A stretch of 64,000 nt of DNA from an uncultured Alphaproteobacteria bacterium (GTDB lineage: Bacteria > Pseudomonadota > Alphaproteobacteria > Rhizobiales > Hyphomicrobiaceae). Positions 1 to 64,000 of the stretch are shown one piece after another; the first letter of the stretch is position 1; every line of letters begins with the position of its first letter. Where the stretch lies: positions 3,520-67,519 of the forward strand of contig CAVWOY010000007.1 in assembly GCA_963756735.1 (NCBI GenBank), written 5' to 3'. The position numbers and the translations under genes were made by a program. The notes under the pieces are model-generated. The model was not told the DNA's origin. It did no database searches and was given only the letters and a program-made list of their open reading frames with translations.

Positions 1-363
1 CATGCGGTGCACGCGCCAGAGGGCAGGCACCGCGTGGAACAAAACGTGTTGCAGATAGATGGCTAGGTCGAGCAGGACGATGCCAACAGGGATGGCTGCC
101 CAAGCCGGAACGTCGAAGGCGTTGAACAGTCCCCAGCCTCGAGCTTCGGCAAGCAGAGCCAGGGCGACCGCGCCAATGGGAAACACCAGCCGCACCAGCA
201 CCGTATCAAGGACGAGAACGCCGATGTTGGAAGGCCAACGTGCTGACCGGCCAATCTTCTGGTCACGACGCGGTGCCAGCAGCTCCCAGACGACCATTGC
301 GGCCAAGATGCTGCCGAAGGCCGCCAGGCGGACGAAGGGTTCGGTTGACAGCATGGCGTCCAT
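1..363 (-). CDS. Fatty-acid hydroxylase / sterol desaturase family protein, N-terminal part (3' end runs off the window)
   Basis: Absent from the ORF track because there is no stop in the window. Reverse translation from ATG at 363 gives MDAMLSTEPFVRLAAFGSILAAMVVWELLAPRR...LDLAIYLQHVLFHAVPALWRVHRM. This shows TM helices followed by His boxes HxxxH and HRM(HH), typical of this superfamily. Confidence 0.65.
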   Translation of the reverse strand, partial: MDAMLSTEPFVRLAAFGSILAAMVVWELLAPRRDQKIGRSARWPSNIGVLVLDTVLVRLVFPIGAVALALLAEARGWGLFNAFDVPAWAAIPVGIVLLDLAIYLQHVLFHAVPALWRVHRM

Positions 364-386
364 GTTCAATAATTCACTTGAATGAT

Positions 387-1073
387 ATGACGATGTCAAG
401 CACCTTCAATCCAAAGCGCGCCCTCTATGCGCAATTTGCCGTCGTCGCCAAGGCGATTGCGCATGAGCACCGGCTCGAACTGCTCGAGCTGGTGGCTCAG
501 GGCGAACGTAGCGTCGAGGCTCTGGCTGAGCGGTCGGGACTGTCGACTGCCAACGTTTCGCAGCATCTCCAGAATTTGCGCCGCGCCGGGTTGGTAGCAT
601 CGCGGCGGCAGGCCAAGTTTGTGCTCTATCGGCTGGCGGACGAGGCCGTTCTCACCATGCTGGCGGCCCTACAGAAAGTGGCGGAGCGCAATGTCGGCGA
701 GGTGGAGCGCATCTTGCGCAGCTACTTCCATGCACGCGATGAGCTGGAGCCGGTGTCCCGCGCCGAGCTCACGCAGCGCATGAAGAAGGGCTTAGTCACA
801 GTCATCGACGTGCGCCCTAAGGACGAGTTCGCGCTCGGGCATGTCCCCGGGGCACGCAACATTCCGCTGAGCGAGCTGAAACGGCACCTGTCGAAGCTCG
901 ACCGCAAGAGCGAGATCGTAGCGTACTGCCGCGGCCCCTATTGCGTGATGTCGTTCGAGGCCGTGGCCCAGCTGCGCAAGCTCGGGTTCAATGCGCGCAG
1001 GCTGGAGGATGGCCTGCCCGAGTGGAAGGCTGCCGGTTTTCCGGTGCAAACGGGCACCTCCTCCCGGGCGTGA
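387..1073 (+). CDS. ArsR/SmtB-family transcriptional regulator fused to a rhodanese domain
   Basis: ORF 240..1073; likely start ATG 387 (MTMSSTF). wHTH segment HRLELLELV..STANVSQHLQNLRRAGLV, then a rhodanese domain with active-site loop AYCRGPYC. Confidence 0.85.
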   Translation: MTMSSTFNPKRALYAQFAVVAKAIAHEHRLELLELVAQGERSVEALAERSGLSTANVSQHLQNLRRAGLVASRRQAKFVLYRLADEAVLTMLAALQKVAERNVGEVERILRSYFHARDELEPVSRAELTQRMKKGLVTVIDVRPKDEFALGHVPGARNIPLSELKRHLSKLDRKSEIVAYCRGPYCVMSFEAVAQLRKLGFNARRLEDGLPEWKAAGFPVQTGTSSRA

Positions 1074-1104
1074 GCCCGTTCTGTGTAGCGCAGGAGGCGT
1101 TGCA

Positions 1105-1303
1105 ATGAAGCTGTACTATACCCCGGGCACGAGCTCACTGTTCGCCCACATCGTGCTCCATGAGGCTGGCCTCGCTTTCGAGACGACCAAAGTCGATGAG
1201 CACACGAAACTCATGGACAATGGCGGGGACTACCGGACGGTCAATCCCTTAGGCTTCGTACCGGCCCTGGAGCTAGATGACGGCACCGTCCTCACCGAGG
1301 GAG
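1105..1303 (+). pseudogene. Glutathione S-transferase, N-terminal thioredoxin-like fragment only (3'-truncated)
   Basis: MKLYYTPGTSSLFAHIVLHEAGLAFETTKVDEHTKLMDNGGDYRTVNPLGFVPALELDDGTVLTEG aligns with GstA-type N-termini. Homology stops at about 1303, where the IS1-like frame begins. Confidence 0.8.
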
Positions 1304-1978
1304 CGGCGTCAGGTCGATGAAATCTGGTGCTTCGTCTACGCGAAGCAGGCGCACGTGCCGAAGGCCAAAAGTCCGCCGCCTGGTGCGGGCGATATTTGGA
1401 CGTGGACGGCTATTTGCGCAGACACAAAGCTCGTGCCGTCGTGGCTGGTCGGATCGCGCGACGGCGATGCCGCCAAGGCTTCATCGGCGATCTGGCCGCC
1501 GCCTCGCCAACAAAGTGCAGCTCACCAGCGATGGACACAGCGCCATACCTCGAAGCGATTGAGCAATGCGTTCGGTGCCGACATCGACTATGCGCAGATT
1601 GCAGAAAATCTACGGCAAGTCGGATGAAGGCCGAGAAGCGCTACAGCCCGCCCGAGTGCATTGGCTGCGAAACCAAAGTGATCGAAGGCAACCCCGAGGC
1701 CCGAGCACATCTCCACCAGCTACGTGGAGCGCAACAACCTGACGATGCGCATGCACATGCGCCGGTTCACGAGGCTGACAAATGCCCTCTCAAAGAAGGT
1801 GGAAAACCACGCGCACGCCGTGGCGCTGCACTTCATGTACTATAACTTCTGTAAGCTGCACAAAGCGCACCGGCTAACGCCCGCGATGGCAGCGGGCGTC
1901 ACGGATCGGCTGTGGGACGTGGCCGATGTTGTGAAGGTGCTGGAAGAATGGGAACGCCAGCCTCATCCAAATAGCTGA
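1300..1978 (+). mobile_element. IS1-family-like DDE transposase relic: lacks the N-terminal ~80 aa and has at least 5 frameshifts
   Basis: The protein is pieced from three frames (ORFs 1277, 1317, 1327 and 1724). Segments: QVDEIWCFVYAKQ..GDIWTWTAICADTKLVPSWLVGSRDGDAAKA / RLANKVQLTSDGHSA / YLEAIEQ / AFGADIDYAQI / EKRYSPPECIG..IEGNPE / ERNNLTMRMHMRRFTRLTNALSKKVENHAHAVALHFMYYNFCKLHKAHRLTPAMAAGVTDRLW. Confidence 0.8.
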
Positions 1979-2510
1979 AGAAGGGGACTGCTATTCCTCT
2001 TTCTTTGGCCCACGCGCGAAGTTCGTCGACCGCGACCTTTGTGTCATAGTGGACTGGAACAACGGGAGACCCCTGGTTAAAGAAATCGGACAGATTTTTG
2101 ATTTTCCCGGCCTCAACCGCAGTGGCAATGTGGTGCGCCCAAATTCGTGCCTTTTCGGGGTATGGCGTCCCCTGGAACCAGCCGACATCAGCAAAAAGGC
2201 AAGCCGCCTGTCCTATGTGAAGAACGTCCGCGTGACGCCAAATCTCGTAGTCAGGCTTCCTGTAGATGGCGCCCCGCACAAGTACGCCCACCAGACTTGG
2301 CAGAAGCATCAAGTAGGCAATCGCAACCGCAAAGCAGATTGACACAGCGACAACAATCGGGAGGGGGAGCCCTTGGATCATTGCCCAAGCCGCCCAACCA
2401 AGAGCGCCGAGGATCGCCGTAAGCGGCACCCAGAAGCCGAGCAGTTCCAGAACCGCCTTGCCGGTCTTGAGCAACGAGACAAGATTCTGGAGGTGTTTGG
2501 TACCGCCCAT
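1899..2510 (-). CDS. Hypothetical membrane protein (2 predicted TM helices), 3' end apparently replaced by antisense IS sequence
   Basis: ORF 1899..2564; likely start ATG 2510 (MGGTKHLQNL). Hydrophobic LELLGFWVPLTAILGALGWAAWAMI and PLPIVVAVSICFAVAIAYLMLL. Locally low GC. The last ~30 codons overlap the transposase 3' end in antisense. Confidence 0.4.
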   Translation of the reverse strand: MGGTKHLQNLVSLLKTGKAVLELLGFWVPLTAILGALGWAAWAMIQGLPLPIVVAVSICFAVAIAYLMLLPSLVGVLVRGAIYRKPDYEIWRHADVLHIGQAACLFADVGWFQGTPYPEKARIWAHHIATAVEAGKIKNLSDFFNQGSPVVPVHYDTKVAVDELRAWAKERGIAVPFFSYLDEAGVPILPAPSQHRPRPTADP

Positions 2511-2599
2511 GGCTTTAGAGTACGTGGCGCATGCCCAACGGGGCAAGCAAGAGCGCTCAAGCAATGCCGAGGGCTGGGGATTTCAAACTGACCCACTAC

Positions 2600-2990
2600 C
2601 CGCTTGCGTGCTGACCAGACAATGGTGAGCAGTTCGCGTTGAGCACCAACTCTGCCTTGCGTCCGTCGCTGGTGCACCGGGTGGGCTAGGTGTATCGCCA
2701 GACTGCTTGGCGGTGTAGTTGTCACGCAGGCCGACAAGCCACGACGGCACCCCCAAGTTCTGTCCATGTGGAGTCGACCGAGGCGATGGGACCATCGAGA
2801 ACGCATCTAGGGCCCCTAGCACGGGCATCGCGAGCTGAAGGCTCAAGCCCGGCGCTGAACCCAGGCGGGTCAGCATCAAACTCGGGGCATGGCCCCCCCC
2901 GCGCGCGCGCCGCCCAACGCTTGGGGGCTGTGCGCCTCTCCCCCACAGCCTGAAATTTCTGTAGCCACCCTTTCACCGGGGGCAAGCCCC
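2600..2990 (-). mobile_element. Second, short and degenerate IS1-like transposase fragment in the opposite orientation
   Basis: The reverse frames contain STWTELG / VPSWLVGLRDNYTAKQ. These match the GDIWTWTA..KLVPSWLVGSRDGDAAKA block of the 1300-1978 relic. The rest is unalignable by eye. Confidence 0.3.
2860..2910. repeat. Inverted-repeat copy A (ggggcatgg-C8-(gc)5 core with diverged outer flank)
   Basis: 2884-2910 ggggcatggccccccccgcgcgcgcgc is the reverse complement of 4810-4834, apart from C-run length (8 vs 6). Confidence 0.85.
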
Positions 2991-3357
2991 TTTTTCAGTC
3001 AGTACTGTACTGATGTCGGCGCTACGCCTGGGGCTGCGCGCCTCCATCCTCTGCCGGTGCTCTCGTTGCGTCGCTTGCCTGCCATGCTGCGTCTCCATCG
3101 CAAATGCGTTGACACACACATGGAGCGAATTCGGGCCGGTTTTGGGTCGCAGTCCTGGTGCGGGACCTGCTGGGCGTGGCGGTGCTTCCGAGCAGGCCCC
3201 GTGGACGAGAAGCCAAATCGCGCTAGCATTGAACACCATCCCCCAAACGTACGACCCGGCTCTCTGCCATCAACAGAGGCCGGGCCATAAGTAGCTGGTC
3301 GTTCGAGCCGTAGCGCGGCGCGGACTTGACCGGTGCCCACGTTGGGAGGGGGCAGCC

Positions 3358-5809
3358 ATGTACAGTACTTATCGCAAAACACCTGCGGTCGTTCACTATG
3401 TAGCCGGGCCATGTGGCTCCGGTAAAACGCACGCCTTCATCGACCTGACAGCGGACAAGCACACATGCGCGCGAAATGAGCGCAACACGCTATACGTGGG
3501 CATATCCAAGGAGCTGCTCGACCAGGTGGAAATGGGCCTCAAGGCGGGCGGCATCACTGCCCGTACGCATCAATTCGGTCACCCATCGGGGTCGAGTGAC
3601 ACCTGAGATCTTGAACTGGCTCCGGTGTCGCAACCACGAGAATGAAGTGCTGCTGATCACTCACGCGGCGTACCTCGACCTGCCTTACTTCCACCATCGC
3701 GAGGCCTGGGACATCGTCATCGATGAGGTGCCCCAGTGCGACACCTTCTACGACCCCAGGCTGCCGAGAAGCTGGAGCCTGCTCAACGAGCACTTGGACA
3801 TCGGCAGGGTTATTGGAAAACGCCTGGGCCACTTGGTGCCGCACAATCTTGGCAGCACGCGGCACTATCTGGAGCAGCCTCGTGATGACGGCGAGGAAGT
3901 CGCACGGAAAATCATCGCCGACGTGTGCAACCCCAACAAGCGGGTGTTTGTAGACCTAGCGTCCTGGGAACGCATGGTTGAACGAGCCAAGGTCTCGACC
4001 AAGCTCGACGACGCGAACCGCATATGCTTCCTGTCGATGCTGTCTGCGCAGGCCTTCCGCGGGGCCACCGTCATGGGCGCTGATGTTGAGCAGTCATTGC
4101 TCTGGCACTGGCTAGGCATGAACGGCGTCGAGTGGACGGACAACACGAGTATCACTCAGCGCCTTCGTTACAAGCAGTACCCCACCGAACTCGCCCAGCG
4201 GGTCCACGTCCATCACGTCTTCGACGACGACGGGCACTGGTCGAAGAAGAAGCGCAATGAAGCGGGATGCAAGATGGACGATGCCATCAAGGCATGGGTG
4301 GGCGACGACCGCTTCTTGCTCGTGCAGAACAACGATGCAAAGAGCAGCCTAACAGCGCTCCCGGGATGTCAGCAGATGTCCCCCGTATGCCATGGCCTCA
4401 ACCGCTTTCAAGGCTACAACCGGCTCGTCTTCACCTCGGCGCTCAATCGAAAAAACATGCATCGCGGCATGCTCAACGACCTTGGCATAGGCGACGAGGT
4501 TCAGCGTCAGTCGATTGTGTACTCGGTACTGCACCAGGCGGTCATGAGAACGTCGCTTCGCAACCCGATGTTCAGGGAGAGAGTGAACATCCTGGTTCCG
4601 GACAGGTGGATGGCCGACGACGTGGCTTGCGCACTGGGCGGAGCCTACATCTGCGACGCGGCGGGCAAGCTTCCCAAGCGGTTCAGGGTCAACAAGCATG
4701 GCAACGCCAGCTCAAGTTGTACGCGGAACACGAAAAACGAGGACTATAAAAATTCTATACTCCTCGACTTTGGCGTTGCATCATCAACTTCATCGCGACG
4801 CAAACCGCAGCGCGCGCGCGGGGGGCCATGCCCCGATATCGATGATGAGCCCACTTGCAGCGTCCACATTCAGTGGAACCAGCTGCGACCTCGCCGTGAC
4901 GACCCAACGAAATCCTACGACACCCGGTTCGAAAGCCAGTCGGTGCCGGTGCTAAAGCTTGTCACCTATCTCGAGAAAATGCACAAACGGGTTCGGACTG
5001 AAAAGACCGGCGACAAACTCTTCCAGCTGACGATGTTCGACGAAGATTTTCTTATCGCCATGGAGGGCTACATCACCGCGGGCTTCCTCAACACGCGGAA
5101 CTTCATGTTCAGCTACGGCCTGCTGCTCGACTTTGACGGTGGCTCGGTGACACCGGATGAGTTTATCCGCATCTTTTGGACAGATGCTGGTAGCCGGACG
5201 AAACACGCCTTCATCATCTGCAACACCTTCTCTTCCTCGCCAGCGAAGTCGAAGTTCAGGGTGGTACTTCCGTTCCGCGAGAGCACTCACTCCATCGCGC
5301 AGTTCAAGGCCGTGGTCGACTCTATCGTCAAGCGCCTAGAGGAGAATGGACACCCCGCCAAGCAGTCGGGGCTGGACCCCAGGTCGCGGAACGTAGTCCA
5401 GCGCTACTATCTGCCATGCACGAACGCAGCACACCCGAACTCGGCTTTCTTCGAGACGTACGGGCTGCGTCGGACAGATGAGTTCCTGCGGTACGCCATC
5501 AATCCCGCTGACCATATCCCTGTGCCGCGAAAAGAGAGAAAGCGCCTGATGATCAGCCCCAAACACAGCGGGGCTGTCAACGCTCAGCGCATCCTTGACG
5601 ATGCCGAAGAGCTGAAGGCGAAAATCGAGGGAATGTTCGAGGACCGCCGTGACTTGGTTTTCCAGCTAGCCTGCAAATTGGCGGCGGTCTGGCCGCTCGA
5701 CCAGGTCCAGGATGATTTGATGGACTGGGCGCCCAATGACAAGGTCGAGGAGCATGTCGAAAGTGCCATGGAGTACTTGGACAACCTTGATTGGACCCAG
5801 GCAGCTTAA
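3358..5809 (+). CDS. P-loop SF2-type helicase fused to a primase-polymerase (AEP)-like C-terminal domain; one apparent +1 frame break near 3565-3590
   Basis: ORFs 3358..3606 and 3476..5809. RBS gggaggggg lies ahead of ATG 3358. Walker A GPCGSGKT (3406-3429). Walker B IVIDEVP (~3713-3733). Motif VI-like HQAVMRTSLR (~4532-4561). C-terminal LLLDFDGG (5120-5143), KHAFIICN and FRVVLPF resemble AEP motifs I-III. Confidence 0.6.
4810..4860. repeat. Inverted-repeat copy B, inside the helicase-primase ORF (codons QRARGGPCP)
   Basis: gcgcgcgcgcggggggccatgcccc at 4810-4834. The outward flank is partly similar to the flank of copy A (PDIDDEP vs PEFDADP when translated). Confidence 0.85.
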
Positions 5810-6059
5810 CTGGTGTCGGCAACGGCCCGGCGCTGCTAGCGTGCCGGTGCTACGCGCAGAGGACCTACCCTGACGCAGACATCAAGTACGCGAACATCGG
5901 CGCGCTCGCCTGCGATTCACTCGCCATGGGAGGCGGGGTCCCGCGACGGTCATGTCGACACCCACGTAGACATAGCCCACCTGGGTCAGCTTCCCGGTCT
6001 CCTCGTCGCACACCAGGATACGCACGCGGAAACCCAGGGGCTGCCATTTCGCGGCGCCT

Positions 6060-6265
6060 TTCGTCGTTCATCGCGAAGCCGCTCATGCGACAATGCCAGT
6101 TCCTTGGCCCACAGTTCGAGGCCATCTCCTGTAACCGCCGCGCGTGGTTGTGGTTCGCCTCGTCAGTCCTGTGAGTGGTTCAACACCCGCCCGACGACCT
6201 CATCAGCCACGCCCAGGTCGCCCATCAACGTCGCCGCGGTCCTGCGCAGGTCGTGCGGCGTGAGT
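6060..6265 (-). pseudogene. Tyrosine-recombinase C-terminal fragment (second integrase relic)
   Basis: TPHDLRRTAATLMGDLGVADEVVGRVLNHSQD at the tail of ORF 6163..6654. It is followed out of frame by LELWAKELAL-like residues. No N-terminal or core domain is present. Confidence 0.55.
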
Positions 6266-6269
6266 CGCG

Positions 6270-7444
6270 GATGCAAGCAAGCACCATCCGCGTCGAGTAG
6301 TACACGGAGCCGGTGGTCCCACTGTTCCAGTGCTGCCTTCATGTCCGAGAACCGTTGTGCGTGGTTGTAGTGCTTGCCTGTCACAGTGGTCGGTGCATGG
6401 TTCAGGATTTTGCCAATCACCTCATCCGAGATCCCCATGGCGCCCAGGCGTGTTGCCAATGTCCGGCGCAGGTCATGGGTGCCCACTCCTTGAAGGACCT
6501 TCGTCCGGGCACGCAAACGGATGAGCGCATGCATTGCTGACCTCGGTCTCATTGGGCCTCCGACTGGGACTCGGGAATAGCCACACATCGGACCTAGATC
6601 TGGCCAGAGCTGCCTCCAAGATGGAACAGGCAAGTTCGGGAAGGGGTAGTACATGCGAACGCCGGCTTTTGGTCCTCCCGGCGGGGATGGTCCAGACTCC
6701 CGTGCCGATGTCGATTTCGTTCTTGGCGGTGCCCATGGCCTCGCTAATCCGAAGCCCGAGTAGCAGTTGCAGTCTCAGAGCGTCGCAAACTTCTACCGAG
6801 ATCTTCGATTCCTTGAGCAGTCGCCAGAAGAGCCGTATCTCGTCATCGTCTAGCACCCTGCTCCTCGGCCGCGACGTGTTGCGCTTCTTCAGTCCCGTGG
6901 TTGGGTTGCCTTCCAGGCGGCCAGTGGCGTTGGCCCAATTGAAAACAGCCCTCACTATGCCAAGAACGCGGTCGGCGGCCACGTACCGGCCCCGACTTGC
7001 GACCTTCTCTACGACGAGAGCTACATCGCTTCTTCTGACCATGCTGGCTCGCAGTCCGCCGAGGACGGGCACGACATCGGCCCTCAGAATGCGCTCCAAC
7101 TCGCCGCACCAACTCGGCTTCAAACGATGACGGGCTTCTTCAACAAAGCATTTGGCGAGGTCCGCGAAGCTGACCTGCTCCCCCAGCAGACTTTCAAGCG
7201 GGTCCTTTCCTTGCCGCACCGCGCCGCCGAGAGACAACGCCCTGTCCCTTGCCTCCACCAGCGAAACCGTCGGGTACGAGCCCAACGAAATCTTTCGCCA
7301 CCTGCCGGTTGGTGAACTCAGGTAAGAGTAGGACCAGCTCTTTGTCCCTGCCGCCGTTATCCTTAGGACGAGGTTGCGGACTCCCTTGATTTTGAACTCA
7401 CCGCTCGTGTTCGCGGCTTGGACTTGACGGTCGGTGGCTAGCAT
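6270..7444 (-). pseudogene. P4-type (DUF4102 + phage integrase) tyrosine recombinase with a frame break near 6575
   Basis: Start ATG 7444: MLATDRQVQAANTSGEFKIKGVRNLVLRITAAGTKSWSYSYLS..LGSYPTVSLVEARDRAL. Continues in ORF 6163..6654 as AMHALIRLRARTKVLQGVGTHDLRRTLATRLGAMGISDEVIGKILNH..KHY. Confidence 0.8.
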
Positions 7445-7504
7445 GCGTTTGGAAAGTCTTGGCACGTTCTCCTCGTGGTCTTGAGGGCGATAGTTGGGCA
7501 ATAG

Positions 7505-7813
7505 GCGGCCCACCAGCAGGCCTCGCATCTGGCCAGGCAGTTGCCCAGGCGAATCGCCGGAATGCCGGTGCGCGAGTGGCACTACCGCGACTTCGGCTCG
7601 CTGGTGTCGCTGGGCGAGTACTCCACCGTCGGCAACCTGATGGGCAAGCTGGTGGGCGGCAACCTGTTCATCGAGGGCGTGTTCGCCGGGCTGATGTACA
7701 AGTCGCTCTACAAGATGCACCAGCTGGCGCTGCACGGGCCCACGAAGGTGACGCTGGACACCATCGCGCGGCTGATCTCGCGCCGCACGGAGCCGGTGGT
7801 GAAGCTGCACTAG
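7505..7813 (+). pseudogene. ndh: Type II NADH dehydrogenase (Ndh), C-terminal ~100 codons only (5'-truncated)
   Basis: AAHQQASHLARQLPRRIAGMPVREWHYRDFGSLVSLGEYSTVGNLMGKLVGGNLFIEGVFAGLMYKSLYKMHQLALHG...VKLH matches the conserved Ndh C-terminus. Homology starts immediately after a TAG at 7502. Confidence 0.8.
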
Positions 7814-7883
7814 TGTCCTGATCGCGAAATTCGTCTCACTGTGCGGCGAACTCGATACGAATTTCGCGATCTGAAGGACACTA
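7811..7883. repeat. Long near-perfect hairpin (24-27 nt arms, 22-nt loop) at the ndh stop codon
   Basis: The left arm tagtgtcctgatcgcgaaattcgt (7811-7834) pairs with acgaatttcgcgatctgaaggacacta (7857-7883). No T-run follows. Confidence 0.8.
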
Positions 7884-7998
7884 GCTGCAATTGTGGCGAC
7901 GGTTGGTGATGGAACTCCGCTCAGAGCGCAAGGCCCACGCAAGCCACGGGCAAGGCATGGAACCTATGTGGGGGCGCTTGCATACGGAGGAGCGCAAC

Positions 7999-8211
7999 AT
8001 GGCAAAGAAAGCCAGGGCAAAACAGATGGACGCGGCGCCAAGCCCGTCGCCGGCGTCACCCAGGTCGCTGATGCAGCGGCTGGCCGTCCTGCAGGAGGAG
8101 TTCGCGCAGCAGGTGCGCCAGCAGGATCAGGCGGCGCAGCCGCAGCCTGAGCCCCCGCCTGTGACCGAGACGGACGCGACCGCGCCCGCTTCCACCGAGG
8201 CTCAGTCGTAG
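7999..8211 (+). CDS. Small hypothetical Pro/Gln-rich protein
   Basis: RBS ggagga lies 8 nt before ATG 7999. Third codon positions are strongly G/C-biased. No recognisable family. Confidence 0.45.
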   Translation: MAKKARAKQMDAAPSPSPASPRSLMQRLAVLQEEFAQQVRQQDQAAQPQPEPPPVTETDATAPASTEAQS

Positions 8212-8342
8212 CTGGGCCTTCGCCCGGTCTGCAGCTCAGATCAGCTTGGCGATCGTGCCGGTGAGCGCCTTGGGTGAGCCGAGGGAATAGCCGCCGAGCT
8301 TGGAGGTCTTGAGCCCCAGGCGCACCAGCATCTCGGCGAGCT

Positions 8343-10670
8343 TCACGGTTGCGGGGCTTTGGCAGCCTCGATTGCCCGCCACACCCGCATCGGCGTCGCC
8401 GGCATGTCGAGCTGCTTGACGCCCAACGGGCGCAGCGCATCGAGGATCGCGTTCATCACCGCCGGCGGCGCGCCCGTGGTGCCCGCCTCGCCGATGCCCT
8501 TGACGCCCAATGGATTGGTTTTGCATGGCACGTCGTGGTGGTCCACCTCGAACGGGGGAAGGTCGGCCGCGCGCGGCATGGCGTAGTCCATGAAGCTGCC
8601 CGACACGAGCTGGCCCGACGTGCGGTCGTAGACGAGATGCTCGAACAGGGCCTGGCCGATACCCTGCGCCAGCGCGCCATGCACCTGGCCCTCGACGATC
8701 ATCGGATTGATAGTGCGGCCCAGGTCGTCCACCGCCGCGTAGCTCACCACCGTCACCTGGCCGGTAGCCGGGTCGACCTCCACCTCGCAGGCATGGCAGC
8801 CGTTGGGGAAGTTGCCCGGCTCGCTGGCGTAGGTGCCGTGGCCCTCCAGGCCCAGGCCGAGTTCCTCGGGCAGGCCCATGGGGCGGAAGAAGGCCTTCGC
8901 CACCTCCTGCATGGGCATCGAGCGGTTGGTTGCCTTCACGCGGAACATGCCATCATTGAAATCGACGTCGTCCGCTTTCGCTTCCATCAGGAACGCCGCC
9001 ATCTTGCGCCCCTTCTCGATGACGGCATCGGAGGCGGCCTTGAGCGCGCAGCCGCCCACCATGATGCTGCGGGAGGCATAGGTGCCTCGGCCGAAGGCGA
9101 TCTTCTGCGTGTCGCCCTGCAGGTAGCTGATGCTTTCGAACGGCACCCCCAGCCATTCGGACACCATCTGCGCAAAGGTAGTGGCGTGGCCCTGCCCATG
9201 AGAATGCGTGCCGGCGAGGATCGTCACGTTGCCTTCGGGGTCGAAGCGCAGGTCCATGCGCTCGTTGAACACGCCGGCCTCCTCGATGAAGTAGGCGAGG
9301 CCCTGGCCGCGCCGCAGCCCGGCGCTCTCGGACTGCGCCTTGCGCGCGGAAAAGCCCTTCCAGTCGATGAGGTCGAGGCACTTGTCCATGGCGACCTCGA
9401 ACTCGCCGCTGTCGTAAACGTAGCCCGTGAGCGTCGGATACGGCATCGCCTCGGGGCGGATCAGGTTGCGGCGGCGGAGCTCGATGCGGTCGATGCCGGT
9501 CACGATCGCCGCCTCGTCGATCAGGCGCTCGGCGAGATAGGCTGCCTCGGGGCGGCCGGCGCCGCGATAGGGCGCCATCGGCGAGGTGTTGGTGAACACG
9601 GCATGCGCCGTCGCATGCAGCGCGCCGACGTGGTAGGGCCCGGTGGCGAGGCGCAGGCCATAGACCACCACGGCGATCACGGCCGAGGCGGTATAGGCGC
9701 CGACCGCGTCGAGCGCGCGCGTGCGCAGGGCAAGGATGTTGCCGTTCTCGTCCATTGCCATCTCGGCGGTGACCACCTGGTCGCGGCCGTGATAGTCGCC
9801 CTGCAGCGCTTCCGCGCGGTTGCAGGTCCATTTCACCGGCCGGCCGCAGCGGCGCGCGGCCCACAGCACCAGCGCATCCTCGGGGTAGGCATCGGCCTTC
9901 ATGCCGAAGCCGCCGCCGACGTCGGGCGTGATCACATGGAATTTGGCGACCGGCTCGCGGAACACTGCCGCAGCCAATGTTTGCCGCACCCCGAAAGGAT
10001 GCTGGGTGCTGGTGTGCAGCGTGAACATATCGGCCGCGGGATCGTACTGGCCGATCGAGCCGCGTGGCTCGATCGAATTGGCGGACAGGCGGTTGTTCTC
10101 GAGCTTGAGGGAGACGACATGCCGGGCCTTGGCGAAGGCCGCGTCCGTCGCAGCCTGATCGCCGAACGCCAGGGTGACCGAGATGTTGCCCGGGCATTCG
10201 CTCCACACCGATGGCGCGCCCGGCTTCACCGCGTCCTCCACCGAGACGACGGCCGGCAGCGGCACGTAGTCGATCTCGATCAGCTCGGCCGCGTCGCGCG
10301 CCTCCACCTCGGTCTCGGCCACGATGAAGGCGACGCGATCGCCGACGCAGCGGACGACGTCGTGGATGAGTATCGGTCGGTGGGTGCGGAAACCCTTGGG
10401 GCCGCCCACGTCCTCGGGCATGAATAGCGGCGGTAGCCGGCCCAGGCCGTCGGCGATGGCGTCGGCACCGGTGAGTACCAGCACCACGCCCGGTGCTCGC
10501 ATCGCGGCGCTCGCATCCACGCGCGCGATCCTGGCATTGGCATGCGTGGAGTAGACGACGACGCCGTGCAGCTCGCCCGGCAGCACCAAGTCATCGACGA
10601 AGCAGCCAGCGCCCTTCAGAAAGCGTGCGTCCTCAACCCGGCGCACGGCCTGGCCAATCCCGAACTTCAT
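8343..10670 (-). CDS. Xanthine dehydrogenase family molybdopterin-binding large subunit (CoxL/CutL-like)
   Basis: Intact 775 aa. MKFGIGQAVRRVEDARFLKG N-terminus. The PYRGAGRPEA loop is like the AYRGAGR loop of form-II CoxL homologues. Confidence 0.9.
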   Translation of the reverse strand: MKFGIGQAVRRVEDARFLKGAGCFVDDLVLPGELHGVVVYSTHANARIARVDASAAMRAPGVVLVLTGADAIADGLGRLPPLFMPEDVGGPKGFRTHRPILIHDVVRCVGDRVAFIVAETEVEARDAAELIEIDYVPLPAVVSVEDAVKPGAPSVWSECPGNISVTLAFGDQAATDAAFAKARHVVSLKLENNRLSANSIEPRGSIGQYDPAADMFTLHTSTQHPFGVRQTLAAAVFREPVAKFHVITPDVGGGFGMKADAYPEDALVLWAARRCGRPVKWTCNRAEALQGDYHGRDQVVTAEMAMDENGNILALRTRALDAVGAYTASAVIAVVVYGLRLATGPYHVGALHATAHAVFTNTSPMAPYRGAGRPEAAYLAERLIDEAAIVTGIDRIELRRRNLIRPEAMPYPTLTGYVYDSGEFEVAMDKCLDLIDWKGFSARKAQSESAGLRRGQGLAYFIEEAGVFNERMDLRFDPEGNVTILAGTHSHGQGHATTFAQMVSEWLGVPFESISYLQGDTQKIAFGRGTYASRSIMVGGCALKAASDAVIEKGRKMAAFLMEAKADDVDFNDGMFRVKATNRSMPMQEVAKAFFRPMGLPEELGLGLEGHGTYASEPGNFPNGCHACEVEVDPATGQVTVVSYAAVDDLGRTINPMIVEGQVHGALAQGIGQALFEHLVYDRTSGQLVSGSFMDYAMPRAADLPPFEVDHHDVPCKTNPLGVKGIGEAGTTGAPPAVMNAILDALRPLGVKQLDMPATPMRVWRAIEAAKAPQP

Positions 10671-10818
10671 CGTCTCCTCCCCGTCGTCGCGCCGGCGGCT
10701 GCCAACGTGTGCTTGTGCTCAGGGAACACCGGTTGGGGCGCCAGAGCAAGCGACGCAGAGCGCCCGTCGCCGCCGAGGCGGTGGTACGCTGCCCACCGAT
10801 CTGCCGTCGGACCAGGGG

Positions 10819-12012
10819 CTAGCGCCCGAACCGCACCTCGCTCGACAGCGTTTCCAGGAACGCCACCAAATCGGCCTGCTCGCCGGGCGAAAGCTTCAGC
10901 GGCCGTACCAGGCGCTGGCCGGGCATGCCGTGCAGGCGTTCCTCGCTGACCTCCGAATAGTGGCGCACAACATCGGCGAGGGCGGCGAGGCTGCCGTTGT
11001 GCATGTAGGGCGCAGTGCGTGCGACGTTGCGCAGCGACGGGACCCGGAACTCGCCCCAGTTGCGGTGCTGCTGCTCGACGTGGCGGGTGGCGATGCCTGG
11101 GGCCTTGTCGGGATCGTCGTTGTAGGCGCCGAGCAGGGTGAAGGGGCTCGCCTGCAGCGCGGCGATGCCTCCGTAGCGCCCCTGGTCGACGCGGCCCCTC
11201 TCGGCGAAGAAGGGCACGCCGATGTCCTCGAACTCGCCGCTGGTGAAGTTGGGGCCCAGGTGGCAAGCACCGCAGTCGCCCTTGCCGACGAACAGCTTAA
11301 GCCCGCGTTGCGCAGCTATTGGGAAACGAGCGATGGTGGTGGTATCGCCGCGCTCGAGCGCATCGCGGAAATCGTCGAAGGGCGTGCGGCCGCTTGTGAT
11401 CGTCCCCTGGAAGGCGGCGAGCGCCTTGGCGACGTTGACCAGCACCAGCTCCGGTGCATCGCTCGACGATCGGGTGCCGAACACGCCGGCGTAGGCCGCG
11501 GCCAGCGCACCATCGCCGGCGATGCGGGCTCGAAGGTTCGCCGGCGCCAGCGCCAGCTCCTTGTCGTCCAGGATCGGGCGGATGCTTTGCGCCCACAGGC
11601 TGTCGGCGGCGCCGGCCCAGCCGAACCAGCGGTTGAGGCCGAGGTTGGCGAGCGCGATGGCGTTGCGGTCGAGCAGCGCGCGGCCAACGCTGCGGGGGCG
11701 TCCGTCGCCGAAGGCCTTGGCGGGGTCATGGCAGGTAGCGCAGGAGCGCTTGGCATCTACTGAGAGCCGCTTGTCGAAGAACAGAAGCTTCCCCAGCGCG
11801 ATGGCCTCGAGCTTTCCCGACACGCGGTTGCTGGGATCGGGCGGCATGGGCAGCGGCCAGGGCCCGTGCGCCAGGATGGCCGTGCGCTCGGCTTCGGTGA
11901 ACTCGGCAGGCTGGGCGGGCGCGGGCGCAGAGCTGAAAATGAAGAAGGCGCAGGCGAGAGCAATGCGCGAGATGTAGGGCGCAATAGGCGTTAGCCGTAT
12001 TGCGCCGATCAT
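10819..12012 (-). CDS. Di-haem cytochrome c peroxidase (CCP/MauG family), exported
   Basis: Two CxxCH motifs (CATCHD, CGACHLG). Signal-like ISRIALACAFFIFSSAPAPAQP. I prefer start ATG 12012 to the track start 12072; it lies inside a REP element, so it is uncertain. Confidence 0.85.
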   Translation of the reverse strand: MIGAIRLTPIAPYISRIALACAFFIFSSAPAPAQPAEFTEAERTAILAHGPWPLPMPPDPSNRVSGKLEAIALGKLLFFDKRLSVDAKRSCATCHDPAKAFGDGRPRSVGRALLDRNAIALANLGLNRWFGWAGAADSLWAQSIRPILDDKELALAPANLRARIAGDGALAAAYAGVFGTRSSSDAPELVLVNVAKALAAFQGTITSGRTPFDDFRDALERGDTTTIARFPIAAQRGLKLFVGKGDCGACHLGPNFTSGEFEDIGVPFFAERGRVDQGRYGGIAALQASPFTLLGAYNDDPDKAPGIATRHVEQQHRNWGEFRVPSLRNVARTAPYMHNGSLAALADVVRHYSEVSEERLHGMPGQRLVRPLKLSPGEQADLVAFLETLSSEVRFGR

Positions 12013-12055
12013 TGCGCACAACGGCGCAATGCGCTGTCGCTTATTGCGCCCTACA
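11973..12055. repeat. REP-like nested palindrome of the GGGCGCAAT type
   Basis: tgtagggcgcaataggcg (11973-11990) pairs with cgcttattgcgccctaca (12038-12055). Inner arms attgcgccg/cggcgcaat. The same core occurs at 31969-32002. Confidence 0.8.
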
Positions 12056-12068
12056 TGCCAGAACCCGC

Positions 12069-12485
12069 TCACGGCGCGAGCTTGACCTCGTGCATCAGGC
12101 GGGTGCGCTTGGCTCCCTGCACGAGGTCGATCGTTACCCGCCAGGTGCCGGCCATGTGCAGCATCAGGCCGGTGAACTTGTAGTGGCCGGGAGCCGACTG
12201 AGCCGCGGCGGGGCGGTAGTTCATGCCGTGGCCGTGGGCGGGCATGGTGGCATCGATGCGGATCTCGCGCACCGGCTCGGAGGACGGGGCCTTGCAGGCA
12301 ACCACCTCGGCGGCGAAGAAGCGCCCGACTTTCAGCTCGGCAGGGTCCCAGCGATAAGCGACCTCGGCATCTCCCGATGCGAGCCGCTGGAAACCCTGCT
12401 CCGCGGCAGGGCAGGCCAATGCGTTCGAGGCGAGCGCAGCGGTGGCCAGAATGGCGGCGACCAGGGCGATGGCGCCACCCGTCAT
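12069..12485 (-). CDS. Small exported protein with a YtkA/FixH-like Met/His-rich motif
   Basis: Only the last 138 codons of ORF 12069..13286 look coding. MTGGAIALVAAILATAALASNALA signal. TMPAHGHGMNYRP motif. The ATGA overlaps the upstream amidohydrolase stop. Confidence 0.65.
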   Translation of the reverse strand: MTGGAIALVAAILATAALASNALACPAAEQGFQRLASGDAEVAYRWDPAELKVGRFFAAEVVACKAPSSEPVREIRIDATMPAHGHGMNYRPAAAQSAPGHYKFTGLMLHMAGTWRVTIDLVQGAKRTRLMHEVKLAP

Positions 12486-13315
12486 TGCCCCACCCGTTGC
12501 CCCAGCGCCCACGCGGTGAGGCGCTCGGCGTTGCGGAAGGCGACGTTGTCGGCGACGTCGGCGGGGAGACCGGCGATCCATTTGCGCGAGAAGTTGGCGT
12601 GCTCGACCACGTAGTACCAGCGCTCGGGCGAGGGCGTGTCGGTGCCGACCATGAAGCGGTCGGGGAAGTCGATGATCAGCTGCCGCCAGGCATCGTCGAG
12701 CCGGCCGCCTGGCGCGTAGTCGTTGCGGTAAGCGAGGTCGGCCCACAGCATCTTGTGCTTGGCGAGCAGGACGCGCACGTTGTCGGGCTGGTCGAAGCCC
12801 GAATGCGCCCACAGCACGCGCGCGCCGGGGTCCTGCTTGAAGATGCGCTCGACCGCATCGACGTCGGAATGGGCGTGCAGGAAGATCTTGCGCTCCTTGG
12901 CGAGCTGCACCAGCCGGCGCATGACGGGCAGGTCGGCATCGGCGCCGAACACGTGGAACTCGCCGATGCCGGCATAGGTGTTGGCCTTGAGCCGCGCCTC
13001 CACGTGCGGGACGATCGAGGGGTCGCGCACCCAGGTGCCGATCTCGCCGCGCCGGCGATAGGGGCGCAGCACCGGCACGATCAGGTCGGGGGCGGCCTTG
13101 TAGAGCATCTGCGTGCCGTCGTCGCTGGAGCTGGAGACCAGCGCCTTCTTGACGCCGGCCTGCCGCAGCACCTTGATGGCCTCCGGCGGCGGCAGCACGT
13201 CCCAGGTGTCGTGGCTGTAGTGGATGTGGGCGTCGACGATGGGGCGGTTCGGATCGGCGGTTGCGGCGGGCAAGCCGAGCCAGCACAGCAGAGCAGCCAG
13301 TAGCAGTTTGCGCAT
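12482..13315 (-). CDS. Exported metal-dependent amidohydrolase (TIM-barrel) family protein
   Basis: Start ATG 13315: MRKLLLAALLCWLGLPAATA signal, then VDAHIHY metal-binding motif, LHAHSD and MVGTD. Confidence 0.8.
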   Translation of the reverse strand: MRKLLLAALLCWLGLPAATADPNRPIVDAHIHYSHDTWDVLPPPEAIKVLRQAGVKKALVSSSSDDGTQMLYKAAPDLIVPVLRPYRRRGEIGTWVRDPSIVPHVEARLKANTYAGIGEFHVFGADADLPVMRRLVQLAKERKIFLHAHSDVDAVERIFKQDPGARVLWAHSGFDQPDNVRVLLAKHKMLWADLAYRNDYAPGGRLDDAWRQLIIDFPDRFMVGTDTPSPERWYYVVEHANFSRKWIAGLPADVADNVAFRNAERLTAWALGQRVGQ

Positions 13316-13556
13316 GTCAGCAATCCCCTGGACCAACGAAGCGCATGCTAAGGCATGACCCAGCCTGCGGCCAAGGGCGTGCCAAGCCTTGGTTTCAGGG
13401 CCCGGATTTGCCTGCGGCCGAGGCTCCAAAAAGCCGGCAGGATCAATGCCACGCGTAACCAGCACGCCTGTTCCTGGTTGATAATTCCCCTGTGACGCCC
13501 TGCCGTGGCATGCAACTGTTGGCAGCTGCGCCGGTCAGAACTAAACATTCCAGCGC

Positions 13557-16431
13557 ATGCTCGGGTCGATGCCGCTGGCCCAAGAACGTGAAAGGCCCGT
13601 GCCGCCCTTGTCGACTGAGCCAGAGATTGCCCTGTCGGTGCCCTCCGCCGACGAGATCAAGACCACGACCTGCTACATGTGCGCGTGCCGCTGCGGCATC
13701 CGCGTGCACCTGAAGGACGGCCGGGTGCGCTACATCGACGGCAACCGCGACCACCCGGTCAACAAGGGCGTGCTGTGCGGCAAGGGCTCGGCGGGGATCA
13801 TGCAGCACTACTCGCCAGCAAGGCTGCGGGCGCCGCTGCTGCGCACTGGCCCGCGCGGCTCGGGCGAGTTCAAGGAGATTTCCTGGGACGAGGCGCTGGG
13901 GCTCGCGACCCAGTGGCTGGGCGAGGTGCGCCGCACCGACCCCAGGAAGCTCGCGTTCTTCACCGGCCGCGACCAGAGCCAGGCGCTCACCGGCTGGTGG
14001 GCGATGCAATACGGCACGCCCAACTACGCCGCGCACGGCGGCTTCTGCTCGGTGAACATGGCGGCGGCCGGGCTCTACACCTTCGGCGGGTCGTTCTGGG
14101 AGTTCGGCGAGACCGACTGGGACCACACCCGCTATTTCATGCTGTTCGGCGTGGCCGAGGATCACGCCTCCAACCCGATCAAGATCGCGCTCGGCAAGCT
14201 CAAGCAGCGTGGCGTGAAGGTGGTGTCGGTGAACCCGGTGCGCACCGGCTACAACGCCATCGCCGACGAATGGATCGGCATCAAGCCCGGCACCGACGGA
14301 CTATTCGCCGGCGCGCTGGTGCACGAATTGCTGGCGACCGAGCAGATCGATGTCGACTACCTGGTGCGCTACACCAACGCGCCCTGGCTGGTGATCCGCG
14401 ATCCCGGCAAGGACGACGACGGCCTGTTCGCGCGCGATACGGCGGGTAGCCCATTGGTGCACGACAAGGCTACGGGCTCGCTCAGGAGCGGGCTCGAGGG
14501 CGGCCTGAAGCCCGCGCTTTCAGGCACGTTCAAGCTTGCCGACGGCCGCGAGGCCGTGCCGGTGTTCCAGCTGCTGGCGGAGCGGTTTCTGTCGAAGGAC
14601 TATTCGCCCGAGCGCGCCGAGAAGGAGACGGGTGTTCCGGCCGCCACCATCCGCCGCATCGCCGCCGAGCTGGCGCATGCGGCGTTCAAGGAGGAAGTGG
14701 TCCTCGACATCCCCTGGACCGACTGGAAGGGCCAGCGGCACGAGAAGATGATCGGCCGGCCGGTCGGCATGCATGCCATGCGCGGCATCTCGGCCCACAG
14801 CAACGGCTTTCACTCCTGCCGCATCCTGCACGTGCTGCAGATCCTGCTGGGCTCGATCGATTGCCCGGGCGGGTTCCGCTACAAGACGCCGTATCCCAAG
14901 CTCGCGCCGCCGTTCCTGAAGCCGCGCGGCAAGTCGGGCGACGTGCGCCCCATGCATCCGCTGCCTGGCCCGACCCTCGGCTTCCCCACCGGGCCGGACG
15001 ACCTGCTGGTGGACGCGGCCGGCACGCCGCAGCGCATCGACAAGGCCTTCAGCTGGGATGCGCCGCTCTCGGCGCACGGGCTGATGCACATGGTGATCGC
15101 CAACGCCGCCAAGGGCGATCCCTACCCCATCGACGTGCTGTTCATGTACATGGCCAACATGGGGTGGAACTCGGCCATGAACCTGCCGGCGACGCTGGCG
15201 CATCTGACCGAGAAGGACCCCGCGACCGGCGAATACAGAATAGGCAAGGTGATCTACTCCGACGCCTATGCCTCCGAGACGGTGGCCTACGCCGATCTGG
15301 TGCTGCCGGACACGACCTATCTGGAGCGCTGGGACTGCATCTCGCTGCTCGACCGGCCGATCTCCGAGCCCGACGGTCCCGGCGACGCCATCCGCCATCC
15401 GGTCGTGAAGCCCGACCGCGACGTGCGGCCGTTCCAGGACGTGCTGCTGGATCTGGGTGCCCGCCTCGGCCTGCCCGGCATGGTGACGGGCAACGGTGCA
15501 CCGAGGTTTCCGGGCGGCTATCCCGACTACATCGTCAACCACGAGCGGCGGCCGGGCATCGGCTCGCTGGCGGGCTTTCGCGGCGTGAACGGCGACGAGT
15601 ACGCGCGCGGCGCGCCCAATCCGCGCCAGCTCGATGCCTACATGGCGCAAGGGTCCTTCCACGTGCACCACCTGCCGGCGCACATGCGCTACTTCAAGCA
15701 CGTCAACCGCGACTACATCGTGTGGGCGGTGGACAAGGGCTTCCGCCTCACCACCACGCCGGTGATCTTCCAGCTCTACAGCGAGCCCATGCAGAAGATG
15801 CGGCTGGCGGCGCAGGGGCACGGGGCGGTGCAGCCGCCGGAGCAACACCGCCAGCGCGTCGCCACCTATTTCGATCCGCTGCCCTTCTGGTATCCGCCGT
15901 TCGAGGACAGCGCCACGGACGCCAGCTTCCCGCTGCACGCCATCACGCAGCGGCCGATGGCGATGTACCACTCGTGGGGCTCGCAGAATGCGTGGCTGAG
16001 GCAAATCCACGGCGCCAACCGGCTGTTCATGAGCCGCGTGCGGGCCGCCGAGCTCGGCATCGCCGACGACGACTGGGTGTGGATCACCTCGGGCGTCGGG
16101 CGCGTCAAGGCGCAGGTGAAGCTGATGGAGGGCGTCAACCCCGACACGGTGTGGACCTGGAACGCCATCGGCAAGCGGGCGGGCGCCTGGGGCCTGGCGC
16201 CGGACGCGCCCGAGGCGACGCGTGGGTTCCTGCTCAACCACCTGATCGCGGAGCTGCTGCCCGAGCAGCCGGGCGGCTATCGCTTCTCCAATTCCGATCC
16301 GGTGACGGGTCAGGCGGCCTGGTACGACCTGCGAGGTGCGGGTGGAGAAGGCCGCCAAGTACGAGAAGCACGAGACGTGGCCGCGCTTCGAGCCGCGTCT
16401 CGCCGTGCCAGCGCTGCGGGGGCCGCCATGA
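13557..16431 (+). CDS. Mo-bisPGD (DMSO reductase family) oxidoreductase catalytic subunit; apparent 1-nt insertion at GG 16335-16336
   Basis: FS0 motif CYMCACRCG...LCGKG. About 950 aa of family-like sequence. Removing one G restores AWYDLRVRVEKAAKYEKHETWPRFEPRLAVPALRGPP, with the stop overlapping the next ATG (ATGA at 16428-16431). No twin-arginine leader is visible. Confidence 0.85.
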
Positions 16432-17196
16432 CAGGCTTGCCGCAGACTACCGCCAAGAAGCTCGGGCTGGTGATCGATCTCGACACCTGCGTCGGCTGCC
16501 AGGCGTGCGCGACGAGCTGCAAGGAGTGGAACGCCGGCGGCTACTCGGCGCCGCTCACCGACGAGCAGCCCTATGGTGCCGACCCGCACGGCGCCTGGCT
16601 CAACCGCGTGCACGCCTACGAGGTGGGCGAGGGCGAGGCGAGCCGCACGGTGCATTTCCCGCGCTCGTGCCTGCACTGCGAGACACCGGCCTGCGTGACC
16701 GTGTGCCCTACAGGGGCCTCCTACAAGCGCGCAGAGGACGGCATCGTGCTGGTCGAACCCCGACACCTGCATCGGCTGCAAGCTTTGCTCCTGGGCCTGT
16801 CCCTACGGTGCGCGCGAGTACGACTACAGCCACGGCGTGATGAAGAAGTGCACGCTGTGCGTCGACCGCATCTACAACGAAACGTTCGCGCCGGAGGACC
16901 GGGTGCCGGCGTGCGTGCGCGCCTGTCCGACGGGAGCGCGGCACTTCGGCGACCTGGGCGATCCCAAGAGCGCGGTGTCGCGGCTGGTGGCTGAGCGCGA
17001 CGGCTTCGACCTGCTGCCCGAGTTCGGCTACAAGCCCGTCAACAAGTATCTGCCGCCGCGGCCGCGCCGCGATGGGCGCGAGGCGCAAGACGGCGCTGTG
17101 CCCGCCGCCGCCGACGCCGGGTCCGCGGATGGTGCGCAGGCGGGCGGCGCGGCCGAGCGCCTGTTCGCCTGGGTCGACCGTGTGCTCTCGCGCTGA
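16428..17196 (+). CDS. 4Fe-4S dicluster electron-transfer subunit (DmsB/NrfC-like); apparent extra C in run 16758-16761
   Basis: CVGCQACATSCKEWN and CLHCETPACVTVCPTGA. After removing one C: PDTCIGCKLCSWACPYGA, CTLCVDR, ACVRACPTGA (ORF 16837..17196). Confidence 0.85.
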
Positions 17197-17205
17197 TCCA
17201 CGCCC

Positions 17206-18144
17206 ATGCATCCCGCCTATTCGGTGATCCTGTTCACGACGGCCTCCGGCGCCGGCTACGGGCTGCTGGTCTGGCTGGCGCTGGTGGGCGTCGCGGGCTG
17301 GGTCGATGCCGACCCGTGGCTCGGCTTCGCGGGCTTCGGGCTGGCGCTGCTGCTGATCACGGCGGGGCTCTTGTCGTCGACGGCGCATCTGGGGCGTCCC
17401 GAGCGGGCCTGGCGCGCCTTCTCGCAGTGGCGCACGTCGTGGCTCTCGCGCGAGGGCGTGCTGGCCATGCTGACCTATGTGCCCGCGATGTTCATGGGCG
17501 TAGCGTGGGTTTGGCTGGAGCGAGTGCTGGTGGTGACGGGGATCATTGCTGCGCTGGGTGCGCTCGCCACGCTGTTCGCCACCGGCATGATCTATGCGAC
17601 GCTGCGCACCATCCGGCAATGGCATCAGCCGCTGACCGCGCCGATCTACATCGCGCTTGGGCTCGCCAGCGGTGCCGTGCTGCTCAACCTGCTGCTGCGC
17701 ATCTTCGAGGAGTATGACCCGTGGCCGGCGCTGCTGGCGCTCGCATGCCTGCTGGTCGCTGCGGCGATGAAGTGGGCCTACTGGCAGCGCATCGACGGCG
17801 AGGCGCGCGAGTACAAGATCGGCGCGGCGACGGGGCTCGGCGGCATGGGCAAGGTGCGCCAGCTGGAGCCGCCGCACACCGGCCCCAACTTCATCATGCG
17901 CGAGATGGGCTACCAGATCGCGCGCAAGCATGCCGTGAGGCTGCGCCGGCTGGTGGGGCTGCTGGCGTTCGCGGTGCCCGTCCTCGGCACGCTGCTGACG
18001 CTGGCACCAACGGCGGCAGCAGAGATCGGCGGGGCGCTGCTGGCGACCGCCTCGATGGCCGTAGGCCTCGTGGTCGAGCGCTGGCTGTTCTTCGCGGAAG
18101 CCGAGCACGTGTCGATGCTGTACTACGGCAGGGATGCTGCTTAG
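17206..18144 (+). CDS. DmsC-like integral membrane anchor subunit
   Basis: Intact 312 aa with about 8 hydrophobic helices (MHPAYSVILFTTASGAGYGLLVWLALVG...). Positioned directly after the alpha and beta genes. Confidence 0.75.
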   Translation: MHPAYSVILFTTASGAGYGLLVWLALVGVAGWVDADPWLGFAGFGLALLLITAGLLSSTAHLGRPERAWRAFSQWRTSWLSREGVLAMLTYVPAMFMGVAWVWLERVLVVTGIIAALGALATLFATGMIYATLRTIRQWHQPLTAPIYIALGLASGAVLLNLLLRIFEEYDPWPALLALACLLVAAAMKWAYWQRIDGEAREYKIGAATGLGGMGKVRQLEPPHTGPNFIMREMGYQIARKHAVRLRRLVGLLAFAVPVLGTLLTLAPTAAAEIGGALLATASMAVGLVVERWLFFAEAEHVSMLYYGRDAA

Positions 18145-18148
18145 CCCG

Positions 18149-21100
18149 CTATCCGGCGTCCATCAGTTCGCGGATGCGCCTGGCGAGCACGTCCATCACG
18201 AACGGCTTGGTGATCATCTGCATCCTCGGGTCCAGGATGCCCTTGGTGATGGCCGCGTTCTCGGCGTAGCCCGTCATGAACAGCACCTTGAGGTCGGGCC
18301 GCGTGACCCTGGCGGCATCTGCCACCTGACGCCCGTTGAGGCCGGGCAGGCCGATGTCGGTGATGAGGAGGTCGATGCGTTGCGGCGACTGCAGGATGCG
18401 CAGGCCGCTCGGCCCGTCGCCGGCTTCGAGCACCTGGTAGCCCAGCTCGTCGAGCACGTCGATGATCAGCAAGCGCACCAGCGGCTCGTCCTCGACGACA
18501 AGGACGGTCTGGCCGCTGCCAGCTTGATGCGCCGTGCTTTGCTCCGAGCCCGCCGACACCTCTTCCTCCGCGTGATGGCGTGGAAGATATAGCTTGACGG
18601 TCGTGCCTTTGCCCACCGCGCTGGCGATTTCGACGCAGCCGTCGGACTGGCGGGCGAAGCCGTAGATCATGGACAGGCCGAGGCCGGTGCCTTGACCCGT
18701 GGGCTTGGTGGTGAAGAAGGGATCGAAGGCGCGCTCCATGACGTCGGGCGTCATGCCGGTGCCGGTGTCGGTCACCGAGACGCACACGTAGTCGCCGGGG
18801 GCGACCTCGCGCTGGTCGGCCACGTCGGCCGCGCTCGAGGCGCGCGTTGCGGGTCTCGATCAGCAGCTTGCCGCCGTCCGGCATGGCGTCGCGGGCGTTG
18901 ATGGCGAGGTTGAGAATGCTGTTCTCGAGCTGGTTCTGGTCGCACAGCGTCGGCCACAGGTCGCCAGCCAGAGTGAGCGTGAGCTGGATCCTCTCGCCCA
19001 TGGTCCGGCGCAGCAGGTCCTCGATGGAGGCGATCAGCGGATTGGCCCCGACGGGCTTGGGATCGAGCGGCTGGCGGCGGGAGAACGCGAGCAGGCGGTG
19101 GGTCAGCGCCGCGGCCCGGTTGGCCGAGGTCATGGCGCCCGTGACGTAGCGCTGGATCTCGCTCAGGCGTCCGTCGGCCAGGCGCTTCTGCGCCATGTCG
19201 AGCGAGCCGACGATGCCCTGCAGCAGGTTGTTGAAGTCATGCGCGATGCCGCCGGTGAGCTGGCCGACGGCCTCCATCTTCTGCGACTGGCGCAGCGCCT
19301 CCTCGGTGTGCCGCAGCGTCTCGGCGGCCTCCTTCTCGTCGGTGACGTCGCGGGCCACCGCGTAGATCAGGCCCTCGTGCGCGGCCGCCGTCCAAGACAG
19401 CCAGCGGTAGTCGCCGTCCTGGTGGCGCAGGCGGTTCTCGTAGCGCTGCGTCCTGCCGCCTTTGGCGAGGCGCTCCAGCTCGGCTTGCGACCGCGGGATG
19501 TCGTCGGGGTGCTCGATCCATTCGGAGGTGCGCCCCAGCAGCTCGGCCTGGCTCCAGCCCAGCACGGCCGTGGCGGCCGGGCTGGCGTTGAGCCACACGC
19601 CCTGGCGGTCGGCGACCACCAGCATGTCCTGCGATACGTTCCAGATGCGGTCGCGCTCGCGCGTGCGTGCCTCGACCTGGGCCTCCAGGGTCTCGTTGAT
19701 GCTGCGCAGCTCGATCTCGGCGCGCTTGGCCGGCGGTGATGTCGTGGGCGACGCCGATGAAGCCGATGTGCTCGCCGCCCGGACCCCAGCGGGGTTGGGA
19801 CTCCGAGCGAAGCCAGCGCCACTGGCCGTCGGCGCGCTTGTAGCAGGCTTCCAGCGCGAACGGCCGCCGCGAGCCCTCGCCCGCGATCTGCTCGCCCAGG
19901 ATGCGCTGTAGGTCGTCGGGATGCAGCGCCTTGCGCCAGTCGAACTCCAGGCACTCCTCATAACCGAGACCCAGGAACTCCATGTAGGCCTGATTGACGA
20001 AGGCGCGCTTGCCGTCGAGGCGGCTGACCCATATCGGCACCGGAGCGCTGTTGGCGATCAGGCGGAAGCGCTCCTCGCTTTCCTTGAGGGCTTGCTCGGC
20101 GCGCCGCGGCTCGGTGATGTCGACATTGACGCCGATCATGCCGAGGAAGGTGCCGGCGGCATCGAAGCGGGGCTGCGCGTCCGTGCGCAGCAGGCGCCAC
20201 TCGCCGTCGTGGCGGCGGTAGCGTGCCTCCACCCTGAAGGGTGCGTGCTCGCGCATCGCGCGCTCGAACACGGCAAAGAGCGTGGGGGTATCGTCGGGAT
20301 GCAGCGTTGCGTTCCAGTCGAACCCGGCAACTTGTTTCTCCGCCACACCCCAGAAGTCGCGGAGCATACGATTGAGGTAGAGGCACTTGCCCTGGGCGTC
20401 GCCCATCCAGAGCTTTACCGGTGCACTCTCCGAGACGAGGCGGAAGCGCCGCTCGCTTTCGCGCACGGCTTCCTCGCCGAGCCTCCTCTCGGTGATGTCG
20501 ATGTGCGCGCCAACCAGGCGCAGCGCGCGGCCCTGCGCGTCGCGCTCGATCTCCGCCTTGACGGCGATCCAGCGCACCTGCCCGTCGTTGGGACGCACGA
20601 TGCGGTACTCGGCGCTGTAGTCGGTGATGTCGCCCTTCACGGCGTCGAGGAAGCGCTGCACGATGCTGTCACGGTCGTCGGGATGGATGCGCCGCACCCA
20701 ATCCTCGTGGGTGTCGCTGTCGGTATCCGGCGGCAGACCGTGGATGGCCAAATATTCCGGCGAGCGGCGGCTGCGGAAGTTGTCGGCGAGGTCCACGTCG
20801 AGCCCGCCGACCATGCCGATCTGCTGCACGCGGGCGAGGTCGGCTTCGCGCTCGCGCAAGGCCCGCTCGGCACGAACCTGGTCGTCGATGTCGGTGTTGG
20901 TGCCGATCCAGCGTGCCACCTGGCCAGCCTCGTCGCGGATCGGAATGGCGCGCGCCAGGTGCCAGCGATAGGCGCCGTCGGTGCGGCGAATGCGAAACTT
21001 GGTCTCGTACACCTTGCCGGAGGCCAGCGATTCCTGCCACGCCGCGGCTGCGTGCTCGCGATCATCGGGATGCACGACATCGCCCCAGCGGTGCCCATCG

Positions 21101-21729
21101 CTCTCCCCGGGCCTCGTGCCGGTGTAGTCGAGCACCTGCTGGTTGAACCAGTCGAGCCTGCCATCCGGCTTGGCCGACCAGACATGGTGCGGCATCGCGG
21201 CGGCAAAGGTGCGGAACTGCGCCTCGCTTTCGCGCAGCGCCTTCTCGGCCCGCACCCGCTCGGTAGTCTCCACCACGATCGCCAGCACGCCGGCTGGCTT
21301 GCCGTCTTCGTCGAGCAGGGGGCTGTAGTCGAGGTCGACCCACACGTCCTGCGGGCGGCCGGGCCGGTAGAGGACGAGGTGCTCGTCGCGGAAGGACAGC
21401 GTCTCCCCGCGCAAGCCCACTTCCATGACCCGGCGGTTGAGGTCGGCCACCTCGGGCCAGCCCTCCAGCACCTTGGAGCCGAGCAGCTGGGGGTGGCGCC
21501 CGCCGGCAAACACCGAGTAGGCATCATTGTAGATCATGATGCCGTCGCGCCCCCACAGCATGACCAGGGGGACGGGGGAGCCGAGCACGATATCGACCGC
21601 GGTCTTGAGGCTCTGCGGCCATTTGGCGATCGGGCCCAGCGGGGTGCGTGACCAGTCGAAGGCGCGAATGAGGGCGCCCATATCGCCGCCTCCGGCGGGA
21701 AATGTGCGGGAATCTCGTACAGCCAACAT
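18149..21729 (-). CDS. Multi-PAS hybrid sensor histidine kinase / response regulator; two apparent frame breaks (~19730, ~18830)
   Basis: ORFs 19237..21729, 18141..19961 and 18149..18823 join into one protein. Several PAS/PAC modules (HPDD..W.. repeats). H-box [14 protein letters not shown]. HATPase G-boxes DTGTGM, GTGLGLS. Receiver [19 protein letters not shown]. The start could instead be ATG 21681 ([10 protein letters not shown]). Confidence 0.85.
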
Positions 21730-21818
21730 GCGGTTCCCCTCGCGGCCGGCAAAGGTAACGCCTCAGAGCGGGAAGGGTTCCAAGGCTTGGCGGCAAATTT
21801 TTCGGGCGATGCCGGCCT

Positions 21819-22778
21819 TCAAGCTGTGACCCAGGAGATGCCTTTATGGGCGTCGGCCCCTGTCAGTCCGTGCAGCATCTCCATCAGCATCTCGGCGCTG
21901 TCGGCCAGCCGCGGGCCAGGGCGATTGAAATAGGCGTTGCCGTCGGCGAAATAGACGCGACCGGCGCGGACTGCAGAGGTACCAGCCCAGCCGGGCTTGG
22001 CCTGGAGCAGCGGCAGCTCCTCCAGGCAGCGGGCGAGGCCATAGCCGCATGGGGCCACAACGATCACCTCCGGGTCGGCGGCGCGCAGGTCCTCCCACTG
22101 CATCCAGTCGGAATGTTTGCCGGCCTCGCCGAACAGGTTGTGGCCGCCGGCGGCCTCGATCAGCTCGGGCATCCAGTTGCCGCCGGCCATCAGCGGCTCC
22201 ACCCACTCGATGAAGGCGACGCGGGGCCGGGAGAGGCCTGCGGTGCGTGAGCTGACGCTTGCGATGCGGGCCTGCATGTCGCGGATCAGGGCCTCGCCCG
22301 CGCCGACGGCATCGAGGGCGGCGGCGACGCGGCGGATGTCGGCGTAGACATCCGCGGTGGAGTCGGGCCTGAGCGAGACGATGCGCACCGGCTTGCCGGT
22401 CCAGGTGCAGGTGGCGGCCTCCACGTCGGCGAGGCTCACCGCGCACACCTCGCAGTGGTCCTGGGTGACGATCACGTCGGGCTCGAGTGCTTTCAGCGCG
22501 TCGCCATCGACGCGGTAGACGGAGAGGCCGTCGCGCACGATCTCGCGCACGCGGGCGTCGATCTCGGCGCTGGTGCCCTCGACCTTGAACTTCGCTTCCG
22601 TGAGCTGCGGCAGGTCGGCGACGTCGGGTGGGAAGTCGCACTCGTGGCTGCGGCCGACCAGCCGGTCGCGTCGCCCCAGCGCGCACACGATCTCGGTGGC
22701 GCTGGCGATCAGGCTGACGATGCGCGTGCCCCGTCTCCCCGCCTGCGGGGTGAGGGGCTGACGCTGGCTCTGGCGCAT
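21819..22778 (-). CDS. BtuF-like (class 8 periplasmic-binding fold) cobalamin/iron-siderophore binding-protein homologue
   Basis: RIVSLIASATEIVCALGRRDRLVGRSHECDFP..PDVIVTQDHCEVC..VAFIEWVEPLMAGGNWMPELIE. Candidate start ATG 22778. Lies in the same frame as the upstream ORF through a REP element. Confidence 0.7.
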   Translation of the reverse strand: MRQSQRQPLTPQAGRRGTRIVSLIASATEIVCALGRRDRLVGRSHECDFPPDVADLPQLTEAKFKVEGTSAEIDARVREIVRDGLSVYRVDGDALKALEPDVIVTQDHCEVCAVSLADVEAATCTWTGKPVRIVSLRPDSTADVYADIRRVAAALDAVGAGEALIRDMQARIASVSSRTAGLSRPRVAFIEWVEPLMAGGNWMPELIEAAGGHNLFGEAGKHSDWMQWEDLRAADPEVIVVAPCGYGLARCLEELPLLQAKPGWAGTSAVRAGRVYFADGNAYFNRPGPRLADSAEMLMEMLHGLTGADAHKGISWVTA

Positions 22779-22785
22779 GTGGCTG

Positions 22786-22830
22786 CCCCTCACCCTAACC
22801 CTCTCCCCACTGAAGAGTGGGGAGAGGGGG
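22786..22830. repeat. REP-like hairpin of the CCCTCTCCCC/GGGGAGAGGG type
   Basis: cccctcaccctaaccctctccccactgaagagtggggagaggggg. Related copy at 49107-49150. Confidence 0.8.
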
Positions 22831-23482
22831 ACTTGCAAGTCGCAGAAGACGAAGCCGTCGCGGGTGACGACCTCGCCGGTCTCCACCGCGATCGGGCGGG
22901 AGAACATCGGGCCGGCCGAGGCGAAGGTGTGAAACTCGCCGTTCTCGCCGCAGGGATCGACGCCGGCGGGCAGCTCGGCCAGCAGCGATGCGTCGAAGGC
23001 GCGGCCGGCGAAGCGCTCAGGCAACTTCCTGGGATCGAGGCAGCTGATGCGGGCTTGGAGGCCGCCGGCGATCATATCGCGGGCGAGACGGGCCGTGGGG
23101 ATGCCCCAGATCGGGAACAGCGGCGCAATCCCGGTGCCGGCGAGCTTGGCCTCGCGATAGCGGCGGATGTCCTCCAGGAACAGGTCGCCGAAGGCCATGG
23201 CCTCGACGCCCTGCGCCGCCTGCTCGGCGACGAAGGCGCCCATGATGGCCTCGTAGGTCTCGTTGGGGCAGGGGTAGGGGATCGGCAGCACGATGAGCGG
23301 CAGGTCCGCGGCGTCGGCCTGGGCCTGCAGCAGGCTGCGCCGCACGCCGTGCATCGCCACGCGATCGAACTCGGCGTTGACGGTGGTGACGAGACCCGCC
23401 AGCTCGACGCCTCGCCGCTGGCGCAGGACGTGGAGCACCCACGCCGAGTTTTGCCCGTGCTCCAGCTGACGAGCGTCTTCAT
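22830..23482 (-). CDS. Dph6/MJ0570-related ATP-binding (adenine-nucleotide alpha-hydrolase, DUF71) protein; frame break at T-run 23449-23452; no in-frame stop before the next gene
   Basis: MKTLVSWSTGK(D)SAWVLHVLRQ..VTTVNAEFDRVAMHGVRRSLLQAQA..FGDLFLEDIRRYRE..PLFPIWG..GENGEFHTF..DGFVFCDL. Confidence 0.7.
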
Positions 23483-23620
23483 GGACGGAAGCGAGAGCTC
23501 CAGTAGGAATTGCCTCGGCAGGCCAAAAAAGCACGCCGCGGCGCGTACGTGCAAGCCAGTTCGAAGCGATACCTGTTCTCGTGCAGCGTGGCCGCGATCG
23601 TCGCAAGAGTACCGGCGCAT

Positions 23621-23797
23621 TCAGCCGATGATCACCGCCTGGGCGCGCGCCGCACCGGCCGCGTACGCTTCGGTGCCAGTGGAGAGCCCCACCGTGGCCG
23701 TGATCTGAAACCCGCCGCCATCGTGGTATCGCAGGTCGGTTCCGTAGCTCGCGATCAAAGAGGTGATGCTCGCGGCAGCGCCGCGAACATCCATCAT
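23621..23797 (-). CDS. 58-aa hypothetical protein, last gene of the tail-fibre-like operon
   Basis: Below the ORF-track cut-off. GGAGG lies 7 nt before ATG 23797, immediately after the LamG stop. MMDVRGAAASITSLIASYGTDLRYHDGGGFQITATVGLSTGTEAYAAGAARAQAVIIG. Confidence 0.4.
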   Translation of the reverse strand: MMDVRGAAASITSLIASYGTDLRYHDGGGFQITATVGLSTGTEAYAAGAARAQAVIIG

Positions 23798-23807
23798 GCC
23801 GCCCTCC

Positions 23808-24525
23808 TCATCCCATCACGACGCCGAGGCTGCGCGGCTTGGCGAAGTAGTAGCCGAGGTAGTACGCGTAGATGTCGGCCCGGTCGGTGCTGTCGAACGC
23901 CTTGCTCCACCCGCCCACCCCGGCAATGTCGCCCTCAAATCCACCCCCTCCGGCGGTGTCCCAGTTCCAGTTGCCGATGCGCAGGCCGGCAAGGCCCGCC
24001 GCGCCGGGGTTGCCTGAGATGGCCAGCACGTTGTCGACATAGACCGCAGACGATGCGCCATTGAGAATGGCCACAAACAGGTGCCACGCACCATCCGGCA
24101 CATAGCTGCCGGTGCGCTGCACGGTGCCGTTCGCGTAGAGCGACAGGGCTCCTGGCGCCGGCGAGGTAACCTGCCAGTCGAAGAACAGGGTCGGCCCGGG
24201 GGCGTTGTCGTCGCTGAACATCACCGGGGAGGTGTTGTCATCCGTGGTCTGCGTGCACTTGGCGACACAGGCGATCGTCAGCGGCTGCGCCTGGGCCGGC
24301 GTCGACGCGCGGTTGAAGTGGGGTGTCGGGTTGGCCTGCGCGAAACGGGCCGCCAGCCGGCCGACGAGGCCGCTGTCGACGATGGTCGGGCTGTTGGCTG
24401 GCGGTCTGGTTGTAGCCGTTGGAGGTCTTGTCGTTCCAGGCCGAGGCGATGCCGCCGCCGCCGTCGACCAAGCTGTCGCCGCGATACCAAAAGATGCTGC
24501 TGGCGGTTGCAACGGGATGGGCCAT
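23808..24525 (-). CDS. LamG / concanavalin-A-like lectin domain protein; frame break at G-run 24388-24390
   Basis: MAHPVATASSIFWYRGDSLVDGGGGIASAWNDKTSNGYNQTASQQP joins TIVDSGLVGRL... The sequence DGAWHLFVAILNGASSAVYVDNVLAISG...FEGDIAGVGGWSKAF is typical of Laminin_G_3. Confidence 0.7.
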
Positions 24526-24528
24526 GGC

Positions 24529-26443
24529 TCAGCTCTTCGTCACTTTGAGCGAGAGGCTCACGCGCTGGATCGACGTCACGCTGTCGACGTTGAAGCGCAG
24601 GATGTCGCCGGCGGCGATCGAGGTGGTCCAGCCGGTGAGCGTCGCGTCCTGGGCCTTGGTGGCGGTCGAGATGGTGGGCGGCGCGCTGGCCGTGATGCTG
24701 TCGGCGTCGGTGGGCGGGAAGTTGGCGTAGGTGTCCTTCCAGATGTCGACCACGATCGAGCCCGTCTGGTCGGCCAGCACCGTGACCTGGTTGATGGTGC
24801 AGGCGAACGGAATTTCCAGGTCACCCTTGATGCCGGTGGTGATGGCCGAGCCGCCGCCGTCGATGACGAAGGTGAGGGTGGCCGTGCGCTGGTTGGCGGT
24901 TGCCTGCAGGCTGGTGCCGGAGAACTCCAGCCCGTTGGCCGGCGTCCAATAGGCGATGTTGCCGGCGCTGTCGTCGAAGAACAGGCCGCTGTCGGCGTTG
25001 GGGTCGATGGAGAGGGCCGCGATCTCGGCGAGCAGCTCGTCGAAGGCCTGCACGTCGGTGCCGATGGCCAGCCCGAGGTTGGCGCGGGCGCCTGCGGCGT
25101 CGCTGGCGCCGGTGCCGCCGTCGGCCACAGCCACGTCGCTGCCGCCGGCCTTGTAGATGGCGGCGCCGCCGTGGGTGACGAGCGCGCCGAGGTCGGCCGT
25201 GGGCGCGTTGTTGGCCGTCCAGGTCAGCACATCGACCCAGGCGGCGCCGTCGACGTCGCGCACCTTGATCCTGGCGGCGTGGCCTGCCGTCGCGCCGCCG
25301 ACGATGGCATCGCCGTTCTCGACGATGACATCGTTGCCGTTGCTCTCCAGATCGCCGCCGAGCTCCGGCGTCGTGTCCTCCACCACGTTGGCCAGTCCGC
25401 CAGCCACCGCCGCCAGCGAGCACCGTCTCTGTGCCGGCGTCGTCCTTTTGGTAGAGGCTCTTGTCGGTCTTGGCGTAGAGGCGGACCTTGCCGCTGGCGG
25501 GGGTGGCCGGTGCGCTGGCAGCCGGCAGGTCCAGGTACGCCGTGGCCGGCAGCGCCACGCGGCCGGTGCTGCGGTCGATCAGGATGGCCTCGTTCCAGGC
25601 CGAGCCGTCGGCGCTGACCTTGAAATGGAAATCGTCGTCGCCGGCGGTGCCCATCTCGGCGCGGCCGGAGAAGCCGGTCTGGAACAGCAGGCTTGCCGTG
25701 TCGCCGGCGGCGTTCTTGTTGATCTTGTGCTGATGGCCGGCGCCGGCATGATTGAAGAGCGAGGCGGCCGCGGCGATGGCGAAGCGGGTGGTGGCGTCGG
25801 CTGCAGCGTTGACGCCGAACAAAGCTGCCCGCGGGTGGCCCGTGCCCTTGCCGGCAAGCGTGAGGTCGATGTTGGTGTCGCCGCCCTCGGCGGCGATCTG
25901 CGGCGCGGTGCCGGTGGCGGCGTTGGTGACGCCGACCTGGTTCACGGCGCTCGCCGTCTTGTGGAAGACGATGTGCTCGTTGCCGGCATCGTCGGTGATG
26001 CCCGTGCCGTCGTCGAAGCCGATGCTATGGCCATTGGCATCGAGGTCGCCGCCCAGCTGGGGTGTGGTGTCCTCGACGACGTTGGCGAGGCCACCGCCGC
26101 CTCCACCGGCGAACTCGACCCAGGCCGAGCCGGTCCAGACATACAACTTGTCCTCGTCGGCGACCCAGGCCAGCCAGCCCTCGCGCGGGGCGTAGAACGC
26201 CCAGGCGCCGTCCTGGAAGGCCGCGATCTTGCCGGCTTGGCCCGCCCACGCCCCGGTAGGGCTTGCCGCTACGACGTAGCGGGCGCCCTCCGTGGGGGAG
26301 CCGGGTGGGGTGGCGAGGTCCTTGTCGAGCGCCATCAGCTGCACGACCGCGTCAAGGGTGCGCAGCGCCTCGTTGTGGGTGACGTGCTTTTGCGCCTGGG
26401 CGGCCACAATGAAGGGGAGGTTGAGATTGGTGCTGGCGTCCAT
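24529..26443 (-). CDS. DUF2793-type tail-fibre-like protein (~638 aa); frame break in the Gly-run near 25402
   Basis: Start ATG 26443: [68 protein letters not shown] (DUF2793 signature). Fibre-type [19 protein letters not shown]. Joined from ORFs 24821..26782 and 24529..25407. Confidence 0.75.
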
Positions 26444-26558
26444 CGTGCGCGTGCTCTCGAGCTGCAAAGCTTCTGCGAGCGCATTTGAACACGGGCTCAG
26501 GGGGGCGGGGATAAGCAAAAAAAGCGCTGAGGCGGGGGCCTGGATGGCGGCCAACGGA

Positions 26559-26591
26559 CAAAAAAAGAGCCGCCCTTTGGGCGGCTCAAAA
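26559..26591 (-). terminator. Rho-independent terminator for the 26727-27119 gene
   Basis: The stem gagccgccc/gggcggctc has loop tttg. On the minus strand it is followed by a T7 run (A-run 26559-26566 on plus). Confidence 0.65.
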
Positions 26592-26726
26592 GTTAACAGG
26601 GAGGCGTCAAACAGAGTGGACAGGCCACTCGGATCCAGATGGCTGGATAAGGTTAATTGTGCCCGAGATTGGATAACGAAGCGTAAAGACTGCCCCGGAA
26701 TATGCGTCGGCAGTCGAGACAGGAAA

Positions 26727-27119
26727 CTAGTTGCGCTTGCACAGATTGGCGGCCCGGACGACTGCCGCCTCGGGCGTCGCAAACTCGCCCATCAGCACGG
26801 GCTGCACCTGGCCGTAGGTCGCCTCCAGCCAGTCGCGCTGAAGGAAGGGCGCCATCGGATTATCTGCCGGGTGGTCGAGGATGATGTAGTGGGCCACCTT
26901 GCCCTTCATGACCCGAATGAGCGAGGTCTGCGTGCCGCCGAAGGGCGCGCGCTTGATCGTGCAGGGCTGGTCCGTGTCCTTGCCGGTGTTGGAGGCGATG
27001 GATTTCTTTTTTGGCGCGGGCTCGGAGACCATCTGCGGCCGCATCAATCTGTTGACGCCGCTCACCACCACCAGGATGGTGGCAGCAATTGCCAGCAGCC
27101 GAATTGCCTTGGGGTTCAT
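26727..27119 (-). CDS. Hypothetical exported protein
   Basis: MNPKAIRLLAIAATILVVVSGV signal/anchor. Intact 130 aa. No family recognised. Confidence 0.5.
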   Translation of the reverse strand: MNPKAIRLLAIAATILVVVSGVNRLMRPQMVSEPAPKKKSIASNTGKDTDQPCTIKRAPFGGTQTSLIRVMKGKVAHYIILDHPADNPMAPFLQRDWLEATYGQVQPVLMGEFATPEAAVVRAANLCKRN

Positions 27120-27141
27120 GGCGCGGACACTAGCGTTGCGT

Positions 27142-27330
27142 TCAGCGTTTGAAAACGGCGGCGGCGGCCGCCTCGTGCGCCTTCTTGGCCTGCAGCTCCT
27201 CGCGCACCCGCTCGATCTCGGCTGAAAGGGCGACGATACGCTGCTCGAGCTCGGCGATGGAGAGGTTTTGCAGGTTTTCGCCCACCGTGACAGCGGGGGC
27301 CGGTTTCGGCTTCAGATCGTCCCAATCCAT
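27142..27330 (-). CDS. DUF1192 family protein
   Basis: Start ATG 27330: MDWDDLKPKPAPAVTVGENLQNLSIAELEQRIVALSAEIERVREELQAKK, the characteristic DUF1192 coiled-coil pattern. Confidence 0.7.
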   Translation of the reverse strand: MDWDDLKPKPAPAVTVGENLQNLSIAELEQRIVALSAEIERVREELQAKKAHEAAAAAVFKR

Positions 27331-27451
27331 GGCCGTCACGCTCCCGCCGGGTGTCCGCCGGCCGCAAGGTGCCACGGTTCGCCCCTTGTCTCAACTCTCG
27401 CCCTCGGGCATGGGAGGCTGGTCCTCTCGCGAGCCGTCACCAGGAGCAACC

Positions 27452-28450
27452 ATGTCCAACACGCCCGAGACCATGACCGCCGTTGCCATCACTACTCCAG
27501 GCGGACCGGACGTGCTGAAGGCGACGAGCATGCCGACGCCGAAGCCGGGGCCTGGACAGGTCCTCGTCAAGGTGGCCGCTGCCGGCGTCAACCGGCCCGA
27601 CGTGGCCCAGCGCATGGGCGCCTATCCGCCGCCCCCCGGCCACTCGCCGCTGCCGGGGCTCGAGATCGCCGGCACGGTCGCTGCGGCCGGAGCGGGCGTC
27701 AGCCGCTGGAAGGCCGGCGACAAGGTGTGCGCGCTGGTGAATGGCGGCGGCTACGCCGAGTATTGCATCGCCGAGGAGACGGCTGCGCTGCCGATCCCCG
27801 GCGGCCTCGACTTGGTGCAGGCAGCCGCCGTGCCGGAGACGTTCTTCACGGTGTGGAACAACGTGTTCGAACGCGGCGGCCTCAGGAGCGGGGAGTGGCT
27901 GCTGGTGCACGGCGGCTCGAGCGGCATCGGCACCACGGCGATCCAGCTCGCCAAGGCGTTCGGGGCGCGCGTGATTGCCACCGCGGGCTCCGCCGACAAG
28001 TGCAAGGCCTGCCTCGACCTCGGCGCCGACCAGGCGATCAACTACAGATCAGAGGATTTCGTCGCCGTGACGAAGGAGGCCACCGGCGGCAAGGGTGCCG
28101 ACGTGATCCTCGACATGGTGGGCGGCGACTATGTCGAGAAGAACATCATTGCCGCGGCCGAGGACGGCCGGGTCGTGCAGATCGCAACGCTCGGCGGCGC
28201 CGACGTCAAGATCAACATCGCGCGACTGATGATGAAGCGCATCACGCTGACAGGCTCGACCTTGCGGCCACGCACGCGCGAGGTGAAGGCGGGCTTCGCC
28301 CGCGCGCTGGAGGCCAAGGTTTGGCCGCTGATCGCCGCAGGCAAGGTCAAGGTGGTAATGGATTCTACCTTCCTGCTGGCGCAGGCGGCCGAGGCGCACC
28401 GCCGGATGGAGTCGAGCCAGCACATCGGCAAGATCGTGCTCACCGTGTAG
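27452..28450 (+). CDS. NAD(P)H:quinone oxidoreductase (zeta-crystallin / PIG3-type MDR)
   Basis: RBS aggag precedes ATG 27452. PGPGQVLVKVAAAGVNRPD, GLEIAGTV, the cofactor loop HGGSSGIGTTAIQLAK and the C-terminal HIGKIVL. Confidence 0.9.
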   Translation: MSNTPETMTAVAITTPGGPDVLKATSMPTPKPGPGQVLVKVAAAGVNRPDVAQRMGAYPPPPGHSPLPGLEIAGTVAAAGAGVSRWKAGDKVCALVNGGGYAEYCIAEETAALPIPGGLDLVQAAAVPETFFTVWNNVFERGGLRSGEWLLVHGGSSGIGTTAIQLAKAFGARVIATAGSADKCKACLDLGADQAINYRSEDFVAVTKEATGGKGADVILDMVGGDYVEKNIIAAAEDGRVVQIATLGGADVKINIARLMMKRITLTGSTLRPRTREVKAGFARALEAKVWPLIAAGKVKVVMDSTFLLAQAAEAHRRMESSQHIGKIVLTV

Positions 28451-28547
28451 TGCGCATGCAAGGCAACGGAGGGCCCCTCCCGTAAACTGTGATTCGCCCG
28501 GTGCTATCGCAGGGCCGCATCGGCGCGAGACGGAGGAGGAGAAGCCA

Positions 28548-28742
28548 ATGCCACGGCCGGCACCCGCGTTCCCGGAGTTCGCCGAATGGCAGAATATGAG
28601 CGAGAGCGAGCAGGACGCGCTGCTCGACGCGCTGGAGGCGGGACGGCGCCGCGGCAGGCTCGCCACGCGGCTCATGATCGGGCTGGCCGGCACGGCCGCC
28701 GCAATTGCGGCGATCGGCGGGGCGCTGCTGGCGCTGTGGTGA
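28548..28742 (+). CDS. Small hypothetical protein with a C-terminal TM helix
   Basis: Strong RBS ggaggaggag. High GC3. LMIGLAGTAAAIAAIGGALLALW. Confidence 0.5.
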   Translation: MPRPAPAFPEFAEWQNMSESEQDALLDALEAGRRRGRLATRLMIGLAGTAAAIAAIGGALLALW

Positions 28743-28746
28743 GCAC

Positions 28747-28780
28747 GGGTTACGCGCTGCCCGCGCCAACCCGACCTACG
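28747..28780. repeat. REP-like element of the GTAGGTCGGGT...ACCC type (reverse orientation)
   Basis: gggttacgcgctgcccgcgccaacccgacctacg. The same family occurs at 34494-34585. Confidence 0.75.
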
Positions 28781-28787
28781 TACCCAC

Positions 28788-29639
28788 CTACCAGGCGAGC
28801 TCCGATAGGGCAGCCACGGGTGCGAAAGGGGTGGCCGCGAACAGTTTCTCGAGTACCTCGGCGTCGAGGCCGTCGGGCGCGAAGATCGGGCTGGCGATGA
28901 ACACCGAGCGCAGCCCCGCGCCATGCGCCCCCTTGATGTCGGTTTCCACGCCGTCGCCGATGCAAAGGATCTTGTCCCTGCCGACGGGCCGCCCCTTGAG
29001 GCGTGCGATCTCGGCAAGGGTGCGCTGGTAGATGGGCCCGTGCGGCTTGCCGGCGTAGATCACCTTGCCGCCCCTCGTCTCATAGTCGGCGGCGAGCGCG
29101 CCGGCGCAGTAGATGATCTCGTGGCCGCGCTCCACCACGATGTCGGGGTTGGCGCAAATCATGGGAACGCCGCGGGCCGCAAGCGTAGCGAGCAGGCCCG
29201 CGTAGTCGGCGGGCGTCTCCTTGGTGTCGTCGTAGAGGCCCGAGCAGAGCACGGCGTCCGCTTCCTGTGGCGAGGACATACGGACGTCGAAGCCGTCGAA
29301 AAGCCCCTGGTCGCGCTCCGGGCCGATGTGCAGCAGCTTCCGGCCCTGCCACTCGCAGATCATGTCGCGAGTGGCATCGCCCGAGGTCACGCCGCCGTCG
29401 TAGGCCTTGGGGTCGACGCCCAGCGAGGTCATGTGCGGGATAACGAAGCGGAACGGCCGCGGCGCGTTGGACAGCAGCACCACGATGCCGCCGGCCTCGC
29501 GAAACCTGATGCAGGCCTCGCCGGCGGCCCTGTGGGCGCGCGCACCGTTGTGCATCACGCCCCAGATGTCGACGATCCATGCCTCGCTCGAGGAGGCGAG
29601 CTCGGCAATCGAGGAGAGGATGGGGACGGCCGGCGACAT
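28788..29639 (-). CDS. HAD-IIA family hydrolase (TIGR01459-like)
   Basis: WIVDIWGVMHNG (DxWGV.H.G motif), LLSNAPR, ANPD, CIGDGVETDIKGA. I prefer start ATG 29639 to 29675. Confidence 0.8.
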   Translation of the reverse strand: MSPAVPILSSIAELASSSEAWIVDIWGVMHNGARAHRAAGEACIRFREAGGIVVLLSNAPRPFRFVIPHMTSLGVDPKAYDGGVTSGDATRDMICEWQGRKLLHIGPERDQGLFDGFDVRMSSPQEADAVLCSGLYDDTKETPADYAGLLATLAARGVPMICANPDIVVERGHEIIYCAGALAADYETRGGKVIYAGKPHGPIYQRTLAEIARLKGRPVGRDKILCIGDGVETDIKGAHGAGLRSVFIASPIFAPDGLDAEVLEKLFAATPFAPVAALSELAW

Positions 29640-29671
29640 CGGCCATCCCCTAGCGGGTGGGAGCGGCGCAA

Positions 29672-31267
29672 TCAAGCTGCGGCGGCGCCGCGGTCCGCGA
29701 CAACCTCGGGCTTCACCAGCTTCGGCCCGCCGAACAGCGTGCCATGGCCGAGCAGCACGCCAAAGCCCAGGATGCGCGCCAGCAGCCAGTCGTCCTCGAT
29801 GCGGCCGACGATCAGGGCAAGGCCGAACTCCGCCAGATAGCGGCAGATGTCGGAGGCCGGGATGCGTCCGCTGGAGGTGGGCAGCCCTTCGAGGAACACA
29901 GGCGCGTCGAGCTTGACGAACTCGAAGCCCATGGCCTTGAGGCGGCCGAAGTCCATGTCGAGGTCGGTGACGTCCTCGAGCGCGAAGCGGAAGCCGTTGG
30001 CGGCCATGGTGCCCAGCGCCTCGGCATGCACGGGCGTGAACGTGCGCACATCGCTCTGCGTGAAGGACAGCACCAGGCTGATGCGGCCGTCGGAGCCGGG
30101 CTGAAGGGCCGTAGCATCGAGGAAGTCGCCGTCGGCCAGCGATTCCCCGGCCAGCGCGGTCATCAGCGACCCCTGCCGCCCCCGCTCGCTCAAGCGCCGC
30201 GCCACCCGCGCCGCCCGCAGCATGCGCGCGGCATCGAGGCGCGGCATCAGGCCCGAGCCGCGCGCAACGCGCGAGAACTCGCTCTGCTCGACCCCGGCGC
30301 CATCGGCCATGCGCAGCCTGACGCTGACCTCGTAGTGGCGGGGCCGGTTCTTCTCCGACAATGCATGGATCGGCTGCAGCAGCACCTCGATGCGCTCGGC
30401 GGCGATGGCTTCGGCAATGCGCGCGAGCTTGGGATCGAGCTGCGGCGGGGCACCAGCGCGCATGTGCGCGCCGCGGGGAGCGCCCAATCCGGCTCCTGCA
30501 CCGTGCGCGGCGTCCGCGCCGGAGCCGCGCATGCTGCGGGCCGTGGTTTCCAGCGCGGCGACCGAGTGGCCGATCATGGCTTGCGTTCTATCGTCCGGCG
30601 CGGCCTCGGGCTCGCCGTCGCGTGCGGGCGGGCCGGAGCTGAGCTCGTTGGCGAGCTTCTTGATGAGCTCCTGGATGAGCTCGACGTTCATTTCCGGCGG
30701 CGCGTCGGCAGCGCCAGGCTCGGCCTCAGCCTCCGGCGCATCGCCCAGCAAGCGCGCCTGCGGCGCCGGCTCGTCCTCGAAGTAGGGTGAGCGCGAGGGT
30801 CTGAACGTGAATGGGTCATCGGCCCCGGCGGGTGCCAGATCCTCCTCCGCGCCGCCCTGCTGCATGGGAGGCATCGGCAACGGCTCGGGCCACTGACCGG
30901 GCTCGGCCTGGTGGGGAGCCGCGCCCAGCGCGGGCAATGCCGGATCGGCGTATCCGCCGCGCTCGGCAAGCATGGATTCGAACCGCTCGCCGGAGGCATC
31001 GGTGTGCCAGTGGTCGCCGTCGCTGCCGTGGTCGTAGCGCTCGGGCTCCTCCGCACCATCCTTGAACGTGCGGCGCACGAGCAGGTGGAGGAGCAGCAGG
31101 CCGCAATAGATCGCCAGCGCCGAAAGCAGTGCCGATGACAGCTCGAGGCCCAAGCGCGAGATGAGCCAGGCGCCGGAGGCAAGCGACAGCAGGGTGGCCG
31201 ACAGGATGACGAACACGTCGCCGAAACGCGTGAGCAAAGGCTCAGACTTTGCCAACTGTTGTGTCAT
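29672..31267 (-). CDS. Membrane-anchored protein with a degenerate EAL domain
   Basis: Start ATG 31267. Two N-terminal TM helices and a Pro/Ala/Glu-rich linker. EAL-fold segment LLQPIHAL..HYEVSVRL..VKLD, but ELTE is replaced by SFTQ, DDFG by EDVT and QG by HG. Confidence 0.75.
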   Translation of the reverse strand: MTQQLAKSEPLLTRFGDVFVILSATLLSLASGAWLISRLGLELSSALLSALAIYCGLLLLHLLVRRTFKDGAEEPERYDHGSDGDHWHTDASGERFESMLAERGGYADPALPALGAAPHQAEPGQWPEPLPMPPMQQGGAEEDLAPAGADDPFTFRPSRSPYFEDEPAPQARLLGDAPEAEAEPGAADAPPEMNVELIQELIKKLANELSSGPPARDGEPEAAPDDRTQAMIGHSVAALETTARSMRGSGADAAHGAGAGLGAPRGAHMRAGAPPQLDPKLARIAEAIAAERIEVLLQPIHALSEKNRPRHYEVSVRLRMADGAGVEQSEFSRVARGSGLMPRLDAARMLRAARVARRLSERGRQGSLMTALAGESLADGDFLDATALQPGSDGRISLVLSFTQSDVRTFTPVHAEALGTMAANGFRFALEDVTDLDMDFGRLKAMGFEFVKLDAPVFLEGLPTSSGRIPASDICRYLAEFGLALIVGRIEDDWLLARILGFGVLLGHGTLFGGPKLVKPEVVADRGAAAA

Positions 31268-31488
31268 TGGGTACCCGTTTGGTGCTCGATTACGAATCAC
31301 GCCGAACCTCGCAGCGAGCTTTCGCGAGCCAGCGCTGCAGCGGCAACCGGTGCGTTCCGACTATCACCAGTTTTCAATCCGCGCCCTGCCGGCTGGGGCA
31401 CTGATTCGCAGGCCTTTTTATGGCCGTTGGGATCGCCTAAGTGCCACGGCGGCAGCAGGATTTTGGGCGATGTTGCACAAGGGTGCCC

Positions 31489-31965
31489 ATGCCGAACGAA
31501 CTCATTCCCTTCGCCGAGTTTGCCCAACTGAGGCTCACAGAATTTCTGGGTGCGCACCCGGCCCTGCTCGACAAAGTCGCGCATATGGAGGGCGGGTGGG
31601 AGTTCATGGGCGGAATGTGGCTCGGCGAGGGGCTGGGCTTCACGGATTTCCTGCGCCTTGAGACGATGCCGAAGGAGCTGGGCTGCCTGTCGCTATCTCT
31701 CGCCGAACTTCCCGAAGAGGTCAGCGCCGCCGTTTTCGCGCGACTGGGGCTACCGCTGGGCCGCGGGATGACCCGTGCGGAGATCGATGCGCATCTGGGT
31801 TCGCCGGAGCGGCAATACCAGTTCGTAGCCGATCGGAAGAGCTTCGATTACACGGTGGGCCGCGTGTGGCCCTACCACGTCGGCTGCACGGTGCACGACC
31901 GGGATGGGCTGATCTACGTGGTGGTTGCGCGCAAAGACGTACTTGCGCTGTGCGAGCCGGAGTGA
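31489..31965 (+). CDS. Hypothetical protein
   Basis: ATG 31489 (MPNELIPFAEF...). Coding-like GC3. No recognisable family. Confidence 0.5.
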   Translation: MPNELIPFAEFAQLRLTEFLGAHPALLDKVAHMEGGWEFMGGMWLGEGLGFTDFLRLETMPKELGCLSLSLAELPEEVSAAVFARLGLPLGRGMTRAEIDAHLGSPERQYQFVADRKSFDYTVGRVWPYHVGCTVHDRDGLIYVVVARKDVLALCEPE

Positions 31966-31968
31966 GGT

Positions 31969-32002
31969 GGGGCGCAATAAGGCTATCGCCTTGTGCGCCC
32001 TA
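31969..32002. repeat. REP-like palindrome of the GGGCGCAAT type
   Basis: ggggcgcaataaggctatcgccttgtgcgcccta. Lies between two convergent genes. Confidence 0.75.
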
Positions 32003-32007
32003 CCGAT

Positions 32008-33336
32008 TCACGCCACCGCCTTCAGCACCTTGGCGAGGCGGTCGCGGATCTCGGCGATGTCGGCCTCGGTGGCGATCAGCGGCGGCGCTACCACCAGCGT
32101 GTCCATGGCCACGCGCACGTAGATGTCGAGGTCATGATACATGCGCTCGGTGGCCTCGTAGCCGCGCACGCCGGGCTTGCCGGCGATGGGGTCGAGGTCG
32201 ATGCCGCAGAGCAGGCCCACCGTGCGGATGTCGGCGACGTTGGGCTGGCCCTTCAGGCTCATCATGGCGTCGGCGAACACCGGCTCCAGCTTGGCAGCGC
32301 GCTCGAACAGGCCCTCGTCCTTGTAGATGTCGAGGGTGGCGATGCCGGCGGCGGCAGCCAGCGGGTGGCCCGAGTAGGTGTAGCCGTGGAACAGCTCCAC
32401 CATGTGCTCCGGCCCGGTCATGAACGCATCGTAGATGGTCTTGGAGGCCAGCACGCCGGCCATGGGCACGGCGGCGTTGGTCACGCCCTTGGCGAAGGTG
32501 ATCATGTCGGGTGTCACGCCGTAGCGCTCGGAGGCGAAGCAGTGCCCGAGGCGGCCGAAGCCGGTGATGACCTCGTCGAAGATCAGCAGGATGCCGTGCT
32601 GCGCCGTGATCTGGCGCAGCTTCTCGAGGTAGCCCTTGGGCGGTGGCAGGATGCCGGTCGAGCCCGCCACCGGCTCCACGATCACCGCGGCAATGGTGGA
32701 GGCATCGTGCAGATTGATCAGCCGGGTCAGTTCGTCGGCCAGATGCGCGCCCCACGCGGGCTCGCCCTTGGTGAAGGCCTGCTCGGCGCGGTTATAGGTG
32801 CTCTGGAGGTGGTCGACGCCGGTCAGCATATTGCCGAACTGCTTGCGGTTGGCGACCATGCCGCCCACCGAGATGCCGCCGAAGCCGATGCCGTGGTAGC
32901 CGCGCTCGCGGCCGATGAAGCGGGTGCGCGCGCCATCGCCCCTGGCCTTGTGGTAGCCGAGCGCGATCTTCAGCGCCGTATCGACCGCCTCGCTGCCCGA
33001 GTTGGAGAAAAACGCGTAATCGAGGTCGCCCGGCGCCAGCAGGGCGAGGCGGGAAGCCAGCTCGAACACCTTGGGGTGGCCGTACTGGAAGGCCGGGGCG
33101 TAGTCGAGCTTGCCCGCCATCTCCTGGATGGCCTTGACGATCGGCTCGCGGCAATGGCCGGCGTTGACGCAGAACAGGCCCGAGGTGGCGTCGATCACCT
33201 TGGTGCCGTCGGGCTTGAAGTAGTGCATGCCCTTGGCGCCGGCGAACAGCCGCGGGCGCTTCTTGAAGGCGCGGTTGGGGGTGAAGGGGATCCAATAGGG
33301 CTCGAGCTCGTTGGGCTTCACGTCGAGCGGCGCCAT
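32008..33336 (-). CDS. Class III (omega) aminotransferase, beta-alanine/pyruvate transaminase-like
   Basis: Intact 442 aa. SGSEAVDTALK, FDEVITGFGRLG, PLP-lysine context FAKGVTN. Confidence 0.9.
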   Translation of the reverse strand: MAPLDVKPNELEPYWIPFTPNRAFKKRPRLFAGAKGMHYFKPDGTKVIDATSGLFCVNAGHCREPIVKAIQEMAGKLDYAPAFQYGHPKVFELASRLALLAPGDLDYAFFSNSGSEAVDTALKIALGYHKARGDGARTRFIGRERGYHGIGFGGISVGGMVANRKQFGNMLTGVDHLQSTYNRAEQAFTKGEPAWGAHLADELTRLINLHDASTIAAVIVEPVAGSTGILPPPKGYLEKLRQITAQHGILLIFDEVITGFGRLGHCFASERYGVTPDMITFAKGVTNAAVPMAGVLASKTIYDAFMTGPEHMVELFHGYTYSGHPLAAAAGIATLDIYKDEGLFERAAKLEPVFADAMMSLKGQPNVADIRTVGLLCGIDLDPIAGKPGVRGYEATERMYHDLDIYVRVAMDTLVVAPPLIATEADIAEIRDRLAKVLKAVA

Positions 33337-33764
33337 GGCTCATCTCCGGGCAGGGGGTGGGTGACCTTGGGCCGCTTCTAGCAGGGCGGGCGGCGGCCTC
33401 CAAGCGCGACCGGCGCATGCCAGGGCCTCCGGGCCTCGGCCGCCTGCATCGGGCTTTTTCCTTGCGCGTCAGGTGCCTATGGCCGGTCGGCCAGACCGCT
33501 GTTGCTCGGTCGACGGGCAGGCGGGCATTGTCACGCGGCGTTGCCAGTCGAACCCAATATGCTGGCAAGCGAATGTTCCTTACGGAGTGCTGTAGAGCAC
33601 AAGCCTTCGATCCGCCACAGACCTGCCGGGTATCCGCACGGATTCAGGCACACGGCCACCCGAATCGGGCTCGCATTTAGGCCTTGTTAGCCGAATCGGC
33701 GCGAGAAGCGGTGAAGCGAGCCGCGCCCGAGCCGAAGTGGCTGCGTTGAGGAGGAAGGCCCCCA

Positions 33765-34490
33765 ATGTTGATGAGTGTCATCGAGGGAACCCCGCAGGTC
33801 CCTACGTACCCGGACCTTGCCGGAAAGCGGGTGCTGATCACCGGGCTGACCAGCACGTGCGGGGTGGAGATCGTGCGCGCGTTCGCCGAGCACAAGGCCA
33901 GGCTGGTGTTGCAGTCGGCCGAGGACAGCGTCGCCATGGAAACGGTGGCCGAGATCGCTGCCACCGAGGCTCTCGATATCAAGTCCTACGGCGATGTGCG
34001 CCGCGACAGCGACGAGATCGTGCGCTTCGCCAAGGCCGCGGTGACCGCCTACGGCGGGCTCGACGTGGTGGTCAACCTGGTGCCGCTGGATATGCAAGTC
34101 CTCGACCGTGGGGCTGAGGTGGCCGACGTGGAGCGCCAGATCGCCAGGCAGCTTGCCGTGCCGTTCCTGCTCTCGCAGATCGCCGCCAACCGTATGAGCC
34201 TGACGCTAACCGACGGGCTGGTCCTCAACGTCGCGCTGCTGGGCGGCAGGGCCGGCGCCGCGCGCCGTGCCTTCGCCACGCTGGCCAAGGCGGCGCTGAC
34301 GGACTTGACCCGGGCGCAGGCCGAGGAGTGGGCGGGCCGCGCCATCCGCTTCAATGCGATCGCGCCGGCCGCGCTCGACCATGGCGCCGAGGGGCTCTCG
34401 GGCGAGCCCGACATCGCCGTCCTGGCGCTGCATCTGGCCTCCTCGCGCGGCGCGAGCCTGTCGGGCTGCGTGTTCGAGGCGGAGATGTAG
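33765..34490 (+). CDS. SDR-fold protein with degenerate cofactor and catalytic motifs
   Basis: RBS gaggagga. VLITGLTSTCGVEIV stands in place of TGxxxGIG. FATLAKAAL stands where YxxxK is expected, so there is no Tyr. Confidence 0.7.
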   Translation: MLMSVIEGTPQVPTYPDLAGKRVLITGLTSTCGVEIVRAFAEHKARLVLQSAEDSVAMETVAEIAATEALDIKSYGDVRRDSDEIVRFAKAAVTAYGGLDVVVNLVPLDMQVLDRGAEVADVERQIARQLAVPFLLSQIAANRMSLTLTDGLVLNVALLGGRAGAARRAFATLAKAALTDLTRAQAEEWAGRAIRFNAIAPAALDHGAEGLSGEPDIAVLALHLASSRGASLSGCVFEAEM

Positions 34491-34493
34491 GGG

Positions 34494-34585
34494 CGTAGGT
34501 CGGGTCAGCGCGGTAGCGCGTAACCCGACATCGCTTCGCACGTCGAAAGTGTGGGCTACGGGCTACCGCCCTAACCAACCTACGA
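34494..34585. repeat. Pair of REP-like elements (GTAGGTCGGGT... forward, ...AACCAACCTAC reverse)
   Basis: cgtaggtcgggtcagcgcggtagcgcgtaacccgaca (34494-34530) and gggctacgggctaccgccctaaccaacctac (~34553-34585). Confidence 0.75.
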
Positions 34586-34648
34586 GCTAAATTGCTTGGC
34601 CCCAGCTCAGGGCCAAGCCAGAAGCCGTCGAGCATACGGCATATCGCG

Positions 34649-35723
34649 CTACGGTATTTCCACGATTTCGACCCAGTTGGCGCCGTTGCCGACCGGATAG
34701 CGGTTGATCTCAGTGAGCCGGCCGTTGCTCGGGTTGATCTTGTAAACCGCCAGGCGATCGGACTTTTCGCCCGAGGCAACCAGATAGGCCCCGCTCGGAT
34801 CGATCTTGATGCCGCGCGGCTGCTTCTCGGTGGAGAAATTGGTCACATACTTCAGCTTTCCTGTCCCCGGCGCGACGGAGAACAGCGCGATCTTGCTTAG
34901 CGTGCGCTCCGTGGAATACAGGAATTTACCGTTGGGGGTGAGCTGAATATCGGCGGCCCAGACCTTCGGTTTGTCGTCGGCTTTTGGCGCACCGGGTGGG
35001 GGTGCTGTGCCTGCCGGTGCCTGCGCGACACCAGGTACAAGACCGGCCTCCGGCGGCACTGAGCCCACACTGTCCACCTCCCTCAAGGTTCCCTTCTTCT
35101 GATCGACGGCGAACTGCGCAATATTTCCCGTCAGCTCATTGAGAACATAGAGGTGCCTGTTGTCGCGCGCGAACACGAGGTGCCGCGGACCGTCGCCAGG
35201 GCGCGCCATCACCGCCGCCGGTTCGTTGGCCGTCAGCTTGCCGGTCTTGGCGTCGAACAGGAACTGCAGGACCTGATTGGCACCGAGAGTGGGCACGTAA
35301 ACGAACTTGTTCGTGCGGTCGGCCAAGATGGCATGCGCATTCCTGCCGGTTGCAATGACCGGATGGCTCACGCTGTGATCGCGGTTGCTTCCGGTGCGTC
35401 CACTGAGACGTAGGGCATGCTGGAAGAGGGCCGTGGCTTTCGCGCAGGGCACCAGTCCGGTTGCCTGATGACCCGGGGCTCTCAGCTCGACTCTTGTTCG
35501 GGCTCACCGCCATCGGCATCACCAGCTTGCCAGCGTCGGCCTTGCCGATTGGCGTCAACGCGCCAGTACGCTTGTCCAGGGTATAGGCATCGATGTTGCT
35601 GTCTTGGGCATTCGAGACATAAACGAATGTTTTGGCGAAAGCCGGCACCGCGCCGGCCGCGCACAGGATCAAGGCCGCCAGGCTCAAGTCCCTCAGCGCA
35701 TTCAGTGACAGCTGCATGGGCAT
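34649..35723 (-). CDS. Exported 7-bladed beta-propeller lactonase (6-phosphogluconolactonase-like); at least 2 frame breaks around 35400-35480
   Basis: MPMQLSLNALRDLSLAALILCAAGAVPAFA signal + TFVYVSNAQDSNIDAYTLD. Continues in ORF 34649..35452 as NKFVYVPTLGANQVLQFLFDAKTGKLT...PRHLVF...YVLNELTGNIAQF. Confidence 0.75.
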
Positions 35724-35859
35724 TCCTCCTGTGTGGTCGTGACGATTGTCTTGGTTCTGCTCTTTGTCGGGCAGCCGAATTGACGTCTGCGGGGCACCAC
35801 ACGGTCAGCCACCCCAGGAACGCCGCGAGCTCCTTGATGACAATGGATGCTGCCTGCGG

Positions 35860-36906
35860 TCAGGCGGGGAACTGGGCGCTCGGCGTCGAGCGCGAGATCT
35901 CGACCTCCTCCGGCGTCATGTCGGCCGGGACGTTGGCGAACAGCGGCGTCGACAGGTAGCGCTCGCCGGTGTCGGGCAGCATGGCGAGGATGGTGGAGCC
36001 TTTCGGCGCCTCAGCGGCGATCCTGAGCGCCCCCGCAAACGTGGCGCCCGAGGTGATGCCGACGAAGATGCCTTCCTTGGTGGCGAGCTCGTTGCTCATC
36101 TTGATGGCCTCGGGGCCCGGGACCGGGATCAGCTTGTGGATCACCTTCATGGCGACGGCGTCTTCCGTGATCTTCGGAATGAAGTCCGGCGTCCAGCCCT
36201 GCATGGGATGCGGCTTGAAGGCCGGATGCCCTGCGGCCGGCGAGCCGTCGGGATTGCGCGTCTGCTCGGTGCCGCTGGCGATGAGCTGCGCATCCTCGGG
36301 CTCGCACACGATGATCTTGGTGTTGGGCATCTCCTTGGCCAGCACGCGCGCCACGCCCTTCAAGGTGCCGCCGGTGCCGTAGCCCGTCACCCAATAGTCG
36401 AGCTTCTCGCCCTTGAAGTCGTCGATGATCTCGCGTGCGGTGGTCTTGGAGTGATAGTCCGGGTTGGCCTCGTTCTCGAACTGGCGGGTGAGGAACCAGC
36501 CGTGCGTCCTGGCGAGCTCGATGGCCTTCGTCACCATGCCCATGCCGCGCTGGGCCTGCGGGGTGAGCACCACCTTGGCGCCGAGGAAGCGCATGAGGCG
36601 CCGCCGCTCGACGCTGAACTGCTCGGCCATGGTGACGACAAGCGGGTAGCCCTTGGCGGCGCACACCATGGCGAGCCCGATGCCGGTGTTGCCGCTGGTG
36701 GCCTCGATCACCGTTTGGCCGGGCTTCAGCTCGCCCGACTTCTCCGCGGCCTCGATGACGCCGAGCGCGAGGCGGTCCTTGACCGAGCCCAGCGGGTTGA
36801 AGGCTTCGATCTTGACGTACAGGTTCACGCCTGGGGGCGCGAGGCGGTTGATCTTCACCACCGGCGTCTTGCCGACCGTGCCCAGAATGCTGTCGTACTT
36901 GCTCAT
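35860..36906 (-). CDS. cysK: Cysteine synthase A / O-acetylserine sulfhydrylase (long form)
   Basis: Intact 348 aa. PLP-lysine context NPLGSVKDR, TSGNTGIGLA, GTGGT loop. Confidence 0.85.
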   Translation of the reverse strand: MSKYDSILGTVGKTPVVKINRLAPPGVNLYVKIEAFNPLGSVKDRLALGVIEAAEKSGELKPGQTVIEATSGNTGIGLAMVCAAKGYPLVVTMAEQFSVERRRLMRFLGAKVVLTPQAQRGMGMVTKAIELARTHGWFLTRQFENEANPDYHSKTTAREIIDDFKGEKLDYWVTGYGTGGTLKGVARVLAKEMPNTKIIVCEPEDAQLIASGTEQTRNPDGSPAAGHPAFKPHPMQGWTPDFIPKITEDAVAMKVIHKLIPVPGPEAIKMSNELATKEGIFVGITSGATFAGALRIAAEAPKGSTILAMLPDTGERYLSTPLFANVPADMTPEEVEISRSTPSAQFPA

Positions 36907-37107
36907 GATCGCTCCTGTAGGCTCGTGAACCGCCCCCCGCCGTGGCCTGGGGTGATAGCACGGGCGCGCAAAGGCGCAGTCTGCTGCGTGCAGCGAGCGG
37001 TTGCAACGCCAGATAGGGACGCGGTGTCTTTCAGGCTGGCGTGCCGCAGACCAATGGTGCGCGCGATGAGACCGGTGGCTTGGTGCCGTTGCAAGAAGTA
37101 AGAGCGC

Positions 37108-38715
37108 TTACGTTCCGGCGAGGGTCACCGGAATGGAAGCCCTCACAATCGTCCTGCTGCTCGCGGACGTTATCTCGAGTGTGCCACCCATTCGATGAAC
37201 GCGCTCGCGCATGCGTGCGAGTCCCAATCCCCAGCTGGCCGTGGTCGATGTCAGCCGTTGAATGAGCGCTCCCATGTTGGACGTCCACGGCATCCCTCTC
37301 CCGGCGTCCTCAATTGCTACGACGACCCCGCCTCCAGCCGATCCCGGGTCACGCTGGATGCTAACCCGCGCCGTGGCACTTCCCGAATGCTGTCGGACAT
37401 TCGCCAGCGCTTCCTCAACGACGCGAAAGATCGTCAACTCGACGTCAGGCGGCAACCGTCCGAGCCCGGAGGCTTCGAGAGCAACCACAATTCCGCTAAG
37501 TTCCGAGTAGCTATGCAAGCGCGCGCGAAGGGCCACCTCCAAACCTGCTTCCTCGAGCATCGGAGGATGCAGCAGGTACGAGATCTCTCTAAGATCTTGT
37601 ATCGATCTCTGAACGGTCTGCTCCAGCTCGGTTTGAGCAGACTGCTGGCTGAGTGCCCATGTGGCGGCCACGAGCCGCTGACTGATGTCATCAAGCAAGC
37701 GCTTCGCTATTTGTCGCCGCTCGGCGTCCTGCGCACCCAAAACGAACCGGGCGAGGCGGGCCGTCGTTCGCTCGGCGCTTCGCAATTGGTCGGCCGATGC
37801 ACCCAACAATAGTGTGGTCACGGACACGACCACGAGAAACAGCTGGAGCGCCAGAACGTTCTCCTCGACGTTCGCGCCGGAGAAGATGGTCGGGCCTTGC
37901 AGCGAGCTTGCGATGGAGCCGACGGTCATCACCAACACGGCCGCGGTCGCGCCTATGCTTTGAAACCGCACAGCCGCCCAAACGACGAAAGGCAACGGCA
38001 GGTACAGCAGGCTTGGGATGTAAGAGGGATTGGCAAAGGAGTGTACTCTGAAGGCGATGGCGCAAGCGAGCCCCAGGCCCGCCAGGAGAAACGACGCTTC
38101 GATGTGTCGCCAACCGGAGCGGAATTCCACCCAATCATCGCCGTTCTTCGCCATCCACGCCAGAAGCATGGCACCAAGCGAAAGAGCGCCGAGTGCATTG
38201 GCAATGAACCATTCGGCCCAGAACTGCTGGTAGTGCCCGAGCTCCCCACCGCCAGTGATGCGCACAAACGCGCCGCCCAACGCCGCAATGCCCGGACCGA
38301 GGACAGCAGCGACGAGCACATAGGCCAATGCCCCTTGCAGCGTGTTGAGCCACGGCGGCGCACCCAACAGGCAACGCAGACCGAATGCGCTTATCAATGC
38401 AACCATACTGTTGGTCGCAAAGGCGACGAACAGCTGTTGCCAACCCATGCCAATCCCAAGCTCGGCAATGATATGGGCCGGTAGAACGGCCAAGATGTAG
38501 TGTGGCCAGCGTCGATAGGGGGCGAAGGCCAGCGCGCACAGCAGGATCGCGTTAGGTGGCCAGAACGGAGCGAAGATCTTGTCCGTCAGCGTACCAACGA
38601 GAAATGCTGCCTCGGCCCCCACATAATAGGCGAGGCCTACGAGCAGCGGCCCTTGCACCTCTGAAAGGTGAAGCCTCGCAGAGGGGGGAAGCGATCCGAT
38701 ATTGGCGCCACTCAT
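37108..38715 (-). CDS. MASE1-domain sensor kinase of the HisKA_3/NarX type; Leu at the expected phospho-His position
   Basis: N-terminal MASE1-like multi-TM region. Dimerisation box AERRQIAKRLLDDISQ where the family has ..R.LHD. LLHPPMLEEAGL. HATPase EEALANVRQHS, IEDAGRGM. I prefer start ATG 38715 to 38814. Confidence 0.75.
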   Translation of the reverse strand: MSGANIGSLPPSARLHLSEVQGPLLVGLAYYVGAEAAFLVGTLTDKIFAPFWPPNAILLCALAFAPYRRWPHYILAVLPAHIIAELGIGMGWQQLFVAFATNSMVALISAFGLRCLLGAPPWLNTLQGALAYVLVAAVLGPGIAALGGAFVRITGGGELGHYQQFWAEWFIANALGALSLGAMLLAWMAKNGDDWVEFRSGWRHIEASFLLAGLGLACAIAFRVHSFANPSYIPSLLYLPLPFVVWAAVRFQSIGATAAVLVMTVGSIASSLQGPTIFSGANVEENVLALQLFLVVVSVTTLLLGASADQLRSAERTTARLARFVLGAQDAERRQIAKRLLDDISQRLVAATWALSQQSAQTELEQTVQRSIQDLREISYLLHPPMLEEAGLEVALRARLHSYSELSGIVVALEASGLGRLPPDVELTIFRVVEEALANVRQHSGSATARVSIQRDPGSAGGGVVVAIEDAGRGMPWTSNMGALIQRLTSTTASWGLGLARMRERVHRMGGTLEITSASSRTIVRASIPVTLAGT

Positions 38716-38866
38716 GCGTGCCACACCCACGCAGCCGGAGACGCCGGACAGGGGCACGAATAAGAGAGGCTGTCCAGAGCCAAACGCGTCTTCACAACGA
38801 GCCGCGAAACCCACCGTGCCACGTGCGGGCGTCCGGCAAGAGCGGATGATCAGCCCGGAATACTGC

Positions 38867-40635
38867 TTAAGCCGGCTGGCCGCTCGCCTGAGGCTGGCCT
38901 GGTGGCGGTCGGCCGCCGCCCTCGTTGAGCACCATCAGCAGCGGGGTCAGCCCCTCGGTATCAACCAAGCGGAACACTTCGACGTCGTTGCGCGCCCTCT
39001 CGCTCCAGCCGGAGATCTGCAAGGCATGTTCCGCCTTGGAGAACAAGCCGTGATTCGCGGATCGGCCGATTGCTGTGCTCCGGCAAGCCCTCCGCTTCCA
39101 GGCCTTTCTCCTCCCGCCACTTGCGCCTGATCTCGCTGAGGTCCGTGCTGCTGGAAGCGCCTTCCTCCTCGCGCAGCGCTCTTGCCTTCCTTCTTATTCG
39201 GCCAGCGCAGGAGCTGCAGATCGGTCAGCACGCCCGCCAAGTGGTTCATGGCGAGCGCCTTGGCGGCCTCGTCGGGATTGGCACTGTCCGCCGCGTAGAG
39301 GTTTGGGATGACGAGGTAGGACGCATCGCGATGGTGAATGAAGTGCCCCTGCAGCCAGTGATGATCCACTTTGGCACGTGATAGCGCGGTCTCGATCGCG
39401 CCGGCGACTTGCCTCGCCTGATCTCTGCCAAACTCGATGGGCCGCTGCTTGGGTGGATTGACGATGGCCAGCGCCAGTAGCCCGAGGTCGATGCCGATGG
39501 TGGCGAGCAGCGCGATTAGGTCGCGCCCCGTGATGGGCTCGCCGGTGTCGGTGCGCCCTACCGCGACGTTGCCGCCGGTGAATACGTAGCGCGCTAGGCT
39601 GGCGCCGTACGCGCCCATGTTCGACCAGAGGTTCTTCACCGCGTTGGCAACGCCTGCGGGGCCTTCGTTGAACACTGCTTCCCGCAGTTTCAGCTCGGCC
39701 GGCTGCTCGGATTGGGCAGCTGCCAGCAACAGGCGTTCCGCTAGCGTTGGGTCATAGCAGGAGAAGCCGGACCGTCCGGGCGCCACGTTCACGGCGTTGG
39801 CGAGCGCGCGCATTTCCGCGCCCGTCGACTTGCCTAGCTGATTGCTGCGCGCGGCGATGTTGCGGGCGCGGCCGCGGATATCGGAGGCCCTCGTCTCGAA
39901 GTTGCGCTGGCGTTCCTCGACGGTGGCGCCGCCGAGGCCCTCGGCTGCCTTCTTGAGCTGCTCCACGTCGACCTTCACCGGCTCGAGCCACGCGCGGGTC
40001 ATGCCTTCGCGCAGGGTGGTGATGGAGTCGCGCACGCTACGGCGCGCATTGTAGAGCGGGCCGCGGCCGGCGCCCGAAGGCTGGCCGCAACTGCTGCCAC
40101 TCGTCTCCTCGCGCGACATCTGGCTTTCCGACCAGGTCACGACGCTGTCGAGCTGGGCCTTGACCGCATCGAGCCGTGCCGCGATCACGGCGCTGGCGTC
40201 GCGAGCGTCCTCTTGCAGGCCGGCGAGACCGCTGCGGGTCGCCTCCTCACCGGCAATCAGGCTCCACCAGAAGCCGTAGCCGAAGCCGATCGACCAAATG
40301 GCGAGGAACACATAGAGCGGGAAGGTGATGAGCCGCTCGCGCAGGTGGCGGCCCGCGCCGAAGGTCTCGCGCAGCATCAGCCACATCAGGAAGGTGAGGG
40401 CCACCACGACCGCGATCACGAGCAGGTCGGTCGAGAACGACATGCCGCCCGGCAGGACCTGGCCTTGGCTGGTGGTGGTCGACGACACGCCGATGATGAA
40501 GTCTCGCATGCCATGCCAGGTAGCATAGCCGGCGATGATCAGCAGCATGAACGAGGCGACGCCGATCAGCGTGTTGCGCCCCAGGATGTAGTCGACGGTT
40601 TTTGCGAAAAGCGAAGGCGCGCGCGTCTCGGCCAT
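38867..40635 (-). CDS. Large hypothetical membrane protein (4 N-terminal TM helices, coiled-coil region, 5th TM helix, C-terminal soluble domain); ~2 frame breaks at 39000-39200
   Basis: Start ATG 40635 (MAETRAPSLF). ORF 38947..40650 reads cleanly up to ..LLRWPNKKEGKS. The true C-terminus is recoverable in other frames (..FSKAEHALQISGWSERARNDVEVFRLVDTEGLTPLLMVLNEGG, stop 38867). Confidence 0.55.
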
Positions 40636-40809
40636 TGCCCAACTCCCCAACCGTGGCCCGCTTGGCTGGGGGATAGCGGAAAATGGTGGCGCTGTCGCGA
40701 TGCCGGGCTCGCCCTTGGGGTCACGGCACGCCGGGTGTTGCTGCGCTGCGCCGCTATTTGTGCGGTTGCGGGAGAGCCGAGCCGGCTCCCTCGATCAGCG
40801 TGGCGACCG

Positions 40810-41184
40810 CTACTCGCGCACGTCGGTGCGGAAGGTCTTCGACACCACCTTCCAGCCGCTGTTGAGCTTGAGCAGCGTCAGATAGTCGGTGAAGTAGCGC
40901 GGGTGGATCGAGCACTCGAGCTTCACGAACGCGGTCTCGGGCCCGGAGAAGTCGATCGACACGATGCGGTCGGTGCGTGAGAGGCCCTTGGTCTTGGGCG
41001 AGGGGCGGCCCTTGACCATCTCGAACCACTTGGCGCGCGGCAAATCGGCCACCCCGCCGTCGCTCAGCGAGTAGAGGTGGCTCACCTCGTGAAAGGCCTG
41101 CCCCAGCTTTTCCGTGTCGCCCTCGTAGAGCCCGTCGAGGTAGGTCCGCACCACCTTCTCGACCGCTTCGACTTCACCGGCCAT
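40810..41184 (-). CDS. NTF2-like (SnoaL / putative lumazine-binding) family protein
   Basis: MAGEVEAVEKVVRTYLDGLYEGDTEKLGQAFH...WKVVSKTF, the typical NTF2-fold pattern. Confidence 0.6.
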   Translation of the reverse strand: MAGEVEAVEKVVRTYLDGLYEGDTEKLGQAFHEVSHLYSLSDGGVADLPRAKWFEMVKGRPSPKTKGLSRTDRIVSIDFSGPETAFVKLECSIHPRYFTDYLTLLKLNSGWKVVSKTFRTDVRE

Positions 41185-41263
41185 GGCTTTCCTCCGCGTG
41201 TTGTTCACAGCCCACTATAGCAGCAGCGTCGGTGCGGTGCCCAATGTGTCGATCTGACCTGGT

Positions 41264-42187
41264 TCACCTCGGACTGCGCGCCGGCGACAGGGCGCCGAGC
41301 GCGATGCCGGCGATCACAAGGGCGGCGCCGGCGAGCTTCCAGCCGCCGATCGCCTCGCCCAGGTAGAGCGCCGACATGGCAAGCGCGGCGAGCGGGATGG
41401 CCGCGGTGGCAAGCCCAGCGAGCCAGGTCTCGACATAGGGCAGGCCGCGGTACCACAGCCACAGGCAGATGACGCTGGCGGCCAGCGTGTACCACAGCCC
41501 GAGCAGCCACATGCCGGGTGCCACCGACCTGGGATCGAAGCCCGGCAGCTCCAGCAGCGCGAGCGGAATGGACAGCGCGAGCCCGACGAGGTTGGCGCCG
41601 AGCGCCAGACGCAGGGGCCGGTACGGCGGGGCCAGCCGCTTGCCCAGCACCACGAAGCTCGCCTCGCACAAAACCGCGCCGCCGACCAGCAGGTTGCCGA
41701 CCAGCGACGACGGTCCCGAACCTGCGTCTGCGGCCTGGACCAGCAAGAGCCCGGCGACCGCCAGCGCAACAGCCAGCGCCTGGGCTCGCGAAAGCCGGTC
41801 GCCGGCAAGCGCCACGCCCAGCACCGCGACCACGGCAGGCAAGGTGGCGGTGATGATGCCGGCATCGGCAGCGCCCGTGCGCTTCAGTCCTTCGAACATC
41901 AGCACCGTGAAGCCCACCATGCCGAGCAGCGACATGAGGGAAAGATCGCGCCACTGGCCGGCGCTCATGTCGGCGAGCTTGGGTCCGGGCTCCGCGGCGG
42001 CCAGAGGTGCAAGCGCCGCGCACGCGACGATGAAGCGGAACAGCACGAACAGGTAGATGGGCACCGCGGCCACGATCTCCTTGCCGAACGCCACGTTGGC
42101 GCCGGTGAGCGTCATCGCTGCCAGGAGCGACAGGGCGGCTGCGAAGCGGGAGATGGGTGACATATGGCTGTCATGCCTTTGCCCCAA
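41264..42187 (-). CDS. DMT-superfamily (EamA) transporter
   Basis: Intact, about 10 TM helices, two EamA-type halves. The start may be 42163. Confidence 0.8.
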   Translation of the reverse strand: MGQRHDSHMSPISRFAAALSLLAAMTLTGANVAFGKEIVAAVPIYLFVLFRFIVACAALAPLAAAEPGPKLADMSAGQWRDLSLMSLLGMVGFTVLMFEGLKRTGAADAGIITATLPAVVAVLGVALAGDRLSRAQALAVALAVAGLLLVQAADAGSGPSSLVGNLLVGGAVLCEASFVVLGKRLAPPYRPLRLALGANLVGLALSIPLALLELPGFDPRSVAPGMWLLGLWYTLAASVICLWLWYRGLPYVETWLAGLATAAIPLAALAMSALYLGEAIGGWKLAGAALVIAGIALGALSPARSPR

Positions 42188-42238
42188 CTGGCTGGCAAGG
42201 ACGCGCGCAGACTTGGAGGCCAGCCAGGGGGGCGTGCC

Positions 42239-43747
42239 ATGGCCAGATGTGCCGACCGCAGCTGTTGCAGTTCGGCGTACGCGGCTGCCGCGGTGCTGCT
42301 CTACGCCGTTGTTTGGTTTGCCACCAACGGCTTCTCGCGTTGGGCCCGCATCGCCGTTCGGCTGTTGGCGCTGCTGGGCATCGTGGCCGGCGCCCTCTAC
42401 TTTTCACTGCCTTTGCAGCGCGAGATGGCCGGCGCACCGCTGCGCCGCGAAATGGCGGAGCCGCGGCGTGTGCAAACCATACCGATTGGCCCGTTGACGG
42501 AAACGCCCAAGGCCAACGAGGACCGCGCGCAGCCGGCGCCGAGGGCAGCCGAAGTACCGCCACCGGTTGCCACTGCGCCTCCACCGACGGCTCAGCCCGC
42601 TCCCATGGCGCCCCGCGGTCCGGCAGCGCCGGAGCCGAAGGCCGCCGAGAGGCCCGCCGATGACTTGAGCGCCAAGGGCGGCCCGGCGCCCGGCGTGCCA
42701 GCCGCGCCGGAGGGCGACTGGGACGTGGTGCCGGTGTTCTACGGCACCGACCGCGCGCGCAAGGACGATCCCAAGGGCGGCTTCGTCTACAACTCGGAGC
42801 GGGCGCGGCGGCTGGAGCTTGGCCGCGCGCTCGTCACCGTTCCCAAAGTGCACCAGGTGCCGAAGATCGAGCGGCCGTTCGCGCTTCGCGTGCCCTATTT
42901 CCAGGTCACCATCTACGAGCAGGCCGAGGACCCCAAGCTGCATTTCACCATCCGCGAGCTGAAGGCGCTGTCGGAGGCCGAGTTCCTGGCGCTGGCGCGC
43001 GAGCGCGTGGGCGGCAGCAGCGCCTTCAAGGACCAGGCGGTGGTGTTCGTGCACGGCTACAACACCGGCTTCGACTTCGCGCTCTACCGCACCGCGCAGA
43101 TGGCCTACGACCTGAAGTTCGACGGCGCGGCGTTCCTGTACAGCTGGCCCTCGGGCGGCGGCGTGACGGGCTACGGCTACGACCGGGAAAGCGCCACGCA
43201 GGCCGAGCCGCACCTGAAGGAGTTTCTGGGGCTGGTGCTGAAGGAGACGGGTGCCAAGAGCGTCAGCGTCATCGCCCACAGCATGGGCAACCTGCCGCTG
43301 CTCAACGTGCTGCGCGAGCTCGGGCCTACGCTGCCGCCCGATGTGCGCCTCAACGAGATCATCATGGCCGCCCCCGACGTCGACCGCGACGTGTTCCAGT
43401 ATCTGGCCGCCAACATCAAGGCGTACGGGCGCGGGGTGACGCTCTACTGCTCGGCCAACGACCGAGCGATGGCGGCCTCGCGCCGGGTGGCGGGCGGAGT
43501 GCCGCGCGCCGGCGACGTGCCGGCCGAGGGACCCATCGTGCTCGACGGCATCGACACCATCGACGTGACGCAGGCGAGCACCGACGTGCTGGCCCTCAAC
43601 CACTCCACCTACGCGGAAAGGAGCGCGCTGCTCAACGACATCGGCTTGCTGTTGCGCACCGGCGAACGGCCGCCGGAGCTGCGCATCCCGATCCTGCAGA
43701 AGGTGGGGACGCCTGCGGGCTTCTTCTGGCGCTATCCGGGGCCCTGA
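42239..43747 (+). CDS. Membrane-anchored alpha/beta hydrolase of the DUF900 family
   Basis: VPVFYGTDR.., VVFVHGYNTGFDFALYRTAQMAYDL, FLYSWPSGG, nucleophile elbow AHSMGN, AAPDVD. I prefer ATG 42239 to 42164, which would overlap the divergent DMT gene. Confidence 0.75.
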   Translation: MARCADRSCCSSAYAAAAVLLYAVVWFATNGFSRWARIAVRLLALLGIVAGALYFSLPLQREMAGAPLRREMAEPRRVQTIPIGPLTETPKANEDRAQPAPRAAEVPPPVATAPPPTAQPAPMAPRGPAAPEPKAAERPADDLSAKGGPAPGVPAAPEGDWDVVPVFYGTDRARKDDPKGGFVYNSERARRLELGRALVTVPKVHQVPKIERPFALRVPYFQVTIYEQAEDPKLHFTIRELKALSEAEFLALARERVGGSSAFKDQAVVFVHGYNTGFDFALYRTAQMAYDLKFDGAAFLYSWPSGGGVTGYGYDRESATQAEPHLKEFLGLVLKETGAKSVSVIAHSMGNLPLLNVLRELGPTLPPDVRLNEIIMAAPDVDRDVFQYLAANIKAYGRGVTLYCSANDRAMAASRRVAGGVPRAGDVPAEGPIVLDGIDTIDVTQASTDVLALNHSTYAERSALLNDIGLLLRTGERPPELRIPILQKVGTPAGFFWRYPGP

Positions 43748-43763
43748 CGCCGGGGCTTGCGGC

Positions 43764-44012
43764 TCACTCTCGCGACCCTCGTGGCGGCGTGGTGATGGCC
43801 CTCACGCAGCGCTGAATGATCGGCGCGGCGAAGATCACGACCGGCATCATGGTGAGCCAGGCGACGGCCCACGCCATGGCCCACTGCGCCACGAACTGCG
43901 CGCCGAACGCCTGCGACTGGTGCACGCCGACCGCGGCTGCGACGCCGGTCGTGAGGGTGACCTGCAGGACGGAAAATGCGAAGGGCGCATACCGGCTTGG
44001 GAGCCGTGCCAT
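43764..44012 (-). CDS. DUF2798-like small membrane protein
   Basis: MARLPSRYAPFAFSVLQVTLTTGVAAAV...WLTMMPVVIFAAPIIQR. Confidence 0.6.
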   Translation of the reverse strand: MARLPSRYAPFAFSVLQVTLTTGVAAAVGVHQSQAFGAQFVAQWAMAWAVAWLTMMPVVIFAAPIIQRCVRAITTPPRGSRE

Positions 44013-44166
44013 GGCGTGCTCGCTGTGACGATTGCCAAGCAGGTTCGAGCGCGCCGGAAGCGGGTGTTGGAATTACCCAACGCTAGGCAATGTGCCCAGA
44101 TTCCGGGCACGGGCGGACCTATTGTTCTTGTTGGCGAGGTGGCGAGCGGGTAGGCCTGTGCCCCGC

Positions 44167-45106
44167 ATGCGAAGGCTCCTCGGCACGTTCCTCGCCAATC
44201 CCCTGTTCGAGTGGTACCGGCGCACTTCGCCGCTGCTGCGCGGCTGCCTGCTGATGGTGGCGAGCACGCTGCTGTTTGCCGCCATGCACACCGCCATCCG
44301 GCACGCCACCCAGCACCTGTCGGGCTTCGAGGTCGCCTTCTTCCGCAATCTGTTCGGCCTGATGGTGATCGTGCCGCTGCTGGTGCGCTACGGGCCGGGG
44401 CTGTTTCACACGCAGAGGCTTTCGCTGCACCTGTGGCGGGCGTTGATCAACGCGGTGTCGATGGTGTGCTTCTTCGTCGGCCTGTCGATGACGCCGATCG
44501 CGCGGGCGACCGCGCTGGCCTTCACGGCGCCGCTGTTCACGGCGCTGTTCAGCGCATTGTTCCTGGGCGAGGTGTTCCGCTGGCGGCGCTGGACGGCGAT
44601 CTTCGTCGGCTTCCTCGGCGCCCTCGTGATCCTGCGGCCGGGCCTCACCGCGGTCGATACCGGGGCGCTGCTGATCCTGCTCTCCTCCGTGCTGTGGAGC
44701 ATCGCCATGATCGACATCAAGGTGCTGGGGCGCACGGAATTCGAGCCGCACCATTGCCGCCTACGTCACCGTGCTGCTGACGCCGCTGACGCTGGTGCCG
44801 GCGCTGTTCGTGTGGCAGATGCCCTCGCCCGGGCTGTGGGGCTGGCTGATCTTCATCGGCGTGATCGGCACCATCGGCCAGTTCATCATCACCGAGGCGA
44901 TCAAGCTCGCCGACATGACGGTGCTCATGCCGTTCGACTTCCTGAAGCTGGTGTGGGCGGCGTTCCTCGGCATGATCTTCTTCGCCGAGGTGCCGGATAT
45001 CCTCACCTGGATCGGCGCGGCGATCGTGTTCGCAAGCTCGTTCTATATCGTGTGGCGCGAGGCCACGCTGCGCCGCAAGGGGAAGGCGGGGCAGGGCTCA
45101 AGCTAA
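44167..45106 (+). CDS. DMT-superfamily (EamA) transporter; frame break at TT 44740-44741
   Basis: ATG 44167 (MRRLLGTF). ORF 44032..45252 joins ORF 44771..45106 if one T is removed (..GRTESSRTIAAYVTVLLTPLTLVP..). Confidence 0.8.
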
Positions 45107-45263
45107 TCGTCTTCGACCTCGTACGCGGATGCAGCGCGCACATTTGGATCGCGTATTCGATCGCTAGCGATACATTGCGAGCGCCGCTCGGGCTGCGCTT
45201 TTGGATGTTGCTGAGGATGCTGTCTATGTCGCGCAGCGCACGGCGCGCGTAAACGAGCTTCAT
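45103..45263 (-). pseudogene. ParE/RelE-family toxin relic (~52 codons instead of ~95, with a frame change)
   Basis: MKLVYARRALRDIDSILSNIQKRSPSGARNVSLAIEYAIQMCALHP, then in another frame ..SAYEVEDD stop. The conserved C-terminal strands are missing. Confidence 0.6.
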
Positions 45264-45487
45264 GCACGATACTTGTCGAAGACCGCCCGCACCTCGGCCT
45301 CCGTTGCGATGTCGCCCCGCTCAAGCTCGGCCAAGCCCTCGCGCACCAGACGGCGCTCGTTCTCGCTCAGCTGGTAGACGTCGTCGCTGCCGCTGGCGAT
45401 CGGCTCGAGCAGCTCCGCGGCATGTTCCTGACGCTCCGCGGAAAGCGCCTTCACCTTTTCGATTGCCTGTTCCAGTGCTTTGATCAT
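45260..45487 (-). CDS. Type II antitoxin-like protein (intact) overlapping the toxin relic by ATGA
   Basis: MIKALEQAIEKVKALSAERQEHAAELLE...ERGDIATEAEVRAVFDKYRA. 4-nt overlap with the downstream ParE-like ORF. Confidence 0.6.
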   Translation of the reverse strand: MIKALEQAIEKVKALSAERQEHAAELLEPIASGSDDVYQLSENERRLVREGLAELERGDIATEAEVRAVFDKYRA

Positions 45488-45522
45488 GCGTCAATCTACC
45501 ATGGGCTGACCGTTGGGCAACC

Positions 45523-45884
45523 CTAACGCGGATCGAGCAGCAGATCGTCACCAGCTGGGAAAATGTGCCGCCCGGCGCTATCGAGCGGCAGGGGCTCGAC
45601 CCACAGGGCGGCGCTCACGGGCAGGGCGGCGTAGAGATGCGGGAACAGCGCGCCGTCGCGGGAAGGCTCCCATTTCAATGCTGCGCCGAGCGCATCCGCA
45701 TCGACGGCGACGAGCAGCAGATCGTCTTGCTCCGCGAAGTGCTTTGCCGCCGTTGCCGCGACCTGCTCTGCCGCCGAGAAGTGGATGAAGCCATCTGCGT
45801 AGATCGGCCGCAGAGCCGCGGTAGACGCCGGCCCGCACTGCCGCGCTTCCATTCCGCTTCCGGGCAGATCTTGTAGACGATCAT
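45523..45884 (-). CDS. DUF952 family protein; about 3 frame changes within ~60 nt (45790-45850)
   Basis: MIVYKICPEAEWK / AGVYRGSAADL / ADGFIHFSAAEQV..ALFPHLYAALP, recovered from three overlapping ORFs (45675, 45578, 45523). Confidence 0.65.
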
Positions 45885-46082
45885 CATCGTGATTGTCTCT
45901 GTCTGAGCCGCCTTCAGTCGTTGCGCAGGTGTGCCTGCCCTACCACGAACACCGGCGCTGCCAAAAACGTCGATGCAACTCCCCGGTCCGCGATGTGAGA
46001 CCTTATCGGTTCTGACTGTTGGCTTTCACGTTCGGGGCCCATAGTCTCTTGCTCGGCGGGTTTGGCGGGCGAGGGACTGGGT

Positions 46083-47189
46083 ATGCTGATCACGGACGTC
46101 CGGGCACACCACATCCGCATCCCCTACGACGCCGGGGTGGCGAGCTTCAAGCAGGGCGCATCGGCCATTGCCGCGCTCGACATGGTTCTGGTCGAGGTCT
46201 CGACCGACGCCGGTATCACGGGCTGGGGTGATGCCTTCAGCTATGTGTGCCCGCGTTCCAGCGCGACGGCTGTCGCAGAAATGATTGCGCCGCAGGCGCG
46301 CGGGCAAGAGGTGCCCGACGCCGCCGGTATCCCGGACTTCATGGAGCGCATCCAGCGCAACCTTCACCTGTTCGGGCGCTACGGCATCACCATGTTTGCG
46401 ATCTCCGGCCTCGATATCGCGCTGTGGGACCTGGTCGCACGGGCGCAGGGCAAGCCGCTGCACCGCCTGCTCGGCGCACAAAAGCGTGCCAGCATCCCAG
46501 CCTATGCAAGCCTGTTGCGTATCGGCGATCCCGCACTGGTTGCGAGCGAATGTGAAGCCGCACTGAAGCGCGGCTACCCCGCCATCAAGCTGCACGAGAC
46601 GACGGTTCCTGCCGTTATGGCTGCCCGGCATGCCATCGGCACCGGCGTGCCGCTGATGGTCGACATGAACTGTCCCATGGACGGTGCTGCCGCGATCGCC
46701 TTTGCGCACGCCTGCCGCGAGGCTGCTCCGAAGTTCCTGGAGGAGCCGGTGTGGCCGCCGGAGGATTTCGCCACCCTGGCGAAGGTGCGCACCGAGGGTG
46801 GCTTGGACATCGCGGCCGGCGAGAACGCCTGTACGGTGCACCAGTTCCGGCAGATGCTGACGGCGGGTGCCGTGAGCCACGCCCAGCCCTCGGTCACCAA
46901 AGTCGGCGGCATCACCGAGTACCTGAAGGTCGCTACGCTGGCCGACACGATAGGCGTGAAGCTGGCGCCGCACTCGCCCTACTTCGGGCCAGGCTTGCTG
47001 GCGACCTTGCAACTGATGTCGCTGCGCGACGACGGCTCGTTCGTCGAGGTGTTCTACATGAATCGCGAGGCCTGCCTCTGGCGCGGCGGCATCGACGTCG
47101 ATGCGAACGGCGCGGTCGCCGTGCGCGATGGACCGGGCCTCGGCTACGAGCCGGACAGGGCGGTGGTGGAGCGCTACCGCGTGTCCTGA
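46083..47189 (+). CDS. Enolase-superfamily enzyme (mandelate racemase / muconate lactonising family)
   Basis: Intact. Metal ligands occur in MVDMN, FLEEP and AAGEN. KLH general-base region. Confidence 0.85.
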   Translation: MLITDVRAHHIRIPYDAGVASFKQGASAIAALDMVLVEVSTDAGITGWGDAFSYVCPRSSATAVAEMIAPQARGQEVPDAAGIPDFMERIQRNLHLFGRYGITMFAISGLDIALWDLVARAQGKPLHRLLGAQKRASIPAYASLLRIGDPALVASECEAALKRGYPAIKLHETTVPAVMAARHAIGTGVPLMVDMNCPMDGAAAIAFAHACREAAPKFLEEPVWPPEDFATLAKVRTEGGLDIAAGENACTVHQFRQMLTAGAVSHAQPSVTKVGGITEYLKVATLADTIGVKLAPHSPYFGPGLLATLQLMSLRDDGSFVEVFYMNREACLWRGGIDVDANGAVAVRDGPGLGYEPDRAVVERYRVS

Positions 47190-47192
47190 CGC

Positions 47193-48808
47193 CTAGCCGC
47201 GCCGCTTCTTCGCCCTGAGATCGATGATGCCGGCGCGGTTGCGAGGGTCCTCGCCAGGGGTGAAGATCTGGGTCTTCTGCACCTTCTGCGTGCCCGTGGT
47301 CGGCAGCTTGTCGAGGAACAGCACCCAGCCCGGCGCCTTGAAGTAGGCGAGCTTAGCGTTGCACTGCTCGAACAGCGCCTGCGCCAGCGCCGCGTCGCCC
47401 TTGATGCCCGGCATCGGCACGACGCAGGCCAGCACCTCCTCCTCGCGCAGCTCGTCGGGCGCGGCCAGCACGGCCACCTGCGCCACCGCGTCGTGCGCCT
47501 GCAGCACCGCCTCGATCTCGGCGGCGGCGATGTTCTCGCCGGCTCTGCGAATGATGTGCTTCTTGCGGTCGACGAAGAACAGCATGCCGGAGGCGTCCTG
47601 GCGCACGACGTCGCCGGTGTGGAACCATCCGCCCCGCCAGGCTTCCTCGGTCGCCTTCTCGTTCTTGAGGTAGCCCGAGAAGAAGCCGTGGCGCGGCTTC
47701 TCCGCCGAGTGGCGCACGAGGAGCTCGCCTGGCGTGCCGGCGGGCACGTCGTTGTCGTCGTCGTCCACCACGCGCGCCTCGAAGCCCGGGAACGGCCGCC
47801 CGAAGGCGCGCGTGCCGACCATGCGCGGCTCGTGCGCGTCGCCGGTCACGCGTCCGGTCTCCGTCATGCCCCACAGCTCCATCATGGGAAAGCCGAAGCG
47901 CTCCTCGAAGGGCTTGTGCAGCTGCGGCTCGATGCCGGCGCCGAGGCCGAGGCGCACCTTGTGGTTGCGGTCGGCGGGGCCGGGCGGCTGGTTCAGCAGC
48001 ATGGGCGCGACGATGCCGAGGTAGTGGATGACGGTGGCGCCATGCGTGGAGACCTCGTGCCACCAGCGTGTCGGCGAGAAGCGCTCGGGCAGGATCAGCG
48101 TGTTGGCGGTCTGGATGGCCGCCGTCGACATGATGTTGAGGTGGTTGATGTGGAACAGCGGCAGCGGATTGTAGAACCGTTCCTGGCCGTTGCCGGATGT
48201 CCATCAATCCGCCGTGGCTCCAGATAGGTCTTGCCTGCATTCAGCGTGTAGAAGTTCGAATGCAGGCAGCCCTTGGGCCGGCCCGTGGTGCCCGAGGTGT
48301 AGAGCAGCGAGCACTCGGTCTCGAGGCCGGGCGGGCCGGGGCGCGGTGCTGGGCCCGAGGGCCGGGGCAGCTCGGCCGGCATGGCGTGCGCGTCCACCAC
48401 CGGCAGCGGCCTGGCGCGCTGGCTGGCGGCTTTGGCGACATCGGCGACGCGGTGCGGCAGCACCACGGCAAGCTCGGCGTCGCTGTGCTCCACGACATAT
48501 GCGATCTCGTCGTGGCGGTAGTCCGGGTTGATCGGCACGATGCCGCAGCCGAGCCCGTTGAGCGCCAGGTAGTGCAGGAGGAATTCGGGGCGGTTCTCCA
48601 GCAGGATGGCGACGCGGTGGCCGTGGCCATAGCCTGCCGCCGCGTAGGAAGCGCGCAACCGCTCGACCTCGGCCAGCGCGGCGCCATAGCTCACCTCGAT
48701 GCCGTCGGGTGACCAGTCGCGGTCGGCGCGCGCCGGCACGATCAGGAACGGGTGGGCGGCATTGGCGCGGGCGGTGTCGGCAAAGGTTTCCGCAACTGTG
48801 CTCGGCAT
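47193..48808 (-). CDS. AMP-dependent acyl-CoA synthetase/ligase; 1-2 frame breaks near 48170-48200
   Basis: LLYTSGTTGRPKG P-loop in ORF 48095..48898. ERFYNPLPLFH, WFHTGD and DRKKHIIRRAGENI in ORF 47193..48131. Confidence 0.85.
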
Positions 48809-49106
48809 GGGCGATGGTTTCCTCCGGCAGGGCGCTTTGGAGTGGCCCTTCCGCGCCGACGCTAGCCCAAGGCGCGCATCGGCGCGAGCGCCCAGCATTT
48901 ATGCGCCGCCTATGAACTAGCCGCGCCGGCCGGCTCGAATCTTTATGCATTTCTCTGCATCTCCATGGCATGCCGGATCGCGATGACATCGACAGGGCGT
49001 ATCACTATCCCAGTTCCGTTCTCGGTCGGGAGTTGGCTGGTGCCGGGGTTCTGGCTGGCGGTGGTGGTGGTGGCGCTGCTGCTCCTGCTGGCGGGCGAGG
49101 TAGGTT

Positions 49107-49150
49107 GCCCTCACCCCGTCTCCCCGCAAGAGGGAGGGGGCAGCCCTACC
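49107..49150. repeat. REP-like hairpin of the CCCC(T/G)TCTCCCC type
   Basis: gccctcaccccgtctccccgcaagagggagggggcagccctacc. Related to 22786-22830. Confidence 0.7.
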
Positions 49151-49552
49151 CGCGGCCAGCAGTGCGGAGTAGAGATAGTGCATCGTCTTGCCCGAGCCGA
49201 TGTGGATCTCTCTACCGTCGAGATCCACGACCACGCCAAGGGCGCCTTCCGGGTCACCCCAGTCGCCACTGAACCAAACACCCTTGATGGCGCGCCCGGT
49301 ATGACGCCAGTACGGAATGAAGAAGCATTTCCTGACAATTACGACTCGAGATGGTCCGACGACGATCGAGGCCCGCAGGCCCCCGATGATGGCCAGCATC
49401 GCTACGACAGAGGCGGCCACGCCCACCAGCCCGCCATCGCGCCAGGCAGCTGCAGGCAGCCATAGTATGGGGGTTTGTAGGATGACTATCCACGCCGTGA
49501 ACTGAGCCATCGAGTTCCGCCCACTGAACTTGAATCTGGCTGCGTCGTTCAT
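49150..49552 (-). CDS. Hypothetical 2-TM protein; the natural stop is unclear because the ORF reads into a REP element
   Basis: MNDAARFKFSGRNSMAQFTAWIVILQTPILWLPAAAW..LVGVAASVVAMLAIIGGL. The rest of ORF 48917..49684 looks non-coding. Confidence 0.35.
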
Positions 49553-49770
49553 GTCGCCCATCCTTCGAGATGAGCTGCAACCTGGGATTTCGCGGTCGGC
49601 CGAAAACTGAAAGAGCCGTCGCGAACTCGGAACTAGCTTCTCCTTAGTAGATGGGTGCGCACGCTGGCCGCCACCAACGCACAAATCACGTTTCAGCCCT
49701 GCGCTCGGCGCGGCTCACGGTATCAAGTCCGTTGCCACGTCTGTCAGGAAGCGGAGCATGGATGGATTGC

Positions 49771-50736
49771 CTACAGGCGCAGCAGGCGCTTGGCGTTGCC
49801 CGAGGCGAGCTTGGCCTTGTCCTCGTCGCTGAGCGGCACGGTGTCGATCCAATCGACCGCAGGCTTGTTGGCGACGAACGGCCAGTCGACCGAGAACAGG
49901 ATGCGGTCGATGCCTATCTCCATCACGCTGCACAACAGTGCCGGGTTGGAGAAGAAGCCGCTGGTGGTGATGTAGAAATGGCTGGCGAAGACGTCGCGGA
50001 AGCCGACCGACTTCTGCCCGGGCCGCGCGAGAGCCGCATCGATGCGCCACAGCAGGAACGGCAGCCCCTCGCCCAGGTGGCCGAGGATGATCTTGAGGTT
50101 GGGGTAGGCGTCGAACACGCCGGAGAGCACCAGCCGCACGGCTTGCGTCGCCGTCTCCACCGTGAAGCCCCAGGCGGCGCGCAGGATGATGGGATATTCC
50201 TGCACGTAGTCCTTGTAGTAGGCGTCGATCACGCTCTGGTGCGGCACCGAGGGGTGCAGGTAGATCGGCACGTCGAGGCGCGCCGCGCGCTCGAAGATCG
50301 GCCAGAAGCGCTTGTGGTCGACGAACTGGCCGTTGGCGAGGCCGTGCAGCATGGCGCCCTTGAAGCCGAGCTTGGCGACGGTGCGCTCCAGCTCATCGGC
50401 GGCAGCGGCGGGGTCCGAGGTGGGGAGCGCCGCGAAGGCGGCAAAGCGCTTGGGGTGGACGCTGCAGGCGGCGGCGAGGCGGTCATTGACCTGGCGCGTC
50501 AGGGCCACCGCGCCTTCTCCGGTGAGCTTCTGCGTGGCGGGCGCGCCGTGCGAGATCACCTGGATGTCGATGCCGGCCTCGTCCATCTCCTTGAGGCGCA
50601 GCTCGCCCATGTCGTAGAGCCGCCGGGCGAGCTCGGGGTCGCGCGTGGAGTCAGGCCCGGTGTAGTGCTGCGCCAGCGCCTTGTCCCAGTAGTGCTCCTC
50701 CAGCGCGATGACCTGGCATTTCGGCTTCATCAGCAT
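49771..50736 (-). CDS. Amidohydrolase_2 (ACMSD-like) family metal-dependent hydrolase/decarboxylase
   Basis: Start ATG 50736 (MLMKPKCQVIALEEHY). ..ISHG.., YLHPS, GHLGE, FSVDWPF. Confidence 0.85.
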   Translation of the reverse strand: MLMKPKCQVIALEEHYWDKALAQHYTGPDSTRDPELARRLYDMGELRLKEMDEAGIDIQVISHGAPATQKLTGEGAVALTRQVNDRLAAACSVHPKRFAAFAALPTSDPAAAADELERTVAKLGFKGAMLHGLANGQFVDHKRFWPIFERAARLDVPIYLHPSVPHQSVIDAYYKDYVQEYPIILRAAWGFTVETATQAVRLVLSGVFDAYPNLKIILGHLGEGLPFLLWRIDAALARPGQKSVGFRDVFASHFYITTSGFFSNPALLCSVMEIGIDRILFSVDWPFVANKPAVDWIDTVPLSDEDKAKLASGNAKRLLRL

Positions 50737-50881
50737 GTGGCGCTCCCGATCTGCAGAGACTGGACGGGTCCGTTCTAGCAGACCGCAGCCGGCGTGCACA
50801 TTGGACGGCGCCATTGCCCGCAAGCTCACCCTGCGCCAGTATGCGCTGGAATCTCGTATGATCGCGATCTCGGAGGAAGCC

Positions 50882-51541
50882 ATGAAAGCGCCGCGCATCA
50901 GCTACGTGGACCCGTCCAGCATCACTGATGCGGCGATGCTCGCCGAGCTGGACCGCTGCCGTCGCGAGGGCACGCCGCGTCCCGAGAGCCAGGCCGTACG
51001 CGCACATGTGCCGGCGGTATTCTGGTCTTTCGCCAACAGTTGGCGCGACGTGTTCAAGAACGGCGTGGCGGACCATGCGATCAAGGAGCTCTGCCGCATC
51101 TACGTGTCGCGCTCGGTGAAGTGCGAGTATTGCGGCAACCAGCGCTCGATGAAGGCCGCCAGCCAGGGGATCGTCGAGGACGACTACCTCGACCTCCTCA
51201 ACTTCGAGAAATCGACCCGCTACGACGACAAGCAGAAGGCGGCGCTCGCCTGGGCCGAAGCGATCACCTGGGACCTCCCCGCCGACGACGCGCTATGGAG
51301 CCGGCTGCACGCACATTTCAGCGAGCCGGAGCTTGTCGAGATCGGCTATTTCATCGCGCTGACGATGGGGCAGCAGCGCTGGCTCAGAACGCTCGATATC
51401 GAGCACCACCAGGTGCTGGCCGGAACGGAAGCATCGATGGCGCCGGGCTTCGAGACCGCCGAGGCGCTGCAGCGCTCCAAGCAGGATGCGGGCTACTGGG
51501 CGGGGCAAGACGCCAAGCCGGCGCGCGACGCGGCGGGGTGA
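50882..51541 (+). CDS. Carboxymuconolactone decarboxylase (AhpD-like) family protein
   Basis: ATG 50882. The CEYC motif occurs in VSRSVKCEYCGNQRS. AhpD-fold helical pattern. Confidence 0.75.
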   Translation: MKAPRISYVDPSSITDAAMLAELDRCRREGTPRPESQAVRAHVPAVFWSFANSWRDVFKNGVADHAIKELCRIYVSRSVKCEYCGNQRSMKAASQGIVEDDYLDLLNFEKSTRYDDKQKAALAWAEAITWDLPADDALWSRLHAHFSEPELVEIGYFIALTMGQQRWLRTLDIEHHQVLAGTEASMAPGFETAEALQRSKQDAGYWAGQDAKPARDAAG

Positions 51542-51587
51542 CCGGAGAGCGGCACCGCGGCCCATGGGCGCCGCGCTGCGGACTGAG

Positions 51588-52511
51588 CTAGGGAGCGAGC
51601 CGCTTCAGGACGTCGTCCGCCGTCAGCTTCAGGTTCGGATTGAGGGCCTTGGCCTTGGCAAAGGCCGCCTCGGCCTCCCCGGTGCGGCCGAGCGCGCGCA
51701 GGATGTGGCCGTGCGTGTCGTTGCAATGGGCATGACAGAAGCGCACGGTCTCCACCGCCTTCTCGGCATCCTTCAGGGCGTCCTCGAGCCGGCCCGCCTT
51801 GAAATGCGCCCAGGCGCGGCCGTTGAAGTAGTTGTCGTCGCGAGGGTCGATCTCCAGCGCCTTTGTGAAGTCTTTGACGGCCTCGTCATACTTGCTCTGG
51901 AGAATCCAGGTGATGCCTCGGAAGCGATAGCCCTCGTCGTATTTGGCCCTCAGCTCCACGACCTTGGTGAAGTCCTTGGCGGCGTTGTCGAGGTCGGCGC
52001 TGACGAGGTGCGTGCGGCCGCGGCCGAAGTAGTTGTTGGCGTCGCCCGGGTCGATGCCGAGCGCCGTGTTGAAATCATCGATGGACTCTTTGTACTTGCC
52101 CAGCTCCCTGTAGGAGTCACCACGGTTGCGGTAAGCCTCATCCCATTTCGGCGACAGCTTAATCGCCTCGGTGAAGTCGCCGATGGACTTCGGTTGCATG
52201 CCCGCGGACCTGTGGGCGTCGCCGAGCACCCGGTAGGCGTTGGCAAGCCGCTGTCTCAGCCGGTCGTGGTCGGGACGTGTGGAGTGCAGGCCGACGTAGC
52301 GCTCCTGCAGCTGCACGCCGGTGGCGAACAGCGCCAACGCGTCCTTGCGATCCACGTCCAGCTGCCTGTTCACGAAGTCGTTGGCCCAGTTCACATACCT
52401 CCAATCGACCAGCGAGAACTCGCGGTCATAGGTGCTGCCCCCCTTGTCGAGCAACTGCAGCACCCGCGTCTGTGCCTGGTTGAGAATGCGCGCGTTCTCG
52501 GTGTTTCGCAC
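51588..52511 (-). CDS. TPR-repeat protein, downstream partner of the giant caspase-domain gene
   Basis: GTG start 52511, 55 nt after the upstream stop. At least 5 TPR units (AIKLSPKWDEAYRNRGDSY, ALGIDPGDANNYFGRGRTH, VVELRAKYDEGYRFRGITW, ALEIDPRDDNYFNGRAWAH..). Confidence 0.8.
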   Translation of the reverse strand: MRNTENARILNQAQTRVLQLLDKGGSTYDREFSLVDWRYVNWANDFVNRQLDVDRKDALALFATGVQLQERYVGLHSTRPDHDRLRQRLANAYRVLGDAHRSAGMQPKSIGDFTEAIKLSPKWDEAYRNRGDSYRELGKYKESIDDFNTALGIDPGDANNYFGRGRTHLVSADLDNAAKDFTKVVELRAKYDEGYRFRGITWILQSKYDEAVKDFTKALEIDPRDDNYFNGRAWAHFKAGRLEDALKDAEKAVETVRFCHAHCNDTHGHILRALGRTGEAEAAFAKAKALNPNLKLTADDVLKRLAP

Positions 52512-52566
52512 CAGGTTCTCGCTCGTCTCCAGCGCGGCGATGGCGAGCCTCCCGGCCAGCGTGACT

Positions 52567-55500
52567 TCAATCGGACTCCGCGGCCTGCGAGAGCTGCAGG
52601 TAGAGCTCGGCCCGCTTGGTCGCAGACAGCCTCTGCCTGGCGATTCCGAGCTGCGAGCCGAAGTGATCGGCGAGCTCCAGCAGCTTGGCTGTCGGCAGCA
52701 CCTCCTCGCGCTTCTTCTCGTCCAGGCGCTCGTTGAGGTCTACCACCGCCTTGGCATAGACGCCTGTCCGCAGCTGCTGGGCCGCGCCCAGAAACTGGAC
52801 GAAGGCCACGCGCGGGTTGCCGTGCGGGGTGCCGCCCGTGCCGGTGCCCCTGAGCACCAGCTCGTAGTGGCCACGCACCGCCAGCGTTGCCAAGCTGTCG
52901 GAGGCCTTCTTGTCGGTCAGCTCGTCGACGAGGCGCACGCCCTTGCCGATGGCCGACGAGAGATCCTCCGTGCCGCCGAGGGCGGCGACGATCTGGGGCC
53001 GCGTGTAGCCCTTGAGCGCGGCGGCGTCCTTTGCCCGCTTGGGATCGTTCAATCGCGGCCAGCACGCGCCTGGCGCTGTTGTCCGCATTTTCGAACACCT
53101 TGACGAGATCGGGCAGGGCCAGCCGGGCGGCGAGCTGGACACGGCGCGCGTGGATCGCGACCTCGATGGCCTCGATCGCGTCCTGACCCTGCACCAGCTT
53201 CTGCGGCTGGCGCCGGTCGCGCTGGGCCAGCAGCAGGCGGTTGGCAACGACATAGTTCTGAAGGGCGCTATCGAGGCGCTCCGTGCTGCCCATCGCCGAG
53301 CGCTCCAGCTCGTAGCCCAGCAAGGCGAAAGCCATGGGATCGCCGGCCTCGCTCAGCTCAGTCAGCTCGTCGGTGAGCTTGGCAACCCGAGCCGCGATAC
53401 TGGTGCATTGCAACGCCAAGCCTACCAAGGCCGGGGCTACGAAGCGGCCTCTGCGCATGGCCTGCGTGTAGAGCGCCAGCATCGCCGAGGCGCGGGCGCC
53501 GTCGCAGCGGATCGTTCCCGAGTCCCCGCCCTGTGCCGGCGAGCTTCTCTTCTCGCTCTCGCCCAGCTCACGGGCGATGAGCGCCAGGGCCAAGGGATTG
53601 CCAGCCGCCGCGTCGGTCAGAGCGAAAGCGATGGCGCGGCTCGGCAATTGCCGCTCCAGCGACCGGTAGGCGTGCTCGGAGAGCGCCAGCGCCCGCTGTC
53701 CAGGCGTCGAGAACTCCAGGAGAAGGCGCGAGCACTCGCGCTGATAGTTGGAGTTGGGGTCGCCGGCGCAGGCGGCGGCCGGGGTGTCGGGCACGACGGT
53801 GCCATCGGCCGGCAGGAACCAGTTGGCATGCACATCGCTGTCGGAGCGGGAGAGCCAGCGGGGGGTCAAAGCTTCCGCCATATAGGGAATCTTGTCCACG
53901 TCGGCCTCGAGCGTGACGGCGGGCATCACGATGTGCTTCAGGCCGACCACGGCGAACAACTCGCCGGTGGCGAGCGGCTGCAGGCCGCCGATCCTCTTGC
54001 TGGAACCCCCCGGCGCATACCAGTTGAGCAGCAGCCCCAAGCGGTTGTACGAGCGGATGCTGCTCTCGTCGTGGACGTGCAGCACCCGGTCGCCGATCGC
54101 CCACGCCAGGTCCTGGGCCGAGTTGAGCTTGGTGCGGGTATTGATGGTGATGGGTTGCGGTGCCTTGCTGGTCAGGTCCAGGCTCCAGATCTCGACGTGA
54201 CCCTCCTCGTAGGCGAGGAAGGCGCTGGAACCCTCATCGAGAAAGCCGAAAGCGCTGAGCCTGCCCTTGTCCGGGGCGATGCGGATGTCGGGCCGCTTGT
54301 TGCGGGCGTAGCTGGGATCATCGTGAAAATACGCGATACGGATCATGTTCTCGGATTCGATGCGGTACAGCCAGCCCGCCTTGCCACCGGTGCGCGCTTC
54401 CTGCCACTGCTCCCGATTGGGGTCGTGCACCGCGTAGACCGCTCCATCCATGGCGACCCTGACGAGGACGCGCAGCGACACCGACATCGTCGCTCTGGTG
54501 CCCGCGTCGCGCCGCTCCGGCCGGGAGGTGCCGGCCAGGACGAGATCGGCGTAGGGCACGCTCTCCTCGGGGTCGGGCGCGTTCACCCGCACCGGATCGC
54601 CCTTGAGAAGCCCGGTCTTGAGATCGATCGCGGCGACGAACGCCGCCGAGCGCAAATTGCCGGGCTCGGTTTCGAGCTCGGGCACGACCGCGAGCACAAG
54701 TAGCTGCCGGCGCGCAGGATCGAGCGCCTGCGTGACGAAGTCGACCGCCGGGGTACGAGGCTGCTGCCCGCGCCGCGTGAACCAGTCGGTGATCTGCCGC
54801 TCGATCTTCGCGACGGCCCTCGATGTGGAATCCGCGTCGCCCAGCTCCACCTCCATCAGGTCGCCGTGGTCGACGCCGTAGACCACGCGACCGTTCGCGC
54901 CCAACCACCTAATCAGATCGCATGCGTGGACACAGTCGCGCTCCTTGTGAAGGACCTGGTCGACACGGCGCTTCAGGACGCTGCGGCCTTGCGGGTTGGT
55001 GGCCGCGAAGATGACGCCGTTGGTGGGGGAGTTGAAGTCGAGGGTCTGCCGGTCGTAGTCCCGGTAGTAGATGTGTTCCAGCTCGTACCTGCCGTCCCGC
55101 AGCTTGATCTCGGAATGCTGGACGGTCCAGGACTTGTTCTTGTCGTCTGGCGGGTAGCGCAGCGTCAGCCTCTGTTGCTCGTCGACGTCGATCGAGGTGA
55201 TCGCCGGGTCGTTCCAGGTGTGCAGCGCCTTGAGCGAGAACGTGCCGTCCTGCGTGCCGAGCGCGTACAAGGACATTCCTCCGGCGGCGTGGGTGATGAT
55301 GCGCTCCTTGGCGAGGCGAAGGAGCGGCGGTGTCGGTCCCGGCCAACGGTCGAGCTTGCTCGTGCCCTGCAGGCGCTGCCAGCCGCTTCCCACCTCGGTG
55401 CCGAGGCGCGCTGCGAACGCGGCGCCGTCGGGCTCCGCCCACACGCACAGGCTCTCGTAGCAGCTGATGGCAAAGCCAGTGCCCATGGCGTTGTTCCAGC

Positions 55501-58372
55501 TCGGCCGGCCGGCTGCGCGCGGCAGCCTGATGGCCTTGCCCTCCAGCGCGCCTTGCGCATCGAAGCGCCAGCCCAGAACGTCTCCGTTCTTGTTGACGGC
55601 CGCCAGCATCAGGCGTGAGCCGACCGTGCCGAAGGCGATCGCCCGCACGTCGTCCTCGGCATAGACGTCGTAGTAGTCGGAGTTCCTGCGCAGCGAGAAC
55701 AGCTCCGCATCGCCGCGCTCCGAGAGCAGCGCCGCATGCGATCCGTCCGGACTGGTGATCAGCGTGCGTACGTTGTCGGCATAGCGCGGCTGCCGCCGGA
55801 CAAGGCTTCCCGTGTTCGCATCGGAAAGGATGAGCCCCTTGTCCTGACCATCCTCGGCCCACACGATGTAGCGGCCGTCCGGCGTGAAGGCGGCCTTGAC
55901 CGAGTTGGTTGCGATCGATCCCGCCAGCTCGACGTCGGCTTGCCGCCTCATCAACTCGACCACGACGTTGGCAAAGTCGACGCCGAGCACGGGATCCATC
56001 GCCTTGCCCGGCTTCTTGTCGTCGTACTCGTACTCGAAATCGACCGCGCGGTTGCGCTCCTTGAAGATGCGCCGGGCTGCGAGCGCCAGCGCGCGCGCGT
56101 CATCGGAGCTTCCCGCCTCGAGCTTGTCGCGGGCCTTGGCCAGCAGCAGCTTGAACTGGCCCGTGAATGCGCCGTCCCGCCATTCGTTCAGCAGGTTGTT
56201 CTGGTCCCGGACCAATGTGACCACGTTCCAAAGGCCGAACACGACGCCGCACAGGATGACGGCGGCTGCTGTCGCCGCCCGGGACCACCACTTTACGCGG
56301 AGCGCCCTCATGCGTTCTTTCTCGCGCGCGTCCCTTATCTCCTTGAGCTTGGTATCGGCGGCGCCGCGGAACCGGCTGTCGGGGTACTGGGAGATGAAGC
56401 TCTCGAGCAGCTGCTCGCTGTTGCTGGAGCTCGTCAGCGTCCAGTATTCCTCCTCGCGCTCCCTGGCGGTCTCCTTGCGCTGCCGGTCCAGCTCCTCGCG
56501 GGTCAGAACTCGATGCTCGGCGCTGCGGTTGGACTGCTTGAAGGCGAAGTGGTCGACCATCAGGGACGACTGGTCCCATGGCAGCTGCCGCCCCTCGGTC
56601 TTCTCGTTCACCTCCTTGCGCACCACGCGCATCATCTGGCCGACGTCTTGATCCTCGGCAATGATGTGCTGGAGCAGCGAATGGGCAAACGGGCTGTGCT
56701 GGCCGGCCGTGCCGTCGCTGGCGGTGGCGCCGGGCTGGGTGGAGAAGGCGATGAAGGTTCCGGCCGGCGCCCCGAGGTTGGCAAAGCCCCTGCGCAGCGA
56801 CCGCGACAGCGAGCGCCCCTGGAACGGGTTGTCGCGGCAGCAGTCGAGAATGATGATGCCGACCTTGCCCGATTCCTCGAGCGGGTCGAGCAAGGTGCCG
56901 AGCGAGACCGAGCTCTGGCGCAGCTCCGGCATCGTGCCGGGGTTGCAGTCGACCGGCAGCACGTAGTTCTCGCCGTCGATCTGTACGCCGTGGCCGGCAT
57001 AGAAGATGAGGCCGACGTGGCAGGCGGTCAGGTCGTCCTTGAACTTGACGATCGACTGCACCATGGAGTGCTCGGTGGCGTCGCGCAGCAGCGTGACGGA
57101 GAAGTCGAGCGATTTGAGCCGGTCGGCGATCGCTTCGGCATCGTGGGTGGGGTTGGTGAGCTGCGATGCGGCGGTGTAGGCGCCGTTGCCGATGACGAGG
57201 GCGATGCGCTTGGAGCCGGCCGCGATGTGGCGCACCTGCACCGGCGCGGAGGAGGGCGCGCTCTTGAGGATGCCGAACTCCAGGCGCGCATCCATGTCGG
57301 GCGAGTAGATGCCGTCGGCGAAGGAAAGCTTCTTGCGCTGCAGGGCGGTGAGCGCCCTGGTCTCCTGGGCACCGAAAAGCCCGGTGGGCTGCAGCCCCAG
57401 CTTGCGCTGCAGGCTGCCGACCAGCTCGCCGCGCGAGCCGTGCCTGAGCCGCGTCAGGCGCTCGAGCACGATGCCGGAGTTGCCGACGGCCCCCGTGCGC
57501 CGCAGCTTGGAGGCGATCGCGGCCTCGACGCCGGTCACCAGCACGTAGTCGAAGCGCTTGCCGTTGTCGCCGCGGCTGCCTAGTCCGGCCGCGTTGCGGA
57601 ACTCGGCCCATTCGCCGGTGTGGCCGGCGTCGAACCCGCCGCGCACGGTCTGGCATCCGCGCGAGCGGAACATCCTGCCGCTGAAGGAGGGATGCAGGTT
57701 GGCGTGCGGGATCGACGGATCGTAGATGTCGGTGGTGTCGTAGCGCACGTCATAGATGGTGCGCAGGACGGCGACGCGCTCCTGCTGGGCCTTGTCGTGG
57801 CCGGTGCCGAGCCGGAGGCAGCCGGGGATCTGATGCTTGCCGTGCGCGCCGACGTAGTAGGGGTAGCAGCCCGTCGGCAGCAGGTTGGTCCTGGGATCGC
57901 CGCGGCCGCGCTGGAAGAAGTCGTGCACGAAGGCGTACCACGGCACGGTGGAGCCGACGAAGCCCGAGATCAGCTTGGTGCCGGTATTGTAGACGCCGAT
58001 GACGCAGCGGAACTCGCGATGGTCGGGGCGGGTGAGGCGCAGGCGCAGGCCGGGGCCGCTGGCGCTGCCGCCGGTGGCGAGCATCGCGCCGCGCAGCCCG
58101 AACAGGATGCGATCCTCCTCGCGCGTGGGCTCGAAGCGGTTCTCGCGGATGATGAGCTCGAGGTCGGCGCCGGTGAACTCGAACTCCTCCTCGGCAAAGC
58201 CGGCGTCGAGGTGGCGGTAGTCGGGGTGCTGCTTGTCCTCGGCCCAGCTGACGTCGTCGGCCGCGAAGGCCTGGGCGCCGCGCGGCGGCGCGGTGGCTTC
58301 CTGGCACTCCTCCTCGGGCTCGTACCACCACTCCAGCTCGACATCCTCGCCCGTACTCAAATCTCTGGTCAT
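52567..58372 (-). CDS. Giant (~1,930 aa) single-pass membrane protein: YkuD-like signature + PG-binding repeat + caspase (peptidase C14) domain + TM + beta-propeller-like region + helical tail; one frame break near 53050
   Basis: ORF 52391..58372 is continuous for 5.3 kb. Its real C-terminus continues in ORF 52567..53253 (LNDPKRAKDAAALKGY...LSQAAESD). Motifs: HPSFSGRMFRSRGCQTV (57653-57706); PG_binding_1-like GSRGELVGSLQRKLGLQPTGLFGAQETRALTALQ; caspase KRIALVIGNGAY..., catalytic FYAGHG (His ~56990) and IILDCCRDNPF (Cys ~56837-56842); TM AATAAAVILCGVVFGLWNVVTLV (56210-56284); FTPDGRY/TSPDGSH PD40-like strands. Confidence 0.8.
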
Positions 58373-58900
58373 GCCATTTCCCGTACGCTGCTATGGCAAT
58401 TGCTCGCGAGGGCCAGCCGTCTGCCACCAACGACCTGCGGTGCTGTCAGTGCCGGCGAGTTCAACAAGTCATGGAGTGGAGCGCATCGCACAAAACTGCA
58501 CCAGCATGCCCAAACTATGGGGTGAGAGCGTGGCATGGCCGCCGTTGCTCGGCAAACTGTGTTGTCCAAAGCACAATCCTCGCGTCTCCTGCATGCGGTT
58601 TGCGGGCATTGATGCTCCTGCCGCATGATCGGCCGCCACCGACGGTTGAAAGCGCCACCTTACCGGCGTGGACGCCTGCTGCTTGTGCCGGTCGGCACAG
58701 CCGCGGCCGCCGCGCCCGCGTTCTTATTTTTCTGCCACACCCGCGACGGTAGAAACTGCTGCATCTGCGTGACGGCCTCGGCAGGCCGCGCCGTCAACAG
58801 CCCCGGCTTGTGCCCCCACCCAGAATCAGGATTGCTGCGCGGCTATGCACCGGCGCCTCGCGGCAACCGTCCGCGCTCCAGCCACAGGGGAGCAACCTTC

Positions 58901-59425
58901 ATGATCTTCAACAAGAAGCCAGAGGAGAGCGGCAGTCTGGCGGCCACCGCGCGGGCGTTCGGCGGCACGGCGCCGGCGGATCAGGGGGCGCTGCTCAACC
59001 GCAAGCCGAACCTCGGGCCCTCGCGCGCCATCATCGACGCGAGCCTGCAGATCGACGGCAACCTGACGACCGAGGGCGAGGTGCAGGTCGACGGCAAGAT
59101 CAACGGCGACATCCGCTGCGCGCACCTGACCATCGGCCGCGACGCCGTCATCATGGGCGACATCACGGCGGAGGAGATCGTGGTGCGCGGCAAGGTGACG
59201 GGCATCATCCGCGCCAACCGCGTGATCCTGCAGGACGGCGCGCAGGTGGAGAGCGAGATCATCCAGAGCAAGCTCACCATCGAGGAAGGCGCCAACTTCA
59301 AGGGCATGATCCGCGACCAGACCGAGCCGCATGTGGCGGCACTGCAGGACATGGCGGCGGAGATGAAGGCGAAGGCCGGCGCCGCCGCGGACGAGGTGCC
59401 GGCAAAGAAGGCGCTGGCGGGCTAA
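58901..59425 (+). CDS. Bactofilin (DUF583) family cytoskeletal protein
   Basis: ATG 58901 (MIFNKKPEES). Beta-helical repeat pattern IDGNLTTEGEVQVDGKINGDIRCAHLTIGRDAVIMGDITAEEIVVRGKVTGIIRANRVILQDGAQVESEI. Confidence 0.85.
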   Translation: MIFNKKPEESGSLAATARAFGGTAPADQGALLNRKPNLGPSRAIIDASLQIDGNLTTEGEVQVDGKINGDIRCAHLTIGRDAVIMGDITAEEIVVRGKVTGIIRANRVILQDGAQVESEIIQSKLTIEEGANFKGMIRDQTEPHVAALQDMAAEMKAKAGAAADEVPAKKALAG

Positions 59426-59451
59426 AGTCGGGCAGATCGTGCAGTGAGCTT

Positions 59452-59503
59452 CACCTCCCCCTGTGTCGAAGGCACAGCCTTCGACACGAAAGAGGGGGGA
59501 GGG
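59452..59503. repeat. Nested-hairpin REP (CCTCCCCC ... GTGTCGAAGGC/GCCTTCGACAC ... GGGGGGAGG)
   Basis: Perfect 11-bp inner stem with loop aca, plus a G/C outer stem. Sister copy at 59705-59752. Confidence 0.8.
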
Positions 59504-59626
59504 CGATGCGTCCGCGGTTTGGACCGGCCATCGCCGCGCGATCTGCAGACGCAACAGCCGGGCCAAGCCGCTGGACGCATCGGGTGGGGGCGTCTCGCCG
59601 ATGCGCGGTGCCGTCACCCCCACCAG

Positions 59627-59701
59627 GAATGCCATCGGACTTAGCCTGCCGGTCGTGTTCGCTGCGTGGGTTGCGAGCGGCAGTCTAAGTCCGTGGCATT
59701 C
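59627..59701. repeat. Long interrupted hairpin between the two nested-hairpin REPs
   Basis: gaatgccatcggacttag (59627-59644) pairs with ctaagtccgtggcattc (59685-59701). Inner pair ctgccg/cggcag. Confidence 0.7.
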
Positions 59702-59704
59702 CGT

Positions 59705-59752
59705 CCTCCCCCCTCGTGCGCATCGAAGGCCCGCCTTCGATGCAGGGGGAGG
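59705..59752. repeat. Nested-hairpin REP, second copy (same orientation)
   Basis: cctcccccctcgtgcgcatcgaaggcccgccttcgatgcagggggagg. Inner stem gcatcgaaggc/gccttcgatgc. Confidence 0.8.
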
Positions 59753-59810
59753 CAACGCGTCTGGCGGTGTGTCCAATACGAGTGTTTGGAAGCGTGGTGT
59801 CAGAACAGCG

Positions 59811-59930
59811 TCACAGCAGCACGCTGCGGATGACGAGGCCGACGGCGGCGACGGCGAGAACGCCCGCCAGCCACAGCGCGACGAACCACAGCAGGCGGCG
59901 GGAGAGACGCGGCTCGGGCGCGCCCGCCAT
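59811..59930 (-). CDS. 39-aa DUF2474-like small membrane protein (cyd-operon accessory peptide)
   Basis: Below the ORF-track cut-off. ATG overlaps the cydB stop (TGATG). MAGAPEPRLSRRLLWFVALWLAGVLAVAAVGLVIRSVLL. Confidence 0.55.
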   Translation of the reverse strand: MAGAPEPRLSRRLLWFVALWLAGVLAVAAVGLVIRSVLL

Positions 59931-60933
59931 CAGTGGTAGCCCGCCTTCGGGTCGACCTTGCCGCGGAACACCCAGTAGGCGAGCGCGGTGTAGCCGAGGA
60001 TCAGCGGGATCAGCACACGGCGCCGACCAGCAGGAAGCTCAAGCTGTTGTCGGGCGCGGCCGCGTGCCAGATGGTGATCGAGGGCGGCAGGATGTAGGGG
60101 TAGAAGCTGATGCCGATGCCGATGAAGGACAGCACGAACAGGGCGATGGCAGCGAGGAACGGCATCGCATCGCGCTCCCTGGCCAGAGCCCCCAGAACAG
60201 GGCGAGCGCGGCGAGGGCCACGAAGATCGGCACGGGGGCGGAGTAGATCACCGCCGGCCAGGCGAACCAGCGCTGCATGAAGACAGGATCGAGGAACGGC
60301 GTGATCAGGCTGACGAGGCCGATGAGCGCCAGCGTCGCCAGCGCCGGTGATCCAGGCGAAGCGGCGTGCACTGGCCTGCAGCTCGTCCGTGGTCTTGAGG
60401 ATCAGCCAGGTGGCGCCCAGCAGCGCGTAGCCCACCACCAGGGCGGCGCCCGGTGAGCAGGCTGAACCAGGTGAGCCAGTCCCACCAGCCCCCGGCATAG
60501 GCGCGGTTGGCGACCGGGATGCCCTGCACCAGGGCGCCGAGCGCGATGCCTTGTGATAGTGCGGCGACCGCCGAGCCGCCCGCGAACGCCCAGTCCCACA
60601 CGGGCTTCCGCGCACCGTGCGCCAGCGGAACTCGAAGGCGACGCCGCGGAAGACGAGGCCGAGCAGCATCAGCGTGATCGGCACGTAGAGCGCCGGCATC
60701 ACGACGGCGTAGGCCAGGGGGAACGCGGCCATCAGGCCGCCGCCGCCCAGGACCAGCCAGGTCTCGTTGCCGTCCCAGACGGGGGCCACCGAGTTCATGG
60801 CCACGTCGCGCTCGTGGTCGTCGGCCAGGAACGGGAACAGGATGCCGATGCCGAGATCGAAGCCGTCGAACAGCACGTAGGCCAGCACGGCGAAGGCGAT
60901 CAGTCCGGCCCAGATGAAGGGGAGATCGATCAT
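59930..60933 (-). pseudogene. cydB: Cytochrome bd-type quinol oxidase subunit II; frame broken about 5 times (pseudogene or low-quality sequence); no cydA upstream
   Basis: MIDLPFIWAGLIAFAVLAYVLFDGFDLGIGILFPF..NSVAPVWDGNETWLVLGGG..GVAFEFRW, then segments in ORFs 60305, 60010 and 60039. Terminal VLIPLILGYTALAYWVFRGKVDPKAGYH. Confidence 0.75.
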
Positions 60934-60985
60934 GGCCGATCCTAGCACGCGTGCCTGGCTGCGTTGAGGGCCTTGGGCGCTGCCT

Positions 60986-62773
60986 CTAGATCGGCCAGAC
61001 CCACGGCACCATCACGATGGCGATGGCATAGATCAGCACCGTCAGCGGTGCGCCGACCTTGAAGAAGTCGGAGAACTGGTACTTGCCCGGCCCGTAGACC
61101 ATGAGGCACGAGGGCTCGAGCGGCGTCAGGTAGGAGCAGCTCGCGGCCACCGCCACCATCATGGCGAAGGCGCGCGGATCGACGCCGAGCTGCAGGCCGG
61201 TCTGCATGGCGATCGGCAACACCACCAGCGCGGCGGCCTGGTTCGACATGGGCTGGGTGAGCGCCACGGTCAGGATGAAGAAGCAGCTGAGCAGGGCGTA
61301 GCGGCTGTCGGCGCCCACGATGGCGATGAGCTGCTGCGCGAGGATACTTGCCCGCGCCGCTCGCCTCCATGGCCGCGCCCAGCGACAGCAGCGAGCCGAT
61401 CAGGATCAGCGCCTTCCATTCGACCTGCCGGTAGGCCTCCTCGGGCGAGAGGCAGCGCGTCAGCCAGCATCAGGAACGCGCCGCCCAGCATGGCCACCGG
61501 CAGCGCGGCGAGCTTGAAGGTCGCGGCCACGATCGCCAGCGCGAAGATGGCCGCGGCGAGCGGCGCGCGGCGAGCGATTGAGCCGCCCCTGCTCCACGCC
61601 GCCGAAGATGTTGAACAGGTTGCCCTGCTCCAGCGCCTTGACGTCCTCGGGCGTGCCCTGCAGCAGCAGCACGTCGCCCATGCGCAGGCGCGCCGAGCTG
61701 ATGGTCTCGGGCACCCGGCCCGCGCGATGGATGGCCAGCACCTGCAACCCGTAGCGCTCCTTGAAGCCCAGGCTTCTCAGGCTGTAGCCGATCAGCGGCG
61801 AGCGCGGCAGCAGCACGCCCTCCACGATGGTGGGCTTCTCCTTTTCTTCCTTCGTCTCGTCCTCGTCGGCCAGGTGCACATCGGCCTTGAAGTCGAGGCC
61901 CTCGATGTCCTTGATCTTGAGGAGGTCCGCGCGCAGGCCCTCGATCAGCAGCTCGTCGCCCGCCTGCAGCTCGATCTCGGCGAGCCGCTTCTCGCCGCGA
62001 TGGTCTCGCCGCCGCGCATCAGCTTGACGACCGACAGCCCGGCGCCGGCCGCGATCTTGGCGGCCTTCGAGCGATCTTGCCGACGAGCGGCCCGTCCTCG
62101 ATCACCACGACATCGGCCTGGTACTTGCGCTCGCCGATCGTCTCCTCCGGCTTCTGGTCCTCGCGCTGCGGCAGCAGGCGCACGCCGATGAGCCAGACAT
62201 AGAGGATGCCGACGATGGCGATGGGAATGCCGACCGGCGCCAGCTCGAACATGCCCATGGGCGGCTGCTGGTAGCGGGTGAGCAGATCGCTGACGACCAG
62301 GTTGGTCGAGGTGCTGATGAGCGTGACCGAGCTGGTCAGGATCGACGCGAAGGCGAGCGGCAGCAGGAACCGCGACGGGCTCGCGCCGATCTTGGCGGCG
62401 TAGCCGATCACCAGCGGCACGAAGAACGCGGTCGCCGCCGTGTTGCTCATGAAGGCGGAGACGACGGCCACCGAGACCATGATGACCGGCAGGAAGATCG
62501 CCGGGTTGCGCCCGGCCAGGTCGAACACGTAGCGGCCGGCGATCTCCACCACGCCGGTCTGGATCAGGCCGGCCGACATGATCAGCAGGCCCAGGATCAT
62601 GATCACGGTGTCGCTGCCGAAGCCGGCGAAGGCCTTGTCGGCGGCAGCAGTCCGGTGGCGATGACGGCCAGCATCACGCCCAGCGCGACGACGTCGGCCG
62701 GCATGCGGTCCCAGGCGAACAGCAGGACGGCGCCGCCGAGAATCGCCAGGCAGATCGCAATGTCAGGTGTCAT
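60986..62773 (-). pseudogene. SLC13/DASS-type permease with TrkA-C domains; at least 5 frame breaks
   Basis: MTPDIAICLAILGGAVLLFAWDRMPADVVAL (start 62773); GSDTVIMILGLLIMSAGL..; TrkA-C-like GVLLPRSPLIGYSLRSLGFKERYGLQVLAIHRAG; C-terminus ..CSYLTPLEPSCLMVYGPGKYQFSDFFKVG. Confidence 0.75.
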
Positions 62774-62859
62774 GGGTGCCCTTGCCCTCGCAGCAGCAAA
62801 CGACGCCGACACGCGCCGGGTTCCGGCGCCCACGCCAGGCGAGCCCGACGCGCTAGTCC

Positions 62860-63604
62860 CTAGCCGCTAGCCCGCGGTAAACCGCGCATGCGGCGCTCGG
62901 CGGCTTCGCGCGTCCACAGCTCCCACGGCCGATGCACCTGGCCTTCGGTGGAGGCGGCGCAGGCGGCGGCCTCCTCGGCGGTCAGCGCCGTGATCGGACC
63001 AAGGCGCATGGCCTCGGACTGGTAGCGGGCGTTCAGCTCGGCATAGACGGCGCGGTAGACGACGAGCGGCAGCGACGGCGCCGTCACGGTCGAGCCGTGC
63101 CCGCGCATGACGACGATGTTGCTGTTGGCGAGCGGACGTGGCGAGCGCGCGGCCGAGCTCCGGCGAGCGGATCAGCAGGTCGGTCGCGGGACCGCCCGCG
63201 TCGCGGATCTCGAACAGCGGGCGCCGCGGTGCCGATGAAGCCCGCCATGTGCAACACCGCGCGCAGGCGATGCCGCGCCGAGATGGAGAACGGCACGATC
63301 GAATGCGAATGGCTGTGCACGACCGCCATGACATCGGGGCGCGCCGCGTAGATCTCGCTGTGAATGAAGCGCTCGAGATAGGGGCGCGGGCCCTTGCGGA
63401 TCGACGGGCGACGCCGTCGAGGTTGAATTCGAGGATGTCGCCGGCGGTGACGCTGCCGGGCGCCATGTTGCGCGCCAGCAGGAAGCGGTCGGGCAGCTTG
63501 TCGTGGCGGACGCTGACGTGCCCGAATGCATCGACCACGCCGTGGTCGTAGAGGATGTGGTTGGCCGCGACGAGATCGCGGAGCAGGGCGGCGTCAGCGG
63601 TCAT
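62860..63604 (-). pseudogene. Class II aldolase/adducin family protein; at least 4 frame breaks
   Basis: MTADAALLRDLVAANHILYDHGVVDAFGHVSVRH.. ; ..PDVMAVVHSHSHSIVPFS.. ; ..MRGHGSTVTAPSLPLVVYRAVYAE.., spread over three frames. Confidence 0.75.
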
Positions 63605-64000
63605 GGTGGCCTCTCAATTGCGGGCGGCGTGATGCCTGCGACCTTGGCGATCTCGGCGCTGCGGGCTGCTTCCGCGGCGAGGAAGCTCGCGAAGGCGGCG
63701 GCCGTCTCGGTCACCGGCTCGGCGCCGAGCGCCGTCAGGCTGCTGCACCAGCTCGGGATGCTTGGAGGCTGCCTGCACGGCGGCATTGATCTGGGCGACG
63801 AGGTCGGGCGCCATGCCCTTCGGGCCCCACAGGGCGTACCAGAGCGTGAAGTTCAGCCCCGGGAAGCCGGCCTCGGCGACGGTCGGCACCGCCGGCAGCT
63901 GCGGCGCGCGCTGCTCGGACATGACCGCGAAGGCGCGCAGGCTGCCTGCCTGGATCTGCTGCAGGGCGCTGCCGAGCGGCGCGACCATCAGCGTCGTCTG
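63601..64000 (-). CDS. Bug/TctC-family tripartite tricarboxylate transporter substrate-binding protein, C-terminal part (5' end off window); one frame break near 63780
   Basis: ..GSLRAFAVMSEQRAPQLPAVPTVAEAGFPGLNFTLWYALWGPKGMAPDLV.. joins ..LTALGAEPVTETAAAFASFLAAEAARSAEIAKVAGI. Confidence 0.75.

Follow-up and report, generated by a model that had tools for sequence, protein, structure and literature searches.

Domain architecture of the caspase locus

On the minus strand of the window (the whole 64,000-nucleotide stretch of DNA analyzed here, from an uncultured alphaproteobacterium), a gene of about 2,260 codons (58372..51588) is read successively in frame A (58372..53048), frame B (53046..52582), and frame C (52580..51588). 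Residues 6 to 2260 of its product are colinear with two intact ORFs, P0002 (2,300 aa) and P0003 (2,262 aa), which derive from two metagenomes and served as the reference for gene structure, and the coding signal (GC3) moves from A to B to C, switching at both break points. The encoded domains follow one another in the order lysin-like Cys/His domain, PG_binding_1-like segment, peptidase C14, coiled coil, transmembrane (TM) helix, propeller-like arrays, alpha-solenoid, and TPRs. An earlier note on this DNA had considered the architecture undescribed, and the profile searches agree: neither Pfam nor NCBIfam holds a model for the N-terminal core or gives a hit to it, and PADLOC returns only a generic caspase match.

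The Cys/His core (aa ~35-300, ~270 aa; 57473..58270, minus strand) is supported by an alignment of 27 sequences and an AF2 model of pLDDT 91.7. H54, H118, C123, H177, and H227 are invariant among these 27 diverse relatives, and C240 is retained in at least 90% of them. The H227-x12-C240 motif (LHPSFSGRMFRSRGC), from which a likeness to YkuD had been proposed, thus stands, but the YkuD identity does not: there is no Pfam YkuD hit, the family profile reaches only the PG-binding part of 4lpq and not its catalytic domain, and the best Foldseek match to a YkuD fold is Csd6 (E=2.3, prob 0.04). The domain does share with L,D-transpeptidases of the YkuD type the His-then-Cys order, the S-x-G-C motif (S237-R-G-C240), and the association with PG_binding_1, but it is larger and carries four additional invariant His/Cys residues. 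Foldseek found no fold match to the core in the PDB.

The core is better described as lysin-like, a reading that rests on the confident model, on phage matches, and on the company that the module keeps. Its fold matches BFVD phage proteins of 190-260 aa, including one called “Lysin” (E=4.8e-8 to 1e-3), and the PHROG family phrog_3000 matches its relatives end to end (E=2.5e-10). phrog_3000 itself has no assigned function, and tblastn found no phage sequence matches. The core is present in at least 621 protein clusters (E<=1e-30), PG_binding_1 always comes after the module, and relatives combine the module with Phage_lysozyme, GH19, Amidase_3, Muramidase, M15_4, and C70 domains or with Trypsin_2 plus TPR-S, with FHA, and with S8. 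As in phage endolysins, a core followed by a PG_binding_1-like bundle lacks a signal peptide; unlike them, the unit is joined to a caspase and a membrane receptor and does not lie in a lysis cassette.

The PG_binding_1-like three-helix segment (aa ~305-370; 57263..57460, minus strand), likewise recognized earlier, was recovered by the family profile, which finds PG_binding_1 of solved structures (4lpq, 3bkh, 1lbu, and others) at E=6e-5 to 1e-3, and by Foldseek matches to 6tci, 5tv7, and 1lbu (prob 0.95-0.97, rmsd 1.6-2.6 Å). Pfam does not report PG_binding_1 for the window protein alone at E<=1; relatives exceed the PF01471 cutoff.

The peptidase C14 (caspase/orthocaspase) domain (aa 388-604; 56561..57211, minus strand) matches Pfam PF00656 over profile positions 1-228 of 233 (E=1.4e-36; 126.7 bits, cutoff 21.4). 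Its closest solved relative by sequence is the MALT1 paracaspase (E=3e-13 across the p20-like core), and both catalytic contexts, already pointed out in the earlier note, align: FYAGHG and ILDCCR with the YAGHG and LDMCR (LDxCR) motifs of MALT1. H461 (56990-56992, minus strand) and C512 (56837-56839, minus strand) are identical in the window protein, P0002, and P0003, and the His/Cys dyad is, judged from these alignments, intact. The kinship with MALT1 is limited to the catalytic domain; the window protein is bacterial and has neither a death domain nor Ig domains.

Downstream of the caspase lies a charged helical/coiled-coil linker, recognized from sequence composition (aa ~611-696; 56285..56542, minus strand), which carries a weak BamD/YfiO-like helical hairpin (YfiO match, E=0.2). 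Beyond the TM helix, a beta-rich, propeller-like region (aa ~825-1480; 53933..55900, minus strand) consists of two arrays with a helical insert between them. The PD40/WD40-like strands suspected there correspond to weak WD40/PD40-like Pfam signals around aa 823-940 and to a beta-rich region in the AF2 ectodomain model, and the suspected helical tail corresponds to the helical region that follows it. The best Foldseek matches of this model combine tandem propellers with a solenoid (E about 1e-10). Because its mean pLDDT is low (51.7), “double propeller” is used as a provisional, model-based description. Two close Cys pairs, C971/C976 and C1147/C1151, are invariant in 5/5 sequences of the propeller-like region. 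Solenoid helices begin at aa ~1492 in the AF2 model, and the alpha-helical solenoid (aa ~1490-2040; 52251..53905, minus strand) contains both frame switches, across which the alignment with P0002 and P0003 continues. The C-terminal array of ~5-6 TPRs (51612..52250, minus strand) is matched by Pfam TPR_1 (E=1.1e-35) and TPR_2 (E=2.6e-35).

Divergence of the ectodomain and genomic context

The two halves of the protein differ in conservation. Identity to P0002, the closest ortholog, is 82% in the N-module and 90% in the caspase, compared with 41% in the propeller and 45% in the solenoid; likewise, identity to the L002 protein drops from 78% across the N-terminal 816 aa to 37% in the C-terminal part. 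Neighboring genes are 82-95% identical. P0005, which shares the upstream flank of the window gene, carries WD40 repeats of the canonical type beyond its TM helix, and among relatives the ectodomain is interchangeable (WD40, PAN, or window type). In a paralog with the C-terminal half of the window protein, TIR replaces the caspase. These comparisons show, at the level of sequence, that propeller and solenoid evolve fast or are swapped and that the effector half is conserved. Together they speak for a sensor-effector modularity, although relaxed constraint, and not an arms race, could also explain the fast divergence of the ectodomain.

The genomic context is less suggestive of conflict. The earlier note had seen in this domain combination the grammar of conflict systems and had raised the possibility of a defence-island-like neighborhood; the modular, sensor-effector-like composition is borne out, but the gene has metabolic genes on its flanks, the locus is conserved in relatives, and no defence-island or mobile neighbors were found there, which counts against a conflict role. 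The protein might instead serve housekeeping surveillance or remodelling of the envelope. Besides the stable chromosomal setting, this is favored by a bactofilin gene divergently upstream in the window and by the position of the lysin-like module on the cytoplasmic side, where only peptidoglycan precursors and recycled fragments exist. We regard such a role as unlikely, and we think the same of its particulars, namely, that the envelope is a docking site for the periplasmic repeats, that the lysin-like and PG-binding-like parts bind recycled muropeptides or precursors, and that the caspase cleaves a signalling or cell-wall factor in a regulated manner. A core function is contradicted by an ectodomain family of which only 5 members were found among 5.8 billion protein clusters, and the hypervariability and exchangeability of the ectodomain point the same way. 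Furthermore, the TIR-bearing paralog adjoins a CHAT protease, an integrase, and IS66, and the bactofilin neighbor is not kept in L001 or L002.

Origin of the frame breaks

The gene had been described as open for about 5.3 kb and interrupted once, near 53050. The first statement holds, as true coding in frame A ends near 53048, ~5.3 kb from the start; the minus-strand ORF (58372..52391, 1,993 aa) continues beyond this point only as out-of-frame read-through, which makes up its last ~220 aa. Homolog alignment and coding signal reveal not one but two +1 switches on the minus strand, from A to B at 53033..53070 (near 53047) and from B to C at 52567..52598 (near 52581).

If the frameshifts are real, the window copy is a pseudogene, recently decayed and yielding at most the 1,993-aa product with its nonsense tail. 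The two breaks lie within 480 nt of each other, and both fall on the rare 8-mer CGATTGAA (3 copies per 64 kb), at 53048-53055 within the first switch and at 52566-52573 at the second; moreover, costly death-effector genes are frequently lost. We nevertheless consider decay quite improbable, since a strong coding signal and homology are kept in all three frames. The breaks are most likely indels of long-read assembly and not biology, for three reasons: (i) at least three further frame breaks occur in two other, unrelated genes of the window, a hybrid histidine kinase gene divided among three frames and an AMP-binding gene divided between two; (ii) L002 and L006, which come from MAG assemblies of the same (long-read) kind, break at positions unlike those of the window; and (iii) the JGI metagenome copies of the gene are unbroken.

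Membrane topology

A single TM helix (aa ~697-721; 56210..56284, minus strand), located by the earlier note and confirmed by hydropathy (peak 2.32), is predicted by simple hydropathy and charge rules to be oriented N-in/C-out. We infer from sequence features that aa 1-696 are cytoplasmic and that the repeat half of ~1,540 aa is periplasmic. K/R residues (4-7) are abundant in the N-flank of the helix, both in the window protein and in relatives sharing the caspase-TM or TIR-TM junction; the TIR paralog is ordered TIR, coiled coil, TM, and then the C-terminal region shared with the window protein; PAN domains are placed after the TM helix in relatives; and the invariant close Cys pairs lie in the C-terminal half. 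The lysin-like module is generally signal-less: among 187 module-bearing proteins, only one has a signal-peptide-like N terminus and six have a TM helix upstream of the module, and the window protein itself begins with an acidic N terminus and no signal peptide. The proposal that a transmembrane split is combined with cell-wall-directed modules is therefore upheld for the presence of both, but not for a periplasmic placement of the latter, which are signal-less and predicted to lie on the cytoplasmic side.

PG_binding_1 and lytic domains normally reach their substrate outside the membrane, and in known conflict systems the WD40/TPR sensors usually reside in the cytoplasm (PMC7159879). Both facts would suit the reverse orientation, in which the lysin-like, PG-binding, and caspase parts are periplasmic on the wall and the propeller/solenoid/TPR half is a cytoplasmic sensor. 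This orientation is very unlikely, however, because established Sec/YidC rules bar export of a 696-aa N-terminal domain by a downstream TM helix, and the positive-inside counts and the other features listed above all favor N-in.

A single gene rather than a two-gene system

In the window assembly, a stop at 52567 is followed, after an apparent 55-nt gap, by a GTG-started 307-aa ORF (52511..51588) that holds the TPR matches. The TPR content of this ORF is as first described (Pfam E about 1e-35). The arrangement had been taken as a two-gene locus in which the giant caspase protein works together with a TPR partner translated on its own, but this is highly improbable, as the false stop and the false gap are products of the second frame switch. 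The TPR frame extends upstream of its GTG as SPIEVTLAGRLAIAALETSENL, which aligns inside the intact P0002 and P0003; the coding signal continues across the apparent gap, where no promoter-like or terminator-like site was found; and frame breaks are frequent in the window. When relatives were checked for co-inheritance of the two parts, the TPRs proved not to be a separate gene but the C terminus of one ORF in P0002, P0003, and P0062 (the L002 ORF). These intact fused orthologs also rule out a two-gene arrangement as the ancestral state. From this colinearity, the frame-switching coding signal, and the featureless gap, we conclude on sequence grounds that the locus is one gene and that the “TPR partner” is its C-terminal domain.

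Least probable of all is that the protein is exported as a polymorphic toxin or polyvalent lytic effector and reaches competitors via a dedicated secretion system: N-module relatives do occur in signal-less giants stacking Amidase_3, Muramidase, C70, and M15_4, but genes for secretion systems, trafficking domains, and an immunity gene are all absent from the vicinity of the window gene, and the internal TM helix and 1,540-aa repeat domain better suit a resident membrane protein.

Proposed mechanism and relation to known systems

We infer a sensor-effector function for the window protein. Induced proximity is the established mode of activation of caspase-class proteases such as MALT1. In the window protein, the periplasmic repeats would bind a variable ligand, e.g., an invader or envelope-damage cue; binding would cluster the receptors, and the proximity of the clustered chains would switch on the caspase, a mode shared with other proteases of the caspase family. 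The active caspase would cut cytoplasmic targets and may also release or activate the lysin-like module, which, resembling a phage endolysin retained in the cytoplasm, might then attack the cell's own wall or wall precursors and lead to growth arrest or lysis. Counted against this mechanism is the predicted cytoplasmic location of a peptidoglycan-directed module, which would need a path to its substrate.

Several features recall protease-containing conflict systems, in which TPR-S, FHA, caspase, or trypsin modules occur and peptidoglycan-attacking effectors have been predicted (PMC7159879). The effector is swapped between TIR and caspase, and N-module relatives carry Trypsin_2 plus TPR-S, FHA, and S8. 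Unlike those systems, the window protein has no NTPase (STAND, MoxR, or GTPase), vWA domain, or operon partners and is a stand-alone, membrane-spanning single chain. With repeats outside, a single TM helix, and either a death-protease or, in the paralog, a TIR domain inside, it is laid out like animal Toll-like receptors, by analogy only; the architectures are alike, and homology of the ectodomains is not claimed.

The closest parallels come from a survey of prokaryotic metacaspases joined to WD40, TPR, or PG-binding domains, in which WD40 and TPR are the most frequent partners and PG-binding domains occur in 1.6% (PMC3501461). Like these multidomain metacaspases/orthocaspases, the window protein combines a C14 domain with an intact dyad and WD40-like/TPR repeats in one chain, and like the metacaspase-CHASE2 protein of that survey, with its predicted extracellular receptor domain and cytoplasmic protease, it has a TM helix between a protease predicted to be cytoplasmic and a receptor-like domain on the outside. 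It differs from the surveyed proteins in its N-terminal lysin-like Cys/His domain, for which Pfam has no model, and in its ectodomain, whose 1,540 aa of propeller, solenoid, and TPRs form a very rare and divergent unit, hypervariable and also present in a TIR protein. With about even confidence, we propose that this chromosomal gene encodes a bitopic, receptor-like orthocaspase of the inner membrane that acts as a single-chain sensor-effector. The protein is best read as a rare, membrane-spanning variant of the multidomain bacterial orthocaspases.

A single gene across three reading frames

The giant gene (window positions 58372 to 51588, −) is one gene, a single unit whose coding sequence passes through three reading frames of the assembly (here, frames A, B, and C). 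The ORF in frame A runs from 58372 to 52391 (−; 1,993 aa), and its final ~220 residues are Arg/Ala/Gly-rich nonsense. Translation of the other frames shows that meaningful sequence resumes in frame B at about 53046, continues to a stop at 52567, and then proceeds in frame C. The latter holds a 307-aa “TPR ORF” (GTG at 52511, stop at 51588, −). Frame C is also open and meaningful 5′ of this GTG, where it reads ...SPIEVTLAGRLAIAALETSENLVRNTENA..., a stretch that can be aligned to the interior of two intact single-ORF homologs from metagenomes (ELAGRLAIAALETSEDLP in P0003 and TTLAIAALDKSEDLP in P0002). A GC3 frame plot, which is independent of homology, gives the same frame path as translation: the coding signal quits frame A near 53033 and occupies 53070 to 52567 in frame B and 52598 to 51588 in frame C. 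In a tblastn search against the window, P0002 matched as three colinear pieces in three frames. The repaired product has ~2,260 aa and full-length identities of 57% with P0002 (2,300 aa) and 40% with P0003 (2,262 aa).

An earlier note on this DNA had described a giant caspase protein, recoverable after a single frame break near 53050, and a separate TPR partner gene starting 55 nt downstream. The break near 53050 exists, but the description was incomplete, as there is a second +1 break near 52581, and both the apparent 55-nt gap and the partner gene are artifacts of it. In relatives, the TPRs are not encoded separately either: they are fused in one ORF in P0002, P0003, and P0062 (the ORF of the related locus L002), and the split in the window is a frame switch. 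A genuine two-gene system is thus very improbable. The public NCBI/ENA record of the protein (P0001; 1,993 aa) corresponds to the frame A ORF, including ~220 aa of out-of-frame read-through; because this gene call overlaps the true C-terminal coding frames, the public protein is wrong at its C terminus. Frameshifted long-read metagenome-assembled genomes (MAGs) can make a false operon out of one giant gene.

Origin of the frame breaks

The evidence points to both breaks being assembly indels, since other genes in the 64 kb are broken, the related loci L002 and L006 break elsewhere, and the JGI copies are intact. A hybrid histidine kinase gene (18141 to 21762, −) extends over three frames, which encode, in order, PAS repeats, PAS plus HisKA, and HATPase_c (from profile position 34) plus Response_reg, indicating two more frameshifts in the assembly. 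Likewise, an AMP-binding (acyl-CoA-synthetase-like) gene (47193 to 48898, −) is split by another frameshift into two overlapping ORFs covering profile positions 16 to 194 and 232 to 377 plus the C-terminal domain. The closest genomic relative, L002, belongs to an uncultured alphaproteobacterium whose MAG comes from the nanopore-based Microflora Danica (“MFD”) set, and its copy of the giant gene breaks near aa 817. The L006 locus, which carries a TIR paralog, breaks at two other places, and both JGI metagenome copies are intact. That the window copy is a real pseudogene, as two frame breaks in one gene might suggest, is accordingly improbable.

A possible additional frameshift lies at 24529 to 26791 (−), where two open frames overlap and the coding signal passes from one to the other near 25470; a DUF2793 domain is encoded in the upstream one. 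Three copies of the 8-mer CGATTGAA are present in the 64 kb (about 1.5 expected by chance), at 52566 to 52573 (−), 53048 to 53055 (−), and 21922 to 21929 (+), and the first two coincide exactly with the two frame switches of the giant gene. Its presence there may reflect a base-calling context (e.g., a methylation motif), coincidence, or something biological. Programmed +1 frameshifting at this 8-mer was set aside because the phases differ between the sites, site 1 lacks an in-frame stop, and unrelated genes are broken too.

Caspase domain and PG_binding_1-like bundle

In the repaired numbering used from here on, a complete Peptidase_C14 domain (PF00656) occupies aa 388 to 604 (E = 1.4e-36; 126.7 bits against a cutoff of 21.4; profile positions 1 to 228 of 233). 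The alignment with MALT1 pairs H461 (in FYAGHG) with YAGHG and C512 (in ILDCCR) with LDMCR; both residues are invariant among the window protein, P0002, and P0003. The C14 domain with both catalytic contexts, which the earlier note had read from the sequence, is thereby borne out, and the window protein is a member of Peptidase C14 (caspase/orthocaspase, clan CD), a predicted protease with an intact dyad. A charged helical linker (aa ~611 to 696) follows.

Upstream of the caspase lies a small bundle (aa ~305 to 370). Pfam gave no PG_binding_1 match at an E value of ≤1 for the window protein alone, while two relatives (P0199 and P0102) reach 31 bits with PF01471 against a cutoff of 23. The family profile matches solved PG_binding_1 domains (E = 6e-5), and Foldseek agrees (probability, 0.95 to 0.97; root mean square deviation, 1.6 to 2.6 Å), so that the PG_binding_1-like segment noticed earlier holds up. 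By profile and modeled fold, the bundle is assigned to PG_binding_1. Its binding of peptidoglycan is putative; matrix metalloproteinases use this fold as a pro-domain.

An N-terminal Cys/His lysin-like module

The bundle is the second part of a module whose first part is a conserved core at aa ~35 to 300, delimited by a 27-sequence alignment. Its invariant residues include H54, H118, C123, H177, R204, H227, and an STVP motif (141 to 144); D215 and C240, the latter within S237-x-G-C240, are retained in at least 90% of relatives. Neither Pfam nor NCBIfam has a model for the N-terminal 387 aa, and Pfam searches with ten shorter relatives gave only marginal PG_binding_1 matches. An AF2 model of the module from the 27-sequence alignment is confident (pLDDT, 91.7; pTM, 0.91). 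In a Foldseek search of the PDB, the core matched nothing at an E value of <0.3, only the small helical domain after it being matched. In contrast to the PDB, BFVD, a set of predicted viral structures, gave six matches at E values of ≤1e-3 (4.8e-8 to 1e-3) over ~220 to 235 aligned columns. Five of the targets are small phage proteins (190 to 260 aa) with a probability of 1.00 and a target TM-score of 0.54 to 0.61. One match is named “Lysin,” which is the depositor's name and not a tested function, and another is a GH19-containing phage protein; “lysin-like” is used here as a prediction.

At the level of profiles, 10 of the 27 family members match phrog_3000 (PHROG label, “unknown function”; best E = 3.6e-11), the window copy lying above an E value of 0.01. 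Relatives P0048 and P0049 align with this profile end to end (positions 10 to 203 of 209; E = 2.5e-10). Searched by tblastn, 50,697 phage genomes yielded no match to either of two core versions used as queries, so the phage link is structural and HMM level only.

In a profile search covering 1.84 billion cluster representatives, the module turned up in 621 proteins at an E value of ≤1e-30 and in 2,647 at ≤1e-10, and every name recovered for the sampled members was “hypothetical protein.” The module may be N-terminal, internal, or C-terminal and is sometimes present twice in a protein. Its partners include caspase, Trypsin_2 plus TPR-S, subtilase S8, and FHA domains, as well as the lytic domains Phage_lysozyme, GH19, Amidase_3, Muramidase, Peptidase_M15_4, and Peptidase_C70. 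By crude hydropathy rules, 187 Met-starting module proteins comprise 1 with a signal-peptide-like N terminus, 6 with a transmembrane (TM) segment upstream, 55 with one downstream, and 125 with none, counts which suggest that the module acts like a signal-less endolysin-type unit. Among seven individual relatives (P0016 to P0020, P0049, and P0054), some have two tandem lysin-like modules, and others are poly-lytic giants, signal-less proteins of 1,100 to 1,830 aa that combine Amidase_3, Muramidase, Peptidase_C70, the module, and M15_4.

The proposal that this region resembles an L,D-transpeptidase (YkuD) catalytic domain did not survive: there was no Pfam match (E ≤ 1), no match to the catalytic domain, and no YkuD fold. 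When the module profile was searched against all PDB sequences (E ≤ 10), L,D-transpeptidase 4lpq was matched only in its PG_binding_1 part, and Foldseek found no YkuD-fold match in the PDB at an E value of <2 (Csd6, 4xzz: E = 2.3; probability, 0.04; root mean square deviation, 11 Å). The likeness is confined to the short S-x-G-C within the conserved H227-x12-S237-R-G-C240, and a short motif alone is not proof of homology. In YkuD, the His-Cys spacing is 14 to 17 residues, longer than in the window protein. A pattern search for a YkuD gene as comparator in the retrieved DNA returned only a junk-frame match.

The module thus represents a sizeable family without a Pfam or NCBIfam model, consisting of a ~270-aa Cys/His domain after which a PG-binding-like bundle always comes. 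With its confidently predicted fold, structural relatives that are phage proteins only, and strong tie to lytic enzymes and proteases, it gives enzymologists a concrete target and may hold new lysin chemistry.

Predicted membrane topology

The single TM helix claimed at aa ~697 to 721 was located there. The window protein lacks a signal peptide, and its N terminus is acidic. It and ten relatives share the caspase-TM or TIR-TM junction; in all of them, Lys/Arg number 4 to 7 among the 15 residues on the N-terminal side of the TM helix and 1 to 3 among the 15 on the C-terminal side, with one exception at 5. PAN domains, which are extracellular modules, follow the TM helix in P0007 to P0011. In the TIR paralog at L006 (P0063), the order is TIR, coiled coil, TM helix (aa 186 to 204), and the same ectodomain, i.e., the repeat half after the TM helix; TIR enzymes require cytosolic NAD+. 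Two invariant close Cys pairs in the repeat half (C971/C976 and C1147/C1151) fit an oxidizing compartment. These five features favor a topology in which the effector half would be cytoplasmic and the repeat half periplasmic. The cell-wall-directed modules of the earlier proposal would then lie on the predicted cytoplasmic side. The reverse topology, which would put them in the periplasm, runs against all five features and is quite unlikely, and an exported toxin is the least credible reading of all.

The repeat half, a predicted ectodomain

The TM helix is followed by helices (aa ~730 to 810), two beta-rich arrays with weak WD40/PD40 signals (aa ~825 to 1105 and ~1210 to 1480), an alpha-helical region (aa ~1490 to 2040), and five to six TPRs (aa ~2040 to 2255). 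The TPRs, recognized already in the earlier reading, are unequivocal in Pfam (TPR_1, E = 1.1e-35 over 5 stretches; TPR_2, E = 2.6e-35 over 6 stretches). The WD40/PD40 signals are below threshold (E of ~1e-3 in the window protein; 5e-5, plus PD40 at 2e-3, in the TIR paralog), and WD40 proteins match ~10% of the ectodomain region. An AF2 model of aa 730 to 1775 from a 5-sequence alignment is poor (mean pLDDT, 51.7; one 160-aa stretch at 70 to 88), and its best Foldseek matches, all of them proteins that join tandem propellers to an alpha-solenoid (e.g., Utp and IFT-A subunits; E of ~1e-10), are thus a hint of fold class only. This type of ectodomain is very rare, with five members found in database searches (the window protein, P0002, P0003, L002/P0062, and L006/P0063). 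Further database searches, with a single sequence and with a profile, gave no new family members; they missed even P0002 and P0003, indicating that the word-index step is imperfect.

Divergence and genomic neighborhood

The two halves diverge at different rates. Between the window protein and P0002, identity is 82% in the N-terminal module, 90% in the caspase, and 65% in the linker plus TM helix, compared with 41% in the propeller, 45% in the solenoid, and 61% in the TPRs. Compared with L002, identity is 78% over the first 816 aa and 37% over the remainder.

The downstream flank (CMD, Amidohydro_2, and AMP-binding genes) is common to the window and the related loci L001 and L002 (79 to 95% protein identity), and an upstream xanthine-dehydrogenase-like flank is common to L001, L002, and the contig of P0005. 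The upstream side of the window differs, having bactofilin and cytochrome bd genes; because this flank is absent from L001 and L002, a rearrangement boundary lies beside the start of the giant gene. The bactofilin gene (58625 to 59425, +) is divergent upstream of the giant gene and is followed by the cytochrome bd oxidase genes (60010 to 62762, −). P0005 (JGI 3300056388 contig) keeps the N-terminal module, caspase, and TM helix at 46% identity and has canonical WD40 repeats after the TM helix; set against L001/L002, this ortholog suggests that the sensor half was replaced while the locus stayed common to them.

At L006 (5070 to 13395 of ENA ERZ25039602 contig_31164), the frame-broken paralogous gene encodes TIR, coiled coil, TM helix, and propeller-solenoid-TPR, and its neighbors are a 570-aa CHAT/Peptidase_C25-like protease, a separate TIR gene, an integrase, a resolvase, and IS66 genes. 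This context is mobile and conflict-like, whereas the window locus lacks such a context. Overall, the effector half is conserved, the sensor half diverges fast or is exchanged, and effectors are swapped, a combination that is the signature of sensor-effector conflict proteins.

The locus of the giant gene itself is stable and non-island. Scans for tRNAs, promoters, and terminators gave nothing informative. PADLOC-DB v2 yielded a single match, to its generic “caspase” model (E = 5e-13), and the neighbors are metabolic genes; a defense-island-like neighborhood, for which the earlier note had suggested a check, was not found. A housekeeping role in surveillance of the envelope or of peptidoglycan recycling would suit such a setting; set beside the conflict-type signature of the protein, we consider it unlikely, though not far-fetched.

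Comparison with known systems and possible mode of action

Among known proteins, the multidomain prokaryotic metacaspases/orthocaspases come closest; their fusions with WD40, TPR, PG-binding, and membrane-receptor parts are documented (PMC3501461). Peptidoglycan-attacking effector domains and the swapping of protease and TIR effectors are themes of bacterial conflict systems (PMC7159879). Unlike the STAND/NLR-type and vWA-MoxR systems described there, the window protein has no central NTPase; Pfam and NCBIfam searches found no NTPase domain (NACHT/NB-ARC, MoxR, or GTPase) in it or its neighbors. Nor did the tests place it in YkuD, in a two-gene system, or in any PADLOC system. No published description of this architecture was found in the literature. 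What is new is the fusion of a caspase with an unannotated lysin-like domain family, a rare hypervariable ectodomain in common with a TIR protein, and, if the topology is as predicted, the placing of wall-directed modules on the cytoplasmic side.

We regard the chances as evenly balanced that the window protein is a single-chain transmembrane sensor-effector. A ligand would bind the periplasmic repeats, the protein would cluster upon binding, and its caspase would be activated by proximity. This protease might then cleave cytoplasmic targets, possibly including the linker to the lysin-like module, and cell death or a growth stop would follow. The module could act on cytoplasmic wall precursors or, like holin-dependent endolysins, on the wall after a membrane breach. 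A more specific version, which we put forward only tentatively, is a single-chain transmembrane receptor of the innate immune type. Its hypervariable periplasmic propeller/solenoid/TPR ectodomain would sense invaders or envelope attack, and its cytoplasmic death modules would be interchangeable between lineages (TIR in one, caspase plus a new Cys/His lysin-like enzyme in another). The lysin-like domain would then be a previously unrecognized enzyme family (at least 621 clusters) that kills from inside via wall precursors or via the wall after membrane damage.

The two-gene headline fails and the ectodomain family is tiny; the architecture and the domain family merit follow-up. If the sensor-effector reading is true, one bacterial polypeptide would link recognition in the periplasm directly to caspase or TIR effectors in the cytoplasm, a possible outside-in death pathway.
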